Shown here: piece by piece, positions 1 through 64,000 of the stretch | Layout: every line of letters starts with the position of its first letter | Position numbering within the stretch: the first letter of the stretch is position 1 | NCBI GenBank assembly: GCA_964435575.1 | Contig: CAYSZS010000002.1 | Location: forward strand, 762 to 64,761 | Length of the DNA stretch: 64,000 bases | Reading direction: 5' to 3' | Origin: an uncultured Gammaproteobacteria bacterium | Lineage (GTDB): Bacteria > Patescibacteriota > Microgenomatia > UBA8517 | Made by a program: the position numbers and the translations under genes | The notes under the pieces: model-generated | What the model was told of the DNA's origin: nothing | Databases searched by the model: none | The model's input: only the letters and a program-made list of their open reading frames with translations

Positions 1-956
1 ACAGATTCTACCTCGGCGTTTTGAAATACGCCGGAGAATATTATCAAGGTTCTCATAAAACCTTTATCAGCAAAAAGCTGTTTGGTGAAGTGCAAAAGCA
101 GGTTGAGAAAATTGAACGACCAAGACAAAAAGGCCACAATTTCGCCTTTGCAGGTCTTGCGACCTGCGGCGAATGCGGCGCCGCAATCACAGCAGAGCAA
201 CACATCAAAAAATACAAAAATTGTACTAGTCAAACTTTTATTTACTATCGCTGCACTAAAAAGCTCAAGCCTTGTACGCAAAAATATGTTTCAGAGTTGG
301 AACTTGAACCACAAATAAGGAAAATTGTTCGTGATTGCGGCTTGCACGAAAACTGGGAACCATATTTTGAAAAGTGGATTACAGCAACAGAGGTAAAAGA
401 CAGACTAGCCGTCGAAGTTGAAGAAAAGCAGATAGGCGAACAAATCCAAGAATCAGAAATAAAACTAAACAGACTTCTTGATGGTTATCTCGATCAGGTT
501 ATCGAACCTGAAATTTACAAACAAAAGAAGAATGAATTGTTTGATGAAAAACTTAAGTTAGAAGAGAAAAAATCGCAGGTTGAGAAAAACGGAAGTATTT
601 GGCTCGAACCTATGAGAGAATTCGTAAATTGTGCCTTGCAGGCGCAAAAAATCGCGCGCGCTGAAAATAATTGCCATGATTTGAGAGTCATGGCAAAAAA
701 AGTCGGCTCGAACTTCTTTTTAATGAATCGGCGGCTCTCGGCGAATTTGAATTTCCCCTTTGCAGCGCTGTCTGCGGAGGCGGGCGCAGCCAGCGCTATT
801 CCTACTTCCGACTCGATTTCCTTTTTGGTGAGCCTGGAAGGACTCGAACCTTCAACCATCACCTTAAGAGGGTGTTGCTCTACCGTTGAGCTACAGGCCC
901 TAATATTTCAAAATTGTAAGCAAAGCTTGGCACTGCTGTCGCATTGTAAGAGTTAA
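1..956 (+). CDS. Large serine recombinase, C-terminal portion (5' end outside window). The 3' end reads through the opposite-strand tRNA-Lys, so the last ~40 codons are probably not native
   Basis: Frame is open to position 1. Recombinase zinc-ribbon motif CGECGA...YYRC with a coiled-coil-like E/K-rich region. Stop at 954-956 lies beyond the tRNA at 826-900. Confidence 0.6.
   Translation, partial: RFYLGVLKYAGEYYQGSHKTFISKKLFGEVQKQVEKIERPRQKGHNFAFAGLATCGECGAAITAEQHIKKYKNCTSQTFIYYRCTKKLKPCTQKYVSELELEPQIRKIVRDCGLHENWEPYFEKWITATEVKDRLAVEVEEKQIGEQIQESEIKLNRLLDGYLDQVIEPEIYKQKKNELFDEKLKLEEKKSQVEKNGSIWLEPMREFVNCALQAQKIARAENNCHDLRVMAKKVGSNFFLMNRRLSANLNFPFAALSAEAGAASAIPTSDSISFLVSLEGLEPSTITLRGCCSTVELQALIFQNCKQSLALLSHCKS
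826..900 (-). tRNA. tRNA-Lys(CTT), CCA encoded
   Basis: Cloverleaf read by eye on the reverse complement: acceptor GGGCCTG/CAGGCTC, D-arm GCTCAACGGTAGAGC, anticodon loop CTCTTAA, T-arm GAAGGTTCGAGTCCTTC, then ACCA. Confidence 0.85.
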
Positions 957-994
957 TTGCTCTGTTTACAGATTCAATTTTAGCAAATTTAAGG

Positions 995-2254
995 TTAATT
1001 TGCTAATACTGTAGAAAAAACTGCGATTGAAGTCTCTCCTGGTTCAATATCTGAAAATATTACTTTTGGTTCAAGTTCGATGTCCAGATTAAATTTTCTT
1101 GATCTTATTTTTTCGTTCCCGGTCCAAATGGTTTGACCTTTGTTTTTTATTAGCGCTATTCCCCCGACCATTTTTCCGTTGTTTGGAAAAATGGGAGGAA
1201 AAATGATTGACAGGACGTCAACCGAAACAATTTGTACTGGTTTTCCTTGCTTTTTGGGCAATTTTTGCATTTCATAGTAAAATTCATAAAAGCCTCCGTC
1301 CTTATTCTTCCAGGAAAATATGTCAAAAGGCGGTGTTTGATAGTTTAGGATGAAGGGCGTAACCGCAACAATCCTTTCGTCATTCCAGGCAAGTTCTAAC
1401 GCGCCCTTAAGGTTATTCGTGATCGTTTCTGTATCTTTATAACCATTTGCTTTTGCATCCATGTCGTGTGCCCAGCCGGTTTCAGTGATAAAAACAGGCA
1501 AAGTTTTGGTCAAGCCGATACTTTTAAGAAATTTTAATTCCCACTCAAATGTGAGAACTGTTCCGCGGCCTACGTCGTCTTGAGATCCTGAAAAGTTAGG
1601 GTTTGGGTATGAATGTGAGGTCCAGCCGTCAAGATTTTCAAATATTTGTGATTTATGTTCTACCATTTTTTTAAGAAATTCAGCCTCGTTCATCGTTTCT
1701 TTACTTTTTGGTGCCGAGGCGTCGAAACCGGCGGGGAGAATAAAAAAGTCCTGGTTTCGGGATTTTAATTTTTTGGATAAAGTTTCCAAATAATCGGCAT
1801 ATTCTTCAGGACTAATTTGGTTACCCCACTCTTTACTGTGATTGGGTTCGTTTCCGACAACAAGATATCTATTTTTTATGACCCAATTTAAGGAATTTAA
1901 AAAAGAAACCCAGCCGTCTATTTCGTCAAAATTGGGTTTTTCCCATCCCCCGTCAAGTTGTTTTGTTGCAATTCTGACAATTGGGATGAGGTGAAGTCTA
2001 CGCATCTTGTCAAATACTTTTTGCCATCTTTCTGTATCTCTTTCGTCGGCTCTTATGACCAAGGTTACGTATCCCCAATCTCCTTGCGAGTTAACTAAGT
2101 TAGCGGCATCCTCAAGGTCATTTTCGTCCAAAATATGAATTCCAAAGAGATTGTTAGGAGCGGCTAGGGGGTTTTCGATAGCTTTTGTTTGTTTAGGGAA
2201 AAATAGAATACTAAATATGAATGTAAGTAAAATGATTAAACTTTTTCTTAGCAT
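995..2254 (-). CDS. Secreted glycoside hydrolase, clan GH-A (GH5-like). Start set at MLRKSLIILL; the longer ORF start would overlap the tRNA-Leu genes
   Basis: N-terminal hydrophobic signal/anchor. VVGNEPN (acid/base Glu) and FITETGW (nucleophile Glu) motifs. Confidence 0.7.
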   Translation of the reverse strand: MLRKSLIILLTFIFSILFFPKQTKAIENPLAAPNNLFGIHILDENDLEDAANLVNSQGDWGYVTLVIRADERDTERWQKVFDKMRRLHLIPIVRIATKQLDGGWEKPNFDEIDGWVSFLNSLNWVIKNRYLVVGNEPNHSKEWGNQISPEEYADYLETLSKKLKSRNQDFFILPAGFDASAPKSKETMNEAEFLKKMVEHKSQIFENLDGWTSHSYPNPNFSGSQDDVGRGTVLTFEWELKFLKSIGLTKTLPVFITETGWAHDMDAKANGYKDTETITNNLKGALELAWNDERIVAVTPFILNYQTPPFDIFSWKNKDGGFYEFYYEMQKLPKKQGKPVQIVSVDVLSIIFPPIFPNNGKMVGGIALIKNKGQTIWTGNEKIRSRKFNLDIELEPKVIFSDIEPGETSIAVFSTVLAN

Positions 2255-2322
2255 ATTTAAATATTCTACATGTATTGTTCCAGCTACTAAAGATAGCTTT
2301 ATTTTGATATAATGAGCGACGC

Positions 2323-2407
2323 GCTGAGATGCTGGAATTGGCAGACAGGCACGCTTCAGAAGCGTGTGCTCATTACGAGCGTGAGGGTTCAAATCCCTCT
2401 CTCAGCA
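2323..2407 (+). tRNA. tRNA-Leu(CAG), type II with long variable arm
   Basis: Acceptor GCTGAGA/TCTCAGC, anticodon stem CACGC/GCGTG with loop TTCAGAA, T-arm GAGGGTTCAAATCCCTC. Confidence 0.85.
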
Positions 2408-2411
2408 CAAT

Positions 2412-2493
2412 GCGGGAGTGCTGAAATTGGTATACAGGCATGCTTGAGGTGCATGTGTCGCAAGACGTGGAGGTTCAAGTCCTCTCTCCCGCA
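2412..2493 (+). tRNA. tRNA-Leu(GAG), type II; 4 nt after the previous tRNA
   Basis: Acceptor GCGGGAG/CTCCCGC, anticodon stem CATGC/GCATG with loop TTGAGGT, T-arm GGAGGTTCAAGTCCTCT. Confidence 0.85.
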
Positions 2494-2532
2494 CACATGA
2501 CAAAGATGATATAAGTTGATACAGTATAGATT

Positions 2533-2877
2533 ATGAAGAAGATAAAAGTATCAACAATCAAAGAAGCGCAGAAGTTAGTTAAAAAGTTTACAAAAGATAA
2601 TGGGTGGGAAGATTTTCCAAACATTGACAAGTTTGACCACTTACACGAAGAACTTATAGAAATGTCGCAACATCTTAGGTACAAATCTCAAGATGATAGA
2701 ATTAAGTGTATTCGAGATAAAAGAGTGATATTTAAAGACGGAATTGGTGATTTGTTTTTCGGCTTATGTAGGTTGGCAAACCAGTTAGAAGTGGATATTG
2801 AAGAAGCGTTTAACTTCGTCAAAGACCCAATTCTGACAAAATATAAACAGAAAAAATCAGAAAACAATAGGCTCTAA
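2533..2877 (+). CDS. MazG-like nucleotide pyrophosphohydrolase (small all-alpha NTP-PPase)
   Basis: EELIEM and DIEEAF acidic motifs typical of the MazG/HisE fold; 114 aa. Confidence 0.5.
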   Translation: MKKIKVSTIKEAQKLVKKFTKDNGWEDFPNIDKFDHLHEELIEMSQHLRYKSQDDRIKCIRDKRVIFKDGIGDLFFGLCRLANQLEVDIEEAFNFVKDPILTKYKQKKSENNRL

Positions 2878-3063
2878 GTCGTAAAAACGGGATATTAGAA
2901 TCAACACTTGTTCAGCTAGAAGTCTAACCACTACGGTTGGTTTCAGAAAAAGGATATAGAAATTAATAATCAAACTGATTATTAAAATTAGGATAAGCAA
3001 AGATAAGAGCCTGGAAATTCCTGAGGATTGGTTCAATCTTAGGAAACTTCCTCGCACAGGAAA

Positions 3064-3137
3064 GGTCGCTTGGCTCAGTTGGTTAGAGCGTCTCGTTTAC
3101 ATCGAGAAGGTCGGGGGTTCGAATCCCTCAGCGACCA
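3064..3137 (+). tRNA. tRNA-Val(TAC)
   Basis: GGTCGCT..GCTCAGTTGGTTAGAGC..TCTCG-TTTACAT-CGAGA..GGGGGTTCGAATCCCTC-AGCGACC-A. Confidence 0.9.
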
Positions 3138-3254
3138 CTCGTCGAAGCTCATCTTAAGCGCTACGTTTTCAATTAAATGAAAACTACGCTTTTTTCAGAT
3201 GGCTTCTCCTCTCAAAATCTCTTTGAGATTTTGTATAATACAACAACAATATTA

Positions 3255-3360
3255 CGAAGTAATTTTGAAAGGAGAAATGGCGGAGTGTTAAGGGGTAAGC
3301 GAAAACGGATTACTATAAACGAAGTCCATTTCGACGGACCGAGGTAGCCAGGATGGTTGG
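3255..3360 (+). repeat. Degenerate copy (~65-70% identity) of the ~85-nt upstream leader plus the first ~12-20 nt of tRNA-Leu(TAA); the intact copy is at 9941-10045
   Basis: Shared strings AATTTTGA(A/G)AGGAGAAAT, GTAAGCG, ATTTCGACG(G/A)(A/G)CCGAGGT(A/G)GC. Copy 1 lacks a T-arm, so it is not a tRNA. Confidence 0.5.
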
Positions 3361-3409
3361 TCCAAAGCTTATATTAAGTTAAGATAGAATTTAATTACCC
3401 CCTACAAGA

Positions 3410-3919
3410 TTACTTAGCTTTAAATCTAGCAGAAGCCCATAAAAATGGAATAGTATGAGCTAAGTTAAAAAAAAGATTTTCTTGTTTCATCTGAAAGGTC
3501 AAAACTCCCAAGCCGATCGTGGTCAAGGCAAACACATGTAGCTCTGATATTTTCTTACCACTTATTGGGAAATCTATTGCTATAGTGAAAGAAAAAATTA
3601 CAGTATAAAGTAGAAATATTACCTCAAAGATAAGTATTATTAAATCAAAAATTTCAGTCGGTGAAGAATAAATACCCGATATGAGCAAAACAAATAAAGG
3701 GATTAAAAAATATAATGGTGGCAATAGGAACAGCTTTTTAATTCTTTCCAGTTTTGTTCCTTCTTTTAGCAAGTTTGCCGCTATTTCAAGTCCGATTACT
3801 GGGAAAAAGATATCTAACGGTCTCAATATGTTTTGTGCATCGGTAAAATTGAGTTTTTCGACAGGAATTAAGCTATAGAAGAGAAATCTTCCTATGAAGA
3901 ATAAACCTACATAATTCAT
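3410..3919 (-). CDS. Hypothetical polytopic membrane protein
   Basis: 169 aa with several hydrophobic segments; no recognisable motif. Confidence 0.45.
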   Translation of the reverse strand: MNYVGLFFIGRFLFYSLIPVEKLNFTDAQNILRPLDIFFPVIGLEIAANLLKEGTKLERIKKLFLLPPLYFLIPLFVLLISGIYSSPTEIFDLIILIFEVIFLLYTVIFSFTIAIDFPISGKKISELHVFALTTIGLGVLTFQMKQENLFFNLAHTIPFLWASARFKAK

Positions 3920-4000
3920 TTCTTAACATTACCACTACTCTGGTAAGTTTGCTATAATATGCCCTAAGATAAGATTTCCTTTTTGGGGATTAATTTCCTT

Positions 4001-4022
4001 GCCGAGATAGCCAAGGTGGTTG
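4001..4022 (+). repeat. tRNA-Phe 5' fragment, copy 1 (acceptor plus D-arm only)
   Basis: GCCGAGATAGCCAAGGTGGT matches the first ~20 nt of tRNA-Phe at 4767. Confidence 0.6.
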
Positions 4023-4062
4023 TCTCACAAATATTGTTGAGGTTGAACGGAGGTGATAATTA

Positions 4063-4260
4063 ATGGAAAGAGTACCAGGTGATAAAGGTCATAGAACAAC
4101 AGAGGGTTCTCGAGACGATATTGTGCAAAAAGTTTTAGATATTGCACGAGGTATGCCAGGAGACCCATTAGTGAGTAGTGAATTTGATGAAAACGATAAG
4201 CCTTTAGCTGTAATAGAATTTGAACAACAATCTGAAAAAGAAGCAACTACTAGTGAATAA
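4063..4260 (+). CDS. Hypothetical small acidic protein
   Basis: 65 aa. Strong SD (GGAGGTG) 8 nt upstream of ATG. Bracketed by the tRNA-Phe fragments. Confidence 0.4.
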   Translation: MERVPGDKGHRTTEGSRDDIVQKVLDIARGMPGDPLVSSEFDENDKPLAVIEFEQQSEKEATTSE

Positions 4261-4270
4261 GTATTTTTAA

Positions 4271-4310
4271 GCTGAGATAGCCAAGGTGGTCACGGCGGGC
4301 GCCTGAAGAA
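4271..4310 (+). repeat. tRNA-Phe 5' half fragment, copy 2 (through the anticodon loop)
   Basis: GCTGAGATAGCCAAGGTGGTCACGGCGGGCGCCTGAAGAA versus intact GCTGCGGTAGCCAAGGTGGTCACGGCGGGTCTCTGAAGAA. Confidence 0.65.
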
Positions 4311-4347
4311 CAATTACAATTTATCAGGCAACATGTAAACTTAACGT

Positions 4348-4776
4348 GTGAAGATATGCTCTAAATGTAAAAAGAAAAAAGTTTTATTTCAGTTTTACAA
4401 GAGAAAAACAGGTCTGAGAGCTGGAAAGTATTATGAGAAGTGTAAATCCTGCATGAAAGTCAGGGGTAGAAAGTATTATACAGAGAATAGAGATAGGCAG
4501 TTGCCTTTAGCAAATATTAGACGACGGAGGTACTATAGAGAGAAACGCGATTTCATAATAAATGCCAAGAACAGGCCATGCGCAGACTGCGGAAATAAAC
4601 TTCCAAGTTATGTGATGGATTTTGATCATCGTGATGGGGGTGATAAGATCGTTGATATAGCTCGTGCTGTTACGGCGAATTGGTCTCTAAATAAAATTAA
4701 AGCAGAAATTGAAAAATGTGATATTGTTTGTGCTAATTGTCATAGAATGAGAACTTACGAGTATATGCTGCGGTAG
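4348..4776 (+). CDS. HNH endonuclease with N-terminal Cys-rich zinc finger; homing-endonuclease-like
   Basis: CSKCKKKK...CKSC zinc finger. HNH motif DFDHRDGGDK...N...CANCHRMRT. GTG start; the 3' end overlaps the tRNA-Phe 5' end by 10 nt. Confidence 0.7.
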   Translation: MKICSKCKKKKVLFQFYKRKTGLRAGKYYEKCKSCMKVRGRKYYTENRDRQLPLANIRRRRYYREKRDFIINAKNRPCADCGNKLPSYVMDFDHRDGGDKIVDIARAVTANWSLNKIKAEIEKCDIVCANCHRMRTYEYMLR

Positions 4777-4839
4777 CCAAGGTGGTCACGGCGGGTCTCT
4801 GAAGAAGATCAGATTCTGGTTCGATTCCAGACCGCAGCA
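4767..4839 (+). tRNA. tRNA-Phe(GAA) with an unusual 11-nt D-loop
   Basis: Acceptor GCTGCGG/CCGCAGC, anticodon stem GGTCT/AGATC with loop CTGAAGA, T-arm TCTGGTTCGATTCCAGA. Confidence 0.8.
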
Positions 4840-4859
4840 CACTTGAAAGGCAGGTTTCT

Positions 4860-4931
4860 GCGGGAGTAGTACAGTGGTAGTACGCTTCCTTGCCAAGGAA
4901 GAGGTCGCGGGTTCAAATCCCGTCTCCCGCT
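4860..4931 (+). tRNA. tRNA-Gly(GCC)
   Basis: GCGGGAG..GTACAGTGGTAGTAC..CTTCC-TTGCCAA-GGAAG..GCGGGTTCAAATCCCGT-CTCCCGC-T. Confidence 0.85.
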
Positions 4932-4936
4932 CAGAA

Positions 4937-5974
4937 TTAAGAAGGAATCGGAAGCCTTTCTTTGCCCTTTGCATCACGAACGGTATTGATAAGAAGCCTT
5001 CGGAGAATTTCCTGAAAAGAAATGCCGTATAAATCCAGAATATAAGCCAAGGCGCAATCCGTTTCCTTCGGACCGAATGCGGGGTTGGTGTTGGAATCGA
5101 TAAAAAAATATCTGCCCGACGAGTCCATCCTGATGTCAAACTTCCCGTAGTCCATCATTTTGGTTATATCGAATGCCTTTCTGACATAAGCCCTTAAAAG
5201 AGGTTCGTCGTATTTTTGATAATGTATGTTTGTCAGTTTTTTACTTAACCACTGATCCTCAAATGTCATAAATATATATTTTCTGTCCGCTCCCTCAAAC
5301 ACTTTCTCGGCCAAATAAACTTTTTTATTTAATCCCTCCAAAAGTATAGCCGTAAACTCTCTGCCAACTATAAATTCTTCAACCAAAACGGGTTGTTTAT
5401 AAGTTTGAATCAAAAACTTTATTCTTTCTCTCAGATGTCTTTCGTTTTCGGATATAGCGTCTTGAGTTATTTCCACCGCGCCGTGAATTTCATTCAGCTT
5501 TGAAATTAAAGGATAACGAAGCGTAGGGTCAAGAAAATCGGACGAAGAATTAAAAAGCTGATAATTAGGCACGGGAACTCCATTTTGTTGAAGCAGTTTT
5601 TTTATGACAAATTTATTGGTGTCCAGGGACATTCCCAAAATATCCGCACCAGTGTAAGGAATTTCGAGAAGTTCCAAAACTCCCGGGATGGATGAGGACA
5701 AATATTCATAGCCCTTGACGGAATCGACAAGATTTATTACCGCGTTAGGCTTATCTTTTTTTAGTTTTTGGGGAAGACCGGAATTTCCGGGATATAAAAT
5801 TGGTTTAATCTTCAGTTTTTCTAAATATTTAGATATAACTCTCGCGTCTTTATCGGCGCCTTTTTCGGTAATGAACTGCATCTCTGTCGGGAAATACTCC
5901 CTTTTGACGTCACTATAGATAATGCCTACTTTTTCGGGTATTTCGTAGCCATTTTTTCCATTCGCTATTTGCAT
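4937..5974 (-). CDS. ATP-grasp enzyme of the D-alanine--D-alanine ligase family
   Basis: C-terminal GKFDIRMDSSGRYFFIDSNTNPAFGP and EEFIVGREFTAILLEG resemble Ddl ATP-grasp motifs. Confidence 0.6.
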   Translation of the reverse strand: MQIANGKNGYEIPEKVGIIYSDVKREYFPTEMQFITEKGADKDARVISKYLEKLKIKPILYPGNSGLPQKLKKDKPNAVINLVDSVKGYEYLSSSIPGVLELLEIPYTGADILGMSLDTNKFVIKKLLQQNGVPVPNYQLFNSSSDFLDPTLRYPLISKLNEIHGAVEITQDAISENERHLRERIKFLIQTYKQPVLVEEFIVGREFTAILLEGLNKKVYLAEKVFEGADRKYIFMTFEDQWLSKKLTNIHYQKYDEPLLRAYVRKAFDITKMMDYGKFDIRMDSSGRYFFIDSNTNPAFGPKETDCALAYILDLYGISFQEILRRLLINTVRDAKGKERLPIPS

Positions 5975-6068
5975 ATTAATACGCTTAAAAATATCGATTA
6001 TTTAGATGTACTTGTCAACTACGAAATGAAAAGTTAATAAATTTTTGATAAAATACAGAGATATTATT

Positions 6069-6143
6069 GCCCCTGTAGCTCAATGGATAGAGCGGCTCCC
6101 TTCTAAGGAGTAGATGAGAGTTCGATTCCCTCCAGGGGCACCA
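6069..6143 (+). tRNA. tRNA-Arg(TCT), CCA encoded
   Basis: GCCCCTG..GCTCAATGGATAGAGC..GCTCC-CTTCTAA-GGAGT..TTCGATTCC..CAGGGGC-A-CCA. Confidence 0.85.
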
Positions 6144-6153
6144 TTTGTGCAAG

Positions 6154-7299
6154 CTAAATAAACCTAACTTGCATGCCTTCGGCTAGCTTAGTCGAAAGTG
6201 AAACCTCTTGACCTGGAAATTTTGAACCCGCCCCCCAAATTTTTGCCTTTATTTTTTCTTTAACAAAATCTTCCCCTAATTTCTCCCCAACGTCGTACAA
6301 TGTAGAACCCACTTTCATTATAATCGGGTTATCAAAATCAGGGTCTTCGTCCGGTCGTACCAGATAGCCCCTCAAGAAATTAAGTGATAGCCACATTTTT
6401 TCTTTCAACTCGGTAAGACCGGTTCCTTTTTCAGCGCTGATAAATAGTGGAGTAACGGTTGCAGCCTCAAATACACCCGGCGGCCTGCCTGTCGGAAAGG
6501 CAGGGTGGATTAGCTTGGCACCCGTTACTTTGTTGTTTAAGTCAGCTTTATTAATAATAGAAATTGAGGGTACGTATACGCGGTTTAGAGAAAAAGCGTC
6601 AATTAGCCTTTCTATTGTCAGCTTTTCATTGATGGTTATTTCGGCGTTTTTAATTCCCAACTCTTGTGCAATAGATTTAATAGTTTCTTTAGTAAGGTCT
6701 TGCTTGATGTTTGAATGGAGAGTTAATCCTCCTGAAACTTTCTTGTCTATAATTACATTTGGTCGCACAATGTTGAGGCGTATGCCGTTTTCCTCCAAAG
6801 TTTTTTTAATTCTTTCAGTTGCTTCAGGGCGGTCAACATCGGTCATAAGTATTATTAAGTCTGCCCCCCGAGCTACCGATAAAACTTCCCTACCTCTCCC
6901 CCTCCCTTCTTCAGCCCCCTCGATAAGCCCAGGAACATCAAGTATCTGAATTCGAGCGTTTTTGTAAATCATCATTCCGGGAATAACGTTTACCGTCGTA
7001 AAAGCGTAGGGAGCAACCTTGCTTTGGGCGTTTGTCAATTTGTTAATAAGAGTTGATTTTCCCGCTGAGGGGGGGCCGATTAAGATTACGGCTGCATCAC
7101 CTTGTTTTTTAACGGCGTATCCGCCTCCGCCACCCTTTTTTACAGACTCAACCCGAAGACCGTCTTTTAGCTTTGCAAGCTTTGCGCGAAGCCTGCCAAT
7201 ATGGTGCTCTGTGCCTTTGTGATAGGGAGTATCACGAATCTCTTTCTCGATCCGCTTGATATTCATATGAGTATTTTCGGAATTGGTTAAGTGCACCAT
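6154..7299 (-). CDS. DRG/Rbg-family GTPase (Obg superfamily) with C-terminal TGS domain; start may instead be the internal Met at 7266
   Basis: G1 GPPSAGKST, FTT, DVPGLIEGAEEGRGRGR (classic DRG), NKAD. C-terminal TGS-like tail. Confidence 0.75.
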   Translation of the reverse strand: MVHLTNSENTHMNIKRIEKEIRDTPYHKGTEHHIGRLRAKLAKLKDGLRVESVKKGGGGGYAVKKQGDAAVILIGPPSAGKSTLINKLTNAQSKVAPYAFTTVNVIPGMMIYKNARIQILDVPGLIEGAEEGRGRGREVLSVARGADLIILMTDVDRPEATERIKKTLEENGIRLNIVRPNVIIDKKVSGGLTLHSNIKQDLTKETIKSIAQELGIKNAEITINEKLTIERLIDAFSLNRVYVPSISIINKADLNNKVTGAKLIHPAFPTGRPPGVFEAATVTPLFISAEKGTGLTELKEKMWLSLNFLRGYLVRPDEDPDFDNPIIMKVGSTLYDVGEKLGEDFVKEKIKAKIWGAGSKFPGQEVSLSTKLAEGMQVRFI

Positions 7300-7362
7300 G
7301 TTTGGAATTATATCAAAGAAGACTTCCTCCCACTCAAAGTTAGAAGCTAAATAAGCTTTTGG

Positions 7363-7746
7363 TTATTTTCTCTTATCCATGTACTGCCAAGCTTTGTATT
7401 GGACAAAATTAGCAATAACTGCAATTCCGGCAACGTACAGATAGCTTGCAATGCCGACACCGGTTATAAAGGCAAATCTGGCAATTAACCAAACAGTTGC
7501 AAAATTCATGACCAAATATGCCAGCATCATTGGCACGTTTTCTTTATACGGATACTCCAAGTCTTTTAAGAAAGCTTCGGTATGCCATAGCACTAAGTTC
7601 CAGATAAACCCGCTAAAGACGATTGCCTGATATGGCGCAAAGATGCTATTTCCGATGCTAACTGCGTTGGGTAAAAAAAGATTTGCCAAGTACAAAATTG
7701 CCGAGTTAATTAGCCAGAAACCTAAAAATTTCTGATAGCGTTTCAT
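7363..7746 (-). CDS. Hypothetical membrane protein
   Basis: Start at MKRYQKF, preceded by an AGGAGGGGGTGAG Shine-Dalgarno. 4 hydrophobic helices. Confidence 0.5.
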   Translation of the reverse strand: MKRYQKFLGFWLINSAILYLANLFLPNAVSIGNSIFAPYQAIVFSGFIWNLVLWHTEAFLKDLEYPYKENVPMMLAYLVMNFATVWLIARFAFITGVGIASYLYVAGIAVIANFVQYKAWQYMDKRK

Positions 7747-7942
7747 ATTCTCACCCCCTCCTATGGGATAGCTCACTTAGGAGTATCTAATGGGACCATG
7801 TTGGATAGCTTCGCCTACAACGCAAAGCGGTGCCAAGCTATGCTTATCCAACTGTGACCCTTACTTCTTTGCCAAAACTTATCTAAATTCAGTATAATAT
7901 AATTCAAGAGTTGAAAAAATAAGCAATACTGATGAGAAAATT

Positions 7943-8015
7943 GCCTCTGTAGCTCAACGGATAGAGCACCTGTCTTCGGAACAGGGAATGAGGGTTCGAT
8001 TCCCCCCAGAGGCAC
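7943..8015 (+). tRNA. tRNA-Arg(TCG)
   Basis: GCCTCTG..GCTCAACGGATAGAGC..CCTGT-CTTCGGA-ACAGG..GGGTTCGATTCCCC..CAGAGGC-A. Confidence 0.85.
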
Positions 8016-8180
8016 TGAAGGCAATTTTCGAATTTACTTAGATCCAGACAATAATACTGCAGAGGAAGGTAAGCCGGCACCCAAACATACTCCTAGTCCC
8101 GATTTTTTATATAATTCAAGAAATTAATCTCTCTTTTAGTTATTGACATAAGTTACCTGTAATGTGTTATATAACATAAA

Positions 8181-9902
8181 GTGAAGTTTATTATTGTCTC
8201 CGGTGGTGTACTATCTGGTCTCGGTAAGGGAGTAACTACGGCTTCAATTGGCCTCCTTCTTAAATCCCGCGGAATAAAAGTTACTGCCATGAAGTGTGAT
8301 ATGTACCTGAATATTGATGCTGGTACTATGAACCCTATTGAGCACGGTGAAGTCTTTGTTACCCACGACGGAGTTGAAACGGATCAAGACTTGGGTCATT
8401 ATGAACGCTTTATCAATGAAATTTTAACCAGGGAAAATTATTTGACAAACGGTCAGGTTTACAGGATTGTTTTGGACAAGGAAAGAGCTCTCGAGTACGG
8501 AGGTAAGTGCGTAGAGCCTTATCATCAAATACCTCCTGAAATAATTTTAAGATGGATTGCAGCAGGGCGAGTCCATAACGCCGACGTAGTTTTAATCGAA
8601 TTGGGCGGAACCGTTGGAGAGTATGAAGGACTTTTGTTTTTTGAAGCTGTTCGAAGAATTAAATTGAAAAGCCCCATGGATGTCATTTTGATTCATGTAG
8701 GCTATCTTCCTGTTCCTCCTTCAATCGGAGAGCTAAAATCAAAACCAATTCAACAGTCGGTTCAGATTTTAAATAGTTTAGGTTTAACGCCTGATATTAT
8801 AGTTGGGCGTGCAGAAAAAGAAATCGACCAAAAAAGGAAAGAAAAAATAGCTCTAGCATCCGGTGTTTTAGTAGAAAATATTATTTCAAACCCTGACGTT
8901 AATAGTATTTATGAAATCCCGATTGTTTTAAGAAAACAAAAGTTAGATGAAATAATTATTAAACAATTGGGTTTGAAAGCAAAAAGAGAAGATCTTCGGG
9001 ATTGGGAAATAATGCTGGAAAAATCCAAGAAAATCCGAGACGTTGTAAAAATTGGAATTGTCGGCAAATATCAAAAAACAGGTGATTATACTCTCGAAGA
9101 CAGTTACGTTTGTGTTGTTGAGAGTCTAAAACATGCAGGATTACATTTTAATGTACAACCGCGGTTTTCTTGGATTGATTCGGAAAGTTTGGAAGACTTA
9201 ACAGATTCTGAGATTAAGGATCGTTTGGGGGGAATGGATGCGATAGTGGTTCCTCAAGGGTGGGGAAGGCGTGGAGTCGAGGGGAAAATTAAAGCTGCAA
9301 AATATGCTCGGGAAAATAAACTTCCCTACCTTGGTCTTTGTTTTGGCATGCAAATGGCATCAATTGAGTTTGGCAGAAATGCCGTCGGACTTAAAAAAGC
9401 AAATTCTTCAGAGGTGGATCCAAGGACTCCTCATCCTGTTATTCATATAATGCCTAATCAACGAGATTATTTGAATAAAAAACAATATGGCGGAACGATT
9501 CGCCTTGGCGCTTGGCCCTGCGTAATTAGAAAAGGCACACTACTTGAAAAAGCTTATAAAAAATTTGGCGGAGGAAAATTCAGACCTTGGTACCAACCCA
9601 ATCCCCTGTTTAAAAACAAATCACCAATCACTAACCCGCCTGCCGGACGGGCAGGTCACGAATCACTAATCTTCGAGCGTCACCGCCACAGATACGAGTT
9701 TAATAATAAATACAAAAGGCTGTATGAAAAGAAAGGATTTGTTTTTTCAGGGACTTCACCGGACGGAAAGCTAGTTGAAGCAATTGAGTTGAAAGAACAT
9801 CCCTTTTTTGTCGGGACTCAATTCCACCCGGAATATTTGAGCCGTCCCCTATCCCCACATCCAATATTCTTATCCTTTATTGAAGCTATTGTGAATAAAT
9901 AG
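8181..9902 (+). CDS. pyrG: CTP synthase
   Basis: N-terminal synthetase domain (VSGGVLSGLGKG) and C-terminal GATase (GLCFGMQ); 573 aa; GTG start. Confidence 0.95.
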   Translation: MKFIIVSGGVLSGLGKGVTTASIGLLLKSRGIKVTAMKCDMYLNIDAGTMNPIEHGEVFVTHDGVETDQDLGHYERFINEILTRENYLTNGQVYRIVLDKERALEYGGKCVEPYHQIPPEIILRWIAAGRVHNADVVLIELGGTVGEYEGLLFFEAVRRIKLKSPMDVILIHVGYLPVPPSIGELKSKPIQQSVQILNSLGLTPDIIVGRAEKEIDQKRKEKIALASGVLVENIISNPDVNSIYEIPIVLRKQKLDEIIIKQLGLKAKREDLRDWEIMLEKSKKIRDVVKIGIVGKYQKTGDYTLEDSYVCVVESLKHAGLHFNVQPRFSWIDSESLEDLTDSEIKDRLGGMDAIVVPQGWGRRGVEGKIKAAKYARENKLPYLGLCFGMQMASIEFGRNAVGLKKANSSEVDPRTPHPVIHIMPNQRDYLNKKQYGGTIRLGAWPCVIRKGTLLEKAYKKFGGGKFRPWYQPNPLFKNKSPITNPPAGRAGHESLIFERHRHRYEFNNKYKRLYEKKGFVFSGTSPDGKLVEAIELKEHPFFVGTQFHPEYLSRPLSPHPIFLSFIEAIVNK

Positions 9903-10024
9903 TAAAATATACATGTATTCGTAATTATTTAAACAAAATTCCGTAGGAATTTTGAGAGGAGAAATTACGAAACGATAAGCAATAAGCGTAAGCGTATTGT
10001 GATAAGTGAAGTATATTTCGACGA

Positions 10025-10112
10025 GCCGAGGTGGCGGAATTGGTAGACGCGAGGGCCTTAAGAGCCCTTGTCCCGATGGGACGTGGGGGTTCGAGTCCCC
10101 CTTTCGGCACCA
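10025..10112 (+). tRNA. tRNA-Leu(TAA), type II, CCA encoded
   Basis: GCCGAGG..GCGGAATTGGTAGACGC..AGGGC-CTTAAGA-GCCCT, long variable arm, T-arm GGGGGTTCGAGTCCCCC, CCA. Confidence 0.9.
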
Positions 10113-10195
10113 CGGAGTGTGGCTCAGTTGGCAGAGCGCGCGCTTTGGGAGCGCGAGGTCCCCGGTTCGAATCCGGGCACTCCGACTCAATATTA
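10113..10195 (+). tRNA. tRNA-Pro(TGG), immediately abutting tRNA-Leu
   Basis: CGGAGTG..GCTCAGTTGGCAGAGC..CGCGC-TTTGGGA-GCGCG..CCCGGTTCGAATCCGGG-CACTCCG-A. Confidence 0.85.
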
Positions 10196-10249
10196 TTTGT
10201 TAAAAAGTTGTAAGCTTAAGCGGGCCTGCCCGCCGAAGCTTCAGCGTAG

Positions 10250-10323
10250 GCGGGATTAGTTGAGCGGTTCAACATTTGCTTTCCAAGCAAAGAAGAGGGG
10301 TTCGACTCCCCTATCCCGCTCCA
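10250..10323 (+). tRNA. tRNA-Gly(TCC), CCA encoded
   Basis: GCGGGAT..GTTGAGCGGTTCAAC..TTTGC-TTTCCAA-GCAAA..AGGGGTTCGACTCCCCT-ATCCCGC-T-CCA. Confidence 0.85.
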
Positions 10324-10381
10324 CTAGCATTAAGGGACAAGCTCTGCTTATAACGCCCCCAGCTGTGCGAAGAGAAGGAAG

Positions 10382-11329
10382 TTACTTTTCTTTTCCGACT
10401 ATAATGATTACGTCGTAAGTGGAGTCTTCTTCAAGAGTAGTATCGGATTTAACGACGTCATAAGTATCTGAAAGAGCACTCCTTATTTCATCAAAGACTT
10501 TTTCGGACAAATCTTTTTTTAGACTGATAGAAGTAGCGGTATAGTCGTATGACTGGGCATTTCCGGTTGTTATTTTATCTTCCATAAAACCACTTTCTGT
10601 GAGCAAATCTTTTGCCTTCCCCGCTACCCCTGCTGTTCCGGAGCCGTTAAGAACGCTGAGAGTTAGAGTGCTTATATCAACCTCTGTCTCCGGCTCCTGA
10701 GTCGGGCTGGGCGTTGAAGTTTCCTCCTTTTCAGGAGTTTCACTAATAGATTCCTCGCTAACCGATTGTTTATAATAGAAAATTCCTCCTACCAAAGCTC
10801 CCAAGATAAGAAGAATGATTAGAGTAAAAACTATAAACTTTGTATTTGGTCCGCCTTTTTTCTCTACCTCTTTTGTCGTATCCGGTCTGACTTCTTTGAG
10901 CCACTCTTTTATTTCGTCGGAGGATACATCCTCTTTCCCCTTTCCTTTTTCCTCGGTCATTTCTTGAGTAGGTGTTTCAGATTCAGACAGATCTTCCTTT
11001 TCCTTTTGAGGCTCCGGAGTTAGAACGCTTTCACTGGACTTGGCGGCACCCTCTGCTCCTGAAGCGATATCAGACGATTTTTGAGAATCAAGCTGACTAA
11101 ATGACGTTATTTTCGGAGTATCCTGAGAAGTTGATGCTCGAAGCTTGGTTTCTTCCTCATCTCTTGGTTTTGTTTCAGCTATACTTTCCGTAGATTCTTT
11201 CGCTGGAAGTTGAGTTTCAACTTCTTCCGGTTCTTCACTTATCTCCTCTACTTTTATTTTTGGTTTTGTCGCTTTGGTTTTATCAGCCATGCTTTTACCA
11301 TTGTGAAACATTTGGGGTTGCTTTGTCAA
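10382..11329 (-). CDS. LytR_C (LytR/CpsA/Psr C-terminal) domain protein with acidic disordered N-terminus and one TM segment
   Basis: C-terminal VLNGSGTAGVAGKAKDLL...GNA...TT pattern typical of LytR_C. E/S/T-rich low-complexity N-terminus. TM segment FIVFTLIILLILGALVGGIFYY. Confidence 0.55.
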   Translation of the reverse strand: MTKQPQMFHNGKSMADKTKATKPKIKVEEISEEPEEVETQLPAKESTESIAETKPRDEEETKLRASTSQDTPKITSFSQLDSQKSSDIASGAEGAAKSSESVLTPEPQKEKEDLSESETPTQEMTEEKGKGKEDVSSDEIKEWLKEVRPDTTKEVEKKGGPNTKFIVFTLIILLILGALVGGIFYYKQSVSEESISETPEKEETSTPSPTQEPETEVDISTLTLSVLNGSGTAGVAGKAKDLLTESGFMEDKITTGNAQSYDYTATSISLKKDLSEKVFDEIRSALSDTYDVVKSDTTLEEDSTYDVIIIVGKEK

Positions 11330-11370
11330 TACACCTGGGATTTGATAAAATACAAGGTGTAATTATTCAA

Positions 11371-11444
11371 GGTGGTGTGTGCCGAACGGTTTAGGCGCTG
11401 CTTTGTGGAGGCAGTTTTAGCGGGTTCGACTCCCGTACACCACC
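11371..11444 (+). tRNA. tRNA-His(GTG) with genomically encoded G-1
   Basis: Extra 5' G pairing with discriminator C (8-bp acceptor G-GTGGTGT/ACACCAC-C). Anticodon stem CTGCT/GGCAG with loop TTGTGGA. T-arm GCGGGTTCGACTCCCGT. Confidence 0.85.
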
Positions 11445-11521
11445 CAAGTTTTCTAGCCTCAAGCAAATATATTGAATTATTCCTACTTAAAATCGCGCTC
11501 GAACCAAAATATAATACTTTT

Positions 11522-12211
11522 ATGCAGGTAAAGATTCTTTCCTGGAATATTTGGATTGACAGCTACTTTGATCAAATAAAAGAATTTCTTAAAAGCTCCC
11601 AGGCAGATGTTATCGGCCTTCAAGAAGTAAGAGAAGATGACCCATCGAGAGAAACGATTAAGTATCTGAACTCGTTAGGTTACCAGCTAGTATTTGCACC
11701 TACTGAGAAGGACTGGGGAGAGAAAGTTTGGAGTGATGGGCCAGCGGTCTTCACTAATTACGATATAGCGTCTTCAAAAAAATATATTTTGTCAGAAGAA
11801 GGCATGCATGCTGCTGCTCAAGCTGATATTAAAATCGGAGATAAAATATTGCATGTGTTTAGCACGCACCTCACCCACACCCACCAGAAGGACTCAGTCG
11901 CTCAACTACAGCAAGCTGAAGAACTTATGAAACACATACCATCTGAGATGTCAGTTTTAATGGGAGATTTTAATGCAACTCCAGAAAGTATCACCATACA
12001 AAGAGTGAAAACCCAGTTGGTAGATACGGATTCAAAAGACCAACCAACATGGAGTGTTTACCCCCAAGGTTGTATTATATGTAATCCTCAAGAAATAGAT
12101 TTTCGACTAGATTATATATTTACTACGAAAGATATAAAAACTCATTCTTATAAAGTTGAGGATTCTAAGGGTTCCGATCATCTACCGATTTCAGTAATTG
12201 TAGAATTATAA
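11522..12211 (+). CDS. Endonuclease/exonuclease/phosphatase (EEP) family protein
   Basis: ILSWNIW at the N-terminus and SDHLPISVIVEL at the C-terminus. The upstream part of the longer ORF is the tRNA-His. Confidence 0.7.
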   Translation: MQVKILSWNIWIDSYFDQIKEFLKSSQADVIGLQEVREDDPSRETIKYLNSLGYQLVFAPTEKDWGEKVWSDGPAVFTNYDIASSKKYILSEEGMHAAAQADIKIGDKILHVFSTHLTHTHQKDSVAQLQQAEELMKHIPSEMSVLMGDFNATPESITIQRVKTQLVDTDSKDQPTWSVYPQGCIICNPQEIDFRLDYIFTTKDIKTHSYKVEDSKGSDHLPISVIVEL

Positions 12212-12261
12212 TACAGCAACATACGAGTTTTTATGAAACTCAATTTCTTTAAGTGACATGT

Positions 12262-12289
12262 TGTTATAATAAGTCCGAACATCGTTCGG
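12262..12289 (+). promoter_or_regulatory. Extended -10 promoter (TGtTATAAT) followed at +5 by the perfect palindrome CCGAACATCGTTCGG (Cheo-box-like, GAAC-N3-GTTC)
   Basis: Read directly; the gene at 12354 is ~65 nt downstream. Confidence 0.35.
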
Positions 12290-12353
12290 TAGGCTACCCC
12301 AATTAGCCTCAAATGTTGTTTGACTTACCCATTAAATAGTGAAATACTGAAGT

Positions 12354-13217
12354 GTGAGACAAAAAGGTTTTGCACATTTATTTGTAATAATAGCAATTTT
12401 TATTATTGGTTTAGGAGGAGTAGGATATTCAATCTATAAAAAAACTACAGAAAGGAATCAAAGTCAACAAGTTTCTGAGACCATTCCAACAGAAGAAAAT
12501 CAAACACCCGCTTTGAGTCCAACCTCGGACCAAAAGCCGACTCCTTTGAGTAAACCAAAAATAACGTCTACAAATACACCCGTTCCAACTACACAATCTT
12601 ACAACGGAGTATGCGATGTAATCACACTTGCCGGATCAAATCCAAACGAGGTTGTACTTACATATAGTCTTACCTCCTCCGGTGGAAGGTACATGAAAGA
12701 GGCAAGATGGGATTTGAATAACGACGGACAATGGGATCATGATTTTAGCTCTTCAAATGCCCAAGTAACTACAAATTTAACTAGCGGCAATAGTAAAACT
12801 GTACGATTACAACTAAAACTCTCTGATAACACTTTTACTAACGCCTGTATAAAAAACATTTCTGCTCCATCTGGCACCTGGATTACCATCTGGGGTTATG
12901 TATTCTCGGATAATAATTGTAGCGGTTTTATGGACAGTTCAGAAAGTGGAATTGTAGATGTTCCCGTGAGGATCACCAAAATTTCAGACTATAGTACTTA
13001 TGGTACGACAAATACAGACGGCGGTGGAAAATTCTCTTACACCTCTCTTTTAAACGAACTTATAGAAATGACTGTAACAATGACTTCACCGTCGGGATAC
13101 AAAAGTCATCCCACCCACATTATAGGAAGCTCTCTAATGGGTTATGGAAAAAACACAAATGTTCAAATGAACATTCCTCAAGTTCCATACGCAAGTGTGG
13201 GTCAATGTAGTTTTTAA
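12354..13217 (+). CDS. Secreted/anchored hypothetical protein with a CarbopepD_reg/Cna-B-like beta-sandwich region
   Basis: N-terminal TM segment FAHLFVIIAIFIIGLGGVGY. T/S/P-rich linker. GYVFSDNNCSGF...TNTDGGGKFSY resembles a carboxypeptidase regulatory-like domain. Confidence 0.45.
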   Translation: MRQKGFAHLFVIIAIFIIGLGGVGYSIYKKTTERNQSQQVSETIPTEENQTPALSPTSDQKPTPLSKPKITSTNTPVPTTQSYNGVCDVITLAGSNPNEVVLTYSLTSSGGRYMKEARWDLNNDGQWDHDFSSSNAQVTTNLTSGNSKTVRLQLKLSDNTFTNACIKNISAPSGTWITIWGYVFSDNNCSGFMDSSESGIVDVPVRITKISDYSTYGTTNTDGGGKFSYTSLLNELIEMTVTMTSPSGYKSHPTHIIGSSLMGYGKNTNVQMNIPQVPYASVGQCSF

Positions 13218-13369
13218 GAAGTTACGAAAAATGGATAGACTTTTATATAAATAATATAATAAAACTGCTTTTCAATAGCTTCAAGCGAAACGCTAAATTC
13301 GATTTCTTTGTTCAAGAATAAGTCCTTTAGACGACTCAGGGATACAAGATTGTAAGGTTTATCTACAGG

Positions 13370-13603
13370 CTACAATCCGCGTTCGTTGTTAATTGTACCT
13401 TCAGGGTTGATTTCTTCATTGAGCCTTTTAAGATTTATGTACACTTTTCTCAAATTTTCTATCATTTTCGGTTTAAGTCCGCCGTGCATACTTTCTGAAA
13501 ATCCAGCCACTTCGTGCCAAACGGGACATTCAGGGCCGTTAATCCAATACATTTGGTGAGTTTTGAGATTGCAATTAAAACATCTTCTTATACTTGGCTG
13601 CAT
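13370..13603 (-). CDS. Small Cys/His-rich hypothetical protein (possible zinc-binding)
   Basis: CFNC...ECPVWHE; 77 aa. Confidence 0.35.
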   Translation of the reverse strand: MQPSIRRCFNCNLKTHQMYWINGPECPVWHEVAGFSESMHGGLKPKMIENLRKVYINLKRLNEEINPEGTINNERGL

Positions 13604-13656
13604 TTATACGCGATTATTACATTTACGGAAATATTTTGCTAATATTTATTATAACA

Positions 13657-14097
13657 ATGCAAAGTCAAACACCTACGACACAAAAACCTTCTCAAGATAA
13701 TCAAACTGCCAATTCTGATACTCAAAGTAATTTCACAATTTTAATTGTCGAGGATGATCAGGTTTTGATGAAAATGTATACCCAGAAACTGGTTTCTGAA
13801 GGTTTTAAGGTGCTAAATGCAGTCGACGGAGAGGAAGCTTTTGCTGTTTTTGTCAAAGAAAAAATCGACCTAATAATAACCGACATCATGCTTCCCAGAG
13901 TTTCGGGAATTGAGTTTTTACAAAAAATAAGGGTTACTCCAAAAGGTAAAAACGTACCTGTTATAGTTTGGTCAAACTTAATGCTGGAAGAAGAGAAGAA
14001 ACAAGCTCTTGCCCTTGGAGCCAACGAATATGTTGTCAAAGGTCAACTAAAGTTGGAGGATATGGCTGCGCTCGTCAGGAAATATATGACGAGCTAA
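13657..14097 (+). CDS. Single-domain response regulator (CheY-like REC) with a short Q/T-rich N-terminal tail
   Basis: ILIVEDD...D(phospho-acceptor)IMLP...T...K pattern; no output domain. Confidence 0.75.
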   Translation: MQSQTPTTQKPSQDNQTANSDTQSNFTILIVEDDQVLMKMYTQKLVSEGFKVLNAVDGEEAFAVFVKEKIDLIITDIMLPRVSGIEFLQKIRVTPKGKNVPVIVWSNLMLEEEKKQALALGANEYVVKGQLKLEDMAALVRKYMTS

Positions 14098-14102
14098 AAA
14101 GT

Positions 14103-14381
14103 TCAGTAGTTTACGCTAAAGTGTTTATCTTTATATTTTTCGTAGGAGATAAATTTTTTTGCGACTTCCTTATCAACTTTCTGAATTTCAACTATTACTC
14201 TGTCTCTAATTTGGAGTGAGGTTACTTGGGGCTTTTCCCTTTCCAGAAGCCATGTGCTAATTCTTTCTGTTAGCTTTAGGCTAGCTACTTGATCAAGGCC
14301 AGCCGCTTTTAGTACCCTTATTATTTTTTCGGGGTTATATGCTTCTAATTTTCCGTTTCTTTTGACAACCTTAATGTCCAT
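14103..14381 (-). CDS. Stand-alone ATP-cone domain protein
   Basis: MDIKVVKRNGKLEAYNPEKIIRVLKAAG... matches ATP-cone (NrdR/RNR N-terminal). 92 aa. Convergent, 5 nt from the REC gene stop. Confidence 0.7.
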   Translation of the reverse strand: MDIKVVKRNGKLEAYNPEKIIRVLKAAGLDQVASLKLTERISTWLLEREKPQVTSLQIRDRVIVEIQKVDKEVAKKFISYEKYKDKHFSVNY

Positions 14382-14495
14382 TTATGTTCATTTCCAAGCC
14401 TAGTTAAGTATAGCAGTATATCTTTATTGATGTAAACCCCACCGGTTTCGTTAATTGGGACTGAACTGTTTGGTGATATAATTGAACGAAATCAC

Positions 14496-16211
14496 GTGGT
14501 AACCATATACGAAAATCAGGATTTACAAGTCGAGAAAGCCGAATTGGACAGTAATAGAGATATTTCAAATAAAGATTCGTCAACTCCCGATTCCGAATCC
14601 GGACTATCGAATTTCATTGAAAAGTTCCTTTCTACGTTTGAGAAAAAACTTTCCGTTCTGAAAAAAGACGGCGAACCCACTGTTCAGGTCAGCGAGGTAT
14701 TGGGAGGCTTGGCAAGGCTTTATGAGCGTATTCGAACGACGGTTGAATATAAAGGCGAACACGTTTTAAGAAGAAATGCCATTGAGAGGATTTTAAAAAG
14801 ATTGGTTTGGCAGGAAGAGAGTGTCAGAACCGATGTAAAAAACCGTCGGGTGGCCGAATCTCTGCTGAAAGAGCTAATCTGGGCTCGCTATCTTCCCAAT
14901 AACGCCGTACCCAAAAGTATCATTGATGTTGTTGAGAGGACGGTCGATAAATACATTTATTTTTTGAGAAATCTTGACGATCTTCCCTCAGGAATTTCAG
15001 AAACCAAAGTCAGAAATTGGATTTGGGGAGTAGCATCGAGCGAGATTGAGGATATAGTTGATCCTTCTTATCGGGAGCTGTATGTGCAATTAATGTATGA
15101 CTGGTTTATTGACACTTTTAATTGGGAAGAGCCGGGACTGGATGAACACGATAAGCAAATTCAAATTTACCTGGCAATCCATAGAGCTTTCACCAAATCG
15201 GATGACTCAATAATGAGGTATCATTTGCTTTTAAAAGAGGAGCCCGATTGGCAAAACGCCGAGAGGAGTGAAATAAATAAGTTTATACTCAAATTTTCTG
15301 ATATCTATTCTGAAATAGAGGGGCACCTAAATTTTACCGGAAGACTCGCTCTTTATAGGAAAATACAAAGAAACGCTGCTGCATTTGACGTTTTTAGAGA
15401 AATTGCATCAAAAGAAAAGTTAAAGCTTAGGGAATTAATCAATAATAAAGCCAAATTTGAAGAAAGGGTAAGAAATGAGTGCGATACGAAATATAAGCAG
15501 ATGGCAAAGCGCGTGAGTACTGGAATTATAAGAAGCATAATCTATATTTTTTTGACAAAGGTCGTCTTTGCGATGCTCATTGAAATCCCTTATGAAGTTT
15601 TTATGTACGGGGACGTCCGTTATATCCCACTGGCAATTAACATGATAATCCCGCCTTCAATGATGTGGCTTATCGGCTTTTCTATCCAGGTACCGGGTGC
15701 CAAAAATACAGAAAGTATCGTAACAAGACTTTCGTCGGTTTTATACAAAGAACGTGATAAAGTGAAACAGATTTTCTCGCTCAGAAAGCTTAAACGAAAT
15801 ACAGTCCTTTCTACTTTATTCGGAATTTTATACTCTTTTATTTTTATCACGGTTTTCGGCGGTATTACCTATGTATTGACAATACTTAACTTCAGCATCT
15901 TCGGCATTTTGATCTTCTTTATGTTTTTATCTTTGGTCATGCTTTTTGCATTCAGGGTGAGATTTAACGCAAGTCAACTGAGAGTTGGAAGCGAGGACGA
16001 AGGGTTTTTAGGTCATTTAACCAGCTACTTTACTCTCCCCTTTTTAAATTTTGGATTTTATCTTTCCCGGGGTCTTGCAAAGCTCAACTTTTTTACGATA
16101 CTTTTGGATTTTTTAATAGAAATACCTTTGAAGAACATAATCGAAGTTTTTGAAGAGTGGACCTCATTTTTGAGGGAGAAAAAAGAAGAAGTGGTTGAAA
16201 TACCGGAATAA
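14496..16211 (+). CDS. Hypothetical protein with ~350-aa soluble N-terminal region and multi-TM C-terminal region
   Basis: No recognisable motifs; hydrophobic helices from ~residue 350. Confidence 0.45.
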   Translation: MVTIYENQDLQVEKAELDSNRDISNKDSSTPDSESGLSNFIEKFLSTFEKKLSVLKKDGEPTVQVSEVLGGLARLYERIRTTVEYKGEHVLRRNAIERILKRLVWQEESVRTDVKNRRVAESLLKELIWARYLPNNAVPKSIIDVVERTVDKYIYFLRNLDDLPSGISETKVRNWIWGVASSEIEDIVDPSYRELYVQLMYDWFIDTFNWEEPGLDEHDKQIQIYLAIHRAFTKSDDSIMRYHLLLKEEPDWQNAERSEINKFILKFSDIYSEIEGHLNFTGRLALYRKIQRNAAAFDVFREIASKEKLKLRELINNKAKFEERVRNECDTKYKQMAKRVSTGIIRSIIYIFLTKVVFAMLIEIPYEVFMYGDVRYIPLAINMIIPPSMMWLIGFSIQVPGAKNTESIVTRLSSVLYKERDKVKQIFSLRKLKRNTVLSTLFGILYSFIFITVFGGITYVLTILNFSIFGILIFFMFLSLVMLFAFRVRFNASQLRVGSEDEGFLGHLTSYFTLPFLNFGFYLSRGLAKLNFFTILLDFLIEIPLKNIIEVFEEWTSFLREKKEEVVEIPE

Positions 16212-16390
16212 TTAAATTCCTAAATTCTAATATCTAAATCCTAAACAAATTTAAATTTTTCAAAATCAAATGTACTAAACTTATTTAAAGAATTATACTT
16301 TTGAATTTTGATATTGTTTAGAATTTGGTGCTTAGAGATTAGAGTTTTAACTATTTTGGATAATTCGGATGCCATTCGGGTAATTTCGCA

Positions 16391-17710
16391 CTATTTCCTG
16401 CCTACAGTAAAATATGTTGGGTGATATAAAAAAGCTGCCGGGGCGTCTTCTAACAAAAAGCGCTGAAAATCAAAATATATTTTTTTCCTTTCCTCGATAT
16501 TCAGTTCCTTTCTTCCATCCTCTAAAAGTTTATCGATTCTGGGATTAGTGTATTTGGTAATGTTTGTTGCGCTCTGAGTCGAATGCCATAGAGGGTATTG
16601 GTCGGGATCTTTGGGCATATCAAGAATCGTTAAGTAGGCCTGAAATTCGCTGGGTATGATTGATGATACCTGTACCAGAGATTTAACCCCAACTTCTTCC
16701 CAGTTTTTTGATATTTGTTCGGCGGTTGGCAGTAAGTGTGCAGCACTTACTAATTTTATTTCTAAATTTTTCTTTGCTTCTAACTCCAGTTCATCTATGA
16801 GCTCCTGAGCCCTATTGGGATCATACGAGTACTCTTTTACTTGGGGATTAAAAGCCCATGAGTTAGGTGAGATTGGGCCTAGAGACCTTTCCCCGAAACT
16901 TTCTTTATTGATTGCATAGGTTAAGGCTTGTCTTATTGCCTTTTCAGAAAGTAATGAGTCTTGGGTGTTAAAAAAAAGTACGACGGCCTGATTTTTATCA
17001 GAGCTTGTAACAACTTCTGCATTTTTCCAAGTATCAAACGGTTGTGGATGCAATAAGCCCTGAAGATTATCCACCTCTCCCAGTTTATATGCGAGTTTGG
17101 TTCTTTCGATAGTCGGATAAAACTTGAATATTTTTTTGTCTTTAGCAGCGTTAACAAGAGTGATTGTTTCTACAAAGCTTCCTGAAACCAAAATATTTTC
17201 GACTTTCCATTCTCCTACTCCAAGTAGGCCTTTTCTAAAAGTTGGTTTTGAGACCGCTGCGGGGAAAGGCACGTAAGGTTCTTTGAGTTTAAAAATGATT
17301 GTTGACGCGTCTGGTTTTTCGATTTCTACATCGGAAAACTCGTAAAGCAGGCTTTGGCTCTCGACCGTTTTTCCGTCCTGCCAAAGCGTGTCTTTTTTAA
17401 GATGGAAAATCCAAGTTTTCCCTTTATCGGGTGTTTCCCATGAAGAGGCCAGGCTGGGTTCGATTATGCCCTCTTCCCCGGTCTTGGTCAGACCATCGCT
17501 GACCAAGTCTAATATCTCTTCGGGTAAATTGTCTGAATGGTAGCGACCCATTACGCCAATCCTTTCTGTTTTCCCCTTGAGCATTGTTAAGCTAATTAGT
17601 CTGGCTAGAAAAAATATGGCAATGCCCATGATTATTCCAAGAAAAATTAGACCTTTGAAGCGAGAAAGATAGGCAAAAACCAGTCTAAGAGAAAAGCGAA
17701 AGCTTGCCAT
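16391..17710 (-). CDS. ABC transporter substrate-binding protein, family 5 (peptide/nickel, OppA-like), membrane anchored
   Basis: N-terminal TM, then SBP_bac_5-like sequence (GVMGRYHSDNLPEE..., WQDGKTV). No adjacent permease genes. Confidence 0.65.
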   Translation of the reverse strand: MASFRFSLRLVFAYLSRFKGLIFLGIIMGIAIFFLARLISLTMLKGKTERIGVMGRYHSDNLPEEILDLVSDGLTKTGEEGIIEPSLASSWETPDKGKTWIFHLKKDTLWQDGKTVESQSLLYEFSDVEIEKPDASTIIFKLKEPYVPFPAAVSKPTFRKGLLGVGEWKVENILVSGSFVETITLVNAAKDKKIFKFYPTIERTKLAYKLGEVDNLQGLLHPQPFDTWKNAEVVTSSDKNQAVVLFFNTQDSLLSEKAIRQALTYAINKESFGERSLGPISPNSWAFNPQVKEYSYDPNRAQELIDELELEAKKNLEIKLVSAAHLLPTAEQISKNWEEVGVKSLVQVSSIIPSEFQAYLTILDMPKDPDQYPLWHSTQSATNITKYTNPRIDKLLEDGRKELNIEERKKIYFDFQRFLLEDAPAAFLYHPTYFTVGRK

Positions 17711-17721
17711 AAAATAAATTT

Positions 17722-17934
17722 TTATAGGGTTACCGAAAGAATTGAGAAAATCAGAAAGAGACCGGATAGGATAAAGGTCAATCTGAATACTACCTTTTCA
17801 AGGCCTCTTCTGGTAAAGGAAGGGGTAGATCCGCCCCCCCCTCGTGCAAATCCCGTTCCACGAGACTGAAGAAGAATGAGAACGCAAAGACTAATCGAAA
17901 GAAATATTTGGAATATTAGTAAAATTGAACTCAT
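17722..17934 (-). CDS. secG: Preprotein translocase subunit SecG
   Basis: 70 aa. TM-LLQSRGTGFARGGGGS-TM pattern characteristic of SecG. Confidence 0.65.
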   Translation of the reverse strand: MSSILLIFQIFLSISLCVLILLQSRGTGFARGGGGSTPSFTRRGLEKVVFRLTFILSGLFLIFSILSVTL

Positions 17935-17955
17935 ATAACAGTATTATATATTAAA

Positions 17956-18357
17956 TCATTTAACCAACCAATAAATGAAGGAATTAATAAGAGAGAGGAT
18001 AAAAGAGAAACCTACAAATGCTAAAAATTCGTGGAAATTGAGGGCGGGAATGTCTATCCACTTACTTGAGACTCCTGCGAAAATAAAGGCAATAATTTTA
18101 AAATCTTTGATAATTAAAGTCACTATATATAAAACGACAGCGGACGAAACCCATCTGAAAAGACCGAAGGTTACAAGATTAAGGGGAAGTAGTAGGAGGT
18201 TGATAATGGGTTTTGCGAGAAGAAACGTTCCTGTTAGTGCGGCCCCTGCGACTAGTAAAGTAAATATCCCTTTTTCAAATATCATTCCCGAGGCAACTTT
18301 CGATATGGCCCAAAGAGAGAAAGTGTCGATAACATAGTGGCGGAGTATGCGTTTCAT
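17956..18357 (-). CDS. Hypothetical 4-TM membrane protein (DUF360/holin-4-like topology)
   Basis: 133 aa; four hydrophobic helices. Confidence 0.4.
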   Translation of the reverse strand: MKRILRHYVIDTFSLWAISKVASGMIFEKGIFTLLVAGAALTGTFLLAKPIINLLLLPLNLVTFGLFRWVSSAVVLYIVTLIIKDFKIIAFIFAGVSSKWIDIPALNFHEFLAFVGFSFILSLINSFIYWLVK

Positions 18358-18404
18358 ATTATTTTAAGTATATCCATAAGTATATCAATGGGTTAAGACT
18401 GAAA

Positions 18405-19197
18405 ACAAGACATAATCAACATCCGATGTTGTTTAAATTGGAATATCGGGAAACATGTTATAATGTTTTTATGCCGATTAGAAAAACCCCAATAGTTACA
18501 GATCAAATTTATCATGTGTTTAATCGAGGAATTAATAAGCAACCCATATTTTTTACGAAAAGAAATTATCTGAGAGCTTTGGACACTATTAAATACTATC
18601 GTTTCTACAAACCACCACTTCCGTATTCAAAGTATATTAAGCTTACAGATAACATTAAAAACTTGTTAAAAGAAAGTATCAGAAGTGTAGAAAAAGGTGT
18701 TCATATTATCTCTTATACTTTGATGCCCAACCACTATCATTTTTTGCTTAAACAGTTAAAAGACGGTGGCATTAATAATTTTATTAGAAATTTTCAGATA
18801 AGTTATACAAAATATGTTAATAAAAGATTCGACCGTACCGGAGCCCTAATTCAAAGTCAGTTTAAGGCAGTCCTAATAGAAGACGATGAACAATTAATGC
18901 ACATTAGCAGGTATATCCACCTTAACCCACATACATCGTTTGTGGTCAAAGATCTGAAAGAACTTAAAAGTTATCCTTGGTCTTCGCTAGCAGAATATTT
19001 AGGAGTTGCAAAAAATGGTTTTTGCTCAAAAGATATAGTCCTCTCACTTTTTAAAGAGAAAGATATTTACTGGAAATTTATAGCGAATCAAGCTGACTAC
19101 CAGAAGAGATTAGATAAAATTAAACATTTAACTCTTGACTAACTCACCCCGATGTTAAAACGTAATCAAAATCGGATTTTGTCTGAATGGGAATATC
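18405..19197 (+). mobile_element. IS200/IS605-family-like element (Y1/RAYT-type transposase) with hairpin-bearing ends
   Basis: LE: CATAATCAACATCCGATGTTGTTTAAATTGGAATATCGGG. RE: CCGATGTTAAAACGTAATCAAAATCGGATTTTGTCTGAATGGGAATATCGGG. Both end motifs recur in a 230-bp miniature copy at 49464-49693. Confidence 0.6.
18471..19142 (+). CDS. tnpA: Y1 (HUH) transposase, IS200-like/REP-associated tyrosine transposase
   Basis: YHVFNRG motif; HUH motif MPNHYHFLL; catalytic Tyr region ISRYIHLNP; 224 aa. Confidence 0.75.
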   Translation: MPIRKTPIVTDQIYHVFNRGINKQPIFFTKRNYLRALDTIKYYRFYKPPLPYSKYIKLTDNIKNLLKESIRSVEKGVHIISYTLMPNHYHFLLKQLKDGGINNFIRNFQISYTKYVNKRFDRTGALIQSQFKAVLIEDDEQLMHISRYIHLNPHTSFVVKDLKELKSYPWSSLAEYLGVAKNGFCSKDIVLSLFKEKDIYWKFIANQADYQKRLDKIKHLTLD

Positions 19198-19201
19198 GGG
19201 T

Positions 19202-20656
19202 TCAAACGAGCAACAATTCTCTTTGCACTAACTTGTGATGGTAACGGCGGGCGAAGCGGTGGGCTTCGTCGCGGATTCTTTGCAAAAGATTTTTAGCGGG
19301 AATATTAGGAAGCCTTAGTTGGATAAAAGAAAGTCGATTGTCTTTGAATTGAGGGATTACCAGAGTTTCAAATCTTTTGGCAAGTCCGAGAACAGGAATT
19401 TCGTATTTTTTCAGTTCTTCCCAAAAAACTCTTACCTGAGTTTTTCCGCCGTCAACCAAAATTAAATCCGGCATTCCCCACCCTCCTGAAGACGCATCAA
19501 AATATTTACTCCTTCTTTTGATGGTTTCTCTTAATGACGATAAATCATTCCCTTCTGTCTGACTAATTCTGAAATGTCTGTAAAGGGATTTTTCCGGTTC
19601 ACCCATTACGAAAGTAGTCATTGAAGCCGTCGGACTTGAACCGGCTAAGTGGGCTATATCGTAACATTCAATACGCCGAATTTTTCTGGGAAGGCTAATA
19701 TATTGGTATAAAATTGTTTCAAGAGAATTTATCTCATTACGCCTGATATCTTCGATGAAATTGGGATTTTTCAAAAATTCGTTGATCGGTGTAATTGGTT
19801 GAGTAATATAATCAAGTTTCTGTATCTGATCGCGAACAACTTTTGCATTTTCGAAATCCTCTTTTTTAGAATAAATCTCCATTTCTTTTTTAAGTGATTT
19901 CCTAATATAATGAAGGCCACCCGAAAGAATTTTTCTAATCGCTCCTATATTTTTTTTGTAGATAGCCATATGGCCTTTTTTAAGTTTTTCGTCTTTAATA
20001 TTTTCGATGTAGTTTGGACAGGGATAGCATAACCCAATTTGACTATAAAGACATTCTTTATTACCGATTTTGTGCTCGGCATAGGGGAAAAGAGGGCGTA
20101 ACATTTTTAAAACGCTTTTGACGTTTCTTGATGACGGATATGGACCGAAGAAAAAGGTCCCGTCTTTCAAGTCAGCTTTTCTAGCAGTCAGTACTTGGGG
20201 GTATTTTTCTTTGGTTATTTTTATATATAGAGGGTGTTTGTCGTCTTTGAGCTGACTATTATAAATCGGTTGTAGTTTTCTGACTAGATTTGCTTCAAGT
20301 AGAAGCGCTTCTAGTTCTGAAGAAACCTTAATAATTGAGCAGTATTTTGCCTCTCGAATCATTCTTGCGGTTTTCGAAGACAAATTTGTAAGGAAATACG
20401 AAGCGACTCGATTTTTTAAATTCAGAGCTTTGCCGATGTATATTGGTCTTTCCTCTTTATTCCAAAATATATATACACCCGGATTTTGAGGTATTACTTT
20501 TATTCGAACTTCGCGAAGACCTTGCCTGCTAGGGCGGGGATGAAGCGAAGCAGCGAGCAAACTTGTCCGAAGGAATACCCTGCCTGAAGCGAAGCGCATG
20601 GCAGGGTAGTTTATGCTATTTTTATTAACCTTTATTTTTTTTAAGGAATCTAACAT
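19202..20656 (-). CDS. uvrC: Excinuclease ABC subunit C. Alternative start at 20599 (MRFASG...). Apparently lacks the C-terminal RNase H-like/HhH region
   Basis: GIY-YIG (PGVYIFW...IYIGKA). UvrBC-interaction region. LQRIRDEAHRFARRYHHKL near the C-terminus. The stop codon directly abuts the IS element right end. Confidence 0.85.
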   Translation of the reverse strand: MLDSLKKIKVNKNSINYPAMRFASGRVFLRTSLLAASLHPRPSRQGLREVRIKVIPQNPGVYIFWNKEERPIYIGKALNLKNRVASYFLTNLSSKTARMIREAKYCSIIKVSSELEALLLEANLVRKLQPIYNSQLKDDKHPLYIKITKEKYPQVLTARKADLKDGTFFFGPYPSSRNVKSVLKMLRPLFPYAEHKIGNKECLYSQIGLCYPCPNYIENIKDEKLKKGHMAIYKKNIGAIRKILSGGLHYIRKSLKKEMEIYSKKEDFENAKVVRDQIQKLDYITQPITPINEFLKNPNFIEDIRRNEINSLETILYQYISLPRKIRRIECYDIAHLAGSSPTASMTTFVMGEPEKSLYRHFRISQTEGNDLSSLRETIKRRSKYFDASSGGWGMPDLILVDGGKTQVRVFWEELKKYEIPVLGLAKRFETLVIPQFKDNRLSFIQLRLPNIPAKNLLQRIRDEAHRFARRYHHKLVQRELLLV

Positions 20657-22493
20657 TTGATAGTTTGAATTTTTGCTTTAGTAAAATTTCAAAAATTCTA
20701 ATGTGCGTAAGTCTAATATAAGTAAAAATGATTATTATTATTAAAAGGAAAGCCAAAGTCAGAATCTGTGAAATTATACTCTGATTTTTATTTGTAGGGA
20801 TAAAAATCTCTGATCTATATGCATTGATCGAAACTAGCGTAGGCGCTTTTTTGGCAAGGAGTCCGTAAGGAATTTTAAAAGAAGTCTCAAAATTTGCAAA
20901 AGGAGGGAGTTGGGGTATGTAGTTTGAACTCACCACCTTATCATCAAAAATTATTTGAGGAATGAGGTCATAAACGGCTACCGGGCCGGGATTAGAAATC
21001 GTGATTTTTACATTTTTAGAAAAAAGAAAAAAGTTTTTAGGAAAAGAGGCTTGAATAGTAACACTCGACGTTCTTTTATTCGGAAGTTCACCGAATGAAA
21101 CGAAAACGTCTTTTTGAGGATCATCTCCGAGCTTGTAGGAGCCGGCAGAATAGGGAGTAAAGGCATTTTTGCCGTGGATGACAAATGCGAAATGTCTGAG
21201 ATCAAGTTTATTGAAATAATCTACTCCGCTTGTCGAGCCCCAAGTCGGGTCAACCGGTATCCATGTGGCGCGCGATGCATCCCAATATTCTGGCCAGGCG
21301 TGGAGGACGTCGGATACGAACGAGAGGGGTTGAATTTTTGGATTTTCAGAGTAAGCATAGCCGTTAATTTCTCTTGCAGGAATTCCGTTGGCTCGGGCAA
21401 GAGCTATGAAAAGGTCCGTAAACTCGGTACAGATCGCGTTTCTTGGGTTGGCGAGTGCCTTTTTAGCCCCATACCTTTCTGCTTCGGGTTTCACTCTTTC
21501 AAAGTCATAGACAAGAGTTTCGGTTACGTATTTATATATCTCTTCGGGAGTTTTTAAAGTCTTTGCGAGTTCATAGATCCCGGGATCTTCCGTTTGCCAT
21601 ACGTCTTGGGACTTGGTGTTTTCGAGAAGAGTGCTTGACGTGGGTTGAATAAACTTCCTAGGTTTTGAAAAGATTTGGACAAAGCCTTTAACTTTAACCA
21701 GCTTTTTCTGGCGGGGTGAGAAGGAAAAGACCGTAATCCAGTTGCCGCCACTATCTTGATAAATATTTACCGGTTTGGGGTCAATACTCTCGTAAAACAT
21801 CTTTTGAGTTGACGTGTCGGGTGGTATGGCAATTTCCAATTGCGTTTTTTTATTTGAAGTGTTCTCCAGGTGATAGTTTAGAGTGAATGAAAATACCTGA
21901 TATTTACCAAAACCGACCGAAATTCCGCTTGTCAAATCTTCTTTTTGGAAAATAAAAATTTTTCTATCGTTTTCCTCTTTCACCTCTCTTGCGTCGGGGG
22001 CAATATAGGCTTCCTCTCCAAAAGATTTTGGAGTCGATAGTAAAACTTTATATGTAGTGAAGGATTGCGGATTTGCCAACTTGGGGATAAAGACCTCCCA
22101 GACGTCGCCCGTTTTGGTTGCAAGTGAGTCTTCTTCGTAGGTTATTATAAAAGTTCGAGTCTTTCCTATCCCGGGAAGAGTATCTTCAAAATCGACCCTT
22201 AGTTTTGTGCTGTCCGCATCAGTCAACTGAAATACAGAAAGCTTTTTTCCCTCCTCGAAAGCCTTTATATTTTTTGGTTTTCCGCCTGAAATGTTCAGAG
22301 TATAACTTTTGGCCAATAGTTGGGATGTTGAATTTTTTATGGTTATGGTATTGGTAACTTGAGTTTTTCCAGTCTCCTCCACCTTGTATTCTGCAAATGT
22401 CGTGACCGAAAAGTCATTTATTGCATAAGCAATTTTTTGTGATTGAGAGAATAAAAAAAGGAAAATTAGAAAAAAGAGAACTCTCTTAAACAT
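20625..22493 (-). CDS. Transglutaminase-like domain protein (secreted; C-terminal TM anchor)
   Basis: Signal peptide. Cys-His-Asp core: CTEFTDLFIALARANGIPAREINGYAY...HAWPEYW...DPTWG. Terminal TM. Confidence 0.7.
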   Translation of the reverse strand: MFKRVLFFLIFLFLFSQSQKIAYAINDFSVTTFAEYKVEETGKTQVTNTITIKNSTSQLLAKSYTLNISGGKPKNIKAFEEGKKLSVFQLTDADSTKLRVDFEDTLPGIGKTRTFIITYEEDSLATKTGDVWEVFIPKLANPQSFTTYKVLLSTPKSFGEEAYIAPDAREVKEENDRKIFIFQKEDLTSGISVGFGKYQVFSFTLNYHLENTSNKKTQLEIAIPPDTSTQKMFYESIDPKPVNIYQDSGGNWITVFSFSPRQKKLVKVKGFVQIFSKPRKFIQPTSSTLLENTKSQDVWQTEDPGIYELAKTLKTPEEIYKYVTETLVYDFERVKPEAERYGAKKALANPRNAICTEFTDLFIALARANGIPAREINGYAYSENPKIQPLSFVSDVLHAWPEYWDASRATWIPVDPTWGSTSGVDYFNKLDLRHFAFVIHGKNAFTPYSAGSYKLGDDPQKDVFVSFGELPNKRTSSVTIQASFPKNFFLFSKNVKITISNPGPVAVYDLIPQIIFDDKVVSSNYIPQLPPFANFETSFKIPYGLLAKKAPTLVSINAYRSEIFIPTNKNQSIISQILTLAFLLIIIIIFTYIRLTHIRIFEILLKQKFKLSNVRFLKKNKG

Positions 22494-22511
22494 TAGGAAA
22501 GTATAACAGTT

Positions 22512-25481
22512 TTAAGCGTTCTTGAGGAATGCACCGGTATATGATTTTGCTTCCCTTTTGACGTCGTCTAAACTCCCTTGAGATACGATATAACCGCCCG
22601 CCTCTCCTCCTTCGGGACCAAGGTCAATTATCCAATCAGCTGAAGCTATTACGTCAAGATTGTGTTCGATGGTAAAGACGCTGTTACCTTTTGCGACCAA
22701 GAGTTTTAGGACTCCGAGGAGTTTCTCTACATCTGCGAAATGAAGTCCTGTTGTAGGTTCGTCAAGGATATAAACAGTTTTCCCTGTTGCTTTTTTAGTC
22801 AATTCGGAGGCCAATTTTACTCTTTGGGCTTCACCCCCTGAAAGAGTTGTCGCCGATTGTCCAAGTTCAATATAACCAAGGCCCACGTCCTCAAGCGTTT
22901 GCAGTTTTGAAATAATTCTCGCATGTGAATGGAAAAATTCAAGAGCCTCGGAAACGGTTAAATCAAGTACGTCGGCGATATTCTTACCCCTGTAACTTAC
23001 TTCCAGGGTTTGGCTATTATATCGTTTTCCCTGGCAGACGTCACAAGTTACCCATATGTCGCTCATGAACTGCATTTCTATTTTTATTTGCCCCTGACCC
23101 TCACAAGCTTCACAACGCCCGCCTTTGACATTAAAAGAAAATCTTCCTTTTTTAAAACCGAGGGTTCGGGATTCGCGGGTTTGGGAAAAAACTTCTCTTA
23201 TTAAATCAAAGACCTTTGTGTAAGTTGCCGGATTACTTCTCGGCGTTCTTCCGATTGGAGATTGATCGATGAGTATTACTTTATCGACTTTTTCCAGGCC
23301 TTCAATGCCTTTATGAAGACCGACGTCTCCCCTAAACCTGGAATTTAAATTTTTCTCAAGCACCGTGTAAAGCGTTTCAACAAGAAGCGTAGATTTTCCA
23401 CTGCCGGAAACTCCGGTTATTACCACAAACTTACCCAAAGGAAAAGCTACATCGATATTTTTTAGATTGTATTGAGAACAGCCTTTTAGTATAAGGGATG
23501 AGTTTTGATGATTGAAGATCGAGGGTAGATTTTGAAGATCGGAATTTGAAATCTGACTTCCTGCTCCGGTGTTCCATTTTCCGGCTTCTATCTTTCTTCT
23601 TCCGCTCAAAAACTGGCCGGTTATAGATTTGGGATTTTTAGTGATGTTTTCCGGAGTGCCGATTGCGACGGCTTCTCCGCCGAGTTTTCCTGCGCCAGGT
23701 CCAAAGTCGATAACATAGTCAGCAGATTTTATTGTTTGCGCGTCATGTTCAACGACTATTACCGTATTACCCAAGTCTCTTAGTTTTTTCAAAGTGTCGA
23801 TAAGTCTATTGTTGTCTTTCTGGTGAAGGCCGATTGTCGGCTCATCGAGTACATATAAAACTCCGGTTAGACCAGAACCGATTTGGCTTGCAAGGCGGAT
23901 TCTTTGTGCTTCTCCTCCTGACAAAGAACCTGCAGAACGATTGAGCGTGAGGTATTCTAGACCTACAGATAGAAGAAAATTTAGCCTTTCTTTTATCTCT
24001 TTTAAAATGAGCTGTCCAATTTCCTGCTCTCGAGAGCTAAGAATGGTTTTATCAATTAAATTATCAATCCATTCCAAAGCCTCTTTAACCGAAAGTGACG
24101 AAGCATCGGAAATAGATAAATTGTCAATAGTTACGGCAAGCGCTTCCTTTTTTAACCTTGCTCCTTTGCACTCGGTGCATGGAGTTTCACGCATGTATTT
24201 CTCAATCTCGCTCCTTACATAGTCTGATTCTGTTGACGCGTGACGGCTTTCAAGTTCGGCTATTATTCCCGGGAATTGTTCGTAAATAAAAGTGGAGCGG
24301 CCAAACCTGTTTGTGCCTTCGACTCTATATTCACGATTTCCTCTTCCGAAAAGGATCAGGTTTTTCTGTTCTTGGCTAATGTTCTTAATAGGAATTCTGG
24401 GGTCGATTCCATGTTCTTGGCAAACCGTCAGAATAAGTCTTGAGTACCAGGTGTTGTGTTCAAAAATGTTTGAAAAGGGTAGGATGCCTCCTTCGGTTAT
24501 GGAAATTTCTTTTGAGAAAACGCTTTCTGCGTCGACTTTGAGAATCTTTCCTATACCGTTACAACTGGGGCACGCGCCGTGTGGGGAATTAAAAGAAAAA
24601 GTTCTCGGCTCAATTTCGGGGATTTGGATATTGTCGATTGGGCACGCGAAACGCTCGGAAAAAAGATGGTCATTAAAGCTTTTTGGCGTTTCCGGCATTT
24701 CCAGTGATTTATCCAAAATCTCGCTTACTTTAACAAGGCCCTCCGAAAGTTTTAAAGATTTTTCCATGGAGTCCGTAATTCGAGTTTTCAGATTTTCATT
24801 GAAAATTTTGTCTTTAAAATCGCCTAAGCTAAGGGAAATTTTATCTACAACCGCTTCGATTGTATGCTTGTTGGTTTTTATGAGAACCAGATTCTCGGAG
24901 ACGTCTTTGATATACCCGTCTATTCTGACTTGCCTAAACCCCTTTGCTTTGAGATTGTCAAAAAGCGATGAAAATTCGCCCTTTTTGTCGATAACTATTG
25001 GGGATGAAATCATGAATCTCGCAACCTTTTTTTCTTTTGCAATATTTTCCAAGAGCGCTAAAACTGAATTTGTGATTTCGTCAAGTGACTGTCTTGATAT
25101 TTCCCTGCCGCATATCGGACAGTGAGGATGGCCGATTCGTGCAAATAGAAGTCTTAAATAATCGTAGATTTCGGTTACGGTTCCGACCGTTGACCGCGGA
25201 TTTTTGGAAGTTGTTTTTTGGTCGATCGAGATTGCCGGGGACAGCCCTTCGATTGCGTCTACGTCCGGCTTTTCCATTATGCCGAGAAATTGCCTTGCAT
25301 AGGTAGAAAGAGATTCGACATAACGCCTTTGGCCCTCGGCATAAATCGTGTCAAAAGCCAAAGAACTTTTTCCGCTGCCCGATACACCCGTAAAAATAAC
25401 GAGTTTATTTTTCGGGATGTCAACATCGATATTCTTGAGATTATGTTGGCGTGCCCCCCTGATTCTGATTGTATTTTCCAT
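22512..25481 (-). CDS. uvrA: Excinuclease ABC subunit A
   Basis: Two ABC ATPase modules (GVSGSGKSSL, LSGGEAQR x2). Zinc fingers. 989 aa. Confidence 0.95.
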   Translation of the reverse strand: MENTIRIRGARQHNLKNIDVDIPKNKLVIFTGVSGSGKSSLAFDTIYAEGQRRYVESLSTYARQFLGIMEKPDVDAIEGLSPAISIDQKTTSKNPRSTVGTVTEIYDYLRLLFARIGHPHCPICGREISRQSLDEITNSVLALLENIAKEKKVARFMISSPIVIDKKGEFSSLFDNLKAKGFRQVRIDGYIKDVSENLVLIKTNKHTIEAVVDKISLSLGDFKDKIFNENLKTRITDSMEKSLKLSEGLVKVSEILDKSLEMPETPKSFNDHLFSERFACPIDNIQIPEIEPRTFSFNSPHGACPSCNGIGKILKVDAESVFSKEISITEGGILPFSNIFEHNTWYSRLILTVCQEHGIDPRIPIKNISQEQKNLILFGRGNREYRVEGTNRFGRSTFIYEQFPGIIAELESRHASTESDYVRSEIEKYMRETPCTECKGARLKKEALAVTIDNLSISDASSLSVKEALEWIDNLIDKTILSSREQEIGQLILKEIKERLNFLLSVGLEYLTLNRSAGSLSGGEAQRIRLASQIGSGLTGVLYVLDEPTIGLHQKDNNRLIDTLKKLRDLGNTVIVVEHDAQTIKSADYVIDFGPGAGKLGGEAVAIGTPENITKNPKSITGQFLSGRRKIEAGKWNTGAGSQISNSDLQNLPSIFNHQNSSLILKGCSQYNLKNIDVAFPLGKFVVITGVSGSGKSTLLVETLYTVLEKNLNSRFRGDVGLHKGIEGLEKVDKVILIDQSPIGRTPRSNPATYTKVFDLIREVFSQTRESRTLGFKKGRFSFNVKGGRCEACEGQGQIKIEMQFMSDIWVTCDVCQGKRYNSQTLEVSYRGKNIADVLDLTVSEALEFFHSHARIISKLQTLEDVGLGYIELGQSATTLSGGEAQRVKLASELTKKATGKTVYILDEPTTGLHFADVEKLLGVLKLLVAKGNSVFTIEHNLDVIASADWIIDLGPEGGEAGGYIVSQGSLDDVKREAKSYTGAFLKNA

Positions 25482-25512
25482 TGACTATAACCGCGGAGTA
25501 AGCCGTGGTACA

Positions 25513-25836
25513 ATGGATTATATCATGCAACCGCTTGACCTTTTACCAAGAGGACAATTTACTCCCCTTAATGAAATCTCGATTTTGGGTTTAATTGCCG
25601 CCTTTGTTCATATTGTTTTAATCGTTGCCTCTGTCCTTTTTGTTTTTAATCTTTTATTTGGAGGAATAAAGCTTATTATCTCGGGCGGAAATAGGGAAAA
25701 ATCGGAAGAATCAAGGCGTCAGATAGTCAATGCGTTTATTGGGGTTTTTATTGTTTTTATAACCTGGGCACTATTAGGATTTTTAAGCCAATTTTTCGGA
25801 ATAGACCTTCTCAGCTTTGAAATTCCAACTCTTTGA
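25513..25836 (+). CDS. Small two-TM membrane protein, possibly TrbC/VirB2-like pilin
   Basis: 108 aa from MDYIM. Two hydrophobic helices with a Gly-rich linker. The longer ORF start overlaps uvrA and is rejected. Confidence 0.35.
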   Translation: MDYIMQPLDLLPRGQFTPLNEISILGLIAAFVHIVLIVASVLFVFNLLFGGIKLIISGGNREKSEESRRQIVNAFIGVFIVFITWALLGFLSQFFGIDLLSFEIPTL

Positions 25837-27934
25837 TTTTATCACGAATTTCAGCCGCTAGTTCGAAATTCAAATCTTGTGCAGCGAGGGACATTTCGCG
25901 GCGAAGTTTTATAACCAACCTTTTTCTATCCATCGGTGTTAGCGAGTCTAAATCTATGTCGGGAAGCCTGGAATAAGTTTTTTCAGTCTTTTCGAAAAGC
26001 TTATCAAGTGTTGATTCTTCCTCTTCTTCAACGAGCCTTTTCCTTATTGGTTTGGTGATCGAAGTTGGTTTAATGCCGTATTCTTTGTTCATTTTGATTT
26101 GATAATCACGCCTTCTTTCGACTTCGGCTATCGCCCTTTGCATCGAGCCGGTTACCTTCTCTGCGTAAAGAATAACCTTCCCTTCTATATGCCTTGCAGC
26201 CCGTCCCATCGTTTGTATCAGAGAAACTTCGCTCCGTAGAAATCCTTCTTTGTCTGCGTCTAAAATTGCGACTAATGAAACTTCCGGAAGATCAAGACCC
26301 TCTCTTAATAAGTTCACGCCTACTAAAACGTCGTACTTTCCTCGCCTTAAATCATCTAAAATATCACTTCTTTCAAGTGTCGCCACATCGGAATGAAGGT
26401 AATGAACATTTAGACCCTGTTCAATTAAATACTGGCTTAAATCCTCAGCCGTTCTTTTTGTTAAGGTTGTAACGAGTACACGTTGCTTTTTCTTACTAAC
26501 TTTTTTTATTTCTTCAATTACATCTTTTACCTGGGTTTTAATTGACCTTATTTCAATTTCCGGGTCGGGTATACCTGTGGGGCGAAGAAGTTGCTCGACT
26601 ATGCCGTCTGCGGCAAATAGACTAGTGTCTGATGCTCTATTTGATTTTTTTCTGTAGACCGTAGTCTCTTGACCGTAAGCTTGTTTTGCCATTCCCATTT
26701 CCCACTCCGAAGGGGTCGCGCTGGTTGCGATAAAACCTGGAATTCTGCGCATGAATTCTTCGAATTTTAGGGGGCGATTGTCAAATGCTGCCGGGAGACG
26801 AAATCCATAATCAATTAAAACTTCTTTTCTGGCCATGTCGCCGTTGTACATTCCCCTTATTTGGGGAAAAGTTATATGGCTTTCGTCTATAAAAGTAAGC
26901 CAGCCGTTTTTGTAAGGTTCATTGAAATAATCCAGAAGCGAATACGGCGGGTCCCCCGGACTTCTACCGTCAAAATATCTTGAATAGTTTTCAATACCTT
27001 TTACATATCCGACTTCCGCAATCATTTCAAGATCATATTTAACTTTATTTTGGAGTCTGTATGCTTCAAGCTCTTTGCCTTTCTTTTTAAAATAAGCGAC
27101 TCTTTCGGCCAAATCATGTTCAATTTTGGTAAAAACGTCCTTATTTTTTGTAGGATCTGTTACATAGTGTTTTGCAGGATAAAGAACGAATTTTTCTATT
27201 TTTCCTTTTCCATTTTCCTTTTTGGAGCCAGACACGGGGTCAATAAATTTTACATTTTTTATGACATCTTGCCCAATTTCGAGTCGCACTCCCTCGTCCT
27301 GATAGGAAGGGTAAATGTCAATGGTGTCCCCCATCACCCGGAAGGTACCCCGATGGAATCCGAAGTCGCCTCTTTCGTATTGCAGATCAATGAGTCTATT
27401 GATAATCTGATCCCTCCCAATTTTTACTCCTTGTGAAATTTCAAAGACAAAATGTCCGTATTCTCGGGGAGAACCGATATTGTATATGCAAGAGACCGAT
27501 GCAACGACTATGGTGTCGTGTCGAGTTAAAAGATTTGTGGTAGCTGCGAGACGCAGCTTATCGATGAGCTCGTTAATATCAGCATCTTTTTCAATATATG
27601 TGTCGGTTGAAGGGATGTAAGCCTCTGGTTGGTAATAGTCATAGTATGAAACAAAAAAAGAAACCGCATTTTCAGGAAAAAAATCACGAAATTCCTGATA
27701 GAGCTGTGCTGCCAGAGTTTTATTGTGAGAAATGATGAGCGCAGGCTTTTGCAGGCGCTCGATAACGTTGGCGATGGTGAACGTCTTTCCCGAACCAGTC
27801 ACTCCCAGAAGGACTTGGTAGTCAATTCCGTTTTTAACTCCCTCACAAAGAGAGTCTATTGCCTTTTCCTGATCTGGGATGGGTTTATAGTTTGACTTAA
27901 GTTTAAATTTATTCATATTCCGAAATATTACCAT
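25811..27934 (-). CDS. uvrB: Excinuclease ABC subunit B (start could be the Met at 27916)
   Basis: Helicase motifs (GVTGSGKT, DESH), beta-hairpin region, C-terminal UVR domain. Confidence 0.95.
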   Translation of the reverse strand: MVIFRNMNKFKLKSNYKPIPDQEKAIDSLCEGVKNGIDYQVLLGVTGSGKTFTIANVIERLQKPALIISHNKTLAAQLYQEFRDFFPENAVSFFVSYYDYYQPEAYIPSTDTYIEKDADINELIDKLRLAATTNLLTRHDTIVVASVSCIYNIGSPREYGHFVFEISQGVKIGRDQIINRLIDLQYERGDFGFHRGTFRVMGDTIDIYPSYQDEGVRLEIGQDVIKNVKFIDPVSGSKKENGKGKIEKFVLYPAKHYVTDPTKNKDVFTKIEHDLAERVAYFKKKGKELEAYRLQNKVKYDLEMIAEVGYVKGIENYSRYFDGRSPGDPPYSLLDYFNEPYKNGWLTFIDESHITFPQIRGMYNGDMARKEVLIDYGFRLPAAFDNRPLKFEEFMRRIPGFIATSATPSEWEMGMAKQAYGQETTVYRKKSNRASDTSLFAADGIVEQLLRPTGIPDPEIEIRSIKTQVKDVIEEIKKVSKKKQRVLVTTLTKRTAEDLSQYLIEQGLNVHYLHSDVATLERSDILDDLRRGKYDVLVGVNLLREGLDLPEVSLVAILDADKEGFLRSEVSLIQTMGRAARHIEGKVILYAEKVTGSMQRAIAEVERRRDYQIKMNKEYGIKPTSITKPIRKRLVEEEEESTLDKLFEKTEKTYSRLPDIDLDSLTPMDRKRLVIKLRREMSLAAQDLNFELAAEIRDKIKELEFQS

Positions 27935-28052
27935 AAATTGCCACTTGACCCCAGTACTACACTTACTTGCTCCCGAAAACTACGTGTTCGCGTCGCAAGA
28001 GCGTGAGTACGGGGTCTGCGCCCCATTTGATGCGAAATTATCAAATTGGGGC

Positions 28053-28092
28053 TTGACATCTTCGGGTAAAGTTTGTACAAATAAAATACAAA
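28053..28092 (+). promoter_or_regulatory. Candidate lexA promoter (TTGACA-17-TACAAA) overlapped by the inverted repeat TTTGTA-N9-TACAAA; candidate autoregulatory operator
   Basis: Read directly; 40-80 nt upstream of the lexA ATG. Confidence 0.35.
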
Positions 28093-28095
28093 GAT

Positions 28096-28130
28096 AACTA
28101 ATAGCTAATGACTAATTACTAATAACTAAT
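28096..28130 (+). repeat. Five tandem heptads (AACTAAT AGCTAAT GACTAAT TACTAAT AACTAAT) ending 2 nt before the lexA ATG, in the position where an SD would be
   Basis: Read directly. Confidence 0.6.
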
Positions 28131-28132
28131 TT

Positions 28133-28756
28133 ATGGCACCGGTAATTTATCAAAGACAGCGTCAGATTTTAGATTTTATCAGACAGTATATACAATCTAC
28201 CGGTTCTGCCCCTACTCTTAAAATAATTGCGAATGCTTTGGGCGTTTCTTCTTTGGCGACCGTACACGAGCATCTTACTTCCTTAGAAAATAAAAAGTTA
28301 ATAAGAAGAAAGCCCGGTAAAAGCCGTTCGATAGAGTTGGTCAACGTTGATAGCGAATATTCACAGGAAGGTATTGAAGTGCCAATTTTAGGTTATATCG
28401 CAGCCGGAGCACCGATTGAGCCATATACCGACCCTAATGCAAGTTTTGCGATACCATCTAATTTTGTTTCAGGAAAAAAACGTACTTATATACTTCAAGT
28501 AAAAGGAGAATCGATGATAGAGGAACAAATTCGTGATGGCGACTATGTAGTTATCGAGCAGGCAGAGGATGCGGTAAATGGAGATATTGTGGTAGCGCTA
28601 CTTGATAACGGTATGGCTACACTCAAGAGATTTTTCAGGGAAACGACAAGAATTAGGCTGGAACCAGCCAACGCCAAGATGAGCCCCATTTTTGTAAAAA
28701 ACGTAAAAATTCAGGGTAAGGTTGTGGGTCTTATCAGAAAGTACTACAAAAACTAA
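28133..28756 (+). CDS. lexA: LexA repressor (S24 peptidase)
   Basis: N-terminal wHTH. AG cleavage site (IAAGAP). Ser/Lys dyad region (KGESM...LKRF); 207 aa. Confidence 0.9.
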   Translation: MAPVIYQRQRQILDFIRQYIQSTGSAPTLKIIANALGVSSLATVHEHLTSLENKKLIRRKPGKSRSIELVNVDSEYSQEGIEVPILGYIAAGAPIEPYTDPNASFAIPSNFVSGKKRTYILQVKGESMIEEQIRDGDYVVIEQAEDAVNGDIVVALLDNGMATLKRFFRETTRIRLEPANAKMSPIFVKNVKIQGKVVGLIRKYYKN

Positions 28757-30420
28757 AAATCTCTTAAGTCGGAAAGTAGGTTACTCCCGGTCATGCTCGT
28801 TGGAGTTGGTAAACCTAAAAGATTAAGTATGGTGGGTGCGACGTCGGCGAGTATTCCGGTACGAAGCTTGTAGGATTTACCCAGAAGTTGATGCGAGATT
28901 GCGATGAAGGGGACCCGGCTTGTTGAATGTTCGGTGTCTATTTCGTTAGTGTCACGGTTTATTAGTTCTTCGGCGTTACCGTGGTCAGATGTAATAATTA
29001 AAGCCCCTCCATATCCCAAAATAAAATTGCTAAGTTTTCCGATACATTCGTCCACGACCTCAACAGCTTTTACGGTTGCTCCGATATTTCCTGTATGCCC
29101 CACCATGTCGGGGTTGGGAAAGTTGACAACTACAAATTTATAATCGGAAATAGACAATTTCTTTAGAAGTGTTTCTGTGAGTTCGTAAGCGCTCATTTCC
29201 GGCTTCTGATCGTATGTCGGAACTTTTGGTGAGGGTATGATTACTCTTTCTTCAAGGGGATATTCTTTTTCCCTTATGCCGTTAAAATAAAATGTGACAA
29301 ATCTTTCTTTTTCACTCTCGGTGGCTTTAAGTTGTCTTAAACTTGAGGTCGCAATGACTCCCGATATGGGCATGTCGATGATCTCCGGAGGAAATGCGGG
29401 TTTTGCTCCCGCATCCGTGATCGGTTTACCGTATTCCGTCATTGTTACAAAATATAGGTTTTTAGGTAATACGCCTCTATCAAACGGTTCTTGAGATTTG
29501 GGGGACTCTTGACTAATATGCGTTTTTTGGTATTTAACCAGGTAAGGGTCGTAATCAAAAACTATATTTGCTTTACTAAAATCTTTAAATACGAAGGTTT
29601 TTGTTAGCTGTCTGGGCCTATCTATTCTGAAATTAAAAAAAACGACCGCGTCGTTATCAGAAATTACGCTAAGAGGCTTTCCATCTTTATTCGTTATTAC
29701 CGAAGGATCTATGAATTCGTCGGTTTTTCCTTCCGAGTATGATATGTCGATTGCTTCTTCAGGTTCTTTGACAAGGTTACCTTCTCCTTTCATTAGGGCA
29801 AAATAGGCTTTGGCGGTTCTATCCCAACGCTGATCACGATCCATTGCCCAATACCTTCCCGTTATGGTGGCTATTTTGCCTACCGCTTCCTTTTTCAGAA
29901 CTTCCCTTAAACGCATGAGATAAGTTTTAGCGGCGGTTGGCGGCGAATCTCTGCCGTCGGTAAAAAGATGTAGGTAAAGCCTGTCAAATTTTAAAGTACG
30001 CGTTAAGCGGATTAGAGCAAAGAGGTGTTCAATATTGGAATGAACACCACCGGCGCCGAGAAGTCCCATAAAATGGAGGTTTGATGAAAATTTTTTGGCG
30101 TGTTCGATTGCGTTAGTCAGAATTTTATTTTCGAAAAAACTACCATCGGCGATGGCCATATTAATTCTTTCCAGATCCTGATAAACAATTCTTCCCGCTC
30201 CAAGATTTAAATGACCGGTCTCGGTATTTCCATCCTCAGCCCGAGGAAGTCCCACAGATTCCCCTGACGCTTCGAGCTCGGCATGCGGGTAAGATGCCCA
30301 GAATTTATCGAAATTAGGGGTATTTGCTTTGGTTATCGCATTACCGGGAGAGTCAGGCGCTATGCCCCAGCCGTCAAGTATAGCGAGTACTACAAATTTA
30401 CATCGTTGGGAAGAATTCAT
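28753..30420 (-). CDS. gpmI: 2,3-bisphosphoglycerate-independent phosphoglycerate mutase
   Basis: LAILDGWG, TDGRDS, HGNAE motifs; 555 aa. Confidence 0.9.
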   Translation of the reverse strand: MNSSQRCKFVVLAILDGWGIAPDSPGNAITKANTPNFDKFWASYPHAELEASGESVGLPRAEDGNTETGHLNLGAGRIVYQDLERINMAIADGSFFENKILTNAIEHAKKFSSNLHFMGLLGAGGVHSNIEHLFALIRLTRTLKFDRLYLHLFTDGRDSPPTAAKTYLMRLREVLKKEAVGKIATITGRYWAMDRDQRWDRTAKAYFALMKGEGNLVKEPEEAIDISYSEGKTDEFIDPSVITNKDGKPLSVISDNDAVVFFNFRIDRPRQLTKTFVFKDFSKANIVFDYDPYLVKYQKTHISQESPKSQEPFDRGVLPKNLYFVTMTEYGKPITDAGAKPAFPPEIIDMPISGVIATSSLRQLKATESEKERFVTFYFNGIREKEYPLEERVIIPSPKVPTYDQKPEMSAYELTETLLKKLSISDYKFVVVNFPNPDMVGHTGNIGATVKAVEVVDECIGKLSNFILGYGGALIITSDHGNAEELINRDTNEIDTEHSTSRVPFIAISHQLLGKSYKLRTGILADVAPTILNLLGLPTPTSMTGSNLLSDLRDF

Positions 30421-31691
30421 TGTGCCTTTTGTTGCAGGAGTTCAGCCTCAATTGACAAAAGCCTATTGTATTTGACTACGCGTTCGCCTCGGTTCGGTGC
30501 ACCAAATTTTGCATAGTCAGACCCGATTCCGACGGCAAAATCTGCTATAAACCAGTCATTGGTTTCTCCGCCCCTGTGGGATGTAATAATTTTCCAATTA
30601 GCTTCCTGAGAAATTTTTACGACCTTTAAAGTTTCAGTTATTGTTCCGACTTGATTGGGTTTGACTAGTATGGCATTACAGGAGCCCTCGCTTATTCCTT
30701 TTTCGACCCTTTCGAAATTGGTTGTGAGAAGGTCGTCGCCAACTACGACCAGTTGATCTTTAAAACTTTCTGATAATTTTTTCCACGATTCCCATGCGTC
30801 CTCATGAAAAGGATCCTCGATTTCGGCCAAGTGATACTGACTATTTATGTATTTGTAGTATTCTAAGAGTCCGTCGTCTGTAAGGGGTGCGGATTTGTCA
30901 CGAATTGTATACTCTCCGTTTTTATAAAAAACGTTTGCCGCTACATCAAGTCCGAAAAATACATCACGCCCGATTTGATAAGGCGTTTGTTTGACGGCTT
31001 CGTATAAAACTTCCAAGGCGTCGGCGTTGGTAAATAGATTGGGTGCGTAGCCGCCCTCTTCTCCGAAAGAATGAATCGCACCCCTTCTTTCCAGGTCTCT
31101 TCCCAATATTAGAAATATCTCAACGGCGCTCCTTAGAGAATCCGAAAAGGACTTTGAGGTTGCAGGGATAAGATGAAATTCCTGAAAATCTAAATTGCCG
31201 GCTCCGTGAAGCCCGCCTTCAATAAGTACAAAAACTGAAGACGGAATTCGAACTTCACCTTTGATGCCCACCCTTTTTGCCAGAGTGTTTATCCATAAAT
31301 AAAGCGGTTGTTTTGTTGCAAGGCTTGCCGCTTTAGTTACGGCAGTCGAGACTGAAAGAATCGCGTTTGCCCCGTATTTTGATTTATTGGGAGTTCCGTC
31401 AAGCTCGATGAGTCGAGAATCAACTCTTTCCTGATCTGTTGCGTCTGAACCCCACACACCGGGGCCTAATACGTCATTTACATTGGCAACGGCCTTACTG
31501 ACTCCCTTCCCTAGATATTTTTGTGCGTCGTTGTCCCTGAGTTCGAGGGCTTCATGGGTTCCTGTTGAAGTTCCGCTTGGAACTGAAGCTACCGCAGTTT
31601 CTCCAGTATCTAGCTGACAGGCAGCCTCAACAGTCGGAATGCCGCGGGAGTCAAGGATTTGTCTTGCCCAAACTTTTTGAATTTTAGCCAT
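30417..31691 (-). CDS. eno: Enolase
   Basis: ARQILDSRGIPTVE N-terminus; 424 aa; overlaps the gpmI start by 4 nt. Confidence 0.95.
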   Translation of the reverse strand: MAKIQKVWARQILDSRGIPTVEAACQLDTGETAVASVPSGTSTGTHEALELRDNDAQKYLGKGVSKAVANVNDVLGPGVWGSDATDQERVDSRLIELDGTPNKSKYGANAILSVSTAVTKAASLATKQPLYLWINTLAKRVGIKGEVRIPSSVFVLIEGGLHGAGNLDFQEFHLIPATSKSFSDSLRSAVEIFLILGRDLERRGAIHSFGEEGGYAPNLFTNADALEVLYEAVKQTPYQIGRDVFFGLDVAANVFYKNGEYTIRDKSAPLTDDGLLEYYKYINSQYHLAEIEDPFHEDAWESWKKLSESFKDQLVVVGDDLLTTNFERVEKGISEGSCNAILVKPNQVGTITETLKVVKISQEANWKIITSHRGGETNDWFIADFAVGIGSDYAKFGAPNRGERVVKYNRLLSIEAELLQQKAQ

Positions 31692-31717
31692 AACTTTATT
31701 TTATATTAACTACTAAT

Positions 31718-34036
31718 TTAGAGCTTATCAACCACCTCTTTTTCTGCTTCCATTATTACTTTTCGGGTTGTATTGACCGCGTCAGGATTCACCGAGATAG
31801 AAGTTATTCCGTATTTAACCAATTTTTTAACCAAATCTTCGTACTCAGATGGTGCTTGTCCGCAGATTGAGGAGGTTACGCCATGCTTGTTGCATTTTTT
31901 AATTACGCGCCTTAAGGACCAATTGACAACCGGAGATCTTTCGTTAAAGGCGCTGGCTACTTCGGCGTTATCACGATCGGTTCCCGTCAAAAGCATTGTC
32001 AGGTCATTTGAGCCTATCGACACTCCGTCAATTCCTACCTTAATAAATTCTTCGATCAAGATTACATTAGTTGGAATTTCGACCATCATCCAGAATTTAA
32101 AAGTGGTTGAGGCAAAAAGTCCTTCGGCAGCCACAAGTCTTCTTACCTGTGATAATTCTTCGGGTGATCGGACAAAAGGGACCATTAACCAAAGATTTTT
32201 ATATTTATCCCGAACTTTTTTTATAGCCGTGAGTTCTAAGTTAAAAACGTCTGGACTGGCGATGTATCTGAAAGCACCTCGAAATCCAAGCATAGGATTG
32301 GGTTCGATCGGTTCCCAATTAGCTCCACCGGGAAGAGACCGATATTCATTGGTCTTGAAATCAGTGGCTCTATAGACTACTGGTCTGGGATAAAATGCTT
32401 TACAAAACGTTTCCAGATCGTTTGCGAGTTTCTCTACAAAATGACCCTGGGTTTTTTTCTTTATTGCTTCTTTGGGGTGAATCCCAATGTTTGCAATCAT
32501 AAATTCGGCCCGTAAAAGCCCGACTCCGTCAACGTTTAATTTAGACATCTCTACCGCCAGCTCTTTTTCTGCCAGGTTGATGTAGAGTTTTGTTGCGGTT
32601 TTGCCTTTAATTTCCTCTTCAACTACCTCTTTTTTTTCTATTTTTATCTTCCCCCCGAGGTAAATAAGTCCTCTTTCTCCGTCAACAGTGACTACTGTTT
32701 CATCTTTCAATCGCTTGGTTGCCTCTTTGGTTCCGACAACGCAGGGTATTCCTAATTCTCTTGAAACGATGGCGGCGTGAGAAGTCATCCCGCCCTCGTC
32801 GGTTATAATTGCCGAGGCCTTTTTCATTGCAGGTACATAATCCGGTGAAGTCATCGGAGCGACCAATACATCTTTGTTTTTAACTTTATTAATTTCTTTT
32901 GGGCTAGAGAGAACTTTGACGGGGCCTGTTCCTATGCCGGGGCTTGCTCCTACTCCTGTTAATACGGGAACTTCCGCTATTTTTATTTTTTTATCGTCGG
33001 TTATATCGATGGTTACTTTTGTTTCTCCCGCTTTTCCTAGCGCAGTAACCGGTCTTGTTTGAACGATATATAGGTTTTGACCATCTTTGGCCCACTCTAT
33101 ATCTTGAGGAAAATAATAATGCTTTTGCAGGCGCTCGGCGAGTTTGGCCAATTTGATGATTTCATTGTCATTTAGTTTGGGTTTGTCGCTTAATCTTTCC
33201 GGAACACCGCTTTCTATGTTTTTTCCACCCTTTTTAATTAGCTGAATCTTCTGATCAGAAATCTCTTTTGAGAGAATTGAAAAGGTGTCTTTTTGAACGA
33301 CATACCTGTCTGGAACAACAGACCCTTGGACAATCATTTCTCCCAGTCCCCAAACGGATTCAATTACGATTCTATCCTTATCACTTGTAACCGGATCTAT
33401 TGAAAACATTACTCCGGAGACTTCTGACTGAATCATCTTTTGGACAATGACTGAAATTTTTACTTTTGAATGAGAGATTTTATTCTGTTCACGATAAAAA
33501 ATTGCCCGTGCTGTAAAAAGTGACGCCCAGCAGTCTCTGACTGCGACTAAAAGATTTGCGTCACCCTTTACATTCAAAAAGGTTGCCTGTTGGCCGGCGA
33601 ATGAGGCGCCTGGTAAGTCCTCGGCAGTTGCCGAAGATCGAACGGCAACCAGAGCCGATTTAAATATCCCCGACAGCTTCTTATAAGCTTGAATAACATC
33701 GCGGGAAACTTCTTCTGGAATTAGACTCGTTGTAATAATTTTTTCGATTCTTTTTGAGGCTTCTTGAAGTTGTTCGGCTTCATTGATGTCAGTTTTTTCT
33801 ATGAGATCGTTAATTTTTTTGGAAATTTGGTTTTTTTCCAAAAAGGCATCATATGCGGAAACAGTTATTGCAAAACCAGGAGGTACAGGAAAACTTGCTT
33901 GTGTCATCTCGCCAAGATTTGCTCCTTTGCCCCCGACTGAAGGAATATCGTCTTTATCAATGTCTTTGAAGAATTTAATTAAGGGTTGTTGGGCAGCCAT
34001 AATAAATAATGATACTAATAATTCGAATAATGCCAA
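31718..34036 (-). CDS. ppsA: Phosphoenolpyruvate synthase (pyruvate, water dikinase)
   Basis: N-terminal VGGKGANLGEM ATP-grasp, central phospho-His domain, C-terminal PEP-utilising TIM barrel; 772 aa. Confidence 0.8.
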   Translation of the reverse strand: MALFELLVSLFIMAAQQPLIKFFKDIDKDDIPSVGGKGANLGEMTQASFPVPPGFAITVSAYDAFLEKNQISKKINDLIEKTDINEAEQLQEASKRIEKIITTSLIPEEVSRDVIQAYKKLSGIFKSALVAVRSSATAEDLPGASFAGQQATFLNVKGDANLLVAVRDCWASLFTARAIFYREQNKISHSKVKISVIVQKMIQSEVSGVMFSIDPVTSDKDRIVIESVWGLGEMIVQGSVVPDRYVVQKDTFSILSKEISDQKIQLIKKGGKNIESGVPERLSDKPKLNDNEIIKLAKLAERLQKHYYFPQDIEWAKDGQNLYIVQTRPVTALGKAGETKVTIDITDDKKIKIAEVPVLTGVGASPGIGTGPVKVLSSPKEINKVKNKDVLVAPMTSPDYVPAMKKASAIITDEGGMTSHAAIVSRELGIPCVVGTKEATKRLKDETVVTVDGERGLIYLGGKIKIEKKEVVEEEIKGKTATKLYINLAEKELAVEMSKLNVDGVGLLRAEFMIANIGIHPKEAIKKKTQGHFVEKLANDLETFCKAFYPRPVVYRATDFKTNEYRSLPGGANWEPIEPNPMLGFRGAFRYIASPDVFNLELTAIKKVRDKYKNLWLMVPFVRSPEELSQVRRLVAAEGLFASTTFKFWMMVEIPTNVILIEEFIKVGIDGVSIGSNDLTMLLTGTDRDNAEVASAFNERSPVVNWSLRRVIKKCNKHGVTSSICGQAPSEYEDLVKKLVKYGITSISVNPDAVNTTRKVIMEAEKEVVDKL

Positions 34037-34270
34037 TGCATACTAATAGGTGCAAATATTATTTCGTAAGTAGGTAGCGGTAACGAAACCCGTATCGTAA
34101 AAATCGTCTTACGTCTTACGTAACCGAAACAGGCATCCTAACCCTAACCGCTAGACTATTTATTCGTATCCATTCGCAGCATTCGCATAAATTCGCAGAT
34201 TAGCATTATACTAAACCACTATATCACAAAACCTTAGTTATAAATCAAGAAGCATATCGAGAATGAATTA

Positions 34271-35329
34271 TTACCTAGACAACCTTTCTTTGAAATAATC
34301 TACCCAAGGGATTTCTAAAGGATCTTCATTATATAATTTTGCCAGGTAATATGAAATAAAAGATCCGAGAATAAATACTTCAAATAGCTGTTTTAACCTT
34401 GTATCCGAACGGGGGCTATAGAGAAGGTAGTCATAACCATTTTTGTTTACGACTTCAGATGTTATTTTATATCTTTTTTGGACTTTTTCCGAATAAAGAC
34501 TCGAGTTAAAAAAAAGGAATTTAAGGCCCCCTTTAATTTTAGCAGGGTTTTTAAGGCCTTCCAATAAATGGTGGTTAAGCTCTGGAATATCAAAGAGTGT
34601 CGAAAAAGTCTTTGAATTTTCGTTAAATTGATTTTTTATAGCATGGGCTATGCCGTATAAATGCTCGGAAGCAATTATTACCGGAACATAGTTTTTAAGA
34701 CTAGCTGCAAGTTTATAAGACAGATTTTTATCTGTATCGATATTTTCATGAAACTCCGTTAAGAATTCGTACATAGAGTTAATGGCCTCATCAATATCTT
34801 CTCTATCGATTGAAATGAATCCTAACTTATGAAATAAGGAAAAATAGGAGCCGATAGAATAGCCCAAAGACATTCGGGGTTCTTTTGAGGGATTATTTAT
34901 TGGGTTAAAGATATAGGCAGGAATATTATCTTTTTTGGCTAGTTCGGAGAGTTTTCCTCCTGTTGTTATACAAAGAATTTTGGCATTTCTCTTCAAGGCG
35001 TCGAATGTGGCGTTAAGAGTTTCTTCCGTATTACCTGAGTAGGAATAGGATATGACAAGCGTATTTTTATTGACGTAGTTTGGAAGATGATACTCTGTAT
35101 AAATTTCAATAGGGAGTCTTATTTTATCTACGATGAAAGAGTCTATGATTCTTGCGCCAAGAGCGCTACCTCCCATGCCGCTGACGACGACATTGTCAAC
35201 GTTTTTATAATCTTCCGGGATATATAAAGTATCAATTTCTTCCCAAGCTTGCTTTAGTTGAAGCGGATAAGCGCGAATAGTATCTGCAACTAATTTATAT
35301 TTTTGGTCAAGTAACTTTGCCTTGGACAT
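34271..35329 (-). CDS. Bifunctional phosphoglucose/phosphomannose isomerase (SIS domain, archaeal-type PGI/PMI)
   Basis: SGMGGSALGARI and SYSGNTEETL SIS motifs. Confidence 0.7.
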   Translation of the reverse strand: MSKAKLLDQKYKLVADTIRAYPLQLKQAWEEIDTLYIPEDYKNVDNVVVSGMGGSALGARIIDSFIVDKIRLPIEIYTEYHLPNYVNKNTLVISYSYSGNTEETLNATFDALKRNAKILCITTGGKLSELAKKDNIPAYIFNPINNPSKEPRMSLGYSIGSYFSLFHKLGFISIDREDIDEAINSMYEFLTEFHENIDTDKNLSYKLAASLKNYVPVIIASEHLYGIAHAIKNQFNENSKTFSTLFDIPELNHHLLEGLKNPAKIKGGLKFLFFNSSLYSEKVQKRYKITSEVVNKNGYDYLLYSPRSDTRLKQLFEVFILGSFISYYLAKLYNEDPLEIPWVDYFKERLSR

Positions 35330-35475
35330 AATTCATACTAGCCATTTATTCCTAAAATTTCAAGATAAAAAGTTAGTTTAGTAGTTTAAAAGATACATGA
35401 GCTTTGTTTATTTATAGGGTGAACTATTAAATTTAAATGATTCTTACTTAATATAAAATATTCAACTATTATGAC

Positions 35476-35505
35476 ACGATCGTTTAATTTTAGTTGATCG
35501 TAAAT
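35476..35505 (-). promoter_or_regulatory. Bipartite motif ACGATCGTT-N7-AGTTGATCGTAA, copy 1 (5 nt after the PaaX-like stop, ~150 nt upstream of pgi/pmi)
   Basis: Near-identical copy at 36286-36315. Contains the palindrome ACGATCGT. Confidence 0.45.
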
Positions 35506-35509
35506 CTAT

Positions 35510-36271
35510 CTAAAGCGTTTTATTTATAAGTCTGAGTGCGTTTTCCCTTGACCAGTGTTTGGGTAATAGATCCTTAGGAAGATGTGGGTCGGTTGATAAA
35601 GTTTCCACGTATATTTGAATAGCACTGGTAATAAGTTTTTTTCTTTTGTAATTTTTGGCTCGCGATGCAACCTTTATTTTATTTACTACTTTTTCGTAAT
35701 TTTTATTTATCTTTTTTAAATCCCATATTTTTTCAACTAAAGGCATAATTTTCCCGGCTAAAATCTTTTTTGCAGAAAGCACAAAAACACTATCACCCAA
35801 ACCGTGAAGTTCGAGGAACTCCCGTAAATCCTCTTCAAAATGGTAAGGGTTTATCCATACAGATTTTTGCATCATTCCAAAACCTAACTCGATAAGCTTT
35901 GTTCTTAGCAGATCCCTCGCCTTTCTTTGTTTTTCCGGAATATCAAATACTGCAATCATGAAATATCCATCCCATTTTTGATTTTTATAATGCAGCCTAA
36001 ATTTCCTTTTTAATTTTTTATTACCGGAAGAGGTAAGTATAAGGTACGCTCTACCGTGTTCATCAACTTTTCTTTCTATATCCCCGACGGAAAGCATATC
36101 CGAAACCTCTGTCAAGTAGCTGGTTTTCTTATATCTGGAAGGTATAAACCCGTATCGATTTTGCATTGCCGAAGGCAAAAATCCTCCTACCAGGCGAACT
36201 TCATCGAATAATTCACCGGAAAAAGCAGCGCTAATTAGAATATAATCCCTCAACCTCAAAAGTTTTCCCAC
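35510..36271 (-). CDS. PaaX-family-like transcriptional regulator
   Basis: C-terminal WDGYFMIAVFDIPEKQRKARDLLRTKLIELGFGMMQKSVWINP resembles the PaaX_C domain. Confidence 0.5.
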   Translation of the reverse strand: MGKLLRLRDYILISAAFSGELFDEVRLVGGFLPSAMQNRYGFIPSRYKKTSYLTEVSDMLSVGDIERKVDEHGRAYLILTSSGNKKLKRKFRLHYKNQKWDGYFMIAVFDIPEKQRKARDLLRTKLIELGFGMMQKSVWINPYHFEEDLREFLELHGLGDSVFVLSAKKILAGKIMPLVEKIWDLKKINKNYEKVVNKIKVASRAKNYKRKKLITSAIQIYVETLSTDPHLPKDLLPKHWSRENALRLINKTL

Positions 36272-36285
36272 TCAACTTTTTTACT

Positions 36286-36315
36286 ACGATCGTTATTTAA
36301 AAGTTGATCGTAATA
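36286..36315 (-). promoter_or_regulatory. Bipartite motif ACGATCGTT-N7-AGTTGATCGTAA, copy 2 (15-44 nt upstream of the PaaX-like start)
   Basis: Matches the 35476-35505 copy at all positions except the 7-nt AT spacer. Confidence 0.45.
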
Positions 36316-36372
36316 TTAATAATACCACGTCAGAGTAACCGATGTTGTAAATTAGTGAAGATCCTAAGTTGT

Positions 36373-37176
36373 TTATGATACTATGTCTATTATTCGATCC
36401 AGAATCCTGTGGTTATTTGAGGCAATAATGCCATTAAAAAAATTTCTGTTCAAACTCTTACCTCTCGAGTCAGTTATTAACGCACCTGCTTCTTGGGCTA
36501 CAAATAAGCCGGGTGCAAAGTCATGCCATTTTGGAGGATTACTTAAGTTTACGTATGCTTCTATTCCCCCTTGGGCAAGCCAGCAAAGGCCTGTATTTTC
36601 ATCGGACAAAGACCTCAGTCTATATGTCTTTTTACCGATTTCTGATAGCCTTTTGTAAGCGTTCTCATAGTTTTCTCTATTACGATGGTATAAGGGAAGA
36701 TAGCAAAATATAAAGGAATCCTCCAGTTTTTGGATTGAAGATACTTTTATACTTTTTCCGTTTAAAAAACTTCCAGTACCTTTTGCGGCACTAAATAGAC
36801 TTTCTTCGAAGGGCCTATAAACAACCGAAACAAGGAGCTCGTTTTTATATTCCAAGGCCATTGAGAAATTCCAAAGAGGAATGCCTCGTATATATTCTTT
36901 TGTGCCGTCCAAAGGGTCAATAATCCAGCGAAAGTCAGAAAGTTTGTTTATTTCACCTTTTTCTTCGGACAGGATACTATGATCAGGAAAATTTCTGGTT
37001 ATCTCGTTGATCACAAATTTTTCCGAAGCCAAATCCGTAGAAGTTACTATGTCTTTTCGATCTTTATATTTAACAATCCTGACTTTCTTTTGCTCTTTAA
37101 GAAGTATTTTTCCCGCTTCTTTTGCTAATTTTGTAGAAAATTCAAGAAAATCAATTAAATTTTGTTTAGAAAGCAT
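36373..37176 (-). CDS. Inositol monophosphatase / bisphosphate nucleotidase family protein
   Basis: WIIDPLDGT and metal-binding motifs; 267 aa. Confidence 0.75.
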   Translation of the reverse strand: MLSKQNLIDFLEFSTKLAKEAGKILLKEQKKVRIVKYKDRKDIVTSTDLASEKFVINEITRNFPDHSILSEEKGEINKLSDFRWIIDPLDGTKEYIRGIPLWNFSMALEYKNELLVSVVYRPFEESLFSAAKGTGSFLNGKSIKVSSIQKLEDSFIFCYLPLYHRNRENYENAYKRLSEIGKKTYRLRSLSDENTGLCWLAQGGIEAYVNLSNPPKWHDFAPGLFVAQEAGALITDSRGKSLNRNFFNGIIASNNHRILDRIIDIVS

Positions 37177-37185
37177 TATTAGAAA

Positions 37186-38532
37186 TCAGTCTCTTTTAAT
37201 AATATCTTTAACCAAACTGGTGCCTTTTTGGAAAAGAGATTCTGCTTTAGTTTCTGAATCACTTTCGGTAAAAATCCTGAACTCGGGTGCATTTTGGGAA
37301 GAACGGAAAAGAATCCATGTTGTTTGGTCGAGCCACATTTTTAATCCATCTCTTTCATCTATCTTGATTGCTTTAAATCTTGATTTAGCTTCCTTTAAAA
37401 TAACGTCTTGCTGTTCCCATTTATATTGAATTTTATCCTTAAAAGAGTAAAACTTAGGTAACTCCGAAATAAGTTTACTTAAGGATTTGTTTTTCTTTTT
37501 CAATATGTTTAAAAGTTTAATCGTTGTCGAACCACCATCTCTTGTCATTAATATTTCAGGGAAAATACATCCACCGTTTGGTTCAAATCCAATGGCGCTA
37601 CCTGTCGTTTTCATCTTTTCTATAACATAAGGTGCTCCTACTTTAGTGCGATAAACCTTTTTTTCTAAATGGTCAACAACTTGTGAAGTACTTATTGGCG
37701 TGACTACGGAATCGCCTTTTATATATTTTGCAATCAAAGTTGCGGAATAATCCCCGGGTATAAATTCAGAATTTTCGTCAACAAAAACTACCCTGTCGCC
37801 ATCAGCGTCGTAGCCTATGCCAAAATCCGCTTTCTCTTTTTTAACCGTCATTATCAATCCCATCATGTCAGGTTTATGCTCCGTGTCTCTTGCGTAAAAC
37901 TCTCCCTGTATAGTTGTATTTTGCTCAATGACATTAATTCCGAGCCTTTTTAGTACATATGGCATCGTGTCAGATTGTGCTCCATCGCCTGCGTCCACAA
38001 CTACTTTCCAGTTAGGGAAACTCCCGTTTGCTAATTTAACCAACATTTCTAGATATTCGTCTTTTGCGCGATTTTCGTTATGGATTTCGTATTCTTCACC
38101 TTCCTTAAATATAACTTTGTCTTTTAAAGAAGCATAAATACTTTCGATTTCTTTCTCGTGCTTTTTTAGAATTTCTTCGTTAAAAGCAAAAAATTTAATA
38201 CCATTTAAATTTGCTTGAATATGACTTCCAGAAACCATAATTGAAGATGAGTAATAATCACTTACAAGAAGTACAAAGCACATAGAAGGAACAGAAGTGG
38301 CTCCCTGGTCATAAACTTCTCTTCCCTCGTTAGTTAGTCCAGCTTCAATAGCCTCTTTAATACGGGGACTTGAACCTCTTGGATCCATTCCAGTTGCAAC
38401 CGCGCCTTCTTCTCCGTTTTGAGTTAGAAATTTTGCGAAAGTTCTGCCGATGTCAAAGCAAAACTGGTTAGTAAAAAGTTTTTCCGAATCGCCTCTAATT
38501 CCGCTTGTGCCGAATAATCCTCTTGTCATCAA
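37186..38532 (-). CDS. Phosphomannomutase/phosphoglucomutase (alpha-D-phosphohexomutase family)
   Basis: GTSGIRG, active-site SGSHIQ loop, GYDADGDR metal loop; 448 aa. Confidence 0.8.
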   Translation of the reverse strand: MMTRGLFGTSGIRGDSEKLFTNQFCFDIGRTFAKFLTQNGEEGAVATGMDPRGSSPRIKEAIEAGLTNEGREVYDQGATSVPSMCFVLLVSDYYSSSIMVSGSHIQANLNGIKFFAFNEEILKKHEKEIESIYASLKDKVIFKEGEEYEIHNENRAKDEYLEMLVKLANGSFPNWKVVVDAGDGAQSDTMPYVLKRLGINVIEQNTTIQGEFYARDTEHKPDMMGLIMTVKKEKADFGIGYDADGDRVVFVDENSEFIPGDYSATLIAKYIKGDSVVTPISTSQVVDHLEKKVYRTKVGAPYVIEKMKTTGSAIGFEPNGGCIFPEILMTRDGGSTTIKLLNILKKKNKSLSKLISELPKFYSFKDKIQYKWEQQDVILKEAKSRFKAIKIDERDGLKMWLDQTTWILFRSSQNAPEFRIFTESDSETKAESLFQKGTSLVKDIIKRD

Positions 38533-38534
38533 AT

Positions 38535-39206
38535 TTATTCTAATTTGGTTGCAATAATAAAATCAAGTAAATCACTTAAGTTTCCTTGAGAAGTTTTGGA
38601 TCTTACATCTGCTTCCGCCAATAAAGAAATAAGATTAGTTAATTGGAGATTAGTGAATTTATTTGCTTGGACTTTGAGTTTAACGATTCTCCACTCCGGA
38701 TATGTCATACTTTTGGAGTCTACTTTTATCCAATATAAGTCTCTAACCTGCTTTGCCAAAAGGGAAAAAACAAATTCTAAAGGTTGCGTTTTTACAATTT
38801 CATGAAGAAGCAGAAGTGAATTTCTTGCATTTCTTGGATAAAAAGAATCCAAAAACGACCAGATTAATTTTGGAAGTTTGAATTCTTCGACTTTATCTAC
38901 TTTAGGTAATGAGTTGATAAATGTTTCCGTAATGGTTCCGGGGTGATATATAATTAAAGTTGTATCTAATTTATCGGCTTTTAGCTTCATAAATTTTCTA
39001 ACGACCGCCCCTAAAAAAGTGATATTTTCGACGACAACCAGCTTTTCTTTTTCAAATAATGAATCAACAACCAAAGCTTCTGGAATGCTTCGGGCTGACG
39101 TAATTCTTTTGACATCCCAACCCCTTTTCTTTGCTTCCTTAATGAAAGTTAAAAGTCGTTCATAACTTTCCAATGTATTATCGCCGTGGAGAACAATTAT
39201 TTTCAT
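38535..39206 (-). CDS. DNA polymerase III delta subunit (HolA)-like, short form
   Basis: Weak resemblance of the C-terminal helical region (LLLLHEI...LLAEADVRSK) to HolA. Confidence 0.35.
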   Translation of the reverse strand: MKIIVLHGDNTLESYERLLTFIKEAKKRGWDVKRITSARSIPEALVVDSLFEKEKLVVVENITFLGAVVRKFMKLKADKLDTTLIIYHPGTITETFINSLPKVDKVEEFKLPKLIWSFLDSFYPRNARNSLLLLHEIVKTQPLEFVFSLLAKQVRDLYWIKVDSKSMTYPEWRIVKLKVQANKFTNLQLTNLISLLAEADVRSKTSQGNLSDLLDFIIATKLE

Positions 39207-39220
39207 TAGAGTAATTTAAT

Positions 39221-39652
39221 TCAACGATTTTTAAACGGTCGTTCTAAAACAGTTGAACGTTGATAATGAGCGAAAAGTTCCTCTACCCTGTCGTGGAAAT
39301 TTCTCTTGCCGCGCCTTCTTATATGCGGCAGTAAACTTCCTGAAAAATTTTTGGGAATATGGGCTATTTCGTGAAGTAATATTCTATCTTTTTCGCGCTC
39401 AGATAAATTATCAAATTTTTCACTTAAAACCTCAATTATATATGCCGGCTTTTGCTTAAGGGCAAGTTGCCAAATTTTTGACAGACCCCAGATTCTTGCA
39501 TAAGCCCTTGATGAAGAATTTAGCGAACGGAAGCAATATAGCGAAGAAGTTTTTACCCACTCTAGATTAAGTGATTTCTTTAAATGAAGTACCCTTTTTT
39601 TGATATCGGGAGCTGATTTCCACTCCACATTTACCCATTTTTTTCTTCGCAT
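39221..39652 (-). CDS. Putative Zn-metallopeptidase-like protein (SprT/DUF45-like HExxH)
   Basis: ILLHEIAHI motif; 143 aa. Confidence 0.3.
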   Translation of the reverse strand: MRRKKWVNVEWKSAPDIKKRVLHLKKSLNLEWVKTSSLYCFRSLNSSSRAYARIWGLSKIWQLALKQKPAYIIEVLSEKFDNLSEREKDRILLHEIAHIPKNFSGSLLPHIRRRGKRNFHDRVEELFAHYQRSTVLERPFKNR

Positions 39653-39754
39653 ACATTATAATTACTAAACGGTTATATGGTATGGTAATTCTGACTAATT
39701 ATTAACAACCTAACCATTTAGCCATGTAAATATTAAGCTATTATTCGTGTCGCG

Positions 39755-40009
39755 TTAAGTTATTTTATAAACTTCCGCGCCTTCTTTAAGTTCCTGACCA
39801 ACCTTTAATCCGACGACGTCTCCTTTTTTGGCGTTTTCTATCTGGTTGTGCTCGATTTGGATTGAAGAAACGTCTTGCTCGAATATATCTTCACCTCCTC
39901 TGACGAATTTAATTTTATCGCCGACCCCCAAGTCTGCGTCAAGTTCTACAATTGCAACGCCAATTTTATCGTAAAAATGAGTCACTTTTCCGACTTTAAA
40001 ATCAGCCAT
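39755..40009 (-). CDS. Small beta-barrel protein resembling EF-Tu domain 2
   Basis: 84 aa; GDKIKF...KKGDVVGLKVG pattern. Confidence 0.3.
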   Translation of the reverse strand: MADFKVGKVTHFYDKIGVAIVELDADLGVGDKIKFVRGGEDIFEQDVSSIQIEHNQIENAKKGDVVGLKVGQELKEGAEVYKIT

Positions 40010-40015
40010 TTTCTA

Positions 40016-40513
40016 TCACCTTCTCTCTATGGACAGCGCATGAGTTAGTGCAACCGCCAGTGCATCAGCTGCGTTATCAAAATGAGTTTTTTTATGAGCT
40101 TTGCTTTTGACTCTGTTACCCAGAATTTTTCTTACTGCTTTTTGGATGTCTTTCTTTTTGGCTCGGCCGCTACCGGCAATCACTTTCTTTATCGTTCCTG
40201 GAGCATATTCAACCACCCTAATTTTAGTTTTTGAGGCAGCCAGAAGTAGTACTCCCTGAGCCTGTCCCACGGCTATTGCGGTTTTTGCATTAGTCGCGAA
40301 AAAGATTTTTTCCATAGCAAAAAGATCGGGTGAGGTTCTTTTAATTAAGGAAAGAGTTTCTTTGTAAATTACTTCCAGTCGTTTTTCGTAAAATGCGTTT
40401 TTATCCGTTTCAATAAGCCCCCAACCAACTACATTTGTTTTTCCGTTCCCATCCGACTCGACCAGTCCGTAGCCTGTTGTCGCCGTACCGGGATCTATTC
40501 CGAGTATTAACAT
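40016..40513 (-). CDS. ruvC: Holliday junction resolvase RuvC
   Basis: ILGIDPGTATTGYGLV start, catalytic acidic residues, C-terminal AADALAVALTHA. Confidence 0.9.
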   Translation of the reverse strand: MLILGIDPGTATTGYGLVESDGNGKTNVVGWGLIETDKNAFYEKRLEVIYKETLSLIKRTSPDLFAMEKIFFATNAKTAIAVGQAQGVLLLAASKTKIRVVEYAPGTIKKVIAGSGRAKKKDIQKAVRKILGNRVKSKAHKKTHFDNAADALAVALTHALSIERR

Positions 40514-40584
40514 TAAACTAATTATAGCAACTTTAAAGAAAAATTACTCCAGTACCAGAAAATCCCACGTTTCGCTAGAAGACT

Positions 40585-40851
40585 TCACTTTTTTCCTTTA
40601 AATTTAAGCCTTTTAAGAAGCCCTTTAAAGGGAGACTGGGGAGGTTTTTGGAAAAAGGAAAGATATACTATTTCAAGAATTCCCACTGTACTGACCAGAA
40701 GAAGTGCTATAAACCAGTATTTTTGGCCGTTTCTGGCCGCGCGCCACAATGCGTAACCTTTCCAGAAGAAAAGCCAAGCAAGAACGATTATTAAAAGGAT
40801 TGTCGGCAAACCGTACCCGGAATTTGAAGTTAGAAAATTTTGCCAAAACAT
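40585..40851 (-). CDS. Small hypothetical membrane protein
   Basis: 88 aa, two TM segments, basic C-terminal tail. Confidence 0.35.
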   Translation of the reverse strand: MFWQNFLTSNSGYGLPTILLIIVLAWLFFWKGYALWRAARNGQKYWFIALLLVSTVGILEIVYLSFFQKPPQSPFKGLLKRLKFKGKK

Positions 40852-40859
40852 ATCTAAAT

Positions 40860-41519
40860 TTAGAAATTCACGAAGTAGATTATTTGTGACTCATTTTTTA
40901 GTTTAGTCATCCATTCCTGAAAGGCAGTAGAAAGCTTTTCCTGTTTCAATTGCTCTCTTATATCGTCTTTAAGATCCTCAAAAACGGCTTCCTCGCCGTA
41001 AAGGCTTTTGTTTTCTTCAAAATATTTTAAAGTATCTTCGTCAGAAATTACCACTTCCTCTTGTAATAATTTCTCTACTGTTTTTTGGATTTTTACATTT
41101 TCTTCCAAGTCTTCTCTCGTTTGGCCCTGAATGGAAAGAGCAGCGTCCAAAGTTGAACCTTGGGACTCAATCATTTTAGAAATATTTTCTATTTCTTTTT
41201 TAACATCTTCGTCTGAAACCGTGACGCCCTCTTTTTGAGCCTTCTGACTTATGAGCTCTTTAGTGATCAAGCTTTCAAGTGTCTGTTTACCCGCCCCCTT
41301 TTCGAGCTCTCTAACCAGCTCGAAACGCGTAATCGGACGTCCGGAAACAAGGGCTGCAATAAATAAACTCTTGCCAAGATAAAGTCCGAGGCCTACCACA
41401 ACAAGAATTAACAATATTAAGAGGTATCTTTTTGACTTTGACTTCTTAAGGTTTTTCTTAAGGGATTCTATCCGCCCCTTCGATTTATTATTTATTTTAG
41501 CCTCTAACTTCTTAGCCAT
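40860..41519 (-). CDS. Membrane-anchored SurA N-terminal-domain-like chaperone
   Basis: N-terminal TM segment. Helical region resembling the SurA_N/PpiD N-domain. Confidence 0.35.
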   Translation of the reverse strand: MAKKLEAKINNKSKGRIESLKKNLKKSKSKRYLLILLILVVVGLGLYLGKSLFIAALVSGRPITRFELVRELEKGAGKQTLESLITKELISQKAQKEGVTVSDEDVKKEIENISKMIESQGSTLDAALSIQGQTREDLEENVKIQKTVEKLLQEEVVISDEDTLKYFEENKSLYGEEAVFEDLKDDIREQLKQEKLSTAFQEWMTKLKNESQIIYFVNF

Positions 41520-41565
41520 TATTTTATGGTAGACATTAATTAATAAAAGTAAATACTCAATTTGC

Positions 41566-42180
41566 CTACTTCAGAGCACTACGTAAATTTATTTCTACCT
41601 GGTCCCAATTCACGATATTCCACCAAGCTTCTATATAATCAGCACGCCTATTCTGATACTTAAGATAGTAAGCGTGTTCCCAAACATCCAATCCCAGAAT
41701 AGGGATCCTTTTTCTTGACAAGGGTGAATCTTGATTCTCCGTATCTTCAATTACTAATTCAGAGCCGGTTACACTCAACCAAGCCCAACCGCTTCCGAAT
41801 CTTGCCAAAGCAGTTTGGCTAAATTTTTCCCTGAATGAATCGAAAGAACCGAAATTATTAGATAGGACTTTTTTTAGGAGTCCCTCCGGGCGGGAAGCCC
41901 TCTGGGCTGGACGCATAATTTTCCAAAATAGGCTGTGGTTTGAATGACCGCCGCCGCTATTTCTTACTGCGTTACGAATATTGCCGGGAAGCCTGGGGAG
42001 ATTACTGATTAGAGAGTGAACATCGAACTTGAATAGTTTGGGATATTTTTCAAGAGCCAAGTTCAGGTTGTTGATATAGGCTTGATGATGTTTCGTATGA
42101 TGTATTTTCATTGTCCGCTCGTCAATATAAGGTTCAAGCGCATTGTAAGCGTAAGGTAGCTCTGGGAGTTTATGTTCCAT
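41566..42180 (-). CDS. sodA: Fe/Mn superoxide dismutase
   Basis: HHTKHHQAYINNLN and DVWEHAYYLKYQNRR motifs. Confidence 0.9.
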   Translation of the reverse strand: MEHKLPELPYAYNALEPYIDERTMKIHHTKHHQAYINNLNLALEKYPKLFKFDVHSLISNLPRLPGNIRNAVRNSGGGHSNHSLFWKIMRPAQRASRPEGLLKKVLSNNFGSFDSFREKFSQTALARFGSGWAWLSVTGSELVIEDTENQDSPLSRKRIPILGLDVWEHAYYLKYQNRRADYIEAWWNIVNWDQVEINLRSALK

Positions 42181-42188
42181 GTTCGCTA

Positions 42189-42392
42189 TTATCTTCTAAA
42201 CCGGTTAAGTATTAAAAAAAGTATTATGGATGCGATTAAAGAGCTTCCCAAGGGAATATAGATTCTTTTTTGGCCGATGTGGATATAAATGTCTCCCGGT
42301 AGCGTAAAAGGAATAGCTCCCCTTCTTTGTATTGCATAAATAAAGGCAGTACATATAAAGTAAAGAACGAAGAAAAATTCAAGTGCGCTCAT
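42189..42392 (-). CDS. DUF2905-like small membrane protein
   Basis: 67 aa, two TM segments with an LPGD motif. Confidence 0.4.
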   Translation of the reverse strand: MSALEFFFVLYFICTAFIYAIQRRGAIPFTLPGDIYIHIGQKRIYIPLGSSLIASIILFLILNRFRR

Positions 42393-42456
42393 ACTTAAAA
42401 TATATTAGCAAAAAAAGTTTTAACAAGTCCAGTAGTTGATAGCGACCTGATTATTA

Positions 42457-43308
42457 TTGTATATTTATTTAATGGAAGACCAAGAGCCAAAAATGACGCC
42501 GCAAAAAGGTGAAACGACAGTTCACCAAGAGCAACCTAGTCCAATGCCTAAAATGGACACCGAACCGCCGCAGTCTCCTGAGCCGTCGTCGCACTTTACT
42601 CCGCCATCTCTAAAAACCGGCTTGGGGTTTAGGATTTTTGTCATATTATCTTTAATTATTGTTGCGGCTATATATGGAGGAGTCGTATATCTTTATAGTC
42701 AAAATCAGAAAATCAAAAAAGGCGAGACAAGCGAAAATATTAACTCAAACTTAACTCCGACCTCCACTCCGACCCCGTCCTTCTCCCCCGATCAGGTTAA
42801 AATTAAAAACGGCAGTGTGGTTAGGGAAATTCCCGGCGGAGAAACAACTATTCTGGTTGATAAAGAAAATTACGATTCTACAGGCATAACAGGATTTGCA
42901 AAAGTTGTAGTCTCTCCCGATGAAACAAAAATTTGCTTTGAGTCCTGGCCGCCTGCGCCGGAACCTGCTTTATATATTGCCGATATAGACGGAAGTGAGG
43001 TGTCTGAAGTAAGTCCCAATAGGCAGAATTGTGTCTGGGTTCCCGACTCCCAAAAAATTATGTATGTCAACTCTTCTTCAAAAACGACCCCTGCCAATAT
43101 TTATCTATTTTCCCCGACCGATGAGGTAGAAACAAACTTAACCAAAGATAGCGTTAGCGAGGGAACAGTTAGGCGTTACGAGATTGTAGGATTCTCGGCA
43201 GACGGCGGGAAAATAATTTGTACTTACGAGGATGTGGGGGGAACTGATGAGGGAATGGGAGGAGAATGCGAAATAGACTTAAGTACCCTTGCGGTTAACT
43301 TCCTTTAA
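42457..43308 (+). CDS. Membrane-anchored periplasmic protein with Pro-rich N-terminus and PD40/WD40-like beta-propeller repeats
   Basis: TM segment FRIFVILSLIIVAAIYGGVVYLY. SPDETKICFES...LYIADIDGSE repeats. 3' end overlaps the convergent SipW-like gene by 30 nt. Confidence 0.4.
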   Translation: MYIYLMEDQEPKMTPQKGETTVHQEQPSPMPKMDTEPPQSPEPSSHFTPPSLKTGLGFRIFVILSLIIVAAIYGGVVYLYSQNQKIKKGETSENINSNLTPTSTPTPSFSPDQVKIKNGSVVREIPGGETTILVDKENYDSTGITGFAKVVVSPDETKICFESWPPAPEPALYIADIDGSEVSEVSPNRQNCVWVPDSQKIMYVNSSSKTTPANIYLFSPTDEVETNLTKDSVSEGTVRRYEIVGFSADGGKIICTYEDVGGTDEGMGGECEIDLSTLAVNFL

Positions 43309-43935
43309 ATAGTCAACTTCATTTTTAATTAGGTAAATTGAAGGCGCAGCTATAAAAATCAGAAATCCGGGGAGCGTTTTTAGGGCGACGTCGAAATAAC
43401 CCATAAAGGGGATGATTAATACAACTTTACCCAAGATTTCACTTCTTTTCACTCTTACCGGATCGGGTTGGGAATTCGCATCCCCTTTGGTTATAAAATA
43501 ACTTGCGTCTTTCTCATTGACTTTATCAATAATTCGATGGGTAACCGCTTTTCCGCTGACAAGGCTTGTTTTAGGGTTTACTTCTTTATAGGTTATAATG
43601 TCCTCTTTCGAGTAAGATAGAGAAGGTAACGAAACCACTATGCTTCCGGGATCAATTCCCGGCGACATTGAATTTGTGGTAATTGAAGAAATTCTGACGC
43701 CGCTAGCTTTTTCGGAATACTTGGTGAGTGTAAATACTGCAATTATTCCAAGATAAACAATAAAAAACGCCGGGATTAGATTTTCGAATACTCTTTCAAT
43801 ATAAAAATCGTATTCAAAGTCGATGGCGCGAATAATGATTTTTTTTATTTTCGGTTTTAGTTTATTCCAAAAAGAAAAAAACGTGTCCATAAACCCGTAT
43901 GAGTCGCGAAGATATTCGTAAGTGCTATAACGCAT
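43279..43935 (-). CDS. SipW-type (archaeal-like) signal peptidase I, S26 family
   Basis: N-terminal TM segment. TNSMSPGIDPGSIVV (Ser box), THRII (His), GDAN box. C-terminal TM segment. Confidence 0.7.
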   Translation of the reverse strand: MRYSTYEYLRDSYGFMDTFFSFWNKLKPKIKKIIIRAIDFEYDFYIERVFENLIPAFFIVYLGIIAVFTLTKYSEKASGVRISSITTNSMSPGIDPGSIVVSLPSLSYSKEDIITYKEVNPKTSLVSGKAVTHRIIDKVNEKDASYFITKGDANSQPDPVRVKRSEILGKVVLIIPFMGYFDVALKTLPGFLIFIAAPSIYLIKNEVDYLKEVNRKGT

Positions 43936-44040
43936 AATTTTGGGGCTATTATGAGGTTATTTAGAAGAAATTTCAAATACGTATTCCAGCAGACCGCTGA
44001 ATTTCTATGTATATGATAGATTATTTAATAATGAGAAAAT

Positions 44041-44697
44041 CTAGATAACCAAGTCTTTAGCCAGTTTCTTCGCCCGTTTTTTAAAAAACTTCTTCAGTTC
44101 ATTGAGAGTTAATGGTTTTAGCATTTTGGGTAAGTATTCAAACTCCTCAACTGCCAGAAAATCGGCAGCTAAAGTTAAAGGATCGCGTTCAGTCCGGAAT
44201 TTCACTTTTACCCCCTCAATTAGGTCCCACACAGTATATTCATCAAGTAAAAAGTAAAGATCAACGTAATCTTTGACTTCGCTACGCTGGTTCATGAGCA
44301 GCAGTTTATTAACAGCGATATCTAGTAGACTGTCTACCGTTACTTTTTTATAGCTAGTCCCTGGTTCTAATCTTTTGTATGGATAATATGCGAAGTCTAA
44401 TTTTAATTTCTTGCCGCCGTCAAAATTCAAGAGGTAAATAAAAGTGTCTTCTGCCCGTTGTGGTTGAATAGTAAACTTTAACTGCTTTCCCCATTCTAAA
44501 AGAAAGGAAAATAGCATTTGATTGTCAAACCTTTTATCTGCGAAGAAATCCAAATCAAGACTTTCACGATGTTTGAGATAGACTTCACTAAGTGCCGTTC
44601 CTCCTGAAAAGTAAAAGTTGTTGGTAAGAAAAGAGTTAGCGGCGATTTTTACGAAAATACTTTTCTGCTCTGGTGTCAGTATTGTTACTTCCCCCAT
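44041..44697 (-). CDS. AbiEii/DUF1814-like nucleotidyltransferase (putative type IV toxin)
   Basis: FSGGTALSEVYLKHRESLDLDF matches the pol-beta NTase GG...DxD motif of AbiEii. Confidence 0.55.
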   Translation of the reverse strand: MGEVTILTPEQKSIFVKIAANSFLTNNFYFSGGTALSEVYLKHRESLDLDFFADKRFDNQMLFSFLLEWGKQLKFTIQPQRAEDTFIYLLNFDGGKKLKLDFAYYPYKRLEPGTSYKKVTVDSLLDIAVNKLLLMNQRSEVKDYVDLYFLLDEYTVWDLIEGVKVKFRTERDPLTLAADFLAVEEFEYLPKMLKPLTLNELKKFFKKRAKKLAKDLVI

Positions 44698-44885
44698 ATT
44701 AGAAGGTTAAAAAGGCGTTTTTTACGAGGGAAAAGTTTTAACCTATCCCAATATTTCTTGACCTTAGAAAGTTCTATTTTTTCTCCTTTCTCCGGTCCAT
44801 AATTGATCGCACGTTCCAAAAGCATTATTCGTCCATGTTCAGACTTTGCGAGTTTTTTCGCATCATAATCCCAAATATATGTCAT
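44685..44885 (-). CDS. Small hypothetical protein, possible cognate partner of the AbiEii-like NTase
   Basis: 66 aa. Overlaps the start of the NTase gene by 13 nt (translationally coupled arrangement). Confidence 0.3.
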   Translation of the reverse strand: MTYIWDYDAKKLAKSEHGRIMLLERAINYGPEKGEKIELSKVKKYWDRLKLFPRKKRLFNLLIWGK

Positions 44886-45099
44886 AAGATAATTGTATAA
44901 CTTCGTAGCAAAAGAGGCAAATTCATGTGATGGTCGCCTACATTTAGTAAGGTCAATTATATAACTTAAAAAATGATGTTGTTTTATTTATTAAGTATCA
45001 GTTGACAGGGCAAAAATGTGATGTTAGTCTAAATATACATTTTTTCTTTCAGTTATATACGTCTCCTGCCCCGAGATTATTGTCCCATATTATAGTTTG

Positions 45100-46530
45100 A
45101 TGAAGAGAATTTTAATTTCTGTCATAACTTTAGGATTAGTAGCTGCTTTAGCGGTGAGTATAACAGGCTCCTTTTTTTCTGACACCGAAACGTCAAAAGA
45201 TAATATACTTCAGGCAGGAGAACTTGATCTAAAAATAGACAATACCAGTTATTACAACGGTAAACCCTATCCCGACGCATCGTGGGAACCCGATGATCTT
45301 CCAGGGCACCTTTTTTTTAATTTTCAGGATTTAAAACCGGGTGACTGGGGTGAAGATACAATTTCTTTGCGGGTTGACGATAACGACGCCTGGGCTTGTA
45401 TGAAAATAACCCATACCGAGGATGACGACGAGACTTGTAACGAACCAGAATTAAAAGACGATCCAACCTGTGATGATCCCGACGATGATAAAAAAGACGG
45501 AGAATTAGGGTCCCATCTTTCTTTTATCTTCTGGGTTGACGACGGAGATAATGTTTTAGAGAAAGATGAAGAAGAAGGAATAATAAGGCAACAGGATTTG
45601 GTTGGCAATGTTTTTGACGGAAAGATTATAAACCTCGCAGATGCATTGGGAGGAGTTTTGGGTTTAGCGGGACCGCTTGTGGGTAGTAAAACTTACTACA
45701 TCGGCAAAGCCTGGTGCTTCGGCGAAATGACTATTACTCCTCTTCCCGATAATACCGGTGTAAGTCCGGAAGTTGATTCGGGAATAAAATGCGACGGGGC
45801 TGAGCTGAATAACGAAACCCAAACAGACCAGGTTTTGGTCGATTTTGAATTTAGCGCTTATCAATCAAGAAATAATCCCAATTTTACTTGTTCAGGTGAA
45901 AAACCGTCAGGTACTCCAACCCCGACATTAACACCCACTCCCCCGCTCGCCTGTAATAAGGCAGATGTAATGCTCGTTCTCGATAGATCGGGAAGTATTA
46001 GTTCTACGGAGCTTGTGCAATTAAAAACTGCTGCTAAGGATTTCGTTGATTCTTTGACACTGGCTTTGGACGGAAATCACGCAGGAAAATCAAGTTTTGC
46101 AACAACAGGAACTTTAAATCATCACTTGACGAGCGATCCCACTAGTCTCAAGGCAGCAATTGACGCAATGATTTCAGGTGGCTGGACGAACCTTAAAGAA
46201 GGCATTGACCTTGCAAAAACGGAGTTGGATAATCCAGGCGATGGACATGACAGAGCCGATGGTGTCTCCCTTGACAAGATGATTGTCATCACAGACGGTA
46301 ATCCTAATAGACCACTAGACGGTGATCCCCCACCTGACGTAGATGCAAAAAATGCAGCTGATGTAGCAAAAGCAGCCGGGGTAGAAATCTTTGTGGTTGG
46401 AGTTGGCAGCGATGTTGATGCTACTTATCTAACAAACGATATAGCAACTGCTGGAGCTGGTCATTATTATTCCGCATCAGATTACTCAGGCTTACAGACA
46501 ATTCTTTCCGGACTTGATCTTTGCGATTAA
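45100..46530 (+). CDS. TasA/camelysin-like secreted protein with SipW-cognate signal peptide and C-terminal vWA (MIDAS) domain
   Basis: N-terminus MKRILISVITLGLVAALAVSITGSFFSDTETS..N.LQAGELDL. Core FNFQDLKPGDWGEDTISL, FWVDDGDNV, YYIGKAWCFGE. PT-linker, then DRSGSIS...ITDGNPN vWA. Confidence 0.7.
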   Translation: MKRILISVITLGLVAALAVSITGSFFSDTETSKDNILQAGELDLKIDNTSYYNGKPYPDASWEPDDLPGHLFFNFQDLKPGDWGEDTISLRVDDNDAWACMKITHTEDDDETCNEPELKDDPTCDDPDDDKKDGELGSHLSFIFWVDDGDNVLEKDEEEGIIRQQDLVGNVFDGKIINLADALGGVLGLAGPLVGSKTYYIGKAWCFGEMTITPLPDNTGVSPEVDSGIKCDGAELNNETQTDQVLVDFEFSAYQSRNNPNFTCSGEKPSGTPTPTLTPTPPLACNKADVMLVLDRSGSISSTELVQLKTAAKDFVDSLTLALDGNHAGKSSFATTGTLNHHLTSDPTSLKAAIDAMISGGWTNLKEGIDLAKTELDNPGDGHDRADGVSLDKMIVITDGNPNRPLDGDPPPDVDAKNAADVAKAAGVEIFVVGVGSDVDATYLTNDIATAGAGHYYSASDYSGLQTILSGLDLCD

Positions 46531-46537
46531 TTACATA

Positions 46538-46786
46538 ATGAGATTGGATAGCGAAGAACACCAAACTTCAGTAGAAAAACGGGAAATGTGGAGGCGAGAA
46601 TTATTTTCAATGGCTCCATATTTATATAAACATCCGGAAAATAAAGATTTGCAAAAGTACGGAGCAATTCTTACAGATATTGTAAGACAGATTGAATGGG
46701 GAGGGGTTTACCCTATTGATTACAGTGGCGGTAAAGGAAATGTTATTTTCAATTTTGAAACGGGTGAATTTCGTACTCTGGATTAA
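46538..46786 (+). CDS. Small hypothetical protein inside the tasA-like locus
   Basis: ~82 aa; no motif. Confidence 0.3.
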   Translation: MRLDSEEHQTSVEKREMWRRELFSMAPYLYKHPENKDLQKYGAILTDIVRQIEWGGVYPIDYSGGKGNVIFNFETGEFRTLD

Positions 46787-46915
46787 ACCCTTACGAAATT
46801 ACTTTTACCTTTTGCATAACCAATTAATATTTTAAATGGTTCTATAAGGGGTAAAAACCCTTAATAGCCAAGCTTTTACTAAAAAAGCCTCTGGATTAGA
46901 TTGTTGGTGAAAAAG

Positions 46916-47845
46916 ATGAAGAAAATTTTATTAAGTTTATTTGTAATTGGTGTCGTATCAGTAGCAGGAGTCCTCGCAACCCGAGCATTTTTCAGTGATA
47001 CCGAGACATCAGTCGGCAATACATTCGTAGCCGGAGACATTGATCTACAGATTGATAACGAAAGCTATGCAATAGACTGTACTATTCCTGACGGAGACGG
47101 TAATCCTCCAGCAGAATGTAAAGGTGTACTGGCAGCAAGCTCTAATACGTCATGGCAGCTTACCGACTTAACAGTTGAGAAGTTTTTTGACTTTGTAGAC
47201 CTTAAACCGGGAGATTATGGCGAAGACACAATATCCGTTCACGTCGGAAGTAATGATGCTTGGGTTTGTGCCTCAGCCCGTATTACGGAAGATCAAGACA
47301 ATTCCTGTACAGATCCTGAACAAACAGATGAATTAGTTGCTTGCGTTAATCCAAATGGAAACGGAGAGCTTGATGAAGACCTAAATTTCGCTTTCTGGGT
47401 TGACGATGGAGATAACGTATTTGAAGCTTGTCCAGAGGGAACGGGTGAATGTGAGGATGAAAAAGTCTTTTTATTGGGGCCTCTCGAAGGACTAGGTACT
47501 CAAGGACAAATCGCTCTTGCTGATACCCAAGGCGGTGTACTTGGTGCAGGAAATCCTATCCCTGGCGATACAACTTTCTATATAGGTAAAGTGTGGTGTT
47601 TTGGAGAATTAACTCCTGAACCCAAAGATTCTCATGATGTGCAGGGAGCTCCTATCAACGGAACTCCAGTCGAAAGGGGAACCGGTTGGCTTTGTGATGG
47701 GACACTAGTTGATAACGCTGCTCAAACTGACAGTGTTGTTGGTGATTTACAATTTTATGCAGAACAGGCAAGACATAATGATGAGTTTTTGTGTAGTAAA
47801 GATTACGAACCTGTTTGGCCTACGCCAACACAAACATCTGATTAG
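46916..47845 (+). CDS. TasA/camelysin-like secreted protein with SipW-cognate signal peptide; Cys-rich
   Basis: MKKILLSLFVIGVVSVAGVLATRAFFSDTETSVGNTFVAGDIDLQIDN. FDFVDLKPGDYGEDTISV, FWVDDGDNV, FYIGKVWCFGE. SD GGTGA 5 nt upstream. Confidence 0.7.
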   Translation: MKKILLSLFVIGVVSVAGVLATRAFFSDTETSVGNTFVAGDIDLQIDNESYAIDCTIPDGDGNPPAECKGVLAASSNTSWQLTDLTVEKFFDFVDLKPGDYGEDTISVHVGSNDAWVCASARITEDQDNSCTDPEQTDELVACVNPNGNGELDEDLNFAFWVDDGDNVFEACPEGTGECEDEKVFLLGPLEGLGTQGQIALADTQGGVLGAGNPIPGDTTFYIGKVWCFGELTPEPKDSHDVQGAPINGTPVERGTGWLCDGTLVDNAAQTDSVVGDLQFYAEQARHNDEFLCSKDYEPVWPTPTQTSD

Positions 47846-47865
47846 TTTTTTTCTCTAGCGTTTTA

Positions 47866-47936
47866 GGGTGGGGTCAAAGAGATAAATGAGTTTCGACTCG
47901 GAACTCTCTTGCCCACCCAAGCTAGGGGACTTTTTT
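47866..47936 (+). terminator. Possible intrinsic terminator after tasA-like gene 2: long imperfect hairpin GGGTGGG..AAGAGA/TCTCTTG..CCCACCC followed by a T6 run 12 nt downstream
   Basis: Read directly; the T-run is not immediately adjacent, so this is weak. Confidence 0.3.
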
Positions 47937-47985
47937 GCAAAAGATACTAAGCAAAATTAGCTCCTTTCCGAGTGAAACTCTATAA

Positions 47986-48092
47986 GATGCTCATAAGGAG
48001 TAATCAAATTAGGGTCACGGTTAGATAGACCCGTTAGATACAAAGTTATCTAACTTGGGTCATCTAACGTGATTCCGTTTGATGCTCATAAG
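47986..48092 (+). promoter_or_regulatory. Structured regulatory region upstream of tasA-like gene 3: direct repeats GATGCTCATAAG (x2, 95 bp apart) bracketing an array of GTTAGATA (x2 direct) and TATCTAAC/ATCTAAC (x2 inverted) with GGGTCA repeats
   Basis: Read directly. Confidence 0.4.
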
Positions 48093-48130
48093 AGCTATCA
48101 AACCGGAAGGAGGTGAATATATTTAAAATT

Positions 48131-49315
48131 ATGAAAAAAGCTCTATTGAGTTTATTTACTATTGGTGTAATTGGTTTAGTTGTTGTTGCTGTAACACAGT
48201 CCTTTTTCTCCGACACCGAGACTTCGACCGGAAACGTTTTAACCGCTGGAGCTATTGATTTAAAGATAGATAGCGAGTGTACATATAATGGAGAAAGATC
48301 AGAACAGTGTGGCACTTGGGGTCCGGTTGATTTAACAAACGAAAAGTTTTTCAACTTCTTTGACTTGAAACCCGGAGATTATGGCGAAAACACAATAAGC
48401 TTAGACCTTTCCAGTAATCCCGCACACGCTTGCGTAATTGTCGAAAACATGCAGGATGATGATCTGGGTCTGACCGAGCCGGAAAGCGAAGATGGGGATG
48501 TTAGCGACGGTCCTTTTTACGGAGAATTATCTTCCGAACTTCGCTTTTTCACTTGGGCCGATAACGGTCCAGAGCAAAATTCTTGCGATAACGTATGGCA
48601 AGAAGGGGAACTTCCATTGTTTTCTAATGCCGAAGGTCCTGCAAGCGATGTATTGGATGGGAGAAGTTATTACCTTGGAAAGCTAGATCCGGGGAAAAGC
48701 TGTATAGGTGTTTACTGGTGTTACGGGACAATGGCGGTTGGTCCGGGAAACGCCTTGAGTTGTAACGGAGCGCCTGTAAATAACGTTTCACAAACTGATG
48801 CTCTTACCGCCGATATAAGGTTTTATGTAGAGCAATACAGAAATAATCCTAACTTCGTTTGTCCTCTTCCTGAAAAGAGGCTTGTGCTGGAAAATAAAAT
48901 TCCAGATGTCTGGACAGTAATAGAAGATAATAGGTCTGCGACATTAACATGGGCGGGCGACGGTCCAACATTTGACTTCAGCTCTACGCTTATTGCACAA
49001 GGACTGGAGGCAAATACAAAATACAGCTTGATTTATTATGCAGATCCTTGGGAGGGAGATAATCCGGGAGCATTTCTAGGTACTGGTATTTCAAATGGAA
49101 GCGGTGATCTTACTATCGCAGGTAATGTCAACTTAGGTTTTGATTTACCGCATCCATCTGATGCCAACTATCCGACCGGAGCAAAAATCTGGCTAGTATT
49201 GGCAAGTGATTATAATAGCGGTCTGGAATTAACCGGGCCGATGACCGGATGGCAGCCTACAAGGTACTTATTTGAGACAAAGCTGATCAGGTACGACGAT
49301 ACGGATGCGCCTTAA
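48131..49315 (+). CDS. TasA/camelysin-like secreted protein with SipW-cognate signal peptide and ~170-aa C-terminal extension
   Basis: MKKALLSLFTIGVIGLVVVAVTQSFFSDTETSTGNVLTAGAIDLKIDS. FNFFDLKPGDYGENTISL, YYLGK, CYG. NVSQTDALTADIRFYVEQYRNNPNFVC. Confidence 0.7.
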   Translation: MKKALLSLFTIGVIGLVVVAVTQSFFSDTETSTGNVLTAGAIDLKIDSECTYNGERSEQCGTWGPVDLTNEKFFNFFDLKPGDYGENTISLDLSSNPAHACVIVENMQDDDLGLTEPESEDGDVSDGPFYGELSSELRFFTWADNGPEQNSCDNVWQEGELPLFSNAEGPASDVLDGRSYYLGKLDPGKSCIGVYWCYGTMAVGPGNALSCNGAPVNNVSQTDALTADIRFYVEQYRNNPNFVCPLPEKRLVLENKIPDVWTVIEDNRSATLTWAGDGPTFDFSSTLIAQGLEANTKYSLIYYADPWEGDNPGAFLGTGISNGSGDLTIAGNVNLGFDLPHPSDANYPTGAKIWLVLASDYNSGLELTGPMTGWQPTRYLFETKLIRYDDTDAP

Positions 49316-49463
49316 ATATTTTTCTAGCCGCTGCCCGGCTGGAGAAAAATCCGTATCAGGTACAGAAGATATAGACCGAAGCGTGGGAGATTTTATATGG
49401 TATATCAAGAAGGCGAGCCGTCTATTACTTTGAGAGGAAATTTACTCGAACAAGCCGCAATAG

Positions 49464-49693
49464 CATAATCAACATCCGATGTTGTTTAGCTTGTAACATC
49501 GGGTATTGATGAAAAGATTATATATTTATGAAAATAAGTAAGTTTATACAAAATACTTTAATCGGGTTTCTTTGTATAGTCTTCTTCATTTTTTCAGCAT
49601 TAGCAACATATCTTCTATTAGATTTATTTAAGTTTAATTTACCGATATTGCAACGTAATCAATATCCGATTTTGAATACATTTGAATATCGGG
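49464..49693 (+). mobile_element. Miniature non-autonomous (MITE-like) derivative of the IS200-like element at 18405-19197: both terminal motifs present, no transposase
   Basis: LE CATAATCAACATCCGATGTTGTTTAGCTTGTAACATCGGG. RE CCGATATTGCAACGTAATCAATATCCGATTTTGAATACATTTGAATATCGGG. Matches the IS ends at ~80% identity. Confidence 0.55.
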
Positions 49694-51234
49694 ATATTAA
49701 GCTCCCTAAAGCCTTTATCGTCCAGTCGGGTTCAATGGAACCTGCTATTAAAACCGGAAGCATTGTCATAACTAAAAAGGAAGAAATCTATAATCAGGGA
49801 GAAATAATTTCCTATACAAAGGGTTCGAAAAATATCATAACTCACAGAATTCAAGTCAAAAACTATCCTGACGGTATCAATTCTGATCCAGTCTATTTAA
49901 CTGCCGGAGACGCCAACGAGGATTTTGATTCAGGAAGTATAACCAGTGAACAGATAGTAGGTAAGGTCGTTTTGACACTCCCCTATTTGGGCTACGTTGC
50001 CGACTTTGCCAAACAGCCCTACGGCTTTTTGCTTTTGGTCATAGTTCCGGCGACAATTGTTATTTACGAAGAGTTAAAGGGTTTATTAAAGGAAATCTTT
50101 AAAACATTATCTATCATGAAAAGAAAGCTATTTCGTCGTAAGGGTCGTACCCTTAAGTACGACTTAAAGGGTACGACCCTCAAGGCTAAAAACAACGGTC
50201 TGCCTAAAGCTAGTGCAATAGTTCCGATTTTCGGTGCAGCACTTGTTTTTACCGGTCTCGCCTCGTCCTTCTTCTCCGACATAGAAATTTCAATAGGAAA
50301 TTTATTTCAGGCAGGTGATTGGAGTCCCCCCATTGCACAAACATTAGTAATAAATGAAGTATTGTACAAAACAAATTGCACTGTACCTCAAAATAAACAA
50401 TGGATTGAGATATGGAACGGTTTTGATTTCACGGTTAATCTCCAGGATTGGAGTTTAAGAGATGGAGAAGGAAACACAATTCAAATAATTAATTCTGTAA
50501 CTCCCCTCGCCCCCGGAAAATTCGCATTATTGTCCAAATCAAGCGCAACATGGAACGACCAATGTTACGGACCGCTCCTTAGTGATGTTGTTCAAGTCCA
50601 ACTAGGTGGGACAATAAATATTGCAACAGAATCTGGAGCATTTAAATTATTAGATAGCAATCTTGATATCGTAGATGAGGTTTTCTATGGTCCTGACCCT
50701 GCATCAGCAAGTGCCGGTCTTAACTTCTCGTTTGAAAGGGAAGTTTTAGGCCAAAAAACCGGCGGAGTATTTAATGCAATTGATTTTTCTGAAAGAAAAC
50801 CATCAATAGCAGGTTTTGCAATACCTCAAAATCAGGATGTAGTTATTAATGAATTCATCGTCCACGATGGCGGTACCGGACTGGGTAATGATTGGGTTGA
50901 ACTTTATAACAAAACGGGCAGCAGTGTTGACATAAGTGGATGGACTCTCCGTGATACAACCGGTATTTTTCACACTGTTCCAGCTTCCACAACTTTATTA
51001 AATGGCGACTGGTACACTGTTTACAATAGTTCAAACAGACTCGGAAATAGTGGCGACAAAATTTATTTATTTGATTCTGGTAGTAATTTAAAAGATGGAA
51101 TCTCATATTTTCAGTTCTTGCCATCGGTTGGTAGTTCTGTTGGAAGAAATACAGATGGTGGTAACGCTTGGTCAGTTTTTACAGTTCCAACAGATGATAA
51201 TACTAATATAAATCCGACATCACCTTGGCCATAA
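49528..51234 (+). CDS. In-frame fusion: SipW-type signal peptidase I (res 1-196) fused to a protein with SipW-cognate signal peptide and two lamin-tail domains (LTD)
   Basis: SGSMEPAIKTGSIV, ITHRIQ, GDAN, TM segment. Internal MKRKLFRRKGR...IVPIFGAALVFTGLASSFFSDIEISIGNLFQAG (ATG at 50116, same frame, no intervening stop). LTD1 VINEVLY...WIEIWN...WSLRD. LTD2 VINEFIV...WVELYN...WTLRD. Confidence 0.65.
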   Translation: MKISKFIQNTLIGFLCIVFFIFSALATYLLLDLFKFNLPILQRNQYPILNTFEYRDIKLPKAFIVQSGSMEPAIKTGSIVITKKEEIYNQGEIISYTKGSKNIITHRIQVKNYPDGINSDPVYLTAGDANEDFDSGSITSEQIVGKVVLTLPYLGYVADFAKQPYGFLLLVIVPATIVIYEELKGLLKEIFKTLSIMKRKLFRRKGRTLKYDLKGTTLKAKNNGLPKASAIVPIFGAALVFTGLASSFFSDIEISIGNLFQAGDWSPPIAQTLVINEVLYKTNCTVPQNKQWIEIWNGFDFTVNLQDWSLRDGEGNTIQIINSVTPLAPGKFALLSKSSATWNDQCYGPLLSDVVQVQLGGTINIATESGAFKLLDSNLDIVDEVFYGPDPASASAGLNFSFEREVLGQKTGGVFNAIDFSERKPSIAGFAIPQNQDVVINEFIVHDGGTGLGNDWVELYNKTGSSVDISGWTLRDTTGIFHTVPASTTLLNGDWYTVYNSSNRLGNSGDKIYLFDSGSNLKDGISYFQFLPSVGSSVGRNTDGGNAWSVFTVPTDDNTNINPTSPWP

Positions 51235-51279
51235 ATTACGCTATACATTTGTATTCATGTATTAATACATAGAAACATT

Positions 51280-52446
51280 ATGATAAAGATTAGAAAAATC
51301 AGAGCCATGGGAATAAGAAGGATTAGTGCAATTCTTCTTCTGCCGTTTGTTTTAGTGGGAACATTTCTTGTGTATAAAAATTCCCAAATTACAAGATATG
51401 CTTATGGGGAGGGCGACCCTTTGATTTTAACCTATGATCCTGAGGGTCCTCTTCCTGATCCACCCATGTTTGTTGTCACCAATATGCTCCCGGGTGACTC
51501 TAAAACAAAGGACTTTAATGTCAAAAATGCATCAACTGAGGATGAGTCGGTTACTATGGATTTTATCAAAACTGACGAGGAAAAAGATTTTGCTAACATA
51601 TTGGATGTAGAAGTAACAGAACTTCCCTCAACCGTTATCTTTCAAGGCAAACTTCAGGCTCTTTTTGACGCTCCCCTGTTTAACCTTGGCAACTTCCCTG
51701 CCGGAAGCGACAAAAGTTTCAGAGTCAAAGTAAAATTCCCGGAGAATGCAGGAAATGAGTACCAAAATGCCATGGTCATGTTTGATATAAAATGGCAAAC
51801 AGAACAACCCGAAATAGAAATCCCTGAAGACTGTTCATTTTTGGAATCAGGAATTACCAGGGTTGTTGAAGGAACAGAGGGCAATGACTTCATTATTGGT
51901 AACAAGGAATCTGAGTTATTCATTCTAAAAGGCGGTAACGATATAGTTTTTGGAGGTAAAGGCAACGATATAATCCTCGGAGGCGAGGGTAACGACCCTA
52001 GGCTTGACGGGAGTGACGGAAATGATTGCATTATAGGAGGCCCAGGTAATGACCATCTTGACGGGAGTGATAATAATGATGTTCTTTTCGGAAATGAGGG
52101 AAATGATAACCTTGACGGTGGCGGTAATGATGATCTGATAAAGGCAGGTACAGGAAACGACAATGTAGACGGCGGAGCAGGAAATGACGTAATTTACGGC
52201 GAGGAAGGAAACGATAATATTGAAGGCGGAAGCGGGAATGACAACATTTGGGGAGGAATTGGTAACGATACTATAAAAGGAGAAAGCGGAAATGATAATT
52301 TATATGGAGAAGAAGGGAATGATAACCTACAGGGAGGAAGCGGTATGGACTTTTTGGATGGCGGAGCCGATACGGACACTCTTCATGGAGGTTCAAGTAC
52401 GGATACCTGTGTCAACGGAGAATCAAATACTTCCTGCGAGCTCTAG
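51280..52446 (+). CDS. Secreted protein with TasA-like beta-sandwich region followed by RTX-type calcium-binding nonapeptide repeats
   Basis: Signal-anchor. FVVTNMLPGDSKTKDFNVKNAS (TasA-like core). About 14 GGxGNDxLx repeats (GGNDIVFGGKGNDIILGGEGND...). Confidence 0.65.
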   Translation: MIKIRKIRAMGIRRISAILLLPFVLVGTFLVYKNSQITRYAYGEGDPLILTYDPEGPLPDPPMFVVTNMLPGDSKTKDFNVKNASTEDESVTMDFIKTDEEKDFANILDVEVTELPSTVIFQGKLQALFDAPLFNLGNFPAGSDKSFRVKVKFPENAGNEYQNAMVMFDIKWQTEQPEIEIPEDCSFLESGITRVVEGTEGNDFIIGNKESELFILKGGNDIVFGGKGNDIILGGEGNDPRLDGSDGNDCIIGGPGNDHLDGSDNNDVLFGNEGNDNLDGGGNDDLIKAGTGNDNVDGGAGNDVIYGEEGNDNIEGGSGNDNIWGGIGNDTIKGESGNDNLYGEEGNDNLQGGSGMDFLDGGADTDTLHGGSSTDTCVNGESNTSCEL

Positions 52447-52571
52447 CGCCTTATTTCTGCGACAAACTTCCTCTTGATTTTATATTTTTAGATGTTAATA
52501 CTTAATAATTCGTAAAAAAAGACCCGCCTATGATTTCAAAGCTATGGCGAGGCGAAGGGTGGTGAATAAAT

Positions 52572-52781
52572 ATGAAAAATGTAAAAGGAGCAATTGACCA
52601 TTTAAAAACACACCAAAGTTACCCGGCGACTAAAGAAGAGCTTCTTGCGGAGTGCGACAATCTTTCCGATTTTTCTGATGAGGATAAAGAGTGGTTTAAG
52701 GCAAATCTTCCGGAAGAGCCAGAAGGCGGATTTAAATCGGCAGATGAAGTAATAAAAGCTCTAAGTTTGTCTGAAGAATAA
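52572..52781 (+). CDS. DUF2795 family small protein
   Basis: 69 aa; HLKTHQSYPATKEELLAECDNL... pattern typical of DUF2795. Confidence 0.45.
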   Translation: MKNVKGAIDHLKTHQSYPATKEELLAECDNLSDFSDEDKEWFKANLPEEPEGGFKSADEVIKALSLSEE

Positions 52782-52792
52782 TATCAGTAAAT

Positions 52793-53476
52793 TCAAGCTG
52801 CGTAAGCTTGTTGTTTTTCTTTACTTATAATTAAACCTTCTTTCTCTAGTTTTTTCATGCTATTTATAATAAAAGTGTGATGTTCACAAGAGATAATCTT
52901 TTTATTAACTAATTTCATTAGGGCAAGGCTGGCCGTTTCTCTGGAAATTCCTGCGATATTTGCGATATCTTGATGCGTTAAAGGCAGATTTATTGCAATT
53001 TTTCCATCCTGCACGCGTTCTCCAAACCTTTTTGCAGAAAGATAAATAGCGCCGATTACTCTTTTATGTGCGTTTCCGCATAGCATGTATTCGATATTTG
53101 CGAGTACCCCGTCCAAACCTACCAATATTCTTCGAGTCAGTTCAAAAAGAACGTCCGGATTTTCTTTAAGATAAGTCAGAACTACACTTTTTGGGGCTCT
53201 GTGAATAATCGTATCAGTTTGAGCTTGGAAAAAGTAAGAATTTGGAATTCCAGCTATAACCCACATCATGGGGAAATAGGTTCCGGGTTTAAAAATGTTC
53301 AAAGTGAGTTCTCTGCCGTTTTCGAAAATTGTATTTAATTTAACAAACCCTTCCTTTATATAGTAAACGCCTTGGGGTTTGTCTTCGGGACGAAGGATTG
53401 TTTGATTTTTTTTATAGGATATAGTTTTATATTTTGAGAAAAAGCTCCTTAACTTTCCAGGTACGTAATTCTCCAT
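52793..53476 (-). CDS. Crp/Fnr family transcriptional regulator
   Basis: N-terminal cNMP-binding beta-barrel and C-terminal HTH (ISRETASLALMKL). Confidence 0.75.
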   Translation of the reverse strand: MENYVPGKLRSFFSKYKTISYKKNQTILRPEDKPQGVYYIKEGFVKLNTIFENGRELTLNIFKPGTYFPMMWVIAGIPNSYFFQAQTDTIIHRAPKSVVLTYLKENPDVLFELTRRILVGLDGVLANIEYMLCGNAHKRVIGAIYLSAKRFGERVQDGKIAINLPLTHQDIANIAGISRETASLALMKLVNKKIISCEHHTFIINSMKKLEKEGLIISKEKQQAYAA

Positions 53477-53608
53477 TTTTTAAAGTATACGCTTTGTTAG
53501 AAATTTAACAAATAATAAGTTAGTTTTCTAACTGAAATATTTAATCGGACTATATACCGTGTAAAAGTGATTGCTTCATAAAAATCTAAGAGAAAGGGGG
53601 TGAAAATT

Positions 53609-54919
53609 ATGATCAAAAAAATAATTGCAGGAGCAACTGCTGGACTTGCCGGCACTTTACTTTTTGCAGGTCTAGTATTCGCTTTGGTTGGTGATTTACT
53701 CGATACAGTAGGTCTTCCCGGAAACGATAATTGTTCCGTGGCAGGAACCTTTACAGGCACATATTATATGACCATGGAGGGTGGATTCGCAGTAGGTTGT
53801 GCTGGAAATCAGCTCCAAATCTATACTCCTCCTGCGCCCGACGTCGTACCGGGTCTTCCGCCTGATCCTGCGACATTGGTGTCCACACAGACTGTGCTTG
53901 ATGCCGGCGGTAACGCCGTCAACATCAGCGCTTTAGCCTGGGATCCGACAAGGAACAAGGTCTGGGGAGCTTACGACGATAACGTCTATCTCATAGACAT
54001 CGTTGACCCGACTGTCGACGGAAATGCAACAGCAACTTTGCAGTTTAGTCCGTCGGTAAACGCACCAGTAGCAGAAGTTGATCCGTTCGATCTTTTTGGT
54101 AAATTACCAGGAATTACTTTGGTTGACGGGTTAGCCTATGATGGCAACGACGATACTGTCTGGTACACACCGGATGTCCACTGCAATGTTTATCACTTCG
54201 CCTCAGACGGGACATACATTGGTAAAGTAACACCCGAAAACGCAGCGGGTAATTCTGACTGTTCAGTAAGCGGGGTTGTAGTTGGTTCTGCTAACTCACT
54301 CTACATTGGTAGAAACGGTAATAATGAGATAAGAAGAGTTGATAAAACAACAGGAGATTTTATTTCCAATTTCGCTACAACTGCCGGACGGGTTGAGGAC
54401 TTAACTTGCGATCCTGTAACATATGCGCCAAAAGAAGCTGTATTGGCAAAGGACGCATTTAATGTCCTTTACGAAGCCTTTGAAGTGGAAGAGGGCACTT
54501 GTCCATTGCCTGAGCCGAAAGATGAGACGCCTCCAAAGGCTGCCTGTACCGAAACGGTTAATCCTCATGGAGCAACCGTTCCTCCTGCAGGTAAGACTAC
54601 ATTGCCTGGTCCAAGAGGTGGAGATAATGAAGACGGATTCTATGAGCTTTTTGCTGCCGATAACTTGCCGGGTGTAACGATTTGGGTTTCTGACGCATTC
54701 GGTAGCGGTCCTTTCGGACCATTCTTACCAGGAGATAAGGTTAAGATTACCGAAGCACCGGGCGGACCCGCTTCCTCGAAAGCAATGGGAAGTAGTAATG
54801 GTCAAGCAGGGGCAATTCTAACCCACATTACGCTTTTGGGTGACGCTCTGATAACAGCAATAGATGCCGCAGGTAATGCGACAGTTGTAAGTTGTTTGGT
54901 TCCGCCGCCACCGAAATAA
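53609..54919 (+). CDS. Secreted hypothetical protein (G/A/T/D/V-rich, Cys-containing); the gene is visibly more GC-rich than its surroundings
   Basis: SD AAGGGGGTG 6 nt upstream of ATG at 53609. N-terminal hydrophobic signal. No recognisable catalytic motif. Confidence 0.45.
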   Translation: MIKKIIAGATAGLAGTLLFAGLVFALVGDLLDTVGLPGNDNCSVAGTFTGTYYMTMEGGFAVGCAGNQLQIYTPPAPDVVPGLPPDPATLVSTQTVLDAGGNAVNISALAWDPTRNKVWGAYDDNVYLIDIVDPTVDGNATATLQFSPSVNAPVAEVDPFDLFGKLPGITLVDGLAYDGNDDTVWYTPDVHCNVYHFASDGTYIGKVTPENAAGNSDCSVSGVVVGSANSLYIGRNGNNEIRRVDKTTGDFISNFATTAGRVEDLTCDPVTYAPKEAVLAKDAFNVLYEAFEVEEGTCPLPEPKDETPPKAACTETVNPHGATVPPAGKTTLPGPRGGDNEDGFYELFAADNLPGVTIWVSDAFGSGPFGPFLPGDKVKITEAPGGPASSKAMGSSNGQAGAILTHITLLGDALITAIDAAGNATVVSCLVPPPPK

Positions 54920-54999
54920 ACTTTATTTAAAGGGGGATAGTTGTTGGGTTCGGAGGTCTTTCTTGAGATAGGAAGGCCTCCGTCCCGGGGGAAAGAAGA

Positions 55000-55386
55000 T
55001 TAGGGTTCGAGAACGGATTTTTCTTGTGTTCGTAAATTTACCTTGATAGGCCGAACAAACTGAACGCCTAAAGAAGCTATCTTAAATCCAACATTTAATA
55101 TAAACCCCATAAATATAACGTGGGCGATTATATTTAGAGGAGAGTTAATTATTTCAGGAGCAACGAGATCGGTTTTCAAGCCGGTTTCAACGGCTGTTTC
55201 CTTATCTTGTTGGCCTTGTGGAACGTCGGGTGCGACACTGGATAAATCAATGGATATTCCGGGAAGATTGAAAATGTCAACAGGCTTGCCTTTGTTGGTA
55301 AAAACCATATAGATGGAAACCAAGGCCAATGCCATTAAGACCGTTCCTGTTAAGATATACATATACCCGATAACCTTCTCGGTCAT
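55000..55386 (-). CDS. Hypothetical membrane protein
   Basis: 128 aa, two TM segments. Confidence 0.35.
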   Translation of the reverse strand: MTEKVIGYMYILTGTVLMALALVSIYMVFTNKGKPVDIFNLPGISIDLSSVAPDVPQGQQDKETAVETGLKTDLVAPEIINSPLNIIAHVIFMGFILNVGFKIASLGVQFVRPIKVNLRTQEKSVLEP

Positions 55387-55479
55387 AGATAAATATTACA
55401 GCATTATTCGGAGTATATACAATACAAGAAAATGACTTTTTTTGAAAATATTTATTAAAAGGTATATATTTATCCTAGT

Positions 55480-55842
55480 ATGGCAAAAAGAGTTATTCTC
55501 ATCGAGGACGACCTTGACCTTCAGAGGATTTACTCGTCAAAAATAGAAAGCGCAGGATTTGAAGTACTATTGGCTTTGGAAGCTACACAGGGTTGGAACT
55601 TGGTTAAAGGTGAAAAACCGAATATTATTTTACTTGACATAATGCTACCGGGAAAAATGAACGGATTTGATTTTCTCAAAAAGCTCAAAGAAGATACGAA
55701 TCTTAAAAATATTCCCGTAGTCGTCATTACCAATTTGGAAACGGAGAAAGACGAGGCGCTAAAAATTGGGGCCACAGATTATGTAATCAAAGCAAATACC
55801 GACCTTAATCAGATAGTTGAAAAAATAAAAAAATATACTTAA
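55480..55842 (+). CDS. Single-domain response regulator (CheY-like REC); paralog of the gene at 13657
   Basis: ILIEDD...D(phospho-acceptor)IMLPG...T...K; 120 aa. Confidence 0.75.
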   Translation: MAKRVILIEDDLDLQRIYSSKIESAGFEVLLALEATQGWNLVKGEKPNIILLDIMLPGKMNGFDFLKKLKEDTNLKNIPVVVITNLETEKDEALKIGATDYVIKANTDLNQIVEKIKKYT

Positions 55843-55843
55843 T

Positions 55844-56101
55844 CTACTCTTTCTTGTAAGACTGGAAGTTATCGGCCTGACTTGGAAATTCCTCTTTTAG
55901 AAATTCAATAACCTTATCTCTAATTTCCGTGGATGCAACTACTCCTTTCTGGGCAGCAGTTTTTGCCCAACTTTCTATATTACCGGCAATTTTTTGAGCG
56001 GCTTCGAATGGAACACCGGCTTTACCTATTGCGGTAACCAGTTTGTCAAAACTCCATGCTTCAAGCCTTCCGTCACGCTTTTTTACGCTAATATCGTTCA
56101 T
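55844..56101 (-). CDS. Stand-alone ATP-cone domain protein; paralog of the gene at 14103
   Basis: MNDISVKKRDGRLEAWSFDKLVTAIGKAG...; 85 aa. Its stop is 1 nt from the REC gene stop (convergent). Confidence 0.7.
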   Translation of the reverse strand: MNDISVKKRDGRLEAWSFDKLVTAIGKAGVPFEAAQKIAGNIESWAKTAAQKGVVASTEIRDKVIEFLKEEFPSQADNFQSYKKE

Positions 56102-56145
56102 TTTTCTTCACCCTCTTTCCACTCCTAATCTATAATAACACTTTT

Positions 56146-57216
56146 TTAGCCAATGGTTTTTTCTTCTAAACGCTCCATTTCATAAAGGGCTACGATAAAT
56201 AGAGACTCGCTCCAGCCAAGAGGCGTATTTTCGTTATAGTCAGCGGAATTTGAAAAATAGAGTTCAGGCATGCCCTCGGGGGTATCAATTGTAATGAGAT
56301 TTTTAATCAACTCCTCTACTTTTTCTTTATTTCCCATTTTTTCGTAGATTATGGCAAGCCATGATAATCCGAAAGTCCACTCGGCCTCTTCAGAAATCCC
56401 GTCGGGATTTCTGTTGTAGTAATGGTCTCCCTTGTACCTGACCACTCCCCTTTCTTTAGCAAGGTGATACTCGACGTTCTCAAGTATTTTACCCCTTTGC
56501 TCGTCTGTAACTACATCGTAAGGCCATATAAGTGAAAGTAGTGACAAATCCGTAAATTTATGCTCGCTTTCTCTGGGAAGAAGTAATTTTAGTGAATCTT
56601 CTCCTTTTCGGATTAGCCATAAAGGGACTTCAATTTGTGCCATTTTGGATACTGATTTCAGTCCAGCTACACACGCTCCGACGGAGCTTGCATGTAGCTC
56701 CTCTTCCTCTTCCCAAATTCCGGAATCGGGATCGCTCCAATATTCAATAGATTCCAGATATTTTACCAGCTTATTTATGATTCGGGTATGTTCGGGCGTT
56801 TTTAAGATTGATCTTTTCTGGTTAATTTCCAGTTCTCCCAGCCGAAAAAGAATGCAGCCTATAGCGTCATTTTGTTTATTACCCCACTCTTCCCAAAATT
56901 CGTCAAAAGTTTCAGGATGGAATCGCGCGTGTATTCGTTTGTGGGCTTCTTTTGGTTTTTCTTTAATGGCCCAGTCTATTTTATCTTCGTGTCTGAGAAA
57001 AACGTTCAAAATTGCTCTATACGTTTTTTCGACTGTGTTCCAGTCGCCTATAACTTCAAAAGCAATTGTTTCGTAAAAATTGTCTCTCAACCAACTTTTG
57101 TCGTAGCCAGTTGACAAGCCTTTTTTTGAAGCCAAAAATAAGCCGGACTTAGTTTTTAGACTTTTCAGGATTGTTAAATGTTTTTTTATCAGCTCGTCGT
57201 ATGTAAGTCTGGCCAT
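56146..57216 (-). CDS. Glycoside hydrolase family 15-like (glucoamylase-type alpha/alpha-6 barrel) protein
   Basis: YDKSWLRD and SGIWEEEEELHASSVGACVAGL (general acid region) motifs. Confidence 0.55.
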   Translation of the reverse strand: MARLTYDELIKKHLTILKSLKTKSGLFLASKKGLSTGYDKSWLRDNFYETIAFEVIGDWNTVEKTYRAILNVFLRHEDKIDWAIKEKPKEAHKRIHARFHPETFDEFWEEWGNKQNDAIGCILFRLGELEINQKRSILKTPEHTRIINKLVKYLESIEYWSDPDSGIWEEEEELHASSVGACVAGLKSVSKMAQIEVPLWLIRKGEDSLKLLLPRESEHKFTDLSLLSLIWPYDVVTDEQRGKILENVEYHLAKERGVVRYKGDHYYNRNPDGISEEAEWTFGLSWLAIIYEKMGNKEKVEELIKNLITIDTPEGMPELYFSNSADYNENTPLGWSESLFIVALYEMERLEEKTIG

Positions 57217-57236
57217 TTTTAGGTTAAAATATTATT

Positions 57237-58016
57237 ATGAAAAGAATACTCTTTATTCTACTACCAATTTTGGCTTTTTTGGTAGTTTTAATATTTTTTT
57301 ATAAATCAAAGGGAATTGACAAAAAAATTAAGACTCCCCAGAAAGAAGAACAGGCAGAAGAATCTTTTTCGCCAACTCCAAGCCTAACGGAATCCTTTAA
57401 TTCTAGCTATCAGACTGTTTGGGTAACGGTTAGAGATATCGGTAAAATCAAGCTTTTTTTAAACCTGGTAGAAAAACTTTCGTCCGATGAAGCTTCAACA
57501 AAAAATAACTGCGCCCATCTTATAAACGGAGGGTTTTACGATAAAAATGATAAGCCTATCGGCCTTTTTGTTATAGACGGCAGGGTATTAGAAATCGCCA
57601 AAGAGAATTCGCTTTTGAATGGCTATTTTTATATAGATTTGCAAGAAAAAGCATACATAGAAAGTGTTTCTCCAAAGAGTCCCTCGATTGCCGTTCAGGC
57701 CGGACCGATTTTGTTTAAAAACCAAAAACCCGTTAGTCTAACTCTTTCTAAAGACGAATTAGCAAGAAGGATAGTCGTTGCTACGACAAAAGATCAAAAG
57801 GCTATTTTTTTAGTTTTTTACACAAAAGCTAATCCTCTTTTAGGACCGACGTTGTCCGAATTACCCGGAATTATTGAAGAAATTAGACAGAATGCAAAGT
57901 TGGATATCGTCAACGCAATAAACCTTGACGGCGGGACCCACTCTTCCTTTTTAACAAAAAATTTTAAACTCAGCGAAGTTGCCACTATTGGAAGCTATTT
58001 CTGCATTGTCCCTTAG
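57237..58016 (+). CDS. Phosphodiester glycosidase/DUF2233 family protein, membrane anchored
   Basis: N-terminal TM segment. INGGFY and NLDGGTHSSFL motifs. Confidence 0.45.
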   Translation: MKRILFILLPILAFLVVLIFFYKSKGIDKKIKTPQKEEQAEESFSPTPSLTESFNSSYQTVWVTVRDIGKIKLFLNLVEKLSSDEASTKNNCAHLINGGFYDKNDKPIGLFVIDGRVLEIAKENSLLNGYFYIDLQEKAYIESVSPKSPSIAVQAGPILFKNQKPVSLTLSKDELARRIVVATTKDQKAIFLVFYTKANPLLGPTLSELPGIIEEIRQNAKLDIVNAINLDGGTHSSFLTKNFKLSEVATIGSYFCIVP

Positions 58017-58244
58017 CTAGCGAATTTTTTTAGAATATTTCGGAAGAGTCGTTTTTATTTTGTTGTATTGCCTTTTTAATTTTATTAAATTGATCTCGAA
58101 CTGACTTTTTGAAAATTGGTAGATTTTATAGGGAAGGTTTCTATTTATGTGGGAAAATATTTGAGCTTGATGAGCAGACTTGAATTCTCTTGGAGTTTGT
58201 CTGAAGAAGGTGTTTACTCTTTTAGCCTTTTTCTTTTCAGCCAT
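58017..58244 (-). CDS. Small basic hypothetical protein
   Basis: 75 aa, K/R-rich. Confidence 0.25.
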   Translation of the reverse strand: MAEKKKAKRVNTFFRQTPREFKSAHQAQIFSHINRNLPYKIYQFSKSQFEINLIKLKRQYNKIKTTLPKYSKKIR

Positions 58245-58266
58245 ATTTAATTATACATGATTTGCA

Positions 58267-58620
58267 CTATACTACCTTGATAATTTTTGCACTGCTTACT
58301 TTTTTGTTATTTACCTCGATTGCTACAACGTCGATTCTTTGTTTATTAAAGACATTTTTATGAGTTAAAAGATAATAGTCTCCGGCACGTTTAATTCTAT
58401 AAAGCTTTCTTTTATTTACGGCTTCTTCGGGCTTGCCGTATTTCTTACTCCACCTGGTCTTGACTTCGACAAAAACCAAAGTATCGCGATCTTCCGCAAT
58501 TATATCTATTTCTCCCACCTTGGTTCTGAAGTTTCTTTCGAGGATTTTATAATTATGTTCTTTTAGTAATCCGACCGCATATTCCTCACCGATATCTCCG
58601 GACAGTCTTTTGCCTTTCAT
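58267..58620 (-). CDS. yraN: YraN-family (UPF0102) endonuclease
   Basis: GDIGEEYAVGLLKEHNYKILERNFRTKVGEIDIIAED...FVEVKTR. Confidence 0.7.
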   Translation of the reverse strand: MKGKRLSGDIGEEYAVGLLKEHNYKILERNFRTKVGEIDIIAEDRDTLVFVEVKTRWSKKYGKPEEAVNKRKLYRIKRAGDYYLLTHKNVFNKQRIDVVAIEVNNKKVSSAKIIKVV

Positions 58621-58631
58621 TGGAAAGTTTT

Positions 58632-59012
58632 TTATTTTTTTTGGGATTTCTTAGTTACTTCCTTACTATTTTCCCTTCTTGCTGCTCTTTTATAAATTAG
58701 ATCAATTTCACGCTTGGAAATACCCCTTGTATAGTATAGTTTTCCGCGCCTTATGCCTTTTGTACCCTTTTTTATAACTTCTATTTTCTCAATTGTGGGA
58801 GAGTAAAGCGGAAAAATTCTTTCAACGCCGATTTGTCCTGCACCAATTCTTCTGACGGAAAAACTTTTATTTTCGTCTCGACCCGATAAGGCAATTACCA
58901 TTCCTTCAAATATTTGTAAGCGGTTTTTTTCGCCCTCTTTTATTTTTTGAACAACTTTAATTTTGTCTCCAGGACCAAAGGAGGTATCTTTATGGATTAT
59001 AGTTAGTGTCAT
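58632..59012 (-). CDS. rplS: 50S ribosomal protein L19 (start at MTLTII; basic C-terminal extension)
   Basis: KIKVVQKIKEGEKNRLQIFEGMVIALSGR...FSVRRIGAGQIGVERIFPLYSP. Confidence 0.85.
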   Translation of the reverse strand: MTLTIIHKDTSFGPGDKIKVVQKIKEGEKNRLQIFEGMVIALSGRDENKSFSVRRIGAGQIGVERIFPLYSPTIEKIEVIKKGTKGIRRGKLYYTRGISKREIDLIYKRAARRENSKEVTKKSQKK

Positions 59013-59058
59013 ATAATTAACTAATTTTTGGTATTTTACACCATTAATACATTGAAAA

Positions 59059-62000
59059 CTAGTCGAGTTTACGATTAAACTCAAAAATGTCCGTAATTTT
59101 ATGAGAAAGATTTTGGCTCCAGGATATTTTTATATTAAGATCAACCGTACGTTTTACTTTTCCCTCAAAAACCAAACTTACATTTTGGTTACCCGGGTTA
59201 TTAAGAAGTATTTTTTTTAAATTTATGAGATTGTCGGTGGAGGATTCTTTAGGTACCGTAATGAATAACCGACCGCTTTCTGAGCTTAAACTGTCTTTGG
59301 TATTAATTTCGCTGACAATAATAGCAGGTTCTTCGTCTTTAAAATCGACTCTTCCTGTTACTAATATGGCCTTATTGTCAATCAAGGAATTTCTTGTATC
59401 CTTGAAGGTTTTAGGAAATACGACGAGTTCAAGTGTACCCGTATCGTCTCTTACTTTTACAAATGCCATTTCCTGACCTGTTTTTTTTGTAATAATGATT
59501 CTGACGTCGGTCACTATCGCTGCAATTTTTACATTTTGCTCTAAGGTTTCTTCAGTAAAAATGTCTTGGATTTTATGGGTAGCCAGGTTCTCTAAAGTGC
59601 CTAAAACTTCATTTATTGGCCGGGCCGAAAGGGAAAATCCCAATAGTTGTCTCTCAAGGCTTTGGAGCTCGTCCTCGGAAAATTCGTCTAAGTTAAGATT
59701 TATTTCCGAAAAATCGCTCTCCGTAGTTTTTTTGAAGTCGTCTTGGCTAAAAAGTCCTTCCTGATTTTCAGGACCTTTTGGCTTTGAAACCCTATTTCTG
59801 ATTCCTTCCATTGAGGCTAAAAGAGAAGCGCGTGAGCCGAAAGAGGAAAGCGCGCCAACTTTTATGAGTGATTCGAGAACTTTTTTGTTTACGCGCCGTG
59901 GGTCAACCCGGGATAGAAAATCTGCGAAAGAATTAAATGCGTCTTTCGACCTCTCTTCAAGAATTGCCATAATTGCGGCTTTACCCACATTTTTGATGGC
60001 GTCAAATCCAAACCTGATTGCTTTTGATTCCAGCGATTCCGAATCCTTAATGATTTTAAAGCCTACGTCGCTCTCGTTTATATCGGGAGGTAAAACTTTA
60101 ATCTTCATTCTTTTGCATTCGTTAACCGCCGCCGAGACTTTTTCGGGATCTTTTGCTTCAGCCGTCAGGAGTGCATTCATAAATTCAACAGTATAATTAG
60201 CTTTCATATATGCCGTCCAATAGGCTACCATTCCGTAGGAAGCAGCATGTGCTTTGTTAAAGCCGTAGCCCGAGAAAGGTTCAATCAATTTAAAAAGCTC
60301 CCCTGCTTTATCTTTTGTCAACCCGTTATTGACCGCTCCTTCAATAAATTTAGTTTTTTGTTTTTCCATTTCCTGGGGAATTTTTTTACCTACCGCTTTT
60401 CTGAATTTATCGGATTCTTCCCAGGTGTAACCGGCAATTTTTATTGCTGTTTGGAATACGTCGTCCTGATAGACCAAAAGGCCGTAGGATTTACCGAGAT
60501 ACTCTTTCATTCTTTCGTCAAAATAGATAATTTTTTCGGGATTGTTTTTTCTTTCAATATATTCAGGAATTTGGACCATGGGCCCGGGTCTATATAACGC
60601 AACCATTGCCATCAGGTCTTCAACACGCGTGGGTTTCAGGTCTTTGAGATATCTGGTCATGCCGCTACCTGCTAGTTGAAAGACGCCCATGGTATCACCC
60701 TTCGAGAGCATTTCAAAAGTTTTTTTATCGTTTAAAGGTATATTTAGTATGTTAATATCTATGGCGTAGTTTCTTTTAACGACCTCAATGGCTTCACCTA
60801 AAATTGAGAGATTTCGCAGGCCCAAAAGGTCAAATTTTAAAAGGCCGACCGCTTCGTTTGGCGATACGTTAGGGTCGAGTGAATCCATATCGTATTGTGT
60901 TATTACCTTTTTTCCTTCTGGATCGAGTTGGATTGGCGTAAATTTAATGATATCGTCGGGAGCTATGACTACGCCGGCTGCGTGTACTGAAATATGCCTT
61001 GCGTTTCCCTCAACCTGCCTGGCAAGATCTATAATTTTCTTGGCGTCTTTATCACTCTCGTACATTTGCTTTAAATCAGGTGAAGTACTAAGCGCTTTAT
61101 CTATTGTCATCGGAAAACCCTGAGACCCGATTGGAATAAGTTTTGATATTCTGTCGCCTGTTGAGTAGGGGTAGCCTAAAACCCGGGCGATGTCTCTAAC
61201 AGATCCTCTTGCCAGCATCCGTCCGAAAGTACAGATTTGTGCCACTTTTTCCTTGCCGTATTTTTCTGTCATATAGGTAATTACTTCTTCCCGTCTGTTA
61301 TCTGCTATGTCAAAATCAATGTCGGGCGGAGACGGTCTCCAGGGAGTAAGAAATCTCTCAAAAGGAAGGTCGTAGTCAATTGGGTTAATATTAATAATGC
61401 CCAATGCATAAGCAACCAGGCTTCCTGCAGTAGATCCTCTTGTATTTGTTATTATCATATTGGTATTACACCAATCGGCAATGTCGGCTACAATTAAAAA
61501 GTATGTCGAGTAACCCTTTTGTTTTATTATTGAGAGTTCGTAGTTGAGGCGTTCCCTTATCTCGGGAGTAATTTTTTCTAACCTTTTTTCCAGACCTTGC
61601 CAGCTTTTTTCAACGAGCTCTTTATCAGGGGTTTTAGCTTCGGAGAGTTCGAATTCGGGAAAATACCATTTGTCCAAAGTAATTGTAAGGCTACACTTAT
61701 CGGCAATTTTTTGTGAATTTTGTAGAGCTTCGGGCAAATCGGGGAAAAGGCTGGTCATTTCTTCTGTAGATTTCAGATAAAAAGTTGGCGAATCAATGTA
61801 GCGTAGTCTCTTGAGGTCGCTGACGTTTTTCCCGGTTGCAATACAAACTAGAGCGTCTTGAGCCATGCTTTCTTCTTTTTTTACATAATGAGCGTCATTT
61901 GTTGCAACGATCGGTATTCCCAATTCACGGCTTAATCGGATTATTCCTTGGTTAACCGCTTTTTCAGATTCTACCTGTTGTTTCAGGAAAGTTTTAATTT

Positions 62001-62571
62001 CTTCATTTTCCGAAGTCTCTATGTATTTTTCAGGTTCGTGTCTTTGAACTTCTAAGTAATAATCTTTGCCGAAAATATCCAAAAACGTTGTTGCCGTTTC
62101 TTTAGCCTTCTTAAAGTCATCCGCAATTAATGCTTGGCCTATTTCTCCTAAGGGACAGGCAGATGTACAAATAAGGCCTTTTGAATATTTAATAAGCGTT
62201 TCTCTGTCAAATCTTGGTCTATAATAATAACCTTCAAGATGGGCTATTGAAGTAAGTTTCATCAGGTTTTGATAACCCTCGTTATCTTTAGCCAATAGGA
62301 GAAGATGGTAATTTTTTAGTTTTGACCTCTCCGGTCTTTCTTTTAAATTAACATTCGTAATATACCCTTCCATTCCGATGATTGGCTTTATGCCTTCTTT
62401 AAGCGCTTTTTTATAAAATTCTATACATCCGTACATTACTCCGTGGTCTGTTATTGCGAGAGCGTCCATTCCCAAGGTCTTGATGTGCGAAAACATTAAA
62501 TCTATTCTCGACAAGCCGTCAAGAAGAGAGTATTCGCTGTGAACATGTAGGTGAACGAATTTATTTTTCAT
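59059..62571 (-). CDS. dnaE: DNA polymerase III alpha subunit
   Basis: N-terminal PHP domain (VHLHVHSEYSLLDG), polymerase core, OB fold; 1170 aa. Confidence 0.95.
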   Translation of the reverse strand: MKNKFVHLHVHSEYSLLDGLSRIDLMFSHIKTLGMDALAITDHGVMYGCIEFYKKALKEGIKPIIGMEGYITNVNLKERPERSKLKNYHLLLLAKDNEGYQNLMKLTSIAHLEGYYYRPRFDRETLIKYSKGLICTSACPLGEIGQALIADDFKKAKETATTFLDIFGKDYYLEVQRHEPEKYIETSENEEIKTFLKQQVESEKAVNQGIIRLSRELGIPIVATNDAHYVKKEESMAQDALVCIATGKNVSDLKRLRYIDSPTFYLKSTEEMTSLFPDLPEALQNSQKIADKCSLTITLDKWYFPEFELSEAKTPDKELVEKSWQGLEKRLEKITPEIRERLNYELSIIKQKGYSTYFLIVADIADWCNTNMIITNTRGSTAGSLVAYALGIININPIDYDLPFERFLTPWRPSPPDIDFDIADNRREEVITYMTEKYGKEKVAQICTFGRMLARGSVRDIARVLGYPYSTGDRISKLIPIGSQGFPMTIDKALSTSPDLKQMYESDKDAKKIIDLARQVEGNARHISVHAAGVVIAPDDIIKFTPIQLDPEGKKVITQYDMDSLDPNVSPNEAVGLLKFDLLGLRNLSILGEAIEVVKRNYAIDINILNIPLNDKKTFEMLSKGDTMGVFQLAGSGMTRYLKDLKPTRVEDLMAMVALYRPGPMVQIPEYIERKNNPEKIIYFDERMKEYLGKSYGLLVYQDDVFQTAIKIAGYTWEESDKFRKAVGKKIPQEMEKQKTKFIEGAVNNGLTKDKAGELFKLIEPFSGYGFNKAHAASYGMVAYWTAYMKANYTVEFMNALLTAEAKDPEKVSAAVNECKRMKIKVLPPDINESDVGFKIIKDSESLESKAIRFGFDAIKNVGKAAIMAILEERSKDAFNSFADFLSRVDPRRVNKKVLESLIKVGALSSFGSRASLLASMEGIRNRVSKPKGPENQEGLFSQDDFKKTTESDFSEINLNLDEFSEDELQSLERQLLGFSLSARPINEVLGTLENLATHKIQDIFTEETLEQNVKIAAIVTDVRIIITKKTGQEMAFVKVRDDTGTLELVVFPKTFKDTRNSLIDNKAILVTGRVDFKDEEPAIIVSEINTKDSLSSESGRLFITVPKESSTDNLINLKKILLNNPGNQNVSLVFEGKVKRTVDLNIKISWSQNLSHKITDIFEFNRKLD

Positions 62572-62577
62572 AATTAT

Positions 62578-63219
62578 TTATTTTCTATCAGCACCTTTTG
62601 ACCTTTTAACTTCATACATTTTCGTTTCAGCTCTTTCTAAAGTTTTACTAATATCCTCATCTTTGTTACGTTGTGCATAACCTATGCTCATGTTTATAGG
62701 AACTTCTTCTGGTATCTCCCATAATAAAGAATTATTAATTATTTCCAGTAGTGACTCCTTTAATCGTTCTGCGACACTCTCGGCCTCATCAGTATTTGTA
62801 GCTGGTAATAGAATTTCGAATTCATCTCCCGATATGTGTGCCACAATATCAGCATCTCTTGTACCAATCTTTAAAGTATTAGCTATTGCTTGAATAACTT
62901 TATCACCTGTAGCATGACCATACGAGTCGTTAATTTCTTTAAGTCTATCCAAATCAATTAACATAACAGATAATTCTTCGTTTGTTCTCTCGCTGTGGGC
63001 TTCATAAAATTCCAGATATCTATTAAAACCTCTTCTATTTAGAAGTCCGGTTAAGTCATCAATTTCAACCGCTAATTTTAGTTTTCTTATTAGTTCATCC
63101 TTTTCTAAATCCATAATAGCTTTTTCTCTGGGGTCCATCAAACTATGCTTTTCCTGCCGTTCATTTATTTGTTCTTCACTAAAACCCATTGGCTCATTAG
63201 GAGTTAGTTCTTCGCTCAT
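62578..63219 (-). CDS. GGDEF-domain protein (diguanylate cyclase-like; signature variant SGDEF)
   Basis: DDLTGLLNRRGF, IDLDRLKEINDSYGHATGD, HISGDEFEIL. Confidence 0.75.
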   Translation of the reverse strand: MSEELTPNEPMGFSEEQINERQEKHSLMDPREKAIMDLEKDELIRKLKLAVEIDDLTGLLNRRGFNRYLEFYEAHSERTNEELSVMLIDLDRLKEINDSYGHATGDKVIQAIANTLKIGTRDADIVAHISGDEFEILLPATNTDEAESVAERLKESLLEIINNSLLWEIPEEVPINMSIGYAQRNKDEDISKTLERAETKMYEVKRSKGADRK

Positions 63220-63237
63220 AATTCATTTTACAATGTT

Positions 63238-64000
63238 TTAAAGTAATTTTTTATGGAGAATTTCTTTAACTTTAATGGGATCTGCGTGGCCTTTGGATAA
63301 GCTCATTACTTTTCCTATAATTACTGAAATAGCATTAACCTTACCCTTTTTATAATCATCAGCTGCTTTTGGTAATTCTTTAATGGCTTTTTCGACTAAA
63401 ATTGCAAGCTCGGACTCTTCTGTCACCTTGCCTTCCTCTTTAATTTTGATTTTTTTAAGTAAAGATTCAGGGGGTACTTTTGATATATCTACTTTCTGAT
63501 TGACAATAATTCCAGCCATTCTATCAGGTTCTATTTTCTTTTTTAGAGCCAGATTAAAAACTATATATGCGTACTCCGTTAAACTTTTACTACCGGTTAA
63601 AATCTGAGCATAGGATTTTCTGACTTTGTATTTTTCGATAAATTCCTTGGCAATTTCGTCGGGCAGTCTTGGGATTTTTCTTTTGAGTTTTTTTATAAAA
63701 TCGTCGCTAAATTCCATCGGGGGAATATCAGGTTCAGGGAAGTATCTGTAGTCTGAAGCTGTCTCCTTAAACCTCTGTGATATTGTTTCGTTATTGCCTT
63801 CACTCCAGCCGCGTGTTTCCTGTCTAGGAGTTTCACCTTTGTCTAAAATTTGCTTCTGGCGTTTCAACTCAAATTCGATAGCCTTGTCGACAAATCTGAA
63901 AGAGTTTAAATTTTTTACTTCAACTTTGTAACTCCAATTAAGTCCCCAGGAAATATTTGCTTCCAATCTCATTGACCCCTTTTCCATATCGCAGTCAGAA
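63238..64000 (-). CDS. gatB: Asp-tRNA(Asn)/Glu-tRNA(Gln) amidotransferase subunit B, C-terminal part (N-terminus beyond window end)
   Basis: RGWSEGNNETISQRFKE...DYRYFPEPDIPP, then GatB/YqeY helical domain. Frame open to position 64000. Confidence 0.8.
   Translation of the reverse strand, partial: SDCDMEKGSMRLEANISWGLNWSYKVEVKNLNSFRFVDKAIEFELKRQKQILDKGETPRQETRGWSEGNNETISQRFKETASDYRYFPEPDIPPMEFSDDFIKKLKRKIPRLPDEIAKEFIEKYKVRKSYAQILTGSKSLTEYAYIVFNLALKKKIEPDRMAGIIVNQKVDISKVPPESLLKKIKIKEEGKVTEESELAILVEKAIKELPKAADDYKKGKVNAISVIIGKVMSLSKGHADPIKVKEILHKKLL

Follow-up and report, generated by a model that had tools for sequence, protein, structure and literature searches.

SegB of phages T4 and T6 is a homing endonuclease, free-standing and of the GIY-YIG type, whose gene lies in a phage tRNA gene cluster; it cuts inside tRNA genes, at a 27-bp site that includes the conserved T-psi-C motif, and it spreads together with the neighbouring tRNA genes (PMC2330249). 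SegB homologues are widely linked to tRNA genes, with rearrangement driven by microhomology that the 5' end of a tRNA shares with the 3' end of segB (PMC13096335). Like segB, the gene described here is a free-standing endonuclease gene among tRNA genes. However, SegB has the GIY-YIG fold and is phage-borne, whereas the present protein belongs to the HNH type and is encoded in cellular core tRNA clusters. The SegB site, moreover, lies in the T loop, in contrast to the scars reported here, which lie in the anticodon arm, and both an overlap of ORF and tRNA and a displaced partial tRNA set the present locus apart from SegB.

No other protein-coding genes are as widespread in or beside tRNA arrays as HNH genes, which have been proposed to move or diversify these arrays, with hosts that include Mycobacterium chromosomes, plasmids and phages as well as cyanobacterial L-arrays, e.g. 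Anabaena all8564 (PMC5966550, PMC6582537, PMC8421152). Such phage members are also part of the HNH family analysed in this work. In contrast to the earlier reports, which describe co-location only, we find HNH genes beside single essential chromosomal tRNA genes (CPR, Acidobacteriota and others), their clades follow tRNA identity, and fossil fragments indicate the insertion point and an exchange of the tRNA gene. The association of endonuclease genes with tRNA genes is thus already known from SegB and from the HNH genes of tRNA arrays, and our locus is a new variant of it.

A further parallel comes from Allomyces mitochondria, where Paquin et al. reportedly described, in 1994, a foreign atp6 C-terminus together with an endonuclease ORF. 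As we propose for the present locus, an endonuclease ORF there arrives with a copy of its target, partial or entire, the gene stays functional, and the displaced piece persists as an adjoining pseudogene fragment. However, in Allomyces protein-coding mitochondrial genes and in-frame fusions are concerned, whereas here it is a complete copy of a tRNA gene, in bacteria. Islands and prophages of tyrosine integrases likewise feature an intact tRNA on one side and a partial direct repeat on the other, and tandem arrays of them are possible, but they encode an integrase, usually duplicate the 3' part of the tRNA gene and have identical att cores, none of which is seen here.

Anatomy of the tRNA-Phe locus

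The window, i.e. the whole stretch of 64,000 nucleotides that was analysed, comes from a groundwater bacterium of the Candidatus Woesebacteria (CPR). Around tRNA-Phe, it contains the following features.

3064..3138, + strand: tRNA-Val(TAC) (ARAGORN)
3245..3337, + strand: copy of the leader/promoter region that precedes tRNA-Leu(TAA), 9932-10024 (direct repeat D2, 104 nt, 74% identity)
3338..3357, + strand: fragment 0, tRNA-Phe-like nt 1-20, ACCGAGGTAGCCAGGATGGT (repeat family D7)
3410..3919, - strand: hydrophobic ORF of 169 aa, cargo between fragments 0 and 1 (ORF list)
4001..4020, + strand: fragment 1, tRNA-Phe nt 1-20, GCCGAGATAGCCAAGGTGGT (alignment, exact 13-mer)
4020..4049, + strand: junction-like module 3' of fragment 1, TTGTCTCACAAATATTGTTGAGGTTGAACG (PSSM from relatives)
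4063..4260, + strand: ORF of 65 aa with the ribosome-binding site GGAGGTG (ORF list, sequence)
4259..4311, + strand: fragment 2, 12 nt of ancestral Val-Phe spacer and tRNA-Phe linear nt 1-41, canonical 1-40 (Smith-Waterman alignment, relatives)
4312..4347, + strand: short spacer with putative weak promoter-like boxes (reading of the sequence, alignment of relatives)
4348..4776, + strand: HNH endonuclease gene, 142 aa (phrog_2255, invariant residues)
4767..4840, + strand: intact tRNA-Phe(GAA), GCTGCGG/GGTCT allele (ARAGORN, Rfam)
4860..4932, + strand: tRNA-Gly(GCC), conserved downstream neighbour, likely the right-hand homology arm (ARAGORN, Rfam, relatives)

ARAGORN found tRNA-Phe(GAA) intact at 4767-4840, and the Rfam tRNA model scored 57.7 bits over 4767-4839. 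As read in the original prediction, the gene overlaps the end of the HNH ORF: the last 10 nt of the ORF lie in the tRNA, and its TAG stop (4774-4776) is formed by tRNA bases 8-10. The 65-aa ORF (4063-4260) and the 142-aa ORF (4348-4776) are also both present as it described them. Thirteen contigs from different projects (NCBI, JGI, ENA) share the identical layout with 99.9-100% identity over 3000-5000, and the agreement of these independent contigs rules out an assembly artefact; no strain-level polymorphism beyond two SNPs was found in the species over this interval. A large serine recombinase gene at the start of the window ends at 956 and adjoins tRNA-Lys, and neither the ORF list nor Pfam revealed a recombinase ORF in 3139-4766.

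The HNH protein is built from an N-terminal zinc ribbon, a long helix and the core CxDCG...DFDH...CANCH. It had no Pfam match at E<=0.1 and none above noise in NCBIfam, and it matched the PHROG families annotated as HNH endonuclease, phrog_2255 (E=1e-33), phrog_3106 (2e-25) and phrog_4234 (2e-11). Across 25 homologues (53-67% identity) 36 residues are invariant, including DH...N..C..CH and CxxC. Among them, D93-H94, N130 and H132 correspond to the catalytic His in a D/E-H motif with downstream Asn and the His/Asn metal ligand, while C78, C81, C128 and C131 correspond to a structural zinc site of two CxxC pairs that flank the core; a second, N-terminal site (C4, C7, C32, C35) is invariant as well. 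The AF2 model had a pLDDT of 94, and its top Foldseek matches, all weak, were all HNH proteins. The protein matches HNH families only and not GIY-YIG; it would work like SegB without being a SegB family member. The gene lies outside any intron, as a stand-alone ORF between tRNA genes with no Rfam intron model at E<=10. The original prediction of a tRNA-associated, homing-type endonuclease gene is supported; cleavage activity and mobility are putative.

Two boxes precede the HNH gene, TTACAA at 4314-4319 and TAAACT at 4336-4341, the latter 6 nt before the GTG start. Because they match in only 3/6 and 4/6 positions and were unlisted in the consensus promoter scan, a promoter at this site and a leaderless HNH mRNA are conjecture.

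Origin of the tRNA-Phe fragments

Two decayed 5' fragments of tRNA-Phe had been proposed upstream of the intact gene. Both are real; their number, however, has to be raised to three (4271-4311, 4001-4020 and, newly added, 3338-3357), and for fragment 2 the term decayed is wrong. Fragment 2 (4271-4310) is identical to nt 1-40 of the resident tRNA-Phe at 35/40 positions, with a Smith-Waterman score of 55 compared with a maximum of 23 in 100 shuffles. The exact 13-mer TAGCCAAGGTGGT is common to fragment 1, fragment 2 and the tRNA-Phe gene, with three exact copies in the 64 kb; when up to two mismatches were allowed, seven matches were found against 0.75 expected, and 0/100 shuffles reached seven. 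The resemblance to tRNA-Phe hence goes beyond that of random sequence.

All five differences between fragment 2 and the resident gene affect 5' strands, namely those of the acceptor stem and the anticodon stem. Among the relatives, whose loci are denoted by L numbers, the HNH-free L106 and L141 have an intact tRNA-Phe to which fragment 2 is identical at 40/41 positions, the homology extending over 4269-4311 (97.7%), and the upstream spacer part of the fragment matches L132, L127 and L120. The fragment breaks off in the 3' strand of the anticodon stem. Fragment 2 is the fossil of a functional allele of the GCTGAGA/GGCGC type and not a decayed copy of the present gene. With the resident gene, fragment 1 shares 17/20 positions, and with fragment 2 it shares 19/20; GCCGAGA-type alleles (L110, L118, L120, L126, L136, L015) begin with exactly its 20 nt. 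Fragment 0 is 80% identical to fragment 1, closest to GCCGAGG-type alleles and fused to a 93-nt copy of the leader preceding tRNA-Leu(TAA) at 10025 (74% identity), the alignment placing the junction at a common start, CCGAGGT. Fragments 0 and 1 end at nt 20, fragment 2 at nt 40. All three are fossils of other functional tRNA-Phe alleles.

The end of fragment 2 is close to where introns classically interrupt the anticodon loop, and intron-encoded endonucleases that target tRNA genes exist, e.g. I-Ssp6803I. The fragments might thus be functional RNA, be it the 5' half of a split tRNA, part of a tRNA interrupted by a group I intron that harbours the HNH gene, or a regulatory element that resembles a tRNA. 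However, within 3300-5300 Rfam detected neither an intron nor any other structured RNA at E<=10, the window contains no matching 3' half (acceptor TCTCAGC), a complete tRNA rather than a 3' exon follows the ORF, and in their folding the fragments do not surpass shuffled sequences (z = -1.4, -1.2, +0.4). A split tRNA or an intron was hence rejected, and the functional-RNA explanation as a whole is largely refuted; we would give it next to no weight.

The repeats could also stem from tandem, integrase-mediated site-specific integration into the 5' part of tRNA-Phe with att duplications, the integrase acting in trans. The large serine recombinase gene that ends at 956, beside tRNA-Lys, offers a candidate, and at L065 a 30-nt 3' repeat of tRNA-Arg, 2 kb away, brackets an island that includes an HNH gene. 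Yet none of the pairs of repeats encloses an integrase, the units measure only 270, 496 and 663 nt, the repeats are unequal in length (20, 20, 41 nt) and in sequence (5/40 differences; 3-5 positions from the gene), and the orthologous HNH loci L015-L032 lack the recombinase. Large serine recombinases use short cores and are not known to make 40-nt duplications. We consider this origin very improbable, and the att-like duplication of the original prediction did not hold, since no integrase is found between the repeats and these differ in length and sequence.

As to the two ORFs between the fragments, the 65-aa ORF is an orphan that retrieved only itself among 5.8 billion proteins and had no family match in Pfam, NCBIfam or PHROGs. 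Only four homologues of the 169-aa ORF were found, and in L104 and L105 they stand in contexts without tRNA-Phe fragments; homologues of either ORF were absent from L015-L100. On these grounds we rejected the two ORFs as recognisable mobile cassettes. Tandem amplification of a unit of fragment and HNH gene with subsequent decay, as driven by SegB, was discarded because neither an HMM search of the six frames nor sensitive blastn against the HNH gene detected an HNH remnant in 3139-4347.

Related loci and the HNH family

At least 15 other species-level loci of the Microgenomates type have HNH orthologues (51-67% aa identity) in the site between tRNA-Val(TAC) and tRNA-Phe(GAA). Their overlap into the tRNA amounts to 0, 10 or 36 nt, and in many homologues the C-terminus ...AEVAKVVTAGL* is the translation of tRNA-Phe nt 1-36; there are homologues in which the TGA stop falls within the anticodon. 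The site is empty in 37 metagenomic loci with Leu-Leu-Val-Phe-Gly synteny, in which tRNA-Val lies 1-31 nt upstream of tRNA-Phe without an HNH motif. The neighbourhood comparison in relatives thus revealed a presence/absence polymorphism of one and the same site; between L017 (with HNH gene) and L140 (without), it takes the form of a clean indel of ~495 nt in flanks that are 84% identical.

The resident allele GCTGCGG/GGTCT was found only beside an HNH gene, in the window and in L022 (71/74 identical), and at 0/37 empty sites. Between L017 and L140, tRNA-Val is identical at 76/76 and tRNA-Gly at 74/76 positions but tRNA-Phe at only 58/76; for the window and L136, the values are 75/75 for Val and 54/74 for Phe. 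Allele distribution and a discordant Phe next to an identical Val speak for a tRNA-Phe that travels with the HNH gene. Other pairs with and without HNH gene have a near-equal Phe allele (L016/L113, 74/74; L015/L110, 73/74), and Phe is therefore not always replaced, or the HNH gene was cleanly lost in these cases. Nothing in the sequence around the break sets HNH-linked alleles apart from HNH-free ones and could account for self-immunity, a point against the replacement model given below.

Some 45-55 nt upstream of the HNH start, an anticodon-loop remnant, [GA][TC]CTGAA[AG]AA[CT], is conserved at about 10 of the 15 Phe-type loci. The module 4020..4049 resembles this remnant together with the -35-like box that relatives have upstream of the HNH gene; it ranked second of 127,942 positions with a PSSM built only from seven relatives, and fourth of 6394 against L027. 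The ~30 nt after fragment 0 resemble the L032 junction upstream of HNH (rank 5 of 6394 tiles), which is only suggestive, and with the relatives' PSSM the module reaches z ~ 3 after fragments 0 and 2, so that only the one after fragment 1 is convincing. In L024 the motif lies 9 nt after an intact Phe; given this position, it might belong to a promoter and not be left over from a tRNA.

The wider HNH family occurs in several bacterial phyla, one archaeon and phages. A tRNA gene lies within ~100 nt of the HNH gene at 74/80 genomic loci and within 150 nt at 43/80 viral ones, i.e. the predicted tRNA-associated, homing-type character is a property of the whole family. Its clades track tRNA identity, also across phyla, as seen for Pro-TGG (Actinomycetota and Gemmatimonadota), Asn-GTT (a Gammaproteobacterium and Sulfobium) and Arg-CCT (Actinomycetota and Planctomycetota). 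Mycobacterium phage Phabba has an array of 30 tRNAs in which the HNH gene and tRNA-Met overlap by 10 nt, and Streptomyces phage StarPlatinum harbours another member in a tRNA array. Horizontal spread with the target kept is supported by the clades, the discordant Phe allele and the phage members.

Scars comparable to that in the window recur. At ten other loci, a partial copy of the neighbouring tRNA lies across the HNH gene, with the break in or near the anticodon arm at all of them but L048. A significant 5' fragment of the same tRNA precedes the ORF at seven of the 38 loci with HNH upstream of the tRNA; these comprise four tRNA types (Phe, Gln, Arg-TCG, Lys-TTT) in four phyla, and the fragments end at canonical ~36-43. 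Three Arg-ACG loci show the mirror layout with a 3' fragment after the HNH gene, starting at nt 38 in L052 and at nt 54 in L048. Some fragments contain compensatory stem changes, in L074 at pair 10:25 and in L052 in the T stem. The idea that an insertion displaced a 5' fragment upstream and left an intact tRNA downstream is thereby supported, since fragment 2 corresponds to the 5' 40 nt plus spacer of HNH-free alleles and seven loci are alike.

We also considered that the HNH gene might have resided in the Val-Phe spacer for long and been passed on vertically, domesticated or tolerated, with fragments that arose by local duplication, slippage or ectopic recombination unrelated to HNH activity. 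It would agree with this that many Microgenomates have the gene in the same slot, and that fragment 0 is fused to the tRNA-Leu(TAA) leader copy via CCGAGGT, which indicates ectopic recombination. Moreover, no Phe fragment was found outside the window species among the 19 HNH-bearing Phe loci, and the scar event could hence be lineage-specific; of the 36 Phe loci that are HNH-free, L135 alone contains a 5' fragment of Phe, and HNH is absent between this fragment and the gene. Vertical residence is difficult to reconcile, however, with the match of fragment 2 to another allele, intact in HNH-free relatives, instead of to the resident gene, with the discordant divergence of Phe between relatives of identical Val with and without HNH, with 37 related loci in which the slot is empty, and with the recurrence of the fragment-HNH-tRNA layout in four tRNA types and four phyla, plus its mirror form. 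We hence regard it as unlikely, though less so than the integrase and functional-RNA explanations.

Proposed replacement of tRNA genes by a homing-type cassette

With moderate confidence, we interpret the region as a field of scars left by an HNH cassette, free-standing and of the homing type, that has tRNA genes as its habitat, carries its own tRNA copy and replaces resident genes. The layout of the locus, the linkage to tRNA genes across the family, the existence of empty and occupied sites and the recurring scar are observed, whereas cleavage, cut position, repair route and the order of events are what we infer from the scars. The mobile unit would consist of a short junction, a weak promoter, the HNH ORF and a complete tRNA-Phe gene, with the ORF end encoded by the first bases of the carried tRNA-Phe. 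The HNH enzyme would cut a tRNA-Phe gene that lacks HNH, within the anticodon arm or close to it. The right break end would then be repaired from the donor via the tRNA 3' half and the downstream tRNA-Gly, while the left break end, ...CCTGAAGAAC, would pair with an identical anticodon-loop remnant of ~10 nt upstream of the cassette promoter. As a result, the donor HNH gene and the whole tRNA-Phe would be copied in, and nt 1-40 of the recipient would be left as an orphan, fragment 2. Fragments 1 and 0 may be older leftovers of earlier breaks at the tRNA-Phe gene that were repaired with other DNA, namely the tRNA-Leu(TAA) leader copy, the membrane-protein gene and the orphan ORF. Their end at nt 20 instead of nt 40, the missing HNH remnant beside them and cargo ORFs that do not resemble cassettes speak against this.

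We may tentatively go further and speculate that the entire HNH family acts as a tRNA-gene replacement drive. Each clade would recognise one tRNA gene, cut it at the anticodon loop's 3' edge and overwrite it with the linked allele, the ~10-nt remnant serving as the microhomology that captures the left break end. In this way, core tRNA genes of CPR, Acidobacteriota, Actinomycetota and others might be exchanged between lineages without cease by selfish nucleases, and the tRNA arrays of phages and plasmids might be seeded and diversified. The enzymes, if this is true, would be compact nucleases of ~110-170 aa with long natural recognition sites.

In the usual view, tRNA genes are stable landmarks that are inherited vertically and that integrases target without any active part of the gene. 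Our data point to active cutting and replacement of tRNA genes by a widespread nuclease family, which brings its own allele. If so, we would have an explanation for the frequency of HNH genes, the most common passengers in tRNA arrays, for the movement of tRNA alleles from one lineage to another and for the partial tRNA genes that are strewn over some tRNA clusters. As the scars name both a predicted cut region, the anticodon arm, and the substrates, HNH-free alleles, they make the role of array-associated nucleases directly testable.

The HNH gene and its tRNA-Phe partner

The window stems from a groundwater population of Candidatus Woesebacteria (CPR, Microgenomates). Exact-protein look-ups found the same arrangement on 13 contigs (e.g., GCA_000993305.1 and GCA_001793075.1) that are 99.9–100% identical over positions 3000–5000; since they come from different assembly projects, an assembly artefact is ruled out. 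It comprises, in order:

3338–3357, fragment 0, a partial 5' copy of tRNA-Phe joined to a 93-nt copy of the tRNA-Leu(TAA) leader
4001–4020, fragment 1, with an exact 13-mer in common with fragment 2 and the intact gene
4271–4310, fragment 2, corresponding to tRNA-Phe nt 1–40
4348–4776, HNH gene, an ORF of 142 aa
4767–4840, intact tRNA-Phe(GAA), concordant in ARAGORN and Rfam (57.7 bits)

The HNH ORF ends with a TAG on tRNA-Phe bases 8–10. Its product had no match in Pfam and NCBIfam searches and was assigned to phrog_2255 among the PHROG HNH families (E=1e-33). The DH, N, CxxCH and CxxC residues, invariant in 25 homologues, are all present. The AlphaFold model is confident (pLDDT 94), and its best PDB fold matches were HNH proteins only, all of them weak.

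Homologues with 51–67% identity were found in other Woese-, Davies-, Levyi- and related bacteria. In all contexts examined the slot is constant, with the HNH gene between tRNA-Val(TAC) and tRNA-Phe(GAA) in a Leu-Leu-Val-[HNH]-Phe-Gly cluster. The ORF extends into tRNA-Phe by 0, 10 or 36 nt, and in many homologues the C-terminus ...AEVAKVVTAGL* is translated tRNA-Phe nt 1–36, with U33-G34-A35 as the stop. This TGA was seen in the HNH ORFs of comparison loci L015, L017, L019, L021, L026, L028–L032 and L061. If HNH gene and tRNA are co-transcribed, RNase P, by cutting at the tRNA 5' end, would strip the HNH mRNA of its stop codon, which could be a built-in limit on expression.

The D arm of the intact tRNA-Phe, GCCAAGGTGGTCACGGC, is atypical, yet standard for tRNA-Phe of this clade. 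In all Phe loci (window 4767–4840, L015–L034 and L106–L142), the D arm TAGCCAAGGTGGTCA[A/C]GGC resembles class II tRNAs (Leu/Ser/Tyr) despite a short variable loop, and the first 8 nt are those of tRNA-Leu(TAA).

Further features surround the tRNA cluster. The window starts inside a large serine recombinase gene (1–956, + strand; Resolvase, Recombinase and Zn_ribbon_recom domains), whose 3' end overlaps tRNA-Lys(CTT) on the opposite strand (826–900, − strand). A segment of ~100 nt (729–831) recurs inverted just upstream of the recombinase start (L001 16671–16769), and ORF length calls vary among near-identical strains (422+95, 513, 524 and 540 aa); the segment could be invertible or otherwise variable. 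From 2418 on, the window is matched with 100% identity by L012, a contig from the same species. The two part at the start of tRNA-Leu(GAG): upstream, L012 (1–1097) has a TerC gene where the window has a 465-aa ORF and the recombinase region. L012 represents either strain variation or a chimera assembled at a tRNA. A DRG/Rbg-type GTPase (6154–7299, − strand; MMR_HSR1, MMR_HSR1_Xtn and TGS domains) adjoins the tRNA cluster, a position conserved in the relatives of this bacterium; discussion of such GTPases usually centres on archaea and eukaryotes.

Origin of the tRNA-Phe fragments

The original prediction had described two decayed tRNA-Phe fragments, and both are real. Fragment 2 is identical to the resident gene at 35/40 positions, with a Smith-Waterman score of 55 against a maximum of 23 among shuffles. 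Fragment 1 is confirmed by the shared 13-mer, which occurs three times in 64 kb; the observed number of matches with up to two mismatches was reached by 0/100 shuffles. Fragment 0 is new. Decay of the present gene, however, does not describe fragment 2, which is by its sequence a fossil of another allele. The five positions at which it departs from the resident gene are confined to the 5' strands of the acceptor stem and the anticodon stem, and 40/41 positions match the intact tRNA-Phe of L106 and L141, two loci free of HNH genes. The 12 nt upstream correspond to the old Val–Phe spacer, also matched by several HNH-free loci, and the last homologous position is canonical nt 40, within the 3' strand of the anticodon stem.

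Fragments 1 and 0 may be read as older break-repair scars of the same tRNA-Phe gene. Fragment 1 is identical across 20 nt to GCCGAGA-type alleles, and the sequence after it, scored with a profile derived solely from relatives' junctions, comes second among 127,942 positions. Fragment 0 resembles GCCGAGG-type alleles and joins, via the common start CCGAGGT, the leader copied from the region preceding tRNA-Leu(TAA) at 10025; the similarity of its junction to those of relatives is only suggestive. Between the fragments lie a 65-aa orphan ORF and a 169-aa membrane-protein ORF, the latter occurring elsewhere without tRNA fragments, and a search of this DNA gave no trace of an HNH gene. The window contains ~1.1 kb of extra DNA between tRNA-Val and the HNH gene.

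The copied leader, downstream of tRNA-Val, is also visible as a 104-nt direct repeat of 74% identity (3204–3348 region and 9929–10035), with a 35-nt inverted copy of the repeat start at 3204–3238 that forms a hairpin with 3262–3280. Fragment 1 can fold back (GAGATAGCCA-AGG-TGGTTGTCTC), and GC-rich perfect palindromes are inserted in the D-arm region of two orphan tRNA fragments, in L070 (~3540–3560, CCTGCCTGCGCAGGCAGG) and L135 (12588–12602, TCCGCCTACGGCGGA). Such structures may be a signature of hairpin-mediated break repair.

Empty sites and exchange of the tRNA-Phe allele

Metagenomes were scanned for tRNA-Val followed by a Phe D arm within 31 nt. This yielded 37 loci, all with the same synteny and none with an HNH motif. 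L017, with an HNH gene, and L140, an empty site, have flanks of 84% identity and differ by a clean indel of ~495 nt between Val and Phe. In these two loci tRNA-Val (76/76) and tRNA-Gly (74/76) are near-identical, whereas tRNA-Phe agrees at only 58/76 positions; likewise, the window and L136 share 75/75 positions in Val and 54/74 in Phe. Hence the HNH-adjacent tRNA was exchanged while its neighbours stayed. The resident allele GCTGCGG/GGTCT was seen only beside HNH genes, in the window and L022 (71/74 identical), and in 0/37 empty sites. Two pairs with and without HNH gene (L016/L113 and L015/L110) share their Phe allele, so exchange is not universal, or clean HNH loss is possible. In HNH-free L135 (12568–12724), a tRNA-Phe 5' fragment (nt 1–20, a hairpin, then the anticodon loop to ~nt 45) is separated from the intact gene downstream by only 33 nt, which hold no ORF; loss of an HNH cassette may have left this scar.

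Scars across the family and a proposed homing model

Adjacency to tRNA genes is a property of this HNH protein family. Among its 80 best members in GTDB (one genome per species; CPR, Acidobacteriota, Actinomycetota, Planctomycetota, Chloroflexota, Gemmatimonadota, other bacterial phyla and one Nitrosotalea archaeon), 74 have a tRNA gene within ~100 nt. In a tree of the HNH core, proteins cluster according to the tRNA beside their genes (Phe, Gln-CTG, Arg-ACG, Arg-TCG, Arg-CCT, Pro-GGG, Pro-TGG, Lys-CTT, Asn-GTT and Glu-CTC), and some of these clades cross phylum boundaries. Phage members are located in tRNA arrays, and a tRNA lies within 150 nt in 43/80 IMG/VR loci.

Two paralogous HNH genes per tRNA cluster are present in several genomes. 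In L069 (Daviesbacteria, 3953–4693) both flank and overlap a single tRNA-Glu(CTC); in L064 (an actinomycetotal tRNA array) and L081 (the Nitrosotalea archaeon) they lie beside different tRNAs. Next to an HNH gene in L064, ARAGORN further predicted a tRNA whose anticodon has four bases (ccgt); in the HNH-free CPR locus L142 it predicted a CTA-anticodon tRNA beside tRNA-Gly, labelled Pyl and possibly an amber suppressor.

Scars recur beyond the window. In 38 loci the HNH gene directly precedes a tRNA on the same strand, and in seven of these a significant 5' fragment of that very tRNA lies immediately ahead of the ORF: the window (Phe), L070 and L074 (Gln, Parcubacteria), L076 and L089 (Arg-TCG, Saccharimonadia), L078 (Gln, Acidobacteriota) and L085 (Lys-TTT, Chloroflexia). 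All seven end at canonical ~36–43. In the mirror layout, with the tRNA ahead of the HNH gene, the gene is followed by a 3' fragment in three Arg-ACG loci (L052 from nt 38, L048 from nt 54, L063 degenerate). Compensatory stem changes between fragment and intact gene (L074, pair 10:25; L052, T stem) mark these scars, too, as fossils of functional alleles. Among HNH-bearing relatives in the Phe slot no recognisable Phe fragment was found, the window alone having them. About 10 of 15 Phe-type loci conserve an anticodon-loop remnant, [GA][TC]CTGAA[AG]AA[CT], ~45–55 nt ahead of the HNH start, the place at which fragment 2 of the window breaks off.

The simplest account of these sequence comparisons is a free-standing, homing-type endonuclease copied in with its own tRNA. 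The enzyme would cut an HNH-less tRNA gene in or near the anticodon arm, and the HNH gene would be copied into the cut site together with its tRNA, leaving the 5' part of the resident tRNA (in the mirror class, its 3' part) behind as an orphan. With a cut after canonical nt 40, the left end would terminate in ...CCTGAAGAAC, the very sequence of the junction motif that precedes HNH cassettes. Synthesis through the cassette, primed by microhomology, and subsequent annealing in the tRNA 3' half or in tRNA-Gly would give exactly the observed structure, and this use of microhomology would explain why the motif is retained. Comparative evidence backs the homing originally considered for the window; the att-like duplication proposed beside it is not supported.

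The closest functional analogue is SegB of T4/T6, a GIY-YIG endonuclease that is free-standing and encoded in the phage tRNA cluster; in tRNA genes it recognises the T-psi-C motif, and it spreads with neighbouring tRNAs (PMC2330249, PMC13096335). HNH genes have been described as the most frequent passengers of tRNA arrays, both in mycobacteria with their phages and plasmids and in cyanobacterial L-arrays, and a SegB-like role was already proposed for them (PMC5966550, PMC6582537, PMC8421152). In an incomplete coverage of the literature, and hence as absence of evidence only, we found no report of tRNA-specific clades, of HNH genes located next to single core tRNA genes in CPR and Acidobacteriota, of tRNA allele exchange or of anticodon-arm scars. 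The scars provide a specific, testable prediction of what tRNA-associated HNH endonucleases do.

Follow-up and report, generated by a model that had tools for sequence, protein, structure and literature searches.

Two convergent gene pairs, each joining a single-domain response-regulator receiver to a stand-alone ATP-cone protein, are present in the window (the whole 64,000-nt stretch of DNA analysed here), and this pairing is conserved in two paralogous lineages. The finding is one of known domains in an undescribed partnership, and it suggests that nucleotide sensing and two-component signalling are connected in a way not described before. The original prediction had treated the pairing as uncharacterised, and the searchable literature agrees: it describes neither cone-only proteins, nor a cone–receiver association, nor an ATP-cone in connection with the Candidate Phyla Radiation (CPR), and contains no known single-domain receiver paired with an ATP-cone; publications treating the ATP-cone in substance are devoted to ribonucleotide reductases (RNRs) or NrdR, and the few mentioning both the ATP-cone and response regulators bring the latter up only in passing. 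The interpretation preferred here, with its chances put at about even, is that the cone and the orphan receiver form a functionally coupled nucleotide-sensor/receiver pair, the basis for this being the domain identities, the functional residues, the adjacency in two cone clades and one natural fusion. The two cone proteins of the window, cone1 and cone2, are each 100% identical to a hypothetical protein of Woesebacteria RIFCSPHIGHO2_01_FULL_39_17. The window is thus part of the genome of an ultra-small groundwater bacterium of the Candidatus Woesebacteria, which belong to the Microgenomates group of the Patescibacteria/CPR.

Pair 1 is composed of REC1 (13657–14097, + strand), a 146-aa single-domain receiver assigned to Pfam Response_reg, and cone1 (14103–14381, − strand), a stand-alone ATP-cone protein of 92 aa, referred to as 'type 1', with the C-terminal tail YEKYKDK; 5 nt (14098–14102) lie between both stop codons. 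REC1 begins at the same ATG in the public gene call, and its N-terminus carries a low-complexity, Q/T/S-rich tail of roughly 25 aa, which type-1 receivers have in general. The residues kept in REC1 are the acidic pair (EDD), the phospho-acceptor Asp (ITDIMLP), Ser (VWSNL) and Lys (YVVKG). A promoter-like site, TTTACA-18-TGnTATACT, which is a consensus match only, is located 26 nt upstream of cone1 (14407–14436, − strand), back-to-back with a + strand site of the gene for a 571-aa membrane protein (14496–16211, + strand), divergent from cone1. The predicted membrane protein consists of a soluble N-terminal half and a multi-pass C-terminal half and has no Pfam or NCBIfam match.

In pair 2, REC2 (55480–55842, + strand), a single-domain receiver of 120 aa also assigned to Response_reg and containing the canonical residues (EDD, LLDIMLP, VITNL, YVIKA), is followed after 1 nt between the stop codons (55843) by cone2 (55844–56101, − strand), a stand-alone ATP-cone protein of 85 aa referred to as 'type 2'. 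A promoter-like site (55442–55470, + strand), likewise a consensus match only, ends 10 nt ahead of the REC2 start codon, and a gene encoding a GH15-family glycosidase (56146–57216, − strand) lies 44 nt upstream of cone2 on the same strand. Because cone2 is placed 44 nt downstream of this gene and has a good ribosome-binding site but lacks a separate promoter-like site, it is probably co-transcribed with the GH15 gene as a part of the GH15 operon. The expression set-up of the two cones differs (an own promoter-like site for cone1 vs. a position behind GH15 for cone2); what copies 1 and 2 share is a receiver at the 3′ end of the cone. All boundaries match public gene calls, and the positions, strands and stop-to-stop gaps of 5 and 1 nt are exactly as originally given.

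A profile check with PF03477 and PF00072 upheld the domain assignments of the original prediction: all four proteins score above the Pfam gathering cut-offs (cone1 46.0 and cone2 38.1 bits vs. 25.8 for ATP-cone; REC1 81.3 and REC2 72.2 bits vs. 30.2 for Response_reg), and no further domains were found in them by Pfam. The copies had been called paralogous, and their identity of 35% for the cones and 38% for the receivers accords with this. A profile scan of every ORF of the 64-kb window revealed no receivers beyond REC1 and REC2 and no cones beyond cone1 and cone2.

AlphaFold 2 modelling of cone1 with 21 homologues (pLDDT 82) predicted a β-hairpin (E4-6, E12-14) followed by four helices. In a Foldseek search of this model against the PDB, all 50 matches listed were RNR or NrdR entries, the best with TM-scores of 0.75–0.83, and they included Prevotella copri NrdD, L. 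blandensis NrdB, P. aeruginosa NrdA and the NrdR proteins of E. coli and S. coelicolor. The closest solved protein by sequence, and the best match among the known systems compared, is the cone of the class III RNR of P. copri (NrdD; PDB codes 8p23 and 8p28; E = 4e-8, TM-score 0.75, 30% identity), which has in common with the stand-alone proteins the β-hairpin and four-helix fold, the V-x-K-R-D-G motif and a basic C-terminal helix. The NrdD cone, however, is the N-terminal domain of a 700-aa enzyme, whereas cone1 and cone2 consist of a cone and nothing else and have no reductase in their vicinity.

A profile search run exhaustively over 1.84 billion representative proteins placed cone1 and cone2 in a sizeable family, with 1,185 clusters reaching E ≤ 1e-3 and 274 reaching the stricter E ≤ 1e-10 (clusters at 50% identity). 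Almost all of the best 150 clusters contain proteins of 80–95 aa, which are therefore cone-only proteins. Among 146 family members, the hairpin motif V-x-K-R-D-G is conserved (K7 100%, R8 81% with a further 14% K, D9 78%, G10 87%), as are E13 (92%), K19 (95%), S/T55 (99%), Y80 (92%) and K84 (85%); W44 and R59 (92% each) are specific to the family and are replaced by H and Q in the P. copri cone. The cone of P. copri NrdD binds ATP or dATP, two molecules in either case, and K7/R8 and the C-terminal basic residues of the family align with the triphosphate-contacting residues named for that protein (PMC11226230). The free cone most likely binds adenine nucleotides, ATP or dATP, and possibly two of them per domain; nucleotide binding as such is a well-grounded reading, given the conserved phosphate-contacting residues and the predicted fold. 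No NCBIfam family names the stand-alone cones.

NrdR, a small cone-containing regulator that oligomerises in a nucleotide-dependent manner, is also structurally similar to cone1 (TM-score about 0.79). It has, however, an N-terminal Zn-ribbon for DNA binding, whereas cone1 and cone2 start three residues before the cone hairpin and, over their 85–92 aa, contain no Cys4 motif. An identity with NrdR was rejected, since the Zn-ribbon is missing and the NrdR model TIGR00244 gave 16.5 bits for cone1 against a cut-off of 124.65 and no match for cone2. An identity with an RNR subunit was rejected as well, no catalytic or radical-generating domain being present in the proteins, the window or the fetched loci.

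A different possibility is that nucleotide metabolism is regulated in trans by the free cone, which might for example be an allosteric subunit for a cone-less reductase or an NrdR remnant, and to which the receiver is irrelevant. RNR and NrdR cones are indeed the closest matches in both sequence and structure, some family members are labelled 'NrdR family' by JGI, and NUDIX genes adjoin some cones. This explanation appears very improbable nevertheless, as neither a reductase nor an nrdR gene occurs in the window or beside any of the 17 cone lineages, a Zn-ribbon is lacking, the score with the NrdR model is low, and the P. copri cone does not have the invariant residues W44 and R59 of the family. 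That a cone can regulate something other than a reductase has a precedent in the N-terminal ATP-cone of 2-phosphoglycerate kinase (NCBIfam NF003259), although that protein is a fused enzyme and not a free cone, and the match to its cone region is weak, with 19.7 bits far under the cut-off of 343.

Several unusual architectures were encountered among the cone proteins. P0063, a protein of 678 aa from a JGI metagenome, carries ATP-cones at both termini with a middle part of roughly 480 aa that has a weak CARDB match. The type-1 cone of L013 (1832–4273; also L018 and L019; Woesebacteria RIFCSPLOWO2_01_FULL_39_10) has no ATG, GTG or TTG at the usual position, and its frame continues without a stop in the upstream direction, by way of a transmembrane helix, into an 813-aa ORF with Cys-rich repeats; either the cone is fused to a membrane anchor or it uses a non-canonical start. 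L014, which is labelled as an uncultured Gammaproteobacteria MAG, encodes a cone-only protein with 41% identity to cone1; there, the cone overlaps the beginning of a multi-pass membrane protein of 509 aa, no receiver lies nearby, and the taxonomic label may be a binning error.

All partner receivers possess the same set of residues (EDD, DIMLP, SNL or TNL, and VVK or VIK) and, judging from their sequences, look like functional single-domain response regulators. Single-domain receivers without an output domain, such as CheY, DivK and Spo0F, act via protein–protein contacts. REC1 and REC2 resemble CheY, DivK, Spo0F and PilH in being receiver-only proteins with the full set of phospho-acceptor residues. 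The DivK-type NCBIfam model gave 60 bits on a partner receiver against a cut-off of 160, and neither cheA, cheW or MCP genes nor flagellar genes were found in the window or the related loci, so the receivers are not chemotaxis CheY proteins. Unlike in the classical settings of single-domain regulators, no kinase or phosphotransferase gene was found in the window: histidine kinase domains (HisKA, HATPase_c) were not detected in the window ORFs scanned against Pfam, nor, for the 10 kb around each pair, among the publicly available domain calls. The adjoining cognate kinase gene of a classical two-component system is missing beside both receivers, and a kinase was seen in the L006 locus only. In a neighbour-joining analysis of 131 CPR receivers, the partner receivers of type-1 cones, those of type-2 cones and the receiver of the natural fusion described below fell into three different groups; therefore, the cone is not tied to one receiver lineage.

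The recurrence of the pairing was assessed in loci gathered by exact-protein look-ups and by scans with one peptide pattern of genomes (4 loci) and metagenomes (15 loci), all ORFs of which were re-scored with the cone and receiver profiles; cones at least 50% identical to cone1 were counted as type 1. Among the 17 distinct cone lineages whose downstream neighbour was visible, 9 have a convergent receiver, and they belong to two separate clades of cones. Beside type-1 cones, it is located at a distance of 4 nt in L016, 4 nt in L012 (Woesebacteria 39_61) and 1 nt in L013 (39_10); beside type-2 cones, at 0 nt in L007, 1 nt in L008/9/10, 0 nt in L015 (Woesebacteria 39_32), 0 nt in L027 and 15 nt in L035. 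The gap between the stops measures 0–15 nt in 10 of 10 instances. The background in the same loci is 3 receivers among about 173 other ORFs, all three in L006, which corresponds to an odds ratio of 64 and a Fisher p-value of 6e-9 that overstates the case, because the lineages are related but were counted as independent. The expectation that a convergent pair of this kind would recur in other genomes is borne out, with the pairs documented in Woesebacteria-type contigs. The cone is not 'locked' to the receiver as had been proposed, since the receiver is absent from about half of the related cones: type-1 cones without it are those of L001 (which has a RimK-type ATP-grasp gene instead), L004 (an APH-type gene) and L036, and type-2 cones without it are those of L011 and the more distant L029 and L030. 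In a neighbour-joining tree of the short cone sequences, built without support values, the cones of L001 and L011, which have no receiver, branch within receiver-paired clades, and this position suggests a secondary loss of the receiver.

The original description of the neighbourhood was right about the receiver and missed a second conserved neighbour of each cone, the 571-aa membrane protein for copy 1 and the GH15 glycosidase for copy 2. The 571-aa gene is found within 0–2 genes of type-1 cones in four lineages, including L016, L013 and L001, the last of which lacks the receiver. The GH15 gene is located upstream of type-2 cones, on the same strand, in at least six lineages, including L029 (355–1455), where it overlaps the cone by 8 nt, and L030 (2542–3651). 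Through GH15, the cone is also associated with carbohydrate breakdown, and this second association is the deeper one, extending farther into the type-2 clade than the receiver does (L029/L030).

This depth, together with the many related cones that have no receiver, is what might be expected if the adjacency were simply an inherited gene order without any coupling, in which an ancestral junction was copied by segmental duplication and was so tight that any split would damage a gene. Both types may go back to one pair that was duplicated, which would mean fewer independent events, and a junction of 0–5 nt leaves almost no room for a gene-sparing rearrangement, so the adjacency may persist passively, for mechanical reasons. 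The surroundings are partly syntenic (type 1 has SBP5 and the 571-aa gene in common, type 2 NAGPA and GH15), other convergent junctions of the window are tight or overlap too, and pairs are documented in Woesebacteria-type contigs only. With the exception of the receiver-less L014, all organism names seen are Woesebacteria, and the association may therefore be a clade-restricted synteny. A scan of viral contigs gave no matches.

Other observations argue for more than inherited order. Both flanks of the pair are wholly different from those of the window in L012 and L035, and the pair is still intact. Genes have been inserted beside it, namely a LigT or Beta_propel gene that separates GH15 from the cone, and one or two genes that separate the 571-aa gene from the cone, whereas no gene inserted between the cone and the receiver was found among the loci compared. 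The layout has stayed the same despite a divergence to about 30% identity in the cones and about 38% in the receivers, and the type-1 and type-2 partner receivers are not exclusive sister groups, as they should be had the pair been duplicated as a unit, in the neighbour-joining tree, which carries no support values. Furthermore, an independent fusion occurs in a third clade of cones, in which another cone is the neighbour of a two-component operon. On this balance, inherited gene order without coupling is regarded as a possible, though rather unlikely, explanation.

The fusion, P0115, is a 211-aa cone–receiver protein, in which the cone occupies residues 4–74 (Pfam) and the receiver residues 94–206, with a linker of about 8 residues. 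Its reading frame is uninterrupted and offers no separate start codon for the receiver part; at the same time, P0115 was found only once, on a contig of 1.3 kb, and an A7 run is present at the linker. AlphaFold 2 predicted two intact domains (pLDDT 87.5); no fixed interdomain interface is predicted, because the pTM score is 0.58 and the linker is disordered. A tblastn search of P0115 against plasmids revealed generic receiver matches only. The close relatives of the P0115 receiver are all stand-alone receivers; one of them, in L034, belongs to a cone-less receiver-kinase-receiver-pilB-pilC operon. In L006, an 82-nt spacer lies between the cone and a divergent operon of a GAF-PAS histidine kinase and three receivers. 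The fusion weakly supports the pairing as an independent case. In different CPR contigs, the slot directly upstream of pilB/pilC is occupied by a cone in L029 (1773–4857) and L030 (3984–6935) and by the receiver-kinase-receiver set in L034 (5001–10402); the cone and the receiver–kinase set may be interchangeable at this position.

The convergent layout also raises the possibility that the genes are linked at the RNA level only, by overlapping 3′ ends of the mRNAs and the resulting interference or antisense pairing (excludon-like), through which transcription of one gene would depress the other, without any protein interaction. Antisense-coupled expression had been one of the two options of the original prediction, and it is the missing intergenic space that suggests it. 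The constancy of the 0–15-nt spacing is in line with this, each gene apparently has its own upstream signal, and no terminator-like hairpin or strong inverted repeat was detected at either junction; the only terminator-like site after REC2 is located about 110 nt inside cone2. As there is no terminator-like element at the junctions, the 3′ ends of the transcripts probably overlap, and such an overlap could, from the sequence, provide reciprocal control of expression. Nevertheless, the number of terminator-like sites is no different from that in shuffled sequence, and two other convergent junctions of the window, between unrelated genes, overlap outright (28756/28753 and 43308/43279), which makes this layout a property of the genome. 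An Rfam search over the window found tRNAs only and no RNA element at the junctions. A link at the RNA level only, which leaves the fusion P0115 unexplained, is considered unlikely.

Functional coupling of the cone and the receiver could proceed as follows. The cone would report the adenine-nucleotide status through nucleotide-dependent self-association or binding of a partner, as in RNRs and NrdR, and the orphan receiver would get its phosphoryl group, at the conserved Asp, from an unlinked kinase or from a small phosphodonor. The two proteins might cooperate by direct contact or on a shared target, so that nucleotide or energy status and phosphorelay status would merge into one output. The tail-to-tail layout without a spacer, in which each transcript probably runs into the other gene, could also tie the expression levels of both genes together. 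The small size of the survey, whose scans used a single peptide pattern, was counted against coupling. The orientation was counted against it too, as genes that converge do not share a transcript and functional partners mostly point the same way.

Perhaps free ATP-cones represent an unrecognised class of partner or output proteins for orphan receivers, the cone reading the ATP/dATP state, the receiver reading an external phosphorelay signal and their complex gating a process at the core of the scavenging way of life of these reduced bacteria, such as type IV pilus-driven DNA uptake or glycan breakdown. This broader proposal, hinted at by the shared pilB/pilC slot, the GH15 operon of type-2 cones and the fusion P0115, is speculative and fairly improbable as it stands. 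CPR bacteria possess few regulators and rely on nucleotides that they scavenge. The cone-only proteins, a sizeable family, are repeatedly tied to receivers by gene order, and once by fusion; this link would, if functional, extend ATP/dATP sensing beyond deoxynucleotide synthesis and give a handle on how CPR bacteria join internal nucleotide status with external signals. It also offers a simple experimental system, with two small soluble proteins, two paralogous pairs in one genome and a natural fusion as a positive control.

Small signalling proteins without a sensor appear to be common in this genome; a 213-aa GGDEF protein lacking a sensor domain (62578–63219, − strand) is encoded within 7 kb of pair 2, and a Crp-type cNMP-binding regulator (52793–53476, − strand) within 2 kb of it. 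Genes of mobile or defence type are scattered over the window and encode a Y1 transposase (18426–19142), an AbiEii toxin (44041–44697), a phage-type metallopeptidase (39221–39652) and a holin-family protein (17956–18357). Twelve tRNA genes are clustered in the first 11.4 kb (826–11446), among short ORFs and a recombinase-like gene (21–956). CTP synthase is encoded by one ORF of 573 aa (8181–9902, + strand); in the near-identical assembly GCA_000993305.1 (L031, 14477–16023), it is represented by two genes, CTP_synth_N and GATase, a split that is probably due to an assembly frameshift.

Follow-up and report, generated by a model that had tools for sequence, protein, structure and literature searches.

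Paired Palindromes around a PaaX-Like Regulator Gene Are Predicted Cognate Operators in Patescibacteria

In the window, by which we mean the whole 64,000-nucleotide (64-kb) stretch of DNA analyzed, the gene of a PaaX-like regulator is bracketed by two copies of a long palindrome, op1 past its 3' end and op2 at its start codon, and a third copy, op3, lies upstream of a holA-like gene. The paired sites are real and nonrandom. We think it fairly likely that the PaaX-like repressor whose gene lies between op1 and op2 has op1, op2, and op3 as its cognate operators; judged from the sequence, they probably serve autorepression and the control of the flanking glycolytic operons, with cooperative action. 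An operator interpretation had been offered in a first-pass annotation of the region. It is right in kind, but it covers the anatomy of the sites incompletely and treats the downstream copy too simply: it agrees with the presence of an upstream palindrome at every homologue, the covariation of the sites with the putative recognition helix, their absence where the regulator is lacking, and a layout resembling the PaaX box, but it does not fully account for the downstream copy. To our knowledge, transcriptional regulation is almost uncharted in Patescibacteria (candidate phyla radiation, CPR), bacteria that possess very few regulators and cannot be cultivated by themselves, and we know of no description of a two-operator layout, at the promoter and at the gene's own 3' end, as a family trait.

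Results

A Tripartite Palindrome at Three Gene Boundaries

The first-pass annotation had reported a bipartite motif in two copies, one on each side of the regulator gene. In the window, we found exactly two copies of ACGATCGTT-N7-AGTTGATCGTAA (35476-35503 and 36286-36313, plus strand), with identical boxes and only the spacers differing (TAATTTT vs. ATTTAAA). None of 100 dinucleotide-preserving shuffles contained two or more matches, which excludes chance as the source of the motif. Its limits had been drawn too narrowly, however, so that the left arm TCAACT and the third copy were missed. The true repeat is 42 nt long, of which 36 bp form a tripartite palindrome, TCAACT-N8-ACGATCGT-N8-AGTTGA, and the rest is a TCGTAA tail (Table 1); the box 1 of the earlier description is the center of the palindrome, and its box 2 is one arm plus the tail. 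The third copy has two mismatches to the 36-bp palindrome, and 0 of 100 shuffles gave three palindrome matches. A relaxed scan of the 64 kb revealed no credible copy beyond op1, op2, and op3. All of them are found at gene boundaries, in a single cluster of sugar-phosphate genes spanning 3.8 kb, a distribution unlike the many scattered copies that the first-pass annotation had named as the mark of a generic repeat. Among the matches listed in an exact-pattern scan of a metagenome collection, most were chance ones in high-GC contigs.

Read in gene orientation, op2 is TTACGA-TCAACT-N8-ACGATCGT-N8-AGTTGA, and its right arm abuts the GTG of the regulator with a gap of 0 nt; a distance of 15 nt had been given earlier, when the left arm was not included. 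Similarly, op1 starts 6 nt past the stop codon of the regulator and ends 132 nt before the ATG of pgi/pmi, correcting the previous values of 5 nt and ~150 nt. The third copy is placed 15 nt upstream of the holA-like ATG and overlaps the stop and last codons of the open reading frame at 39221-39652 (ORF143). The TCGTAA tail, which amounts to an ACGATC half-core next to one of the arms, is common to op1 and op2; op3 and the homologue locus L016 have part of it, and locus L007 has none.

Table 1. Positions of the palindrome copies, genes, and candidate promoter in the window
Feature	Coordinates	Strand	Basis or remark
op1, 3'-end predicted operator	35462..35503	-	Same palindrome and tail as op2; cognate second copy in 33/36 homologue loci
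op2, promoter-proximal predicted operator	36272..36313	-	Repeat finding; equivalent site upstream of every homologue
op3, third copy	39221..39256	-	TCAACG-N8-ACGGTCGT-N8-AGTTGA on the plus strand
PaaX-like regulator, 253 aa, GTG start	35510..36271	-	Pfam PaaX_M and PaaX_C
Bifunctional phosphoglucose/phosphomannose isomerase (PGI/PMI)	34271..35329	-	Domain matches; first gene downstream of op1
PPDK/PEP-synthase-like, enolase, iPGM	28753..34036	-	Co-directional after pgi; putative op1-controlled operon
IMPase/FBPase-family gene	36373..37176	-	Putative op3-controlled operon, upstream of the regulator
Archaeal-type PGM/GlmM-like gene	37186..38532	-	Putative op3-controlled operon
holA-like gene	38535..39206	-	Putative op3-controlled operon
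Candidate pgi promoter, GTGTCA-16-TATATT	35450..35477	-	Consensus match only; -35 hexamer inside op1

The Gene between the Sites Encodes a PaaX-Like Protein

The gene between op1 and op2 had been described as PaaX-like, and domain searches bear this out: its product matches PaaX_M (PF20803; 8.4e-23, 80.7 bits, cut-off 24) and PaaX_C (PF08223; 5.3e-7, 30.4 bits, cut-off 22). It is not a PaaX equivalog, scoring 69.7 bits against a cut-off of 264.55 in TIGR02277, and it is the only PaaX-like gene in the 64-kb window. Three domains can be distinguished in the protein: the N-terminal one is putatively a winged helix, the central one is Cas2-like and carries an FDIPE motif that is invariant, and the C-terminal one is the helical PaaX_C domain. 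The sequence profile gave Escherichia coli PaaX (PDB 8A39) as the best solved relative (5e-13), and a DPLLPxELLP motif aligns with the same structure. We built an AF2 model on a 26-sequence alignment (pLDDT 71), and a Foldseek search with it found the overall fold to be similar to solved PaaX structures, the best match again being 8A39 (E 3.2e-8, TMq 0.49) and the second solved relative Rv0674 (3KFW; E 1.1e-5). The N-terminus was modeled with an H-H-H-strand-strand topology at low confidence (pLDDT 40-55), and a Pfam search of residues 1-97 gave no match. As the N-terminal sequence MGKLLRLRDY is kept in 26 homologues, the position of the GTG start codon is fixed.

All genes of the region are on the minus strand. 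In the direction of transcription, the order is ORF143, op3, the holA-like, PGM/GlmM-like, and IMPase/FBPase-family genes, op2, the regulator, op1, and then the PGI/PMI, PPDK-like, enolase, and iPGM genes; the gene after op1 had been recognized as pgi/pmi at first pass, and it indeed encodes the bifunctional enzyme. We found no paa genes near the regulator, the neighbors being PGI, PPDK, enolase, iPGM, PGM, and IMPase, and distant PaaX-like genes again adjoin PPDK and enolase. The regulator gene is followed by no intrinsic terminator.

Paired Sites Are a Trait of the Family

Homologues of the regulator are hosted by Patescibacteria, mostly by the Woese-, Levy-, Gottesman-, and Daviesbacteria groups, and, with clustering at 50% identity and E <= 1e-30, the family counts 231 representatives. 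Comparing PaaX-like neighborhoods, as had been suggested at first pass, we found a CGRYCG-centered palindrome upstream of the start codon in 35 of 35 full-length homologue loci (9 distinct loci fetched by protein identity and 26 full-length loci from GTDB genomes). The distance to the start is mostly within about 50 nt and reaches about 95 nt in L010. A palindrome is also found after the gene in 8 of the 9 loci fetched by protein identity, and the neighbors of these nine are unrelated, including glycolysis genes, glycosyltransferases, GreA, HicAB, and Cache sensors. Several paralogues are present per MAG, each in an unrelated gene context. When each locus was scanned with its own upstream 40-mer, a second cognate copy was detected 636-952 bp downstream in 33 of 36 loci, the shuffle background being at most 0.4 matches per locus. 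Of the 54 remote Patescibacteria homologues subjected to a strict scan, 21 had two cognate palindromes 530-800 bp apart and 20 had one.

The second copy is located either past the stop codon or within the 3' coding region. The clade of the window has it at the stop codon or immediately beyond; another clade, at 35-40% identity, has it 164-248 nt inside the coding sequence, in a constant codon phase and with the core encoding D/G-R in a poorly conserved linker. The in-gene copies retain the arms and the core, and the example inspected (L031) lacks the TTGACA hexamer of copy 1, the upstream site. The second copy is likewise kept in loci whose next gene runs convergently (L007, L025, L026, L030, L032, and L038). 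The proposal that the downstream copy is an operator of the next gene fits the overlap of op1 with the candidate pgi promoter but not this persistence at convergent neighbors and inside coding sequence, because of which the pair is not explicable by simple next-gene control. Some loci contain three sites (L025 and L035), and a further cognate copy is found inside dprA in L021 and L027, in the latter in frame. A solitary cognate-like site is placed between convergent lysS and HD genes (L099/L172/L207).

In a sigma-70 consensus scan, copy 1 was on average more promoter-like than copy 2, although the discrimination is modest (7.9 vs. 6.8 of 12). Copy 1 often embeds a sigma-70-like promoter (L009, L015, and L007), the -10 hexamer of which precedes the start codon by 6-7 nt; this spacing implies a leaderless mRNA. 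No convincing sigma-70 promoter was found within op2 of the window (score 6/12).

Arms Covary with the Protein and Are Absent without It

The arms of the palindromes differ among species and among paralogues of one MAG and match within the pair of each gene. Arm identity was 17.1/22 within cognate pairs and 9.2/22 in noncognate comparisons, the former figure being inflated as copy 2 was found by similarity, and the cognate copy was the best arm match in 23 of 31 loci. Groups of the putative recognition helix track the arms, with HLVWR accompanying ATTTAAxTA, FSR(V/L) accompanying TGTAxG, and SYLTEVS accompanying TCAACT, a correspondence confounded by shared ancestry; in L016, a SYLTKVS helix is combined with GTTCAC arms. 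Mirror symmetry is 0.6-0.94 in the arms and 0.85-0.92 in the core and falls to about 0.45 in the spacers. High symmetry in the arms and core with low symmetry in the spacers points to a protein site rather than a hairpin. In RNA folding, op1 was no better than shuffled sequence (z = -0.27), whereas op3 (z = -2.7) and op2 (z = -2.2) folded somewhat better, and Rfam gave no match over 33900-39800. An explanation at the RNA level was rejected on the grounds that op1 has no significant structure and that this region has no Rfam match.

We identified, via their PGI (84, 81, and 77% identity), three relatives without the regulator. They keep the order RuvC ... metallopeptidase - holA - PGM ... PGI - PPDK - enolase - iPGM, and the 10-11 kb covered in them contain no palindrome of this type, not even a residual single one. 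The sites thus co-occur with the regulator.

Discussion

From the observed anatomy and positions of the sites, and from their co-occurrence and covariation with the protein, we infer binding, repression, domain contacts, and looping in the following way. The arms TCAACT/AGTTGA, 24 bp apart, would be recognized by a dimer through its two winged-helix domains, and the central ACGATCGT, with its CGRYCG core, would lie under the conserved Cas2-like dimerization domain, the two being separated by AT-rich, nonsymmetric spacers. We assign the domains to the elements in this manner because the conserved domain matches the conserved center and the variable helix matches the variable arms. Since op2 abuts the start codon, a dimer bound to it would repress the regulator gene itself, in the way that E. 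coli PaaX does at Px. The copy at op1 would be the 3' operator typical of the family, which in the window also overlaps the candidate promoter of pgi-ppdk-eno-ipgm, and op3 would head a holA-pgm-impase operon controlled by the regulator. Given the positions of the three sites, the regulator is most likely a local, ligand-responsive repressor of the sugar-phosphate/gluconeogenic cluster. The near-universal pairing of the promoter site with a cognate site 636-952 bp away suggests that bound dimers cooperate; they might do so by forming a DNA loop that encloses the regulator gene, or the distal site might act as a roadblock.

The palindromes could alternatively be the boundaries of an exchangeable or mobile unit of site, gene, and site that can be acquired, lost, swapped, or inverted in one piece, either because the palindromes recombine or because the protein acts on them, with the regulation of neighbors being secondary. 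We think this unlikely, and it is not mutually exclusive with the operator reading. Several observations are consistent with mobility. The regulator is missing from the same slot in three relatives (PGI 77-84%), all without palindromes; the unit of L007 is inverted between the same neighbors; paralogues of one MAG are found in unrelated contexts; the same slot in L213 is occupied by a Y1-transposase-like (RAYT-like) gene flanked by 37-nt repeats; FDIPE keeps the Cas2 Asp position, absent from E. coli PaaX; and the palindrome inside dprA of L027 is in frame. The identities of the regulator and its neighbors disagree, making them incongruent with simple vertical descent: the regulator of L016 is 60% identical while its PGI, PPDK, and enolase are 86-92% identical, and the regulators of L007 and L009 are 63-65% identical while their PGI is 53-54% identical. 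The patchiness is, however, explained equally well by gene loss followed by operator decay, and the holA-PGI region is variable in general (PGM 26%, IMPase 30-64% identical); the relatives without the regulator hold no lone palindrome, and neither insertion nor loss is proven. Moreover, op3 is outside the site-gene-site unit, there are only 3 copies in 64 kb, and no recombinase, target-site duplication, or single-palindrome empty site was found. The second copy of one clade, 164-248 nt inside the gene, cannot mark the end of a cassette. That the unit forms a module complete in itself, open to horizontal exchange and widespread among Patescibacteria, and that its protein both represses and acts on its own flanking sites, appears to us quite unlikely; in such a module, the protein would promote inversion, excision, insertion, or the in-frame seeding of palindromes, as in dprA.

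A different role could be envisaged for the 3' copy, namely that of a protein roadblock or insulator that stops read-through from the regulator or antisense transcription into it. In most loci, including those with convergent neighbors, the copy lies at the end of the gene or shortly before it, the in-gene copies keep the arms and core and, in the example inspected, not the promoter hexamer, the solitary site of L099 lies between convergent genes, and the regulator gene has no intrinsic terminator. On the other hand, a roadblock at the in-gene copies, 164-248 nt ahead of the stop, would cut short the mRNA of the regulator itself, and op1 overlaps the candidate pgi promoter in the window; we regard this role as decidedly improbable. 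Scarcely credible is the idea that the sites are structural nucleic-acid elements (hairpin terminators or REP-like sequences), or a chance or generic repeat, independent of the regulator. The elements are palindromic, fully so in L027 and L099, and the RNA folds of op3 and op2 are somewhat better than those of shuffled sequences, but the spacers are nonsymmetric, op1 shows no such folding, Rfam gave no match, and chance is excluded by the shuffle controls. In more than 60 loci, the sites are strictly tied to the regulator and vary together with it. The operator reading has difficulties of its own, in the second copies at convergent neighbors or inside genes, the solitary site between lysS and HD, the copies in dprA, and the lack of a convincing promoter in op2.

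Taken as operators, op1, op2, and op3 form with the regulator a concrete predicted regulator-operator pair for core sugar-phosphate genes of a Woesebacteria-like organism. They also provide a sequence rule, in which a variable helix would read the arms on either side of an invariant CGRYCG center, and by which the cognate sites of the 231 cluster representatives can be predicted. If the paired sites loop, or if the unit is mobile, the system would offer a compact new model; were the exchangeable-module reading true, it would represent a minimal element, selfish or domesticated, that has a Cas2-like fold as its basis and is of a kind not recognized before.

Comparison with Known Systems

The central domain of the regulator matches Cas2 (TIGR01573, 27.1 bits vs. 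a cut-off of 24.5; PADLOC Cas2, 1e-6; Foldseek Cas2 matches), the Cas2 models covering residues 104-140 only. In contrast to the stand-alone Cas2 of about 90-100 aa, whose gene adjoins cas1 and a CRISPR array, the protein has 253 aa with flanking DNA-binding and helical domains, and no cas1 or other cas genes were found among the called genes within +/-6 kb. NCBI labels one homologue as Cas2; since the domain architecture contradicts this, we flag the name, carried by at least one homologue, as a misannotation. A phage or defense association was rejected, PHROGs giving no match and PADLOC only the local Cas2 matches. Our literature search found no paper linking PaaX with Cas2 or with Patescibacteria.

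Like a REPtron, in which a RAYT gene stands between its REP palindromes, or an attC-bearing cassette, the unit is a single gene bracketed by cognate palindromic repeats. It differs from REPtrons and integrons in having neither a Y1 transposase nor an integrase within the unit and in the low and local copy number; no integrase was found in the neighborhood either. In attC sites, which accompany an intI integrase, the outer core sites (RYYYAAC...GTTRRRY) are conserved and the center is variable, whereas here the center CGRYCG is conserved and the arms vary, and unlike in REPtrons and attC cassettes, the second copy can be inside the gene. We rejected a transposable element (IS, MITE, or REPtron), as the unit has no transposase domain, the 64 kb contain three local copies, and the second copy is internal in one clade.

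PaaX proper is the repressor of the phenylacetate operon, with phenylacetyl-CoA as the inducer and with operators that overlap the promoters it regulates. The E. coli PaaX box is TGATTC-N27-GAATCA (PMC9493321). In E. coli K-12, we recovered PaaX boxes at Pz, Pa, and Px, the last one ending 1 nt before the paaX ATG, and found no box at the 3' end of paaX. The regulator of the window belongs to the same three-domain fold family as the E. coli and Pseudomonas PaaX, and, as in E. coli, its predicted sites contain two spaced 6-bp inverted repeats, about 2.5-3 helical turns apart, with the putative autoregulatory box ending at the start codon of the regulator. The differences are in the spacing of the arms (TCAACT-N24-AGTTGA, 24 bp vs. 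27), the strongly conserved central CGRYCG element, the Cas2-like FDIPE with the Cas2 Asp position kept, which E. coli PaaX lacks, and a glycolysis/gluconeogenesis context without paa genes. The cognate 3' site, absent at E. coli paaX, is near-universal here, making the predicted paired-operator layout a family-wide feature of the PaaX-like genes of Patescibacteria.

Promoter-proximal and distal operators that act through DNA looping are familiar from lambda CI (OR/OL), LacI (O1/O2), and GalR (OE/OI). As in these systems, the distal cognate site is several hundred base pairs away and sometimes within a coding region, and as in lambda, the pair brackets the repressor gene. Here, with looping being putative, the pairing differs in marking a whole protein family and in placing the distal site at the 3' end of the gene that encodes the regulator itself.

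Variable Region and Regulator Slot

We computed protein identities between the genes of the window and those of its close relatives (L016 and L213–L215). The PGM of the window shares 26–27% identity with its counterparts and the IMPase 30–34%, the exception being the 64% found for the IMPase of L016, whereas PGI, PPDK, and enolase are far less divergent and retain 75–92% identity with the same relatives. Judged from these identities, the stretch lying between holA and PGI is a variable region of the window's lineage.

In L213 (ENA ERZ4903072 k141_2229697), the place of the PaaX-like regulator between IMPase and PGI is occupied by a gene for a 223-aa Y1_Tnp protein (IS200-like/RAYT-like, 3.6e-6), bracketed by 37-nt repeats that are 84% identical and 770 bp apart. 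The slot thus looks like a hotspot for units that consist of one gene with repeats on both sides. In the window itself, 12 tRNA genes are clustered within the first 11.5 kb.

Coordinates of the features, each within its own sequence
Feature	Sequence	Position	Context
tRNA gene cluster	window	826-11446	
Stretch compared with relatives	window	36373-38532	
op3, third palindrome copy, 2 mismatches	window	39221-39256	upstream of holA-like gene
PhageMetallopep-family ORF	window	39221-39652	
Y1_Tnp gene with its flanking repeats	L213	4155-4961	regulator's slot
Third palindrome	L021	6331-6370	dprA coding sequence
Third palindrome	L027	8433-8472	dprA coding sequence
Solitary site	L099	4798-4833	between lysS and HD-domain genes

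Palindromes Away from the Regulator

The op3 copy of the putative operator is embedded in the stop codon and last codons of the PhageMetallopep-family ORF. Palindromes inside genes were also seen in two different MAGs (L021 and L027), where a copy cognate to the PaaX-like gene of the same locus lies between the dprA motifs IPDPP and VVGTRK; it is in frame in L027, and L021 shows an apparent frameshift or split. The fully palindromic site TCAACTATTTTTCAACGACCGTTTGAAAATAGTTGA, present in L099 as well as in L172 and L207, carries an ACGTAA tail resembling that of the window sites, and the genes flanking it in L099 are convergent. That contig, from a JGI metagenome and with 38% GC, has an identifier (Ga0209324) neighboring those of samples containing the window's sequence; it was not assignable to the window's genome.

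Distant Homologs and Their Annotation

Among the matches listed in the metagenome pattern scan, the perfect palindrome TCAACTATTTTGAGACGATCGTCTCAAAATAGTTGA recurs in four contigs with a GC of 0.60–0.62 (L117, L166, L190, and L208). In L166, a distant PaaX-like homolog is encoded ∼280 bp downstream of it, and the pairing of protein and site may thus reach past the low-GC Patescibacteria.

One homolog (P0008) of the regulator encoded at 35510–36271 of the window is publicly annotated as "CRISPR-associated endonuclease Cas2," a name arising because TIGR01573 barely exceeds its cut-off on residues 104–140. We rejected this identity, the protein being a three-domain PaaX-like regulator without cas neighbors.

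Distant PaaX-like homologs with 30–40% identity over the central domain again adjoin PPDK and/or enolase at four loci (L048, L058, L072, and L087), two of which (L058 and L087) are labeled Saccharibacteria. This adjacency hints at a recurrent link between the PaaX-like regulator family and lower glycolysis.
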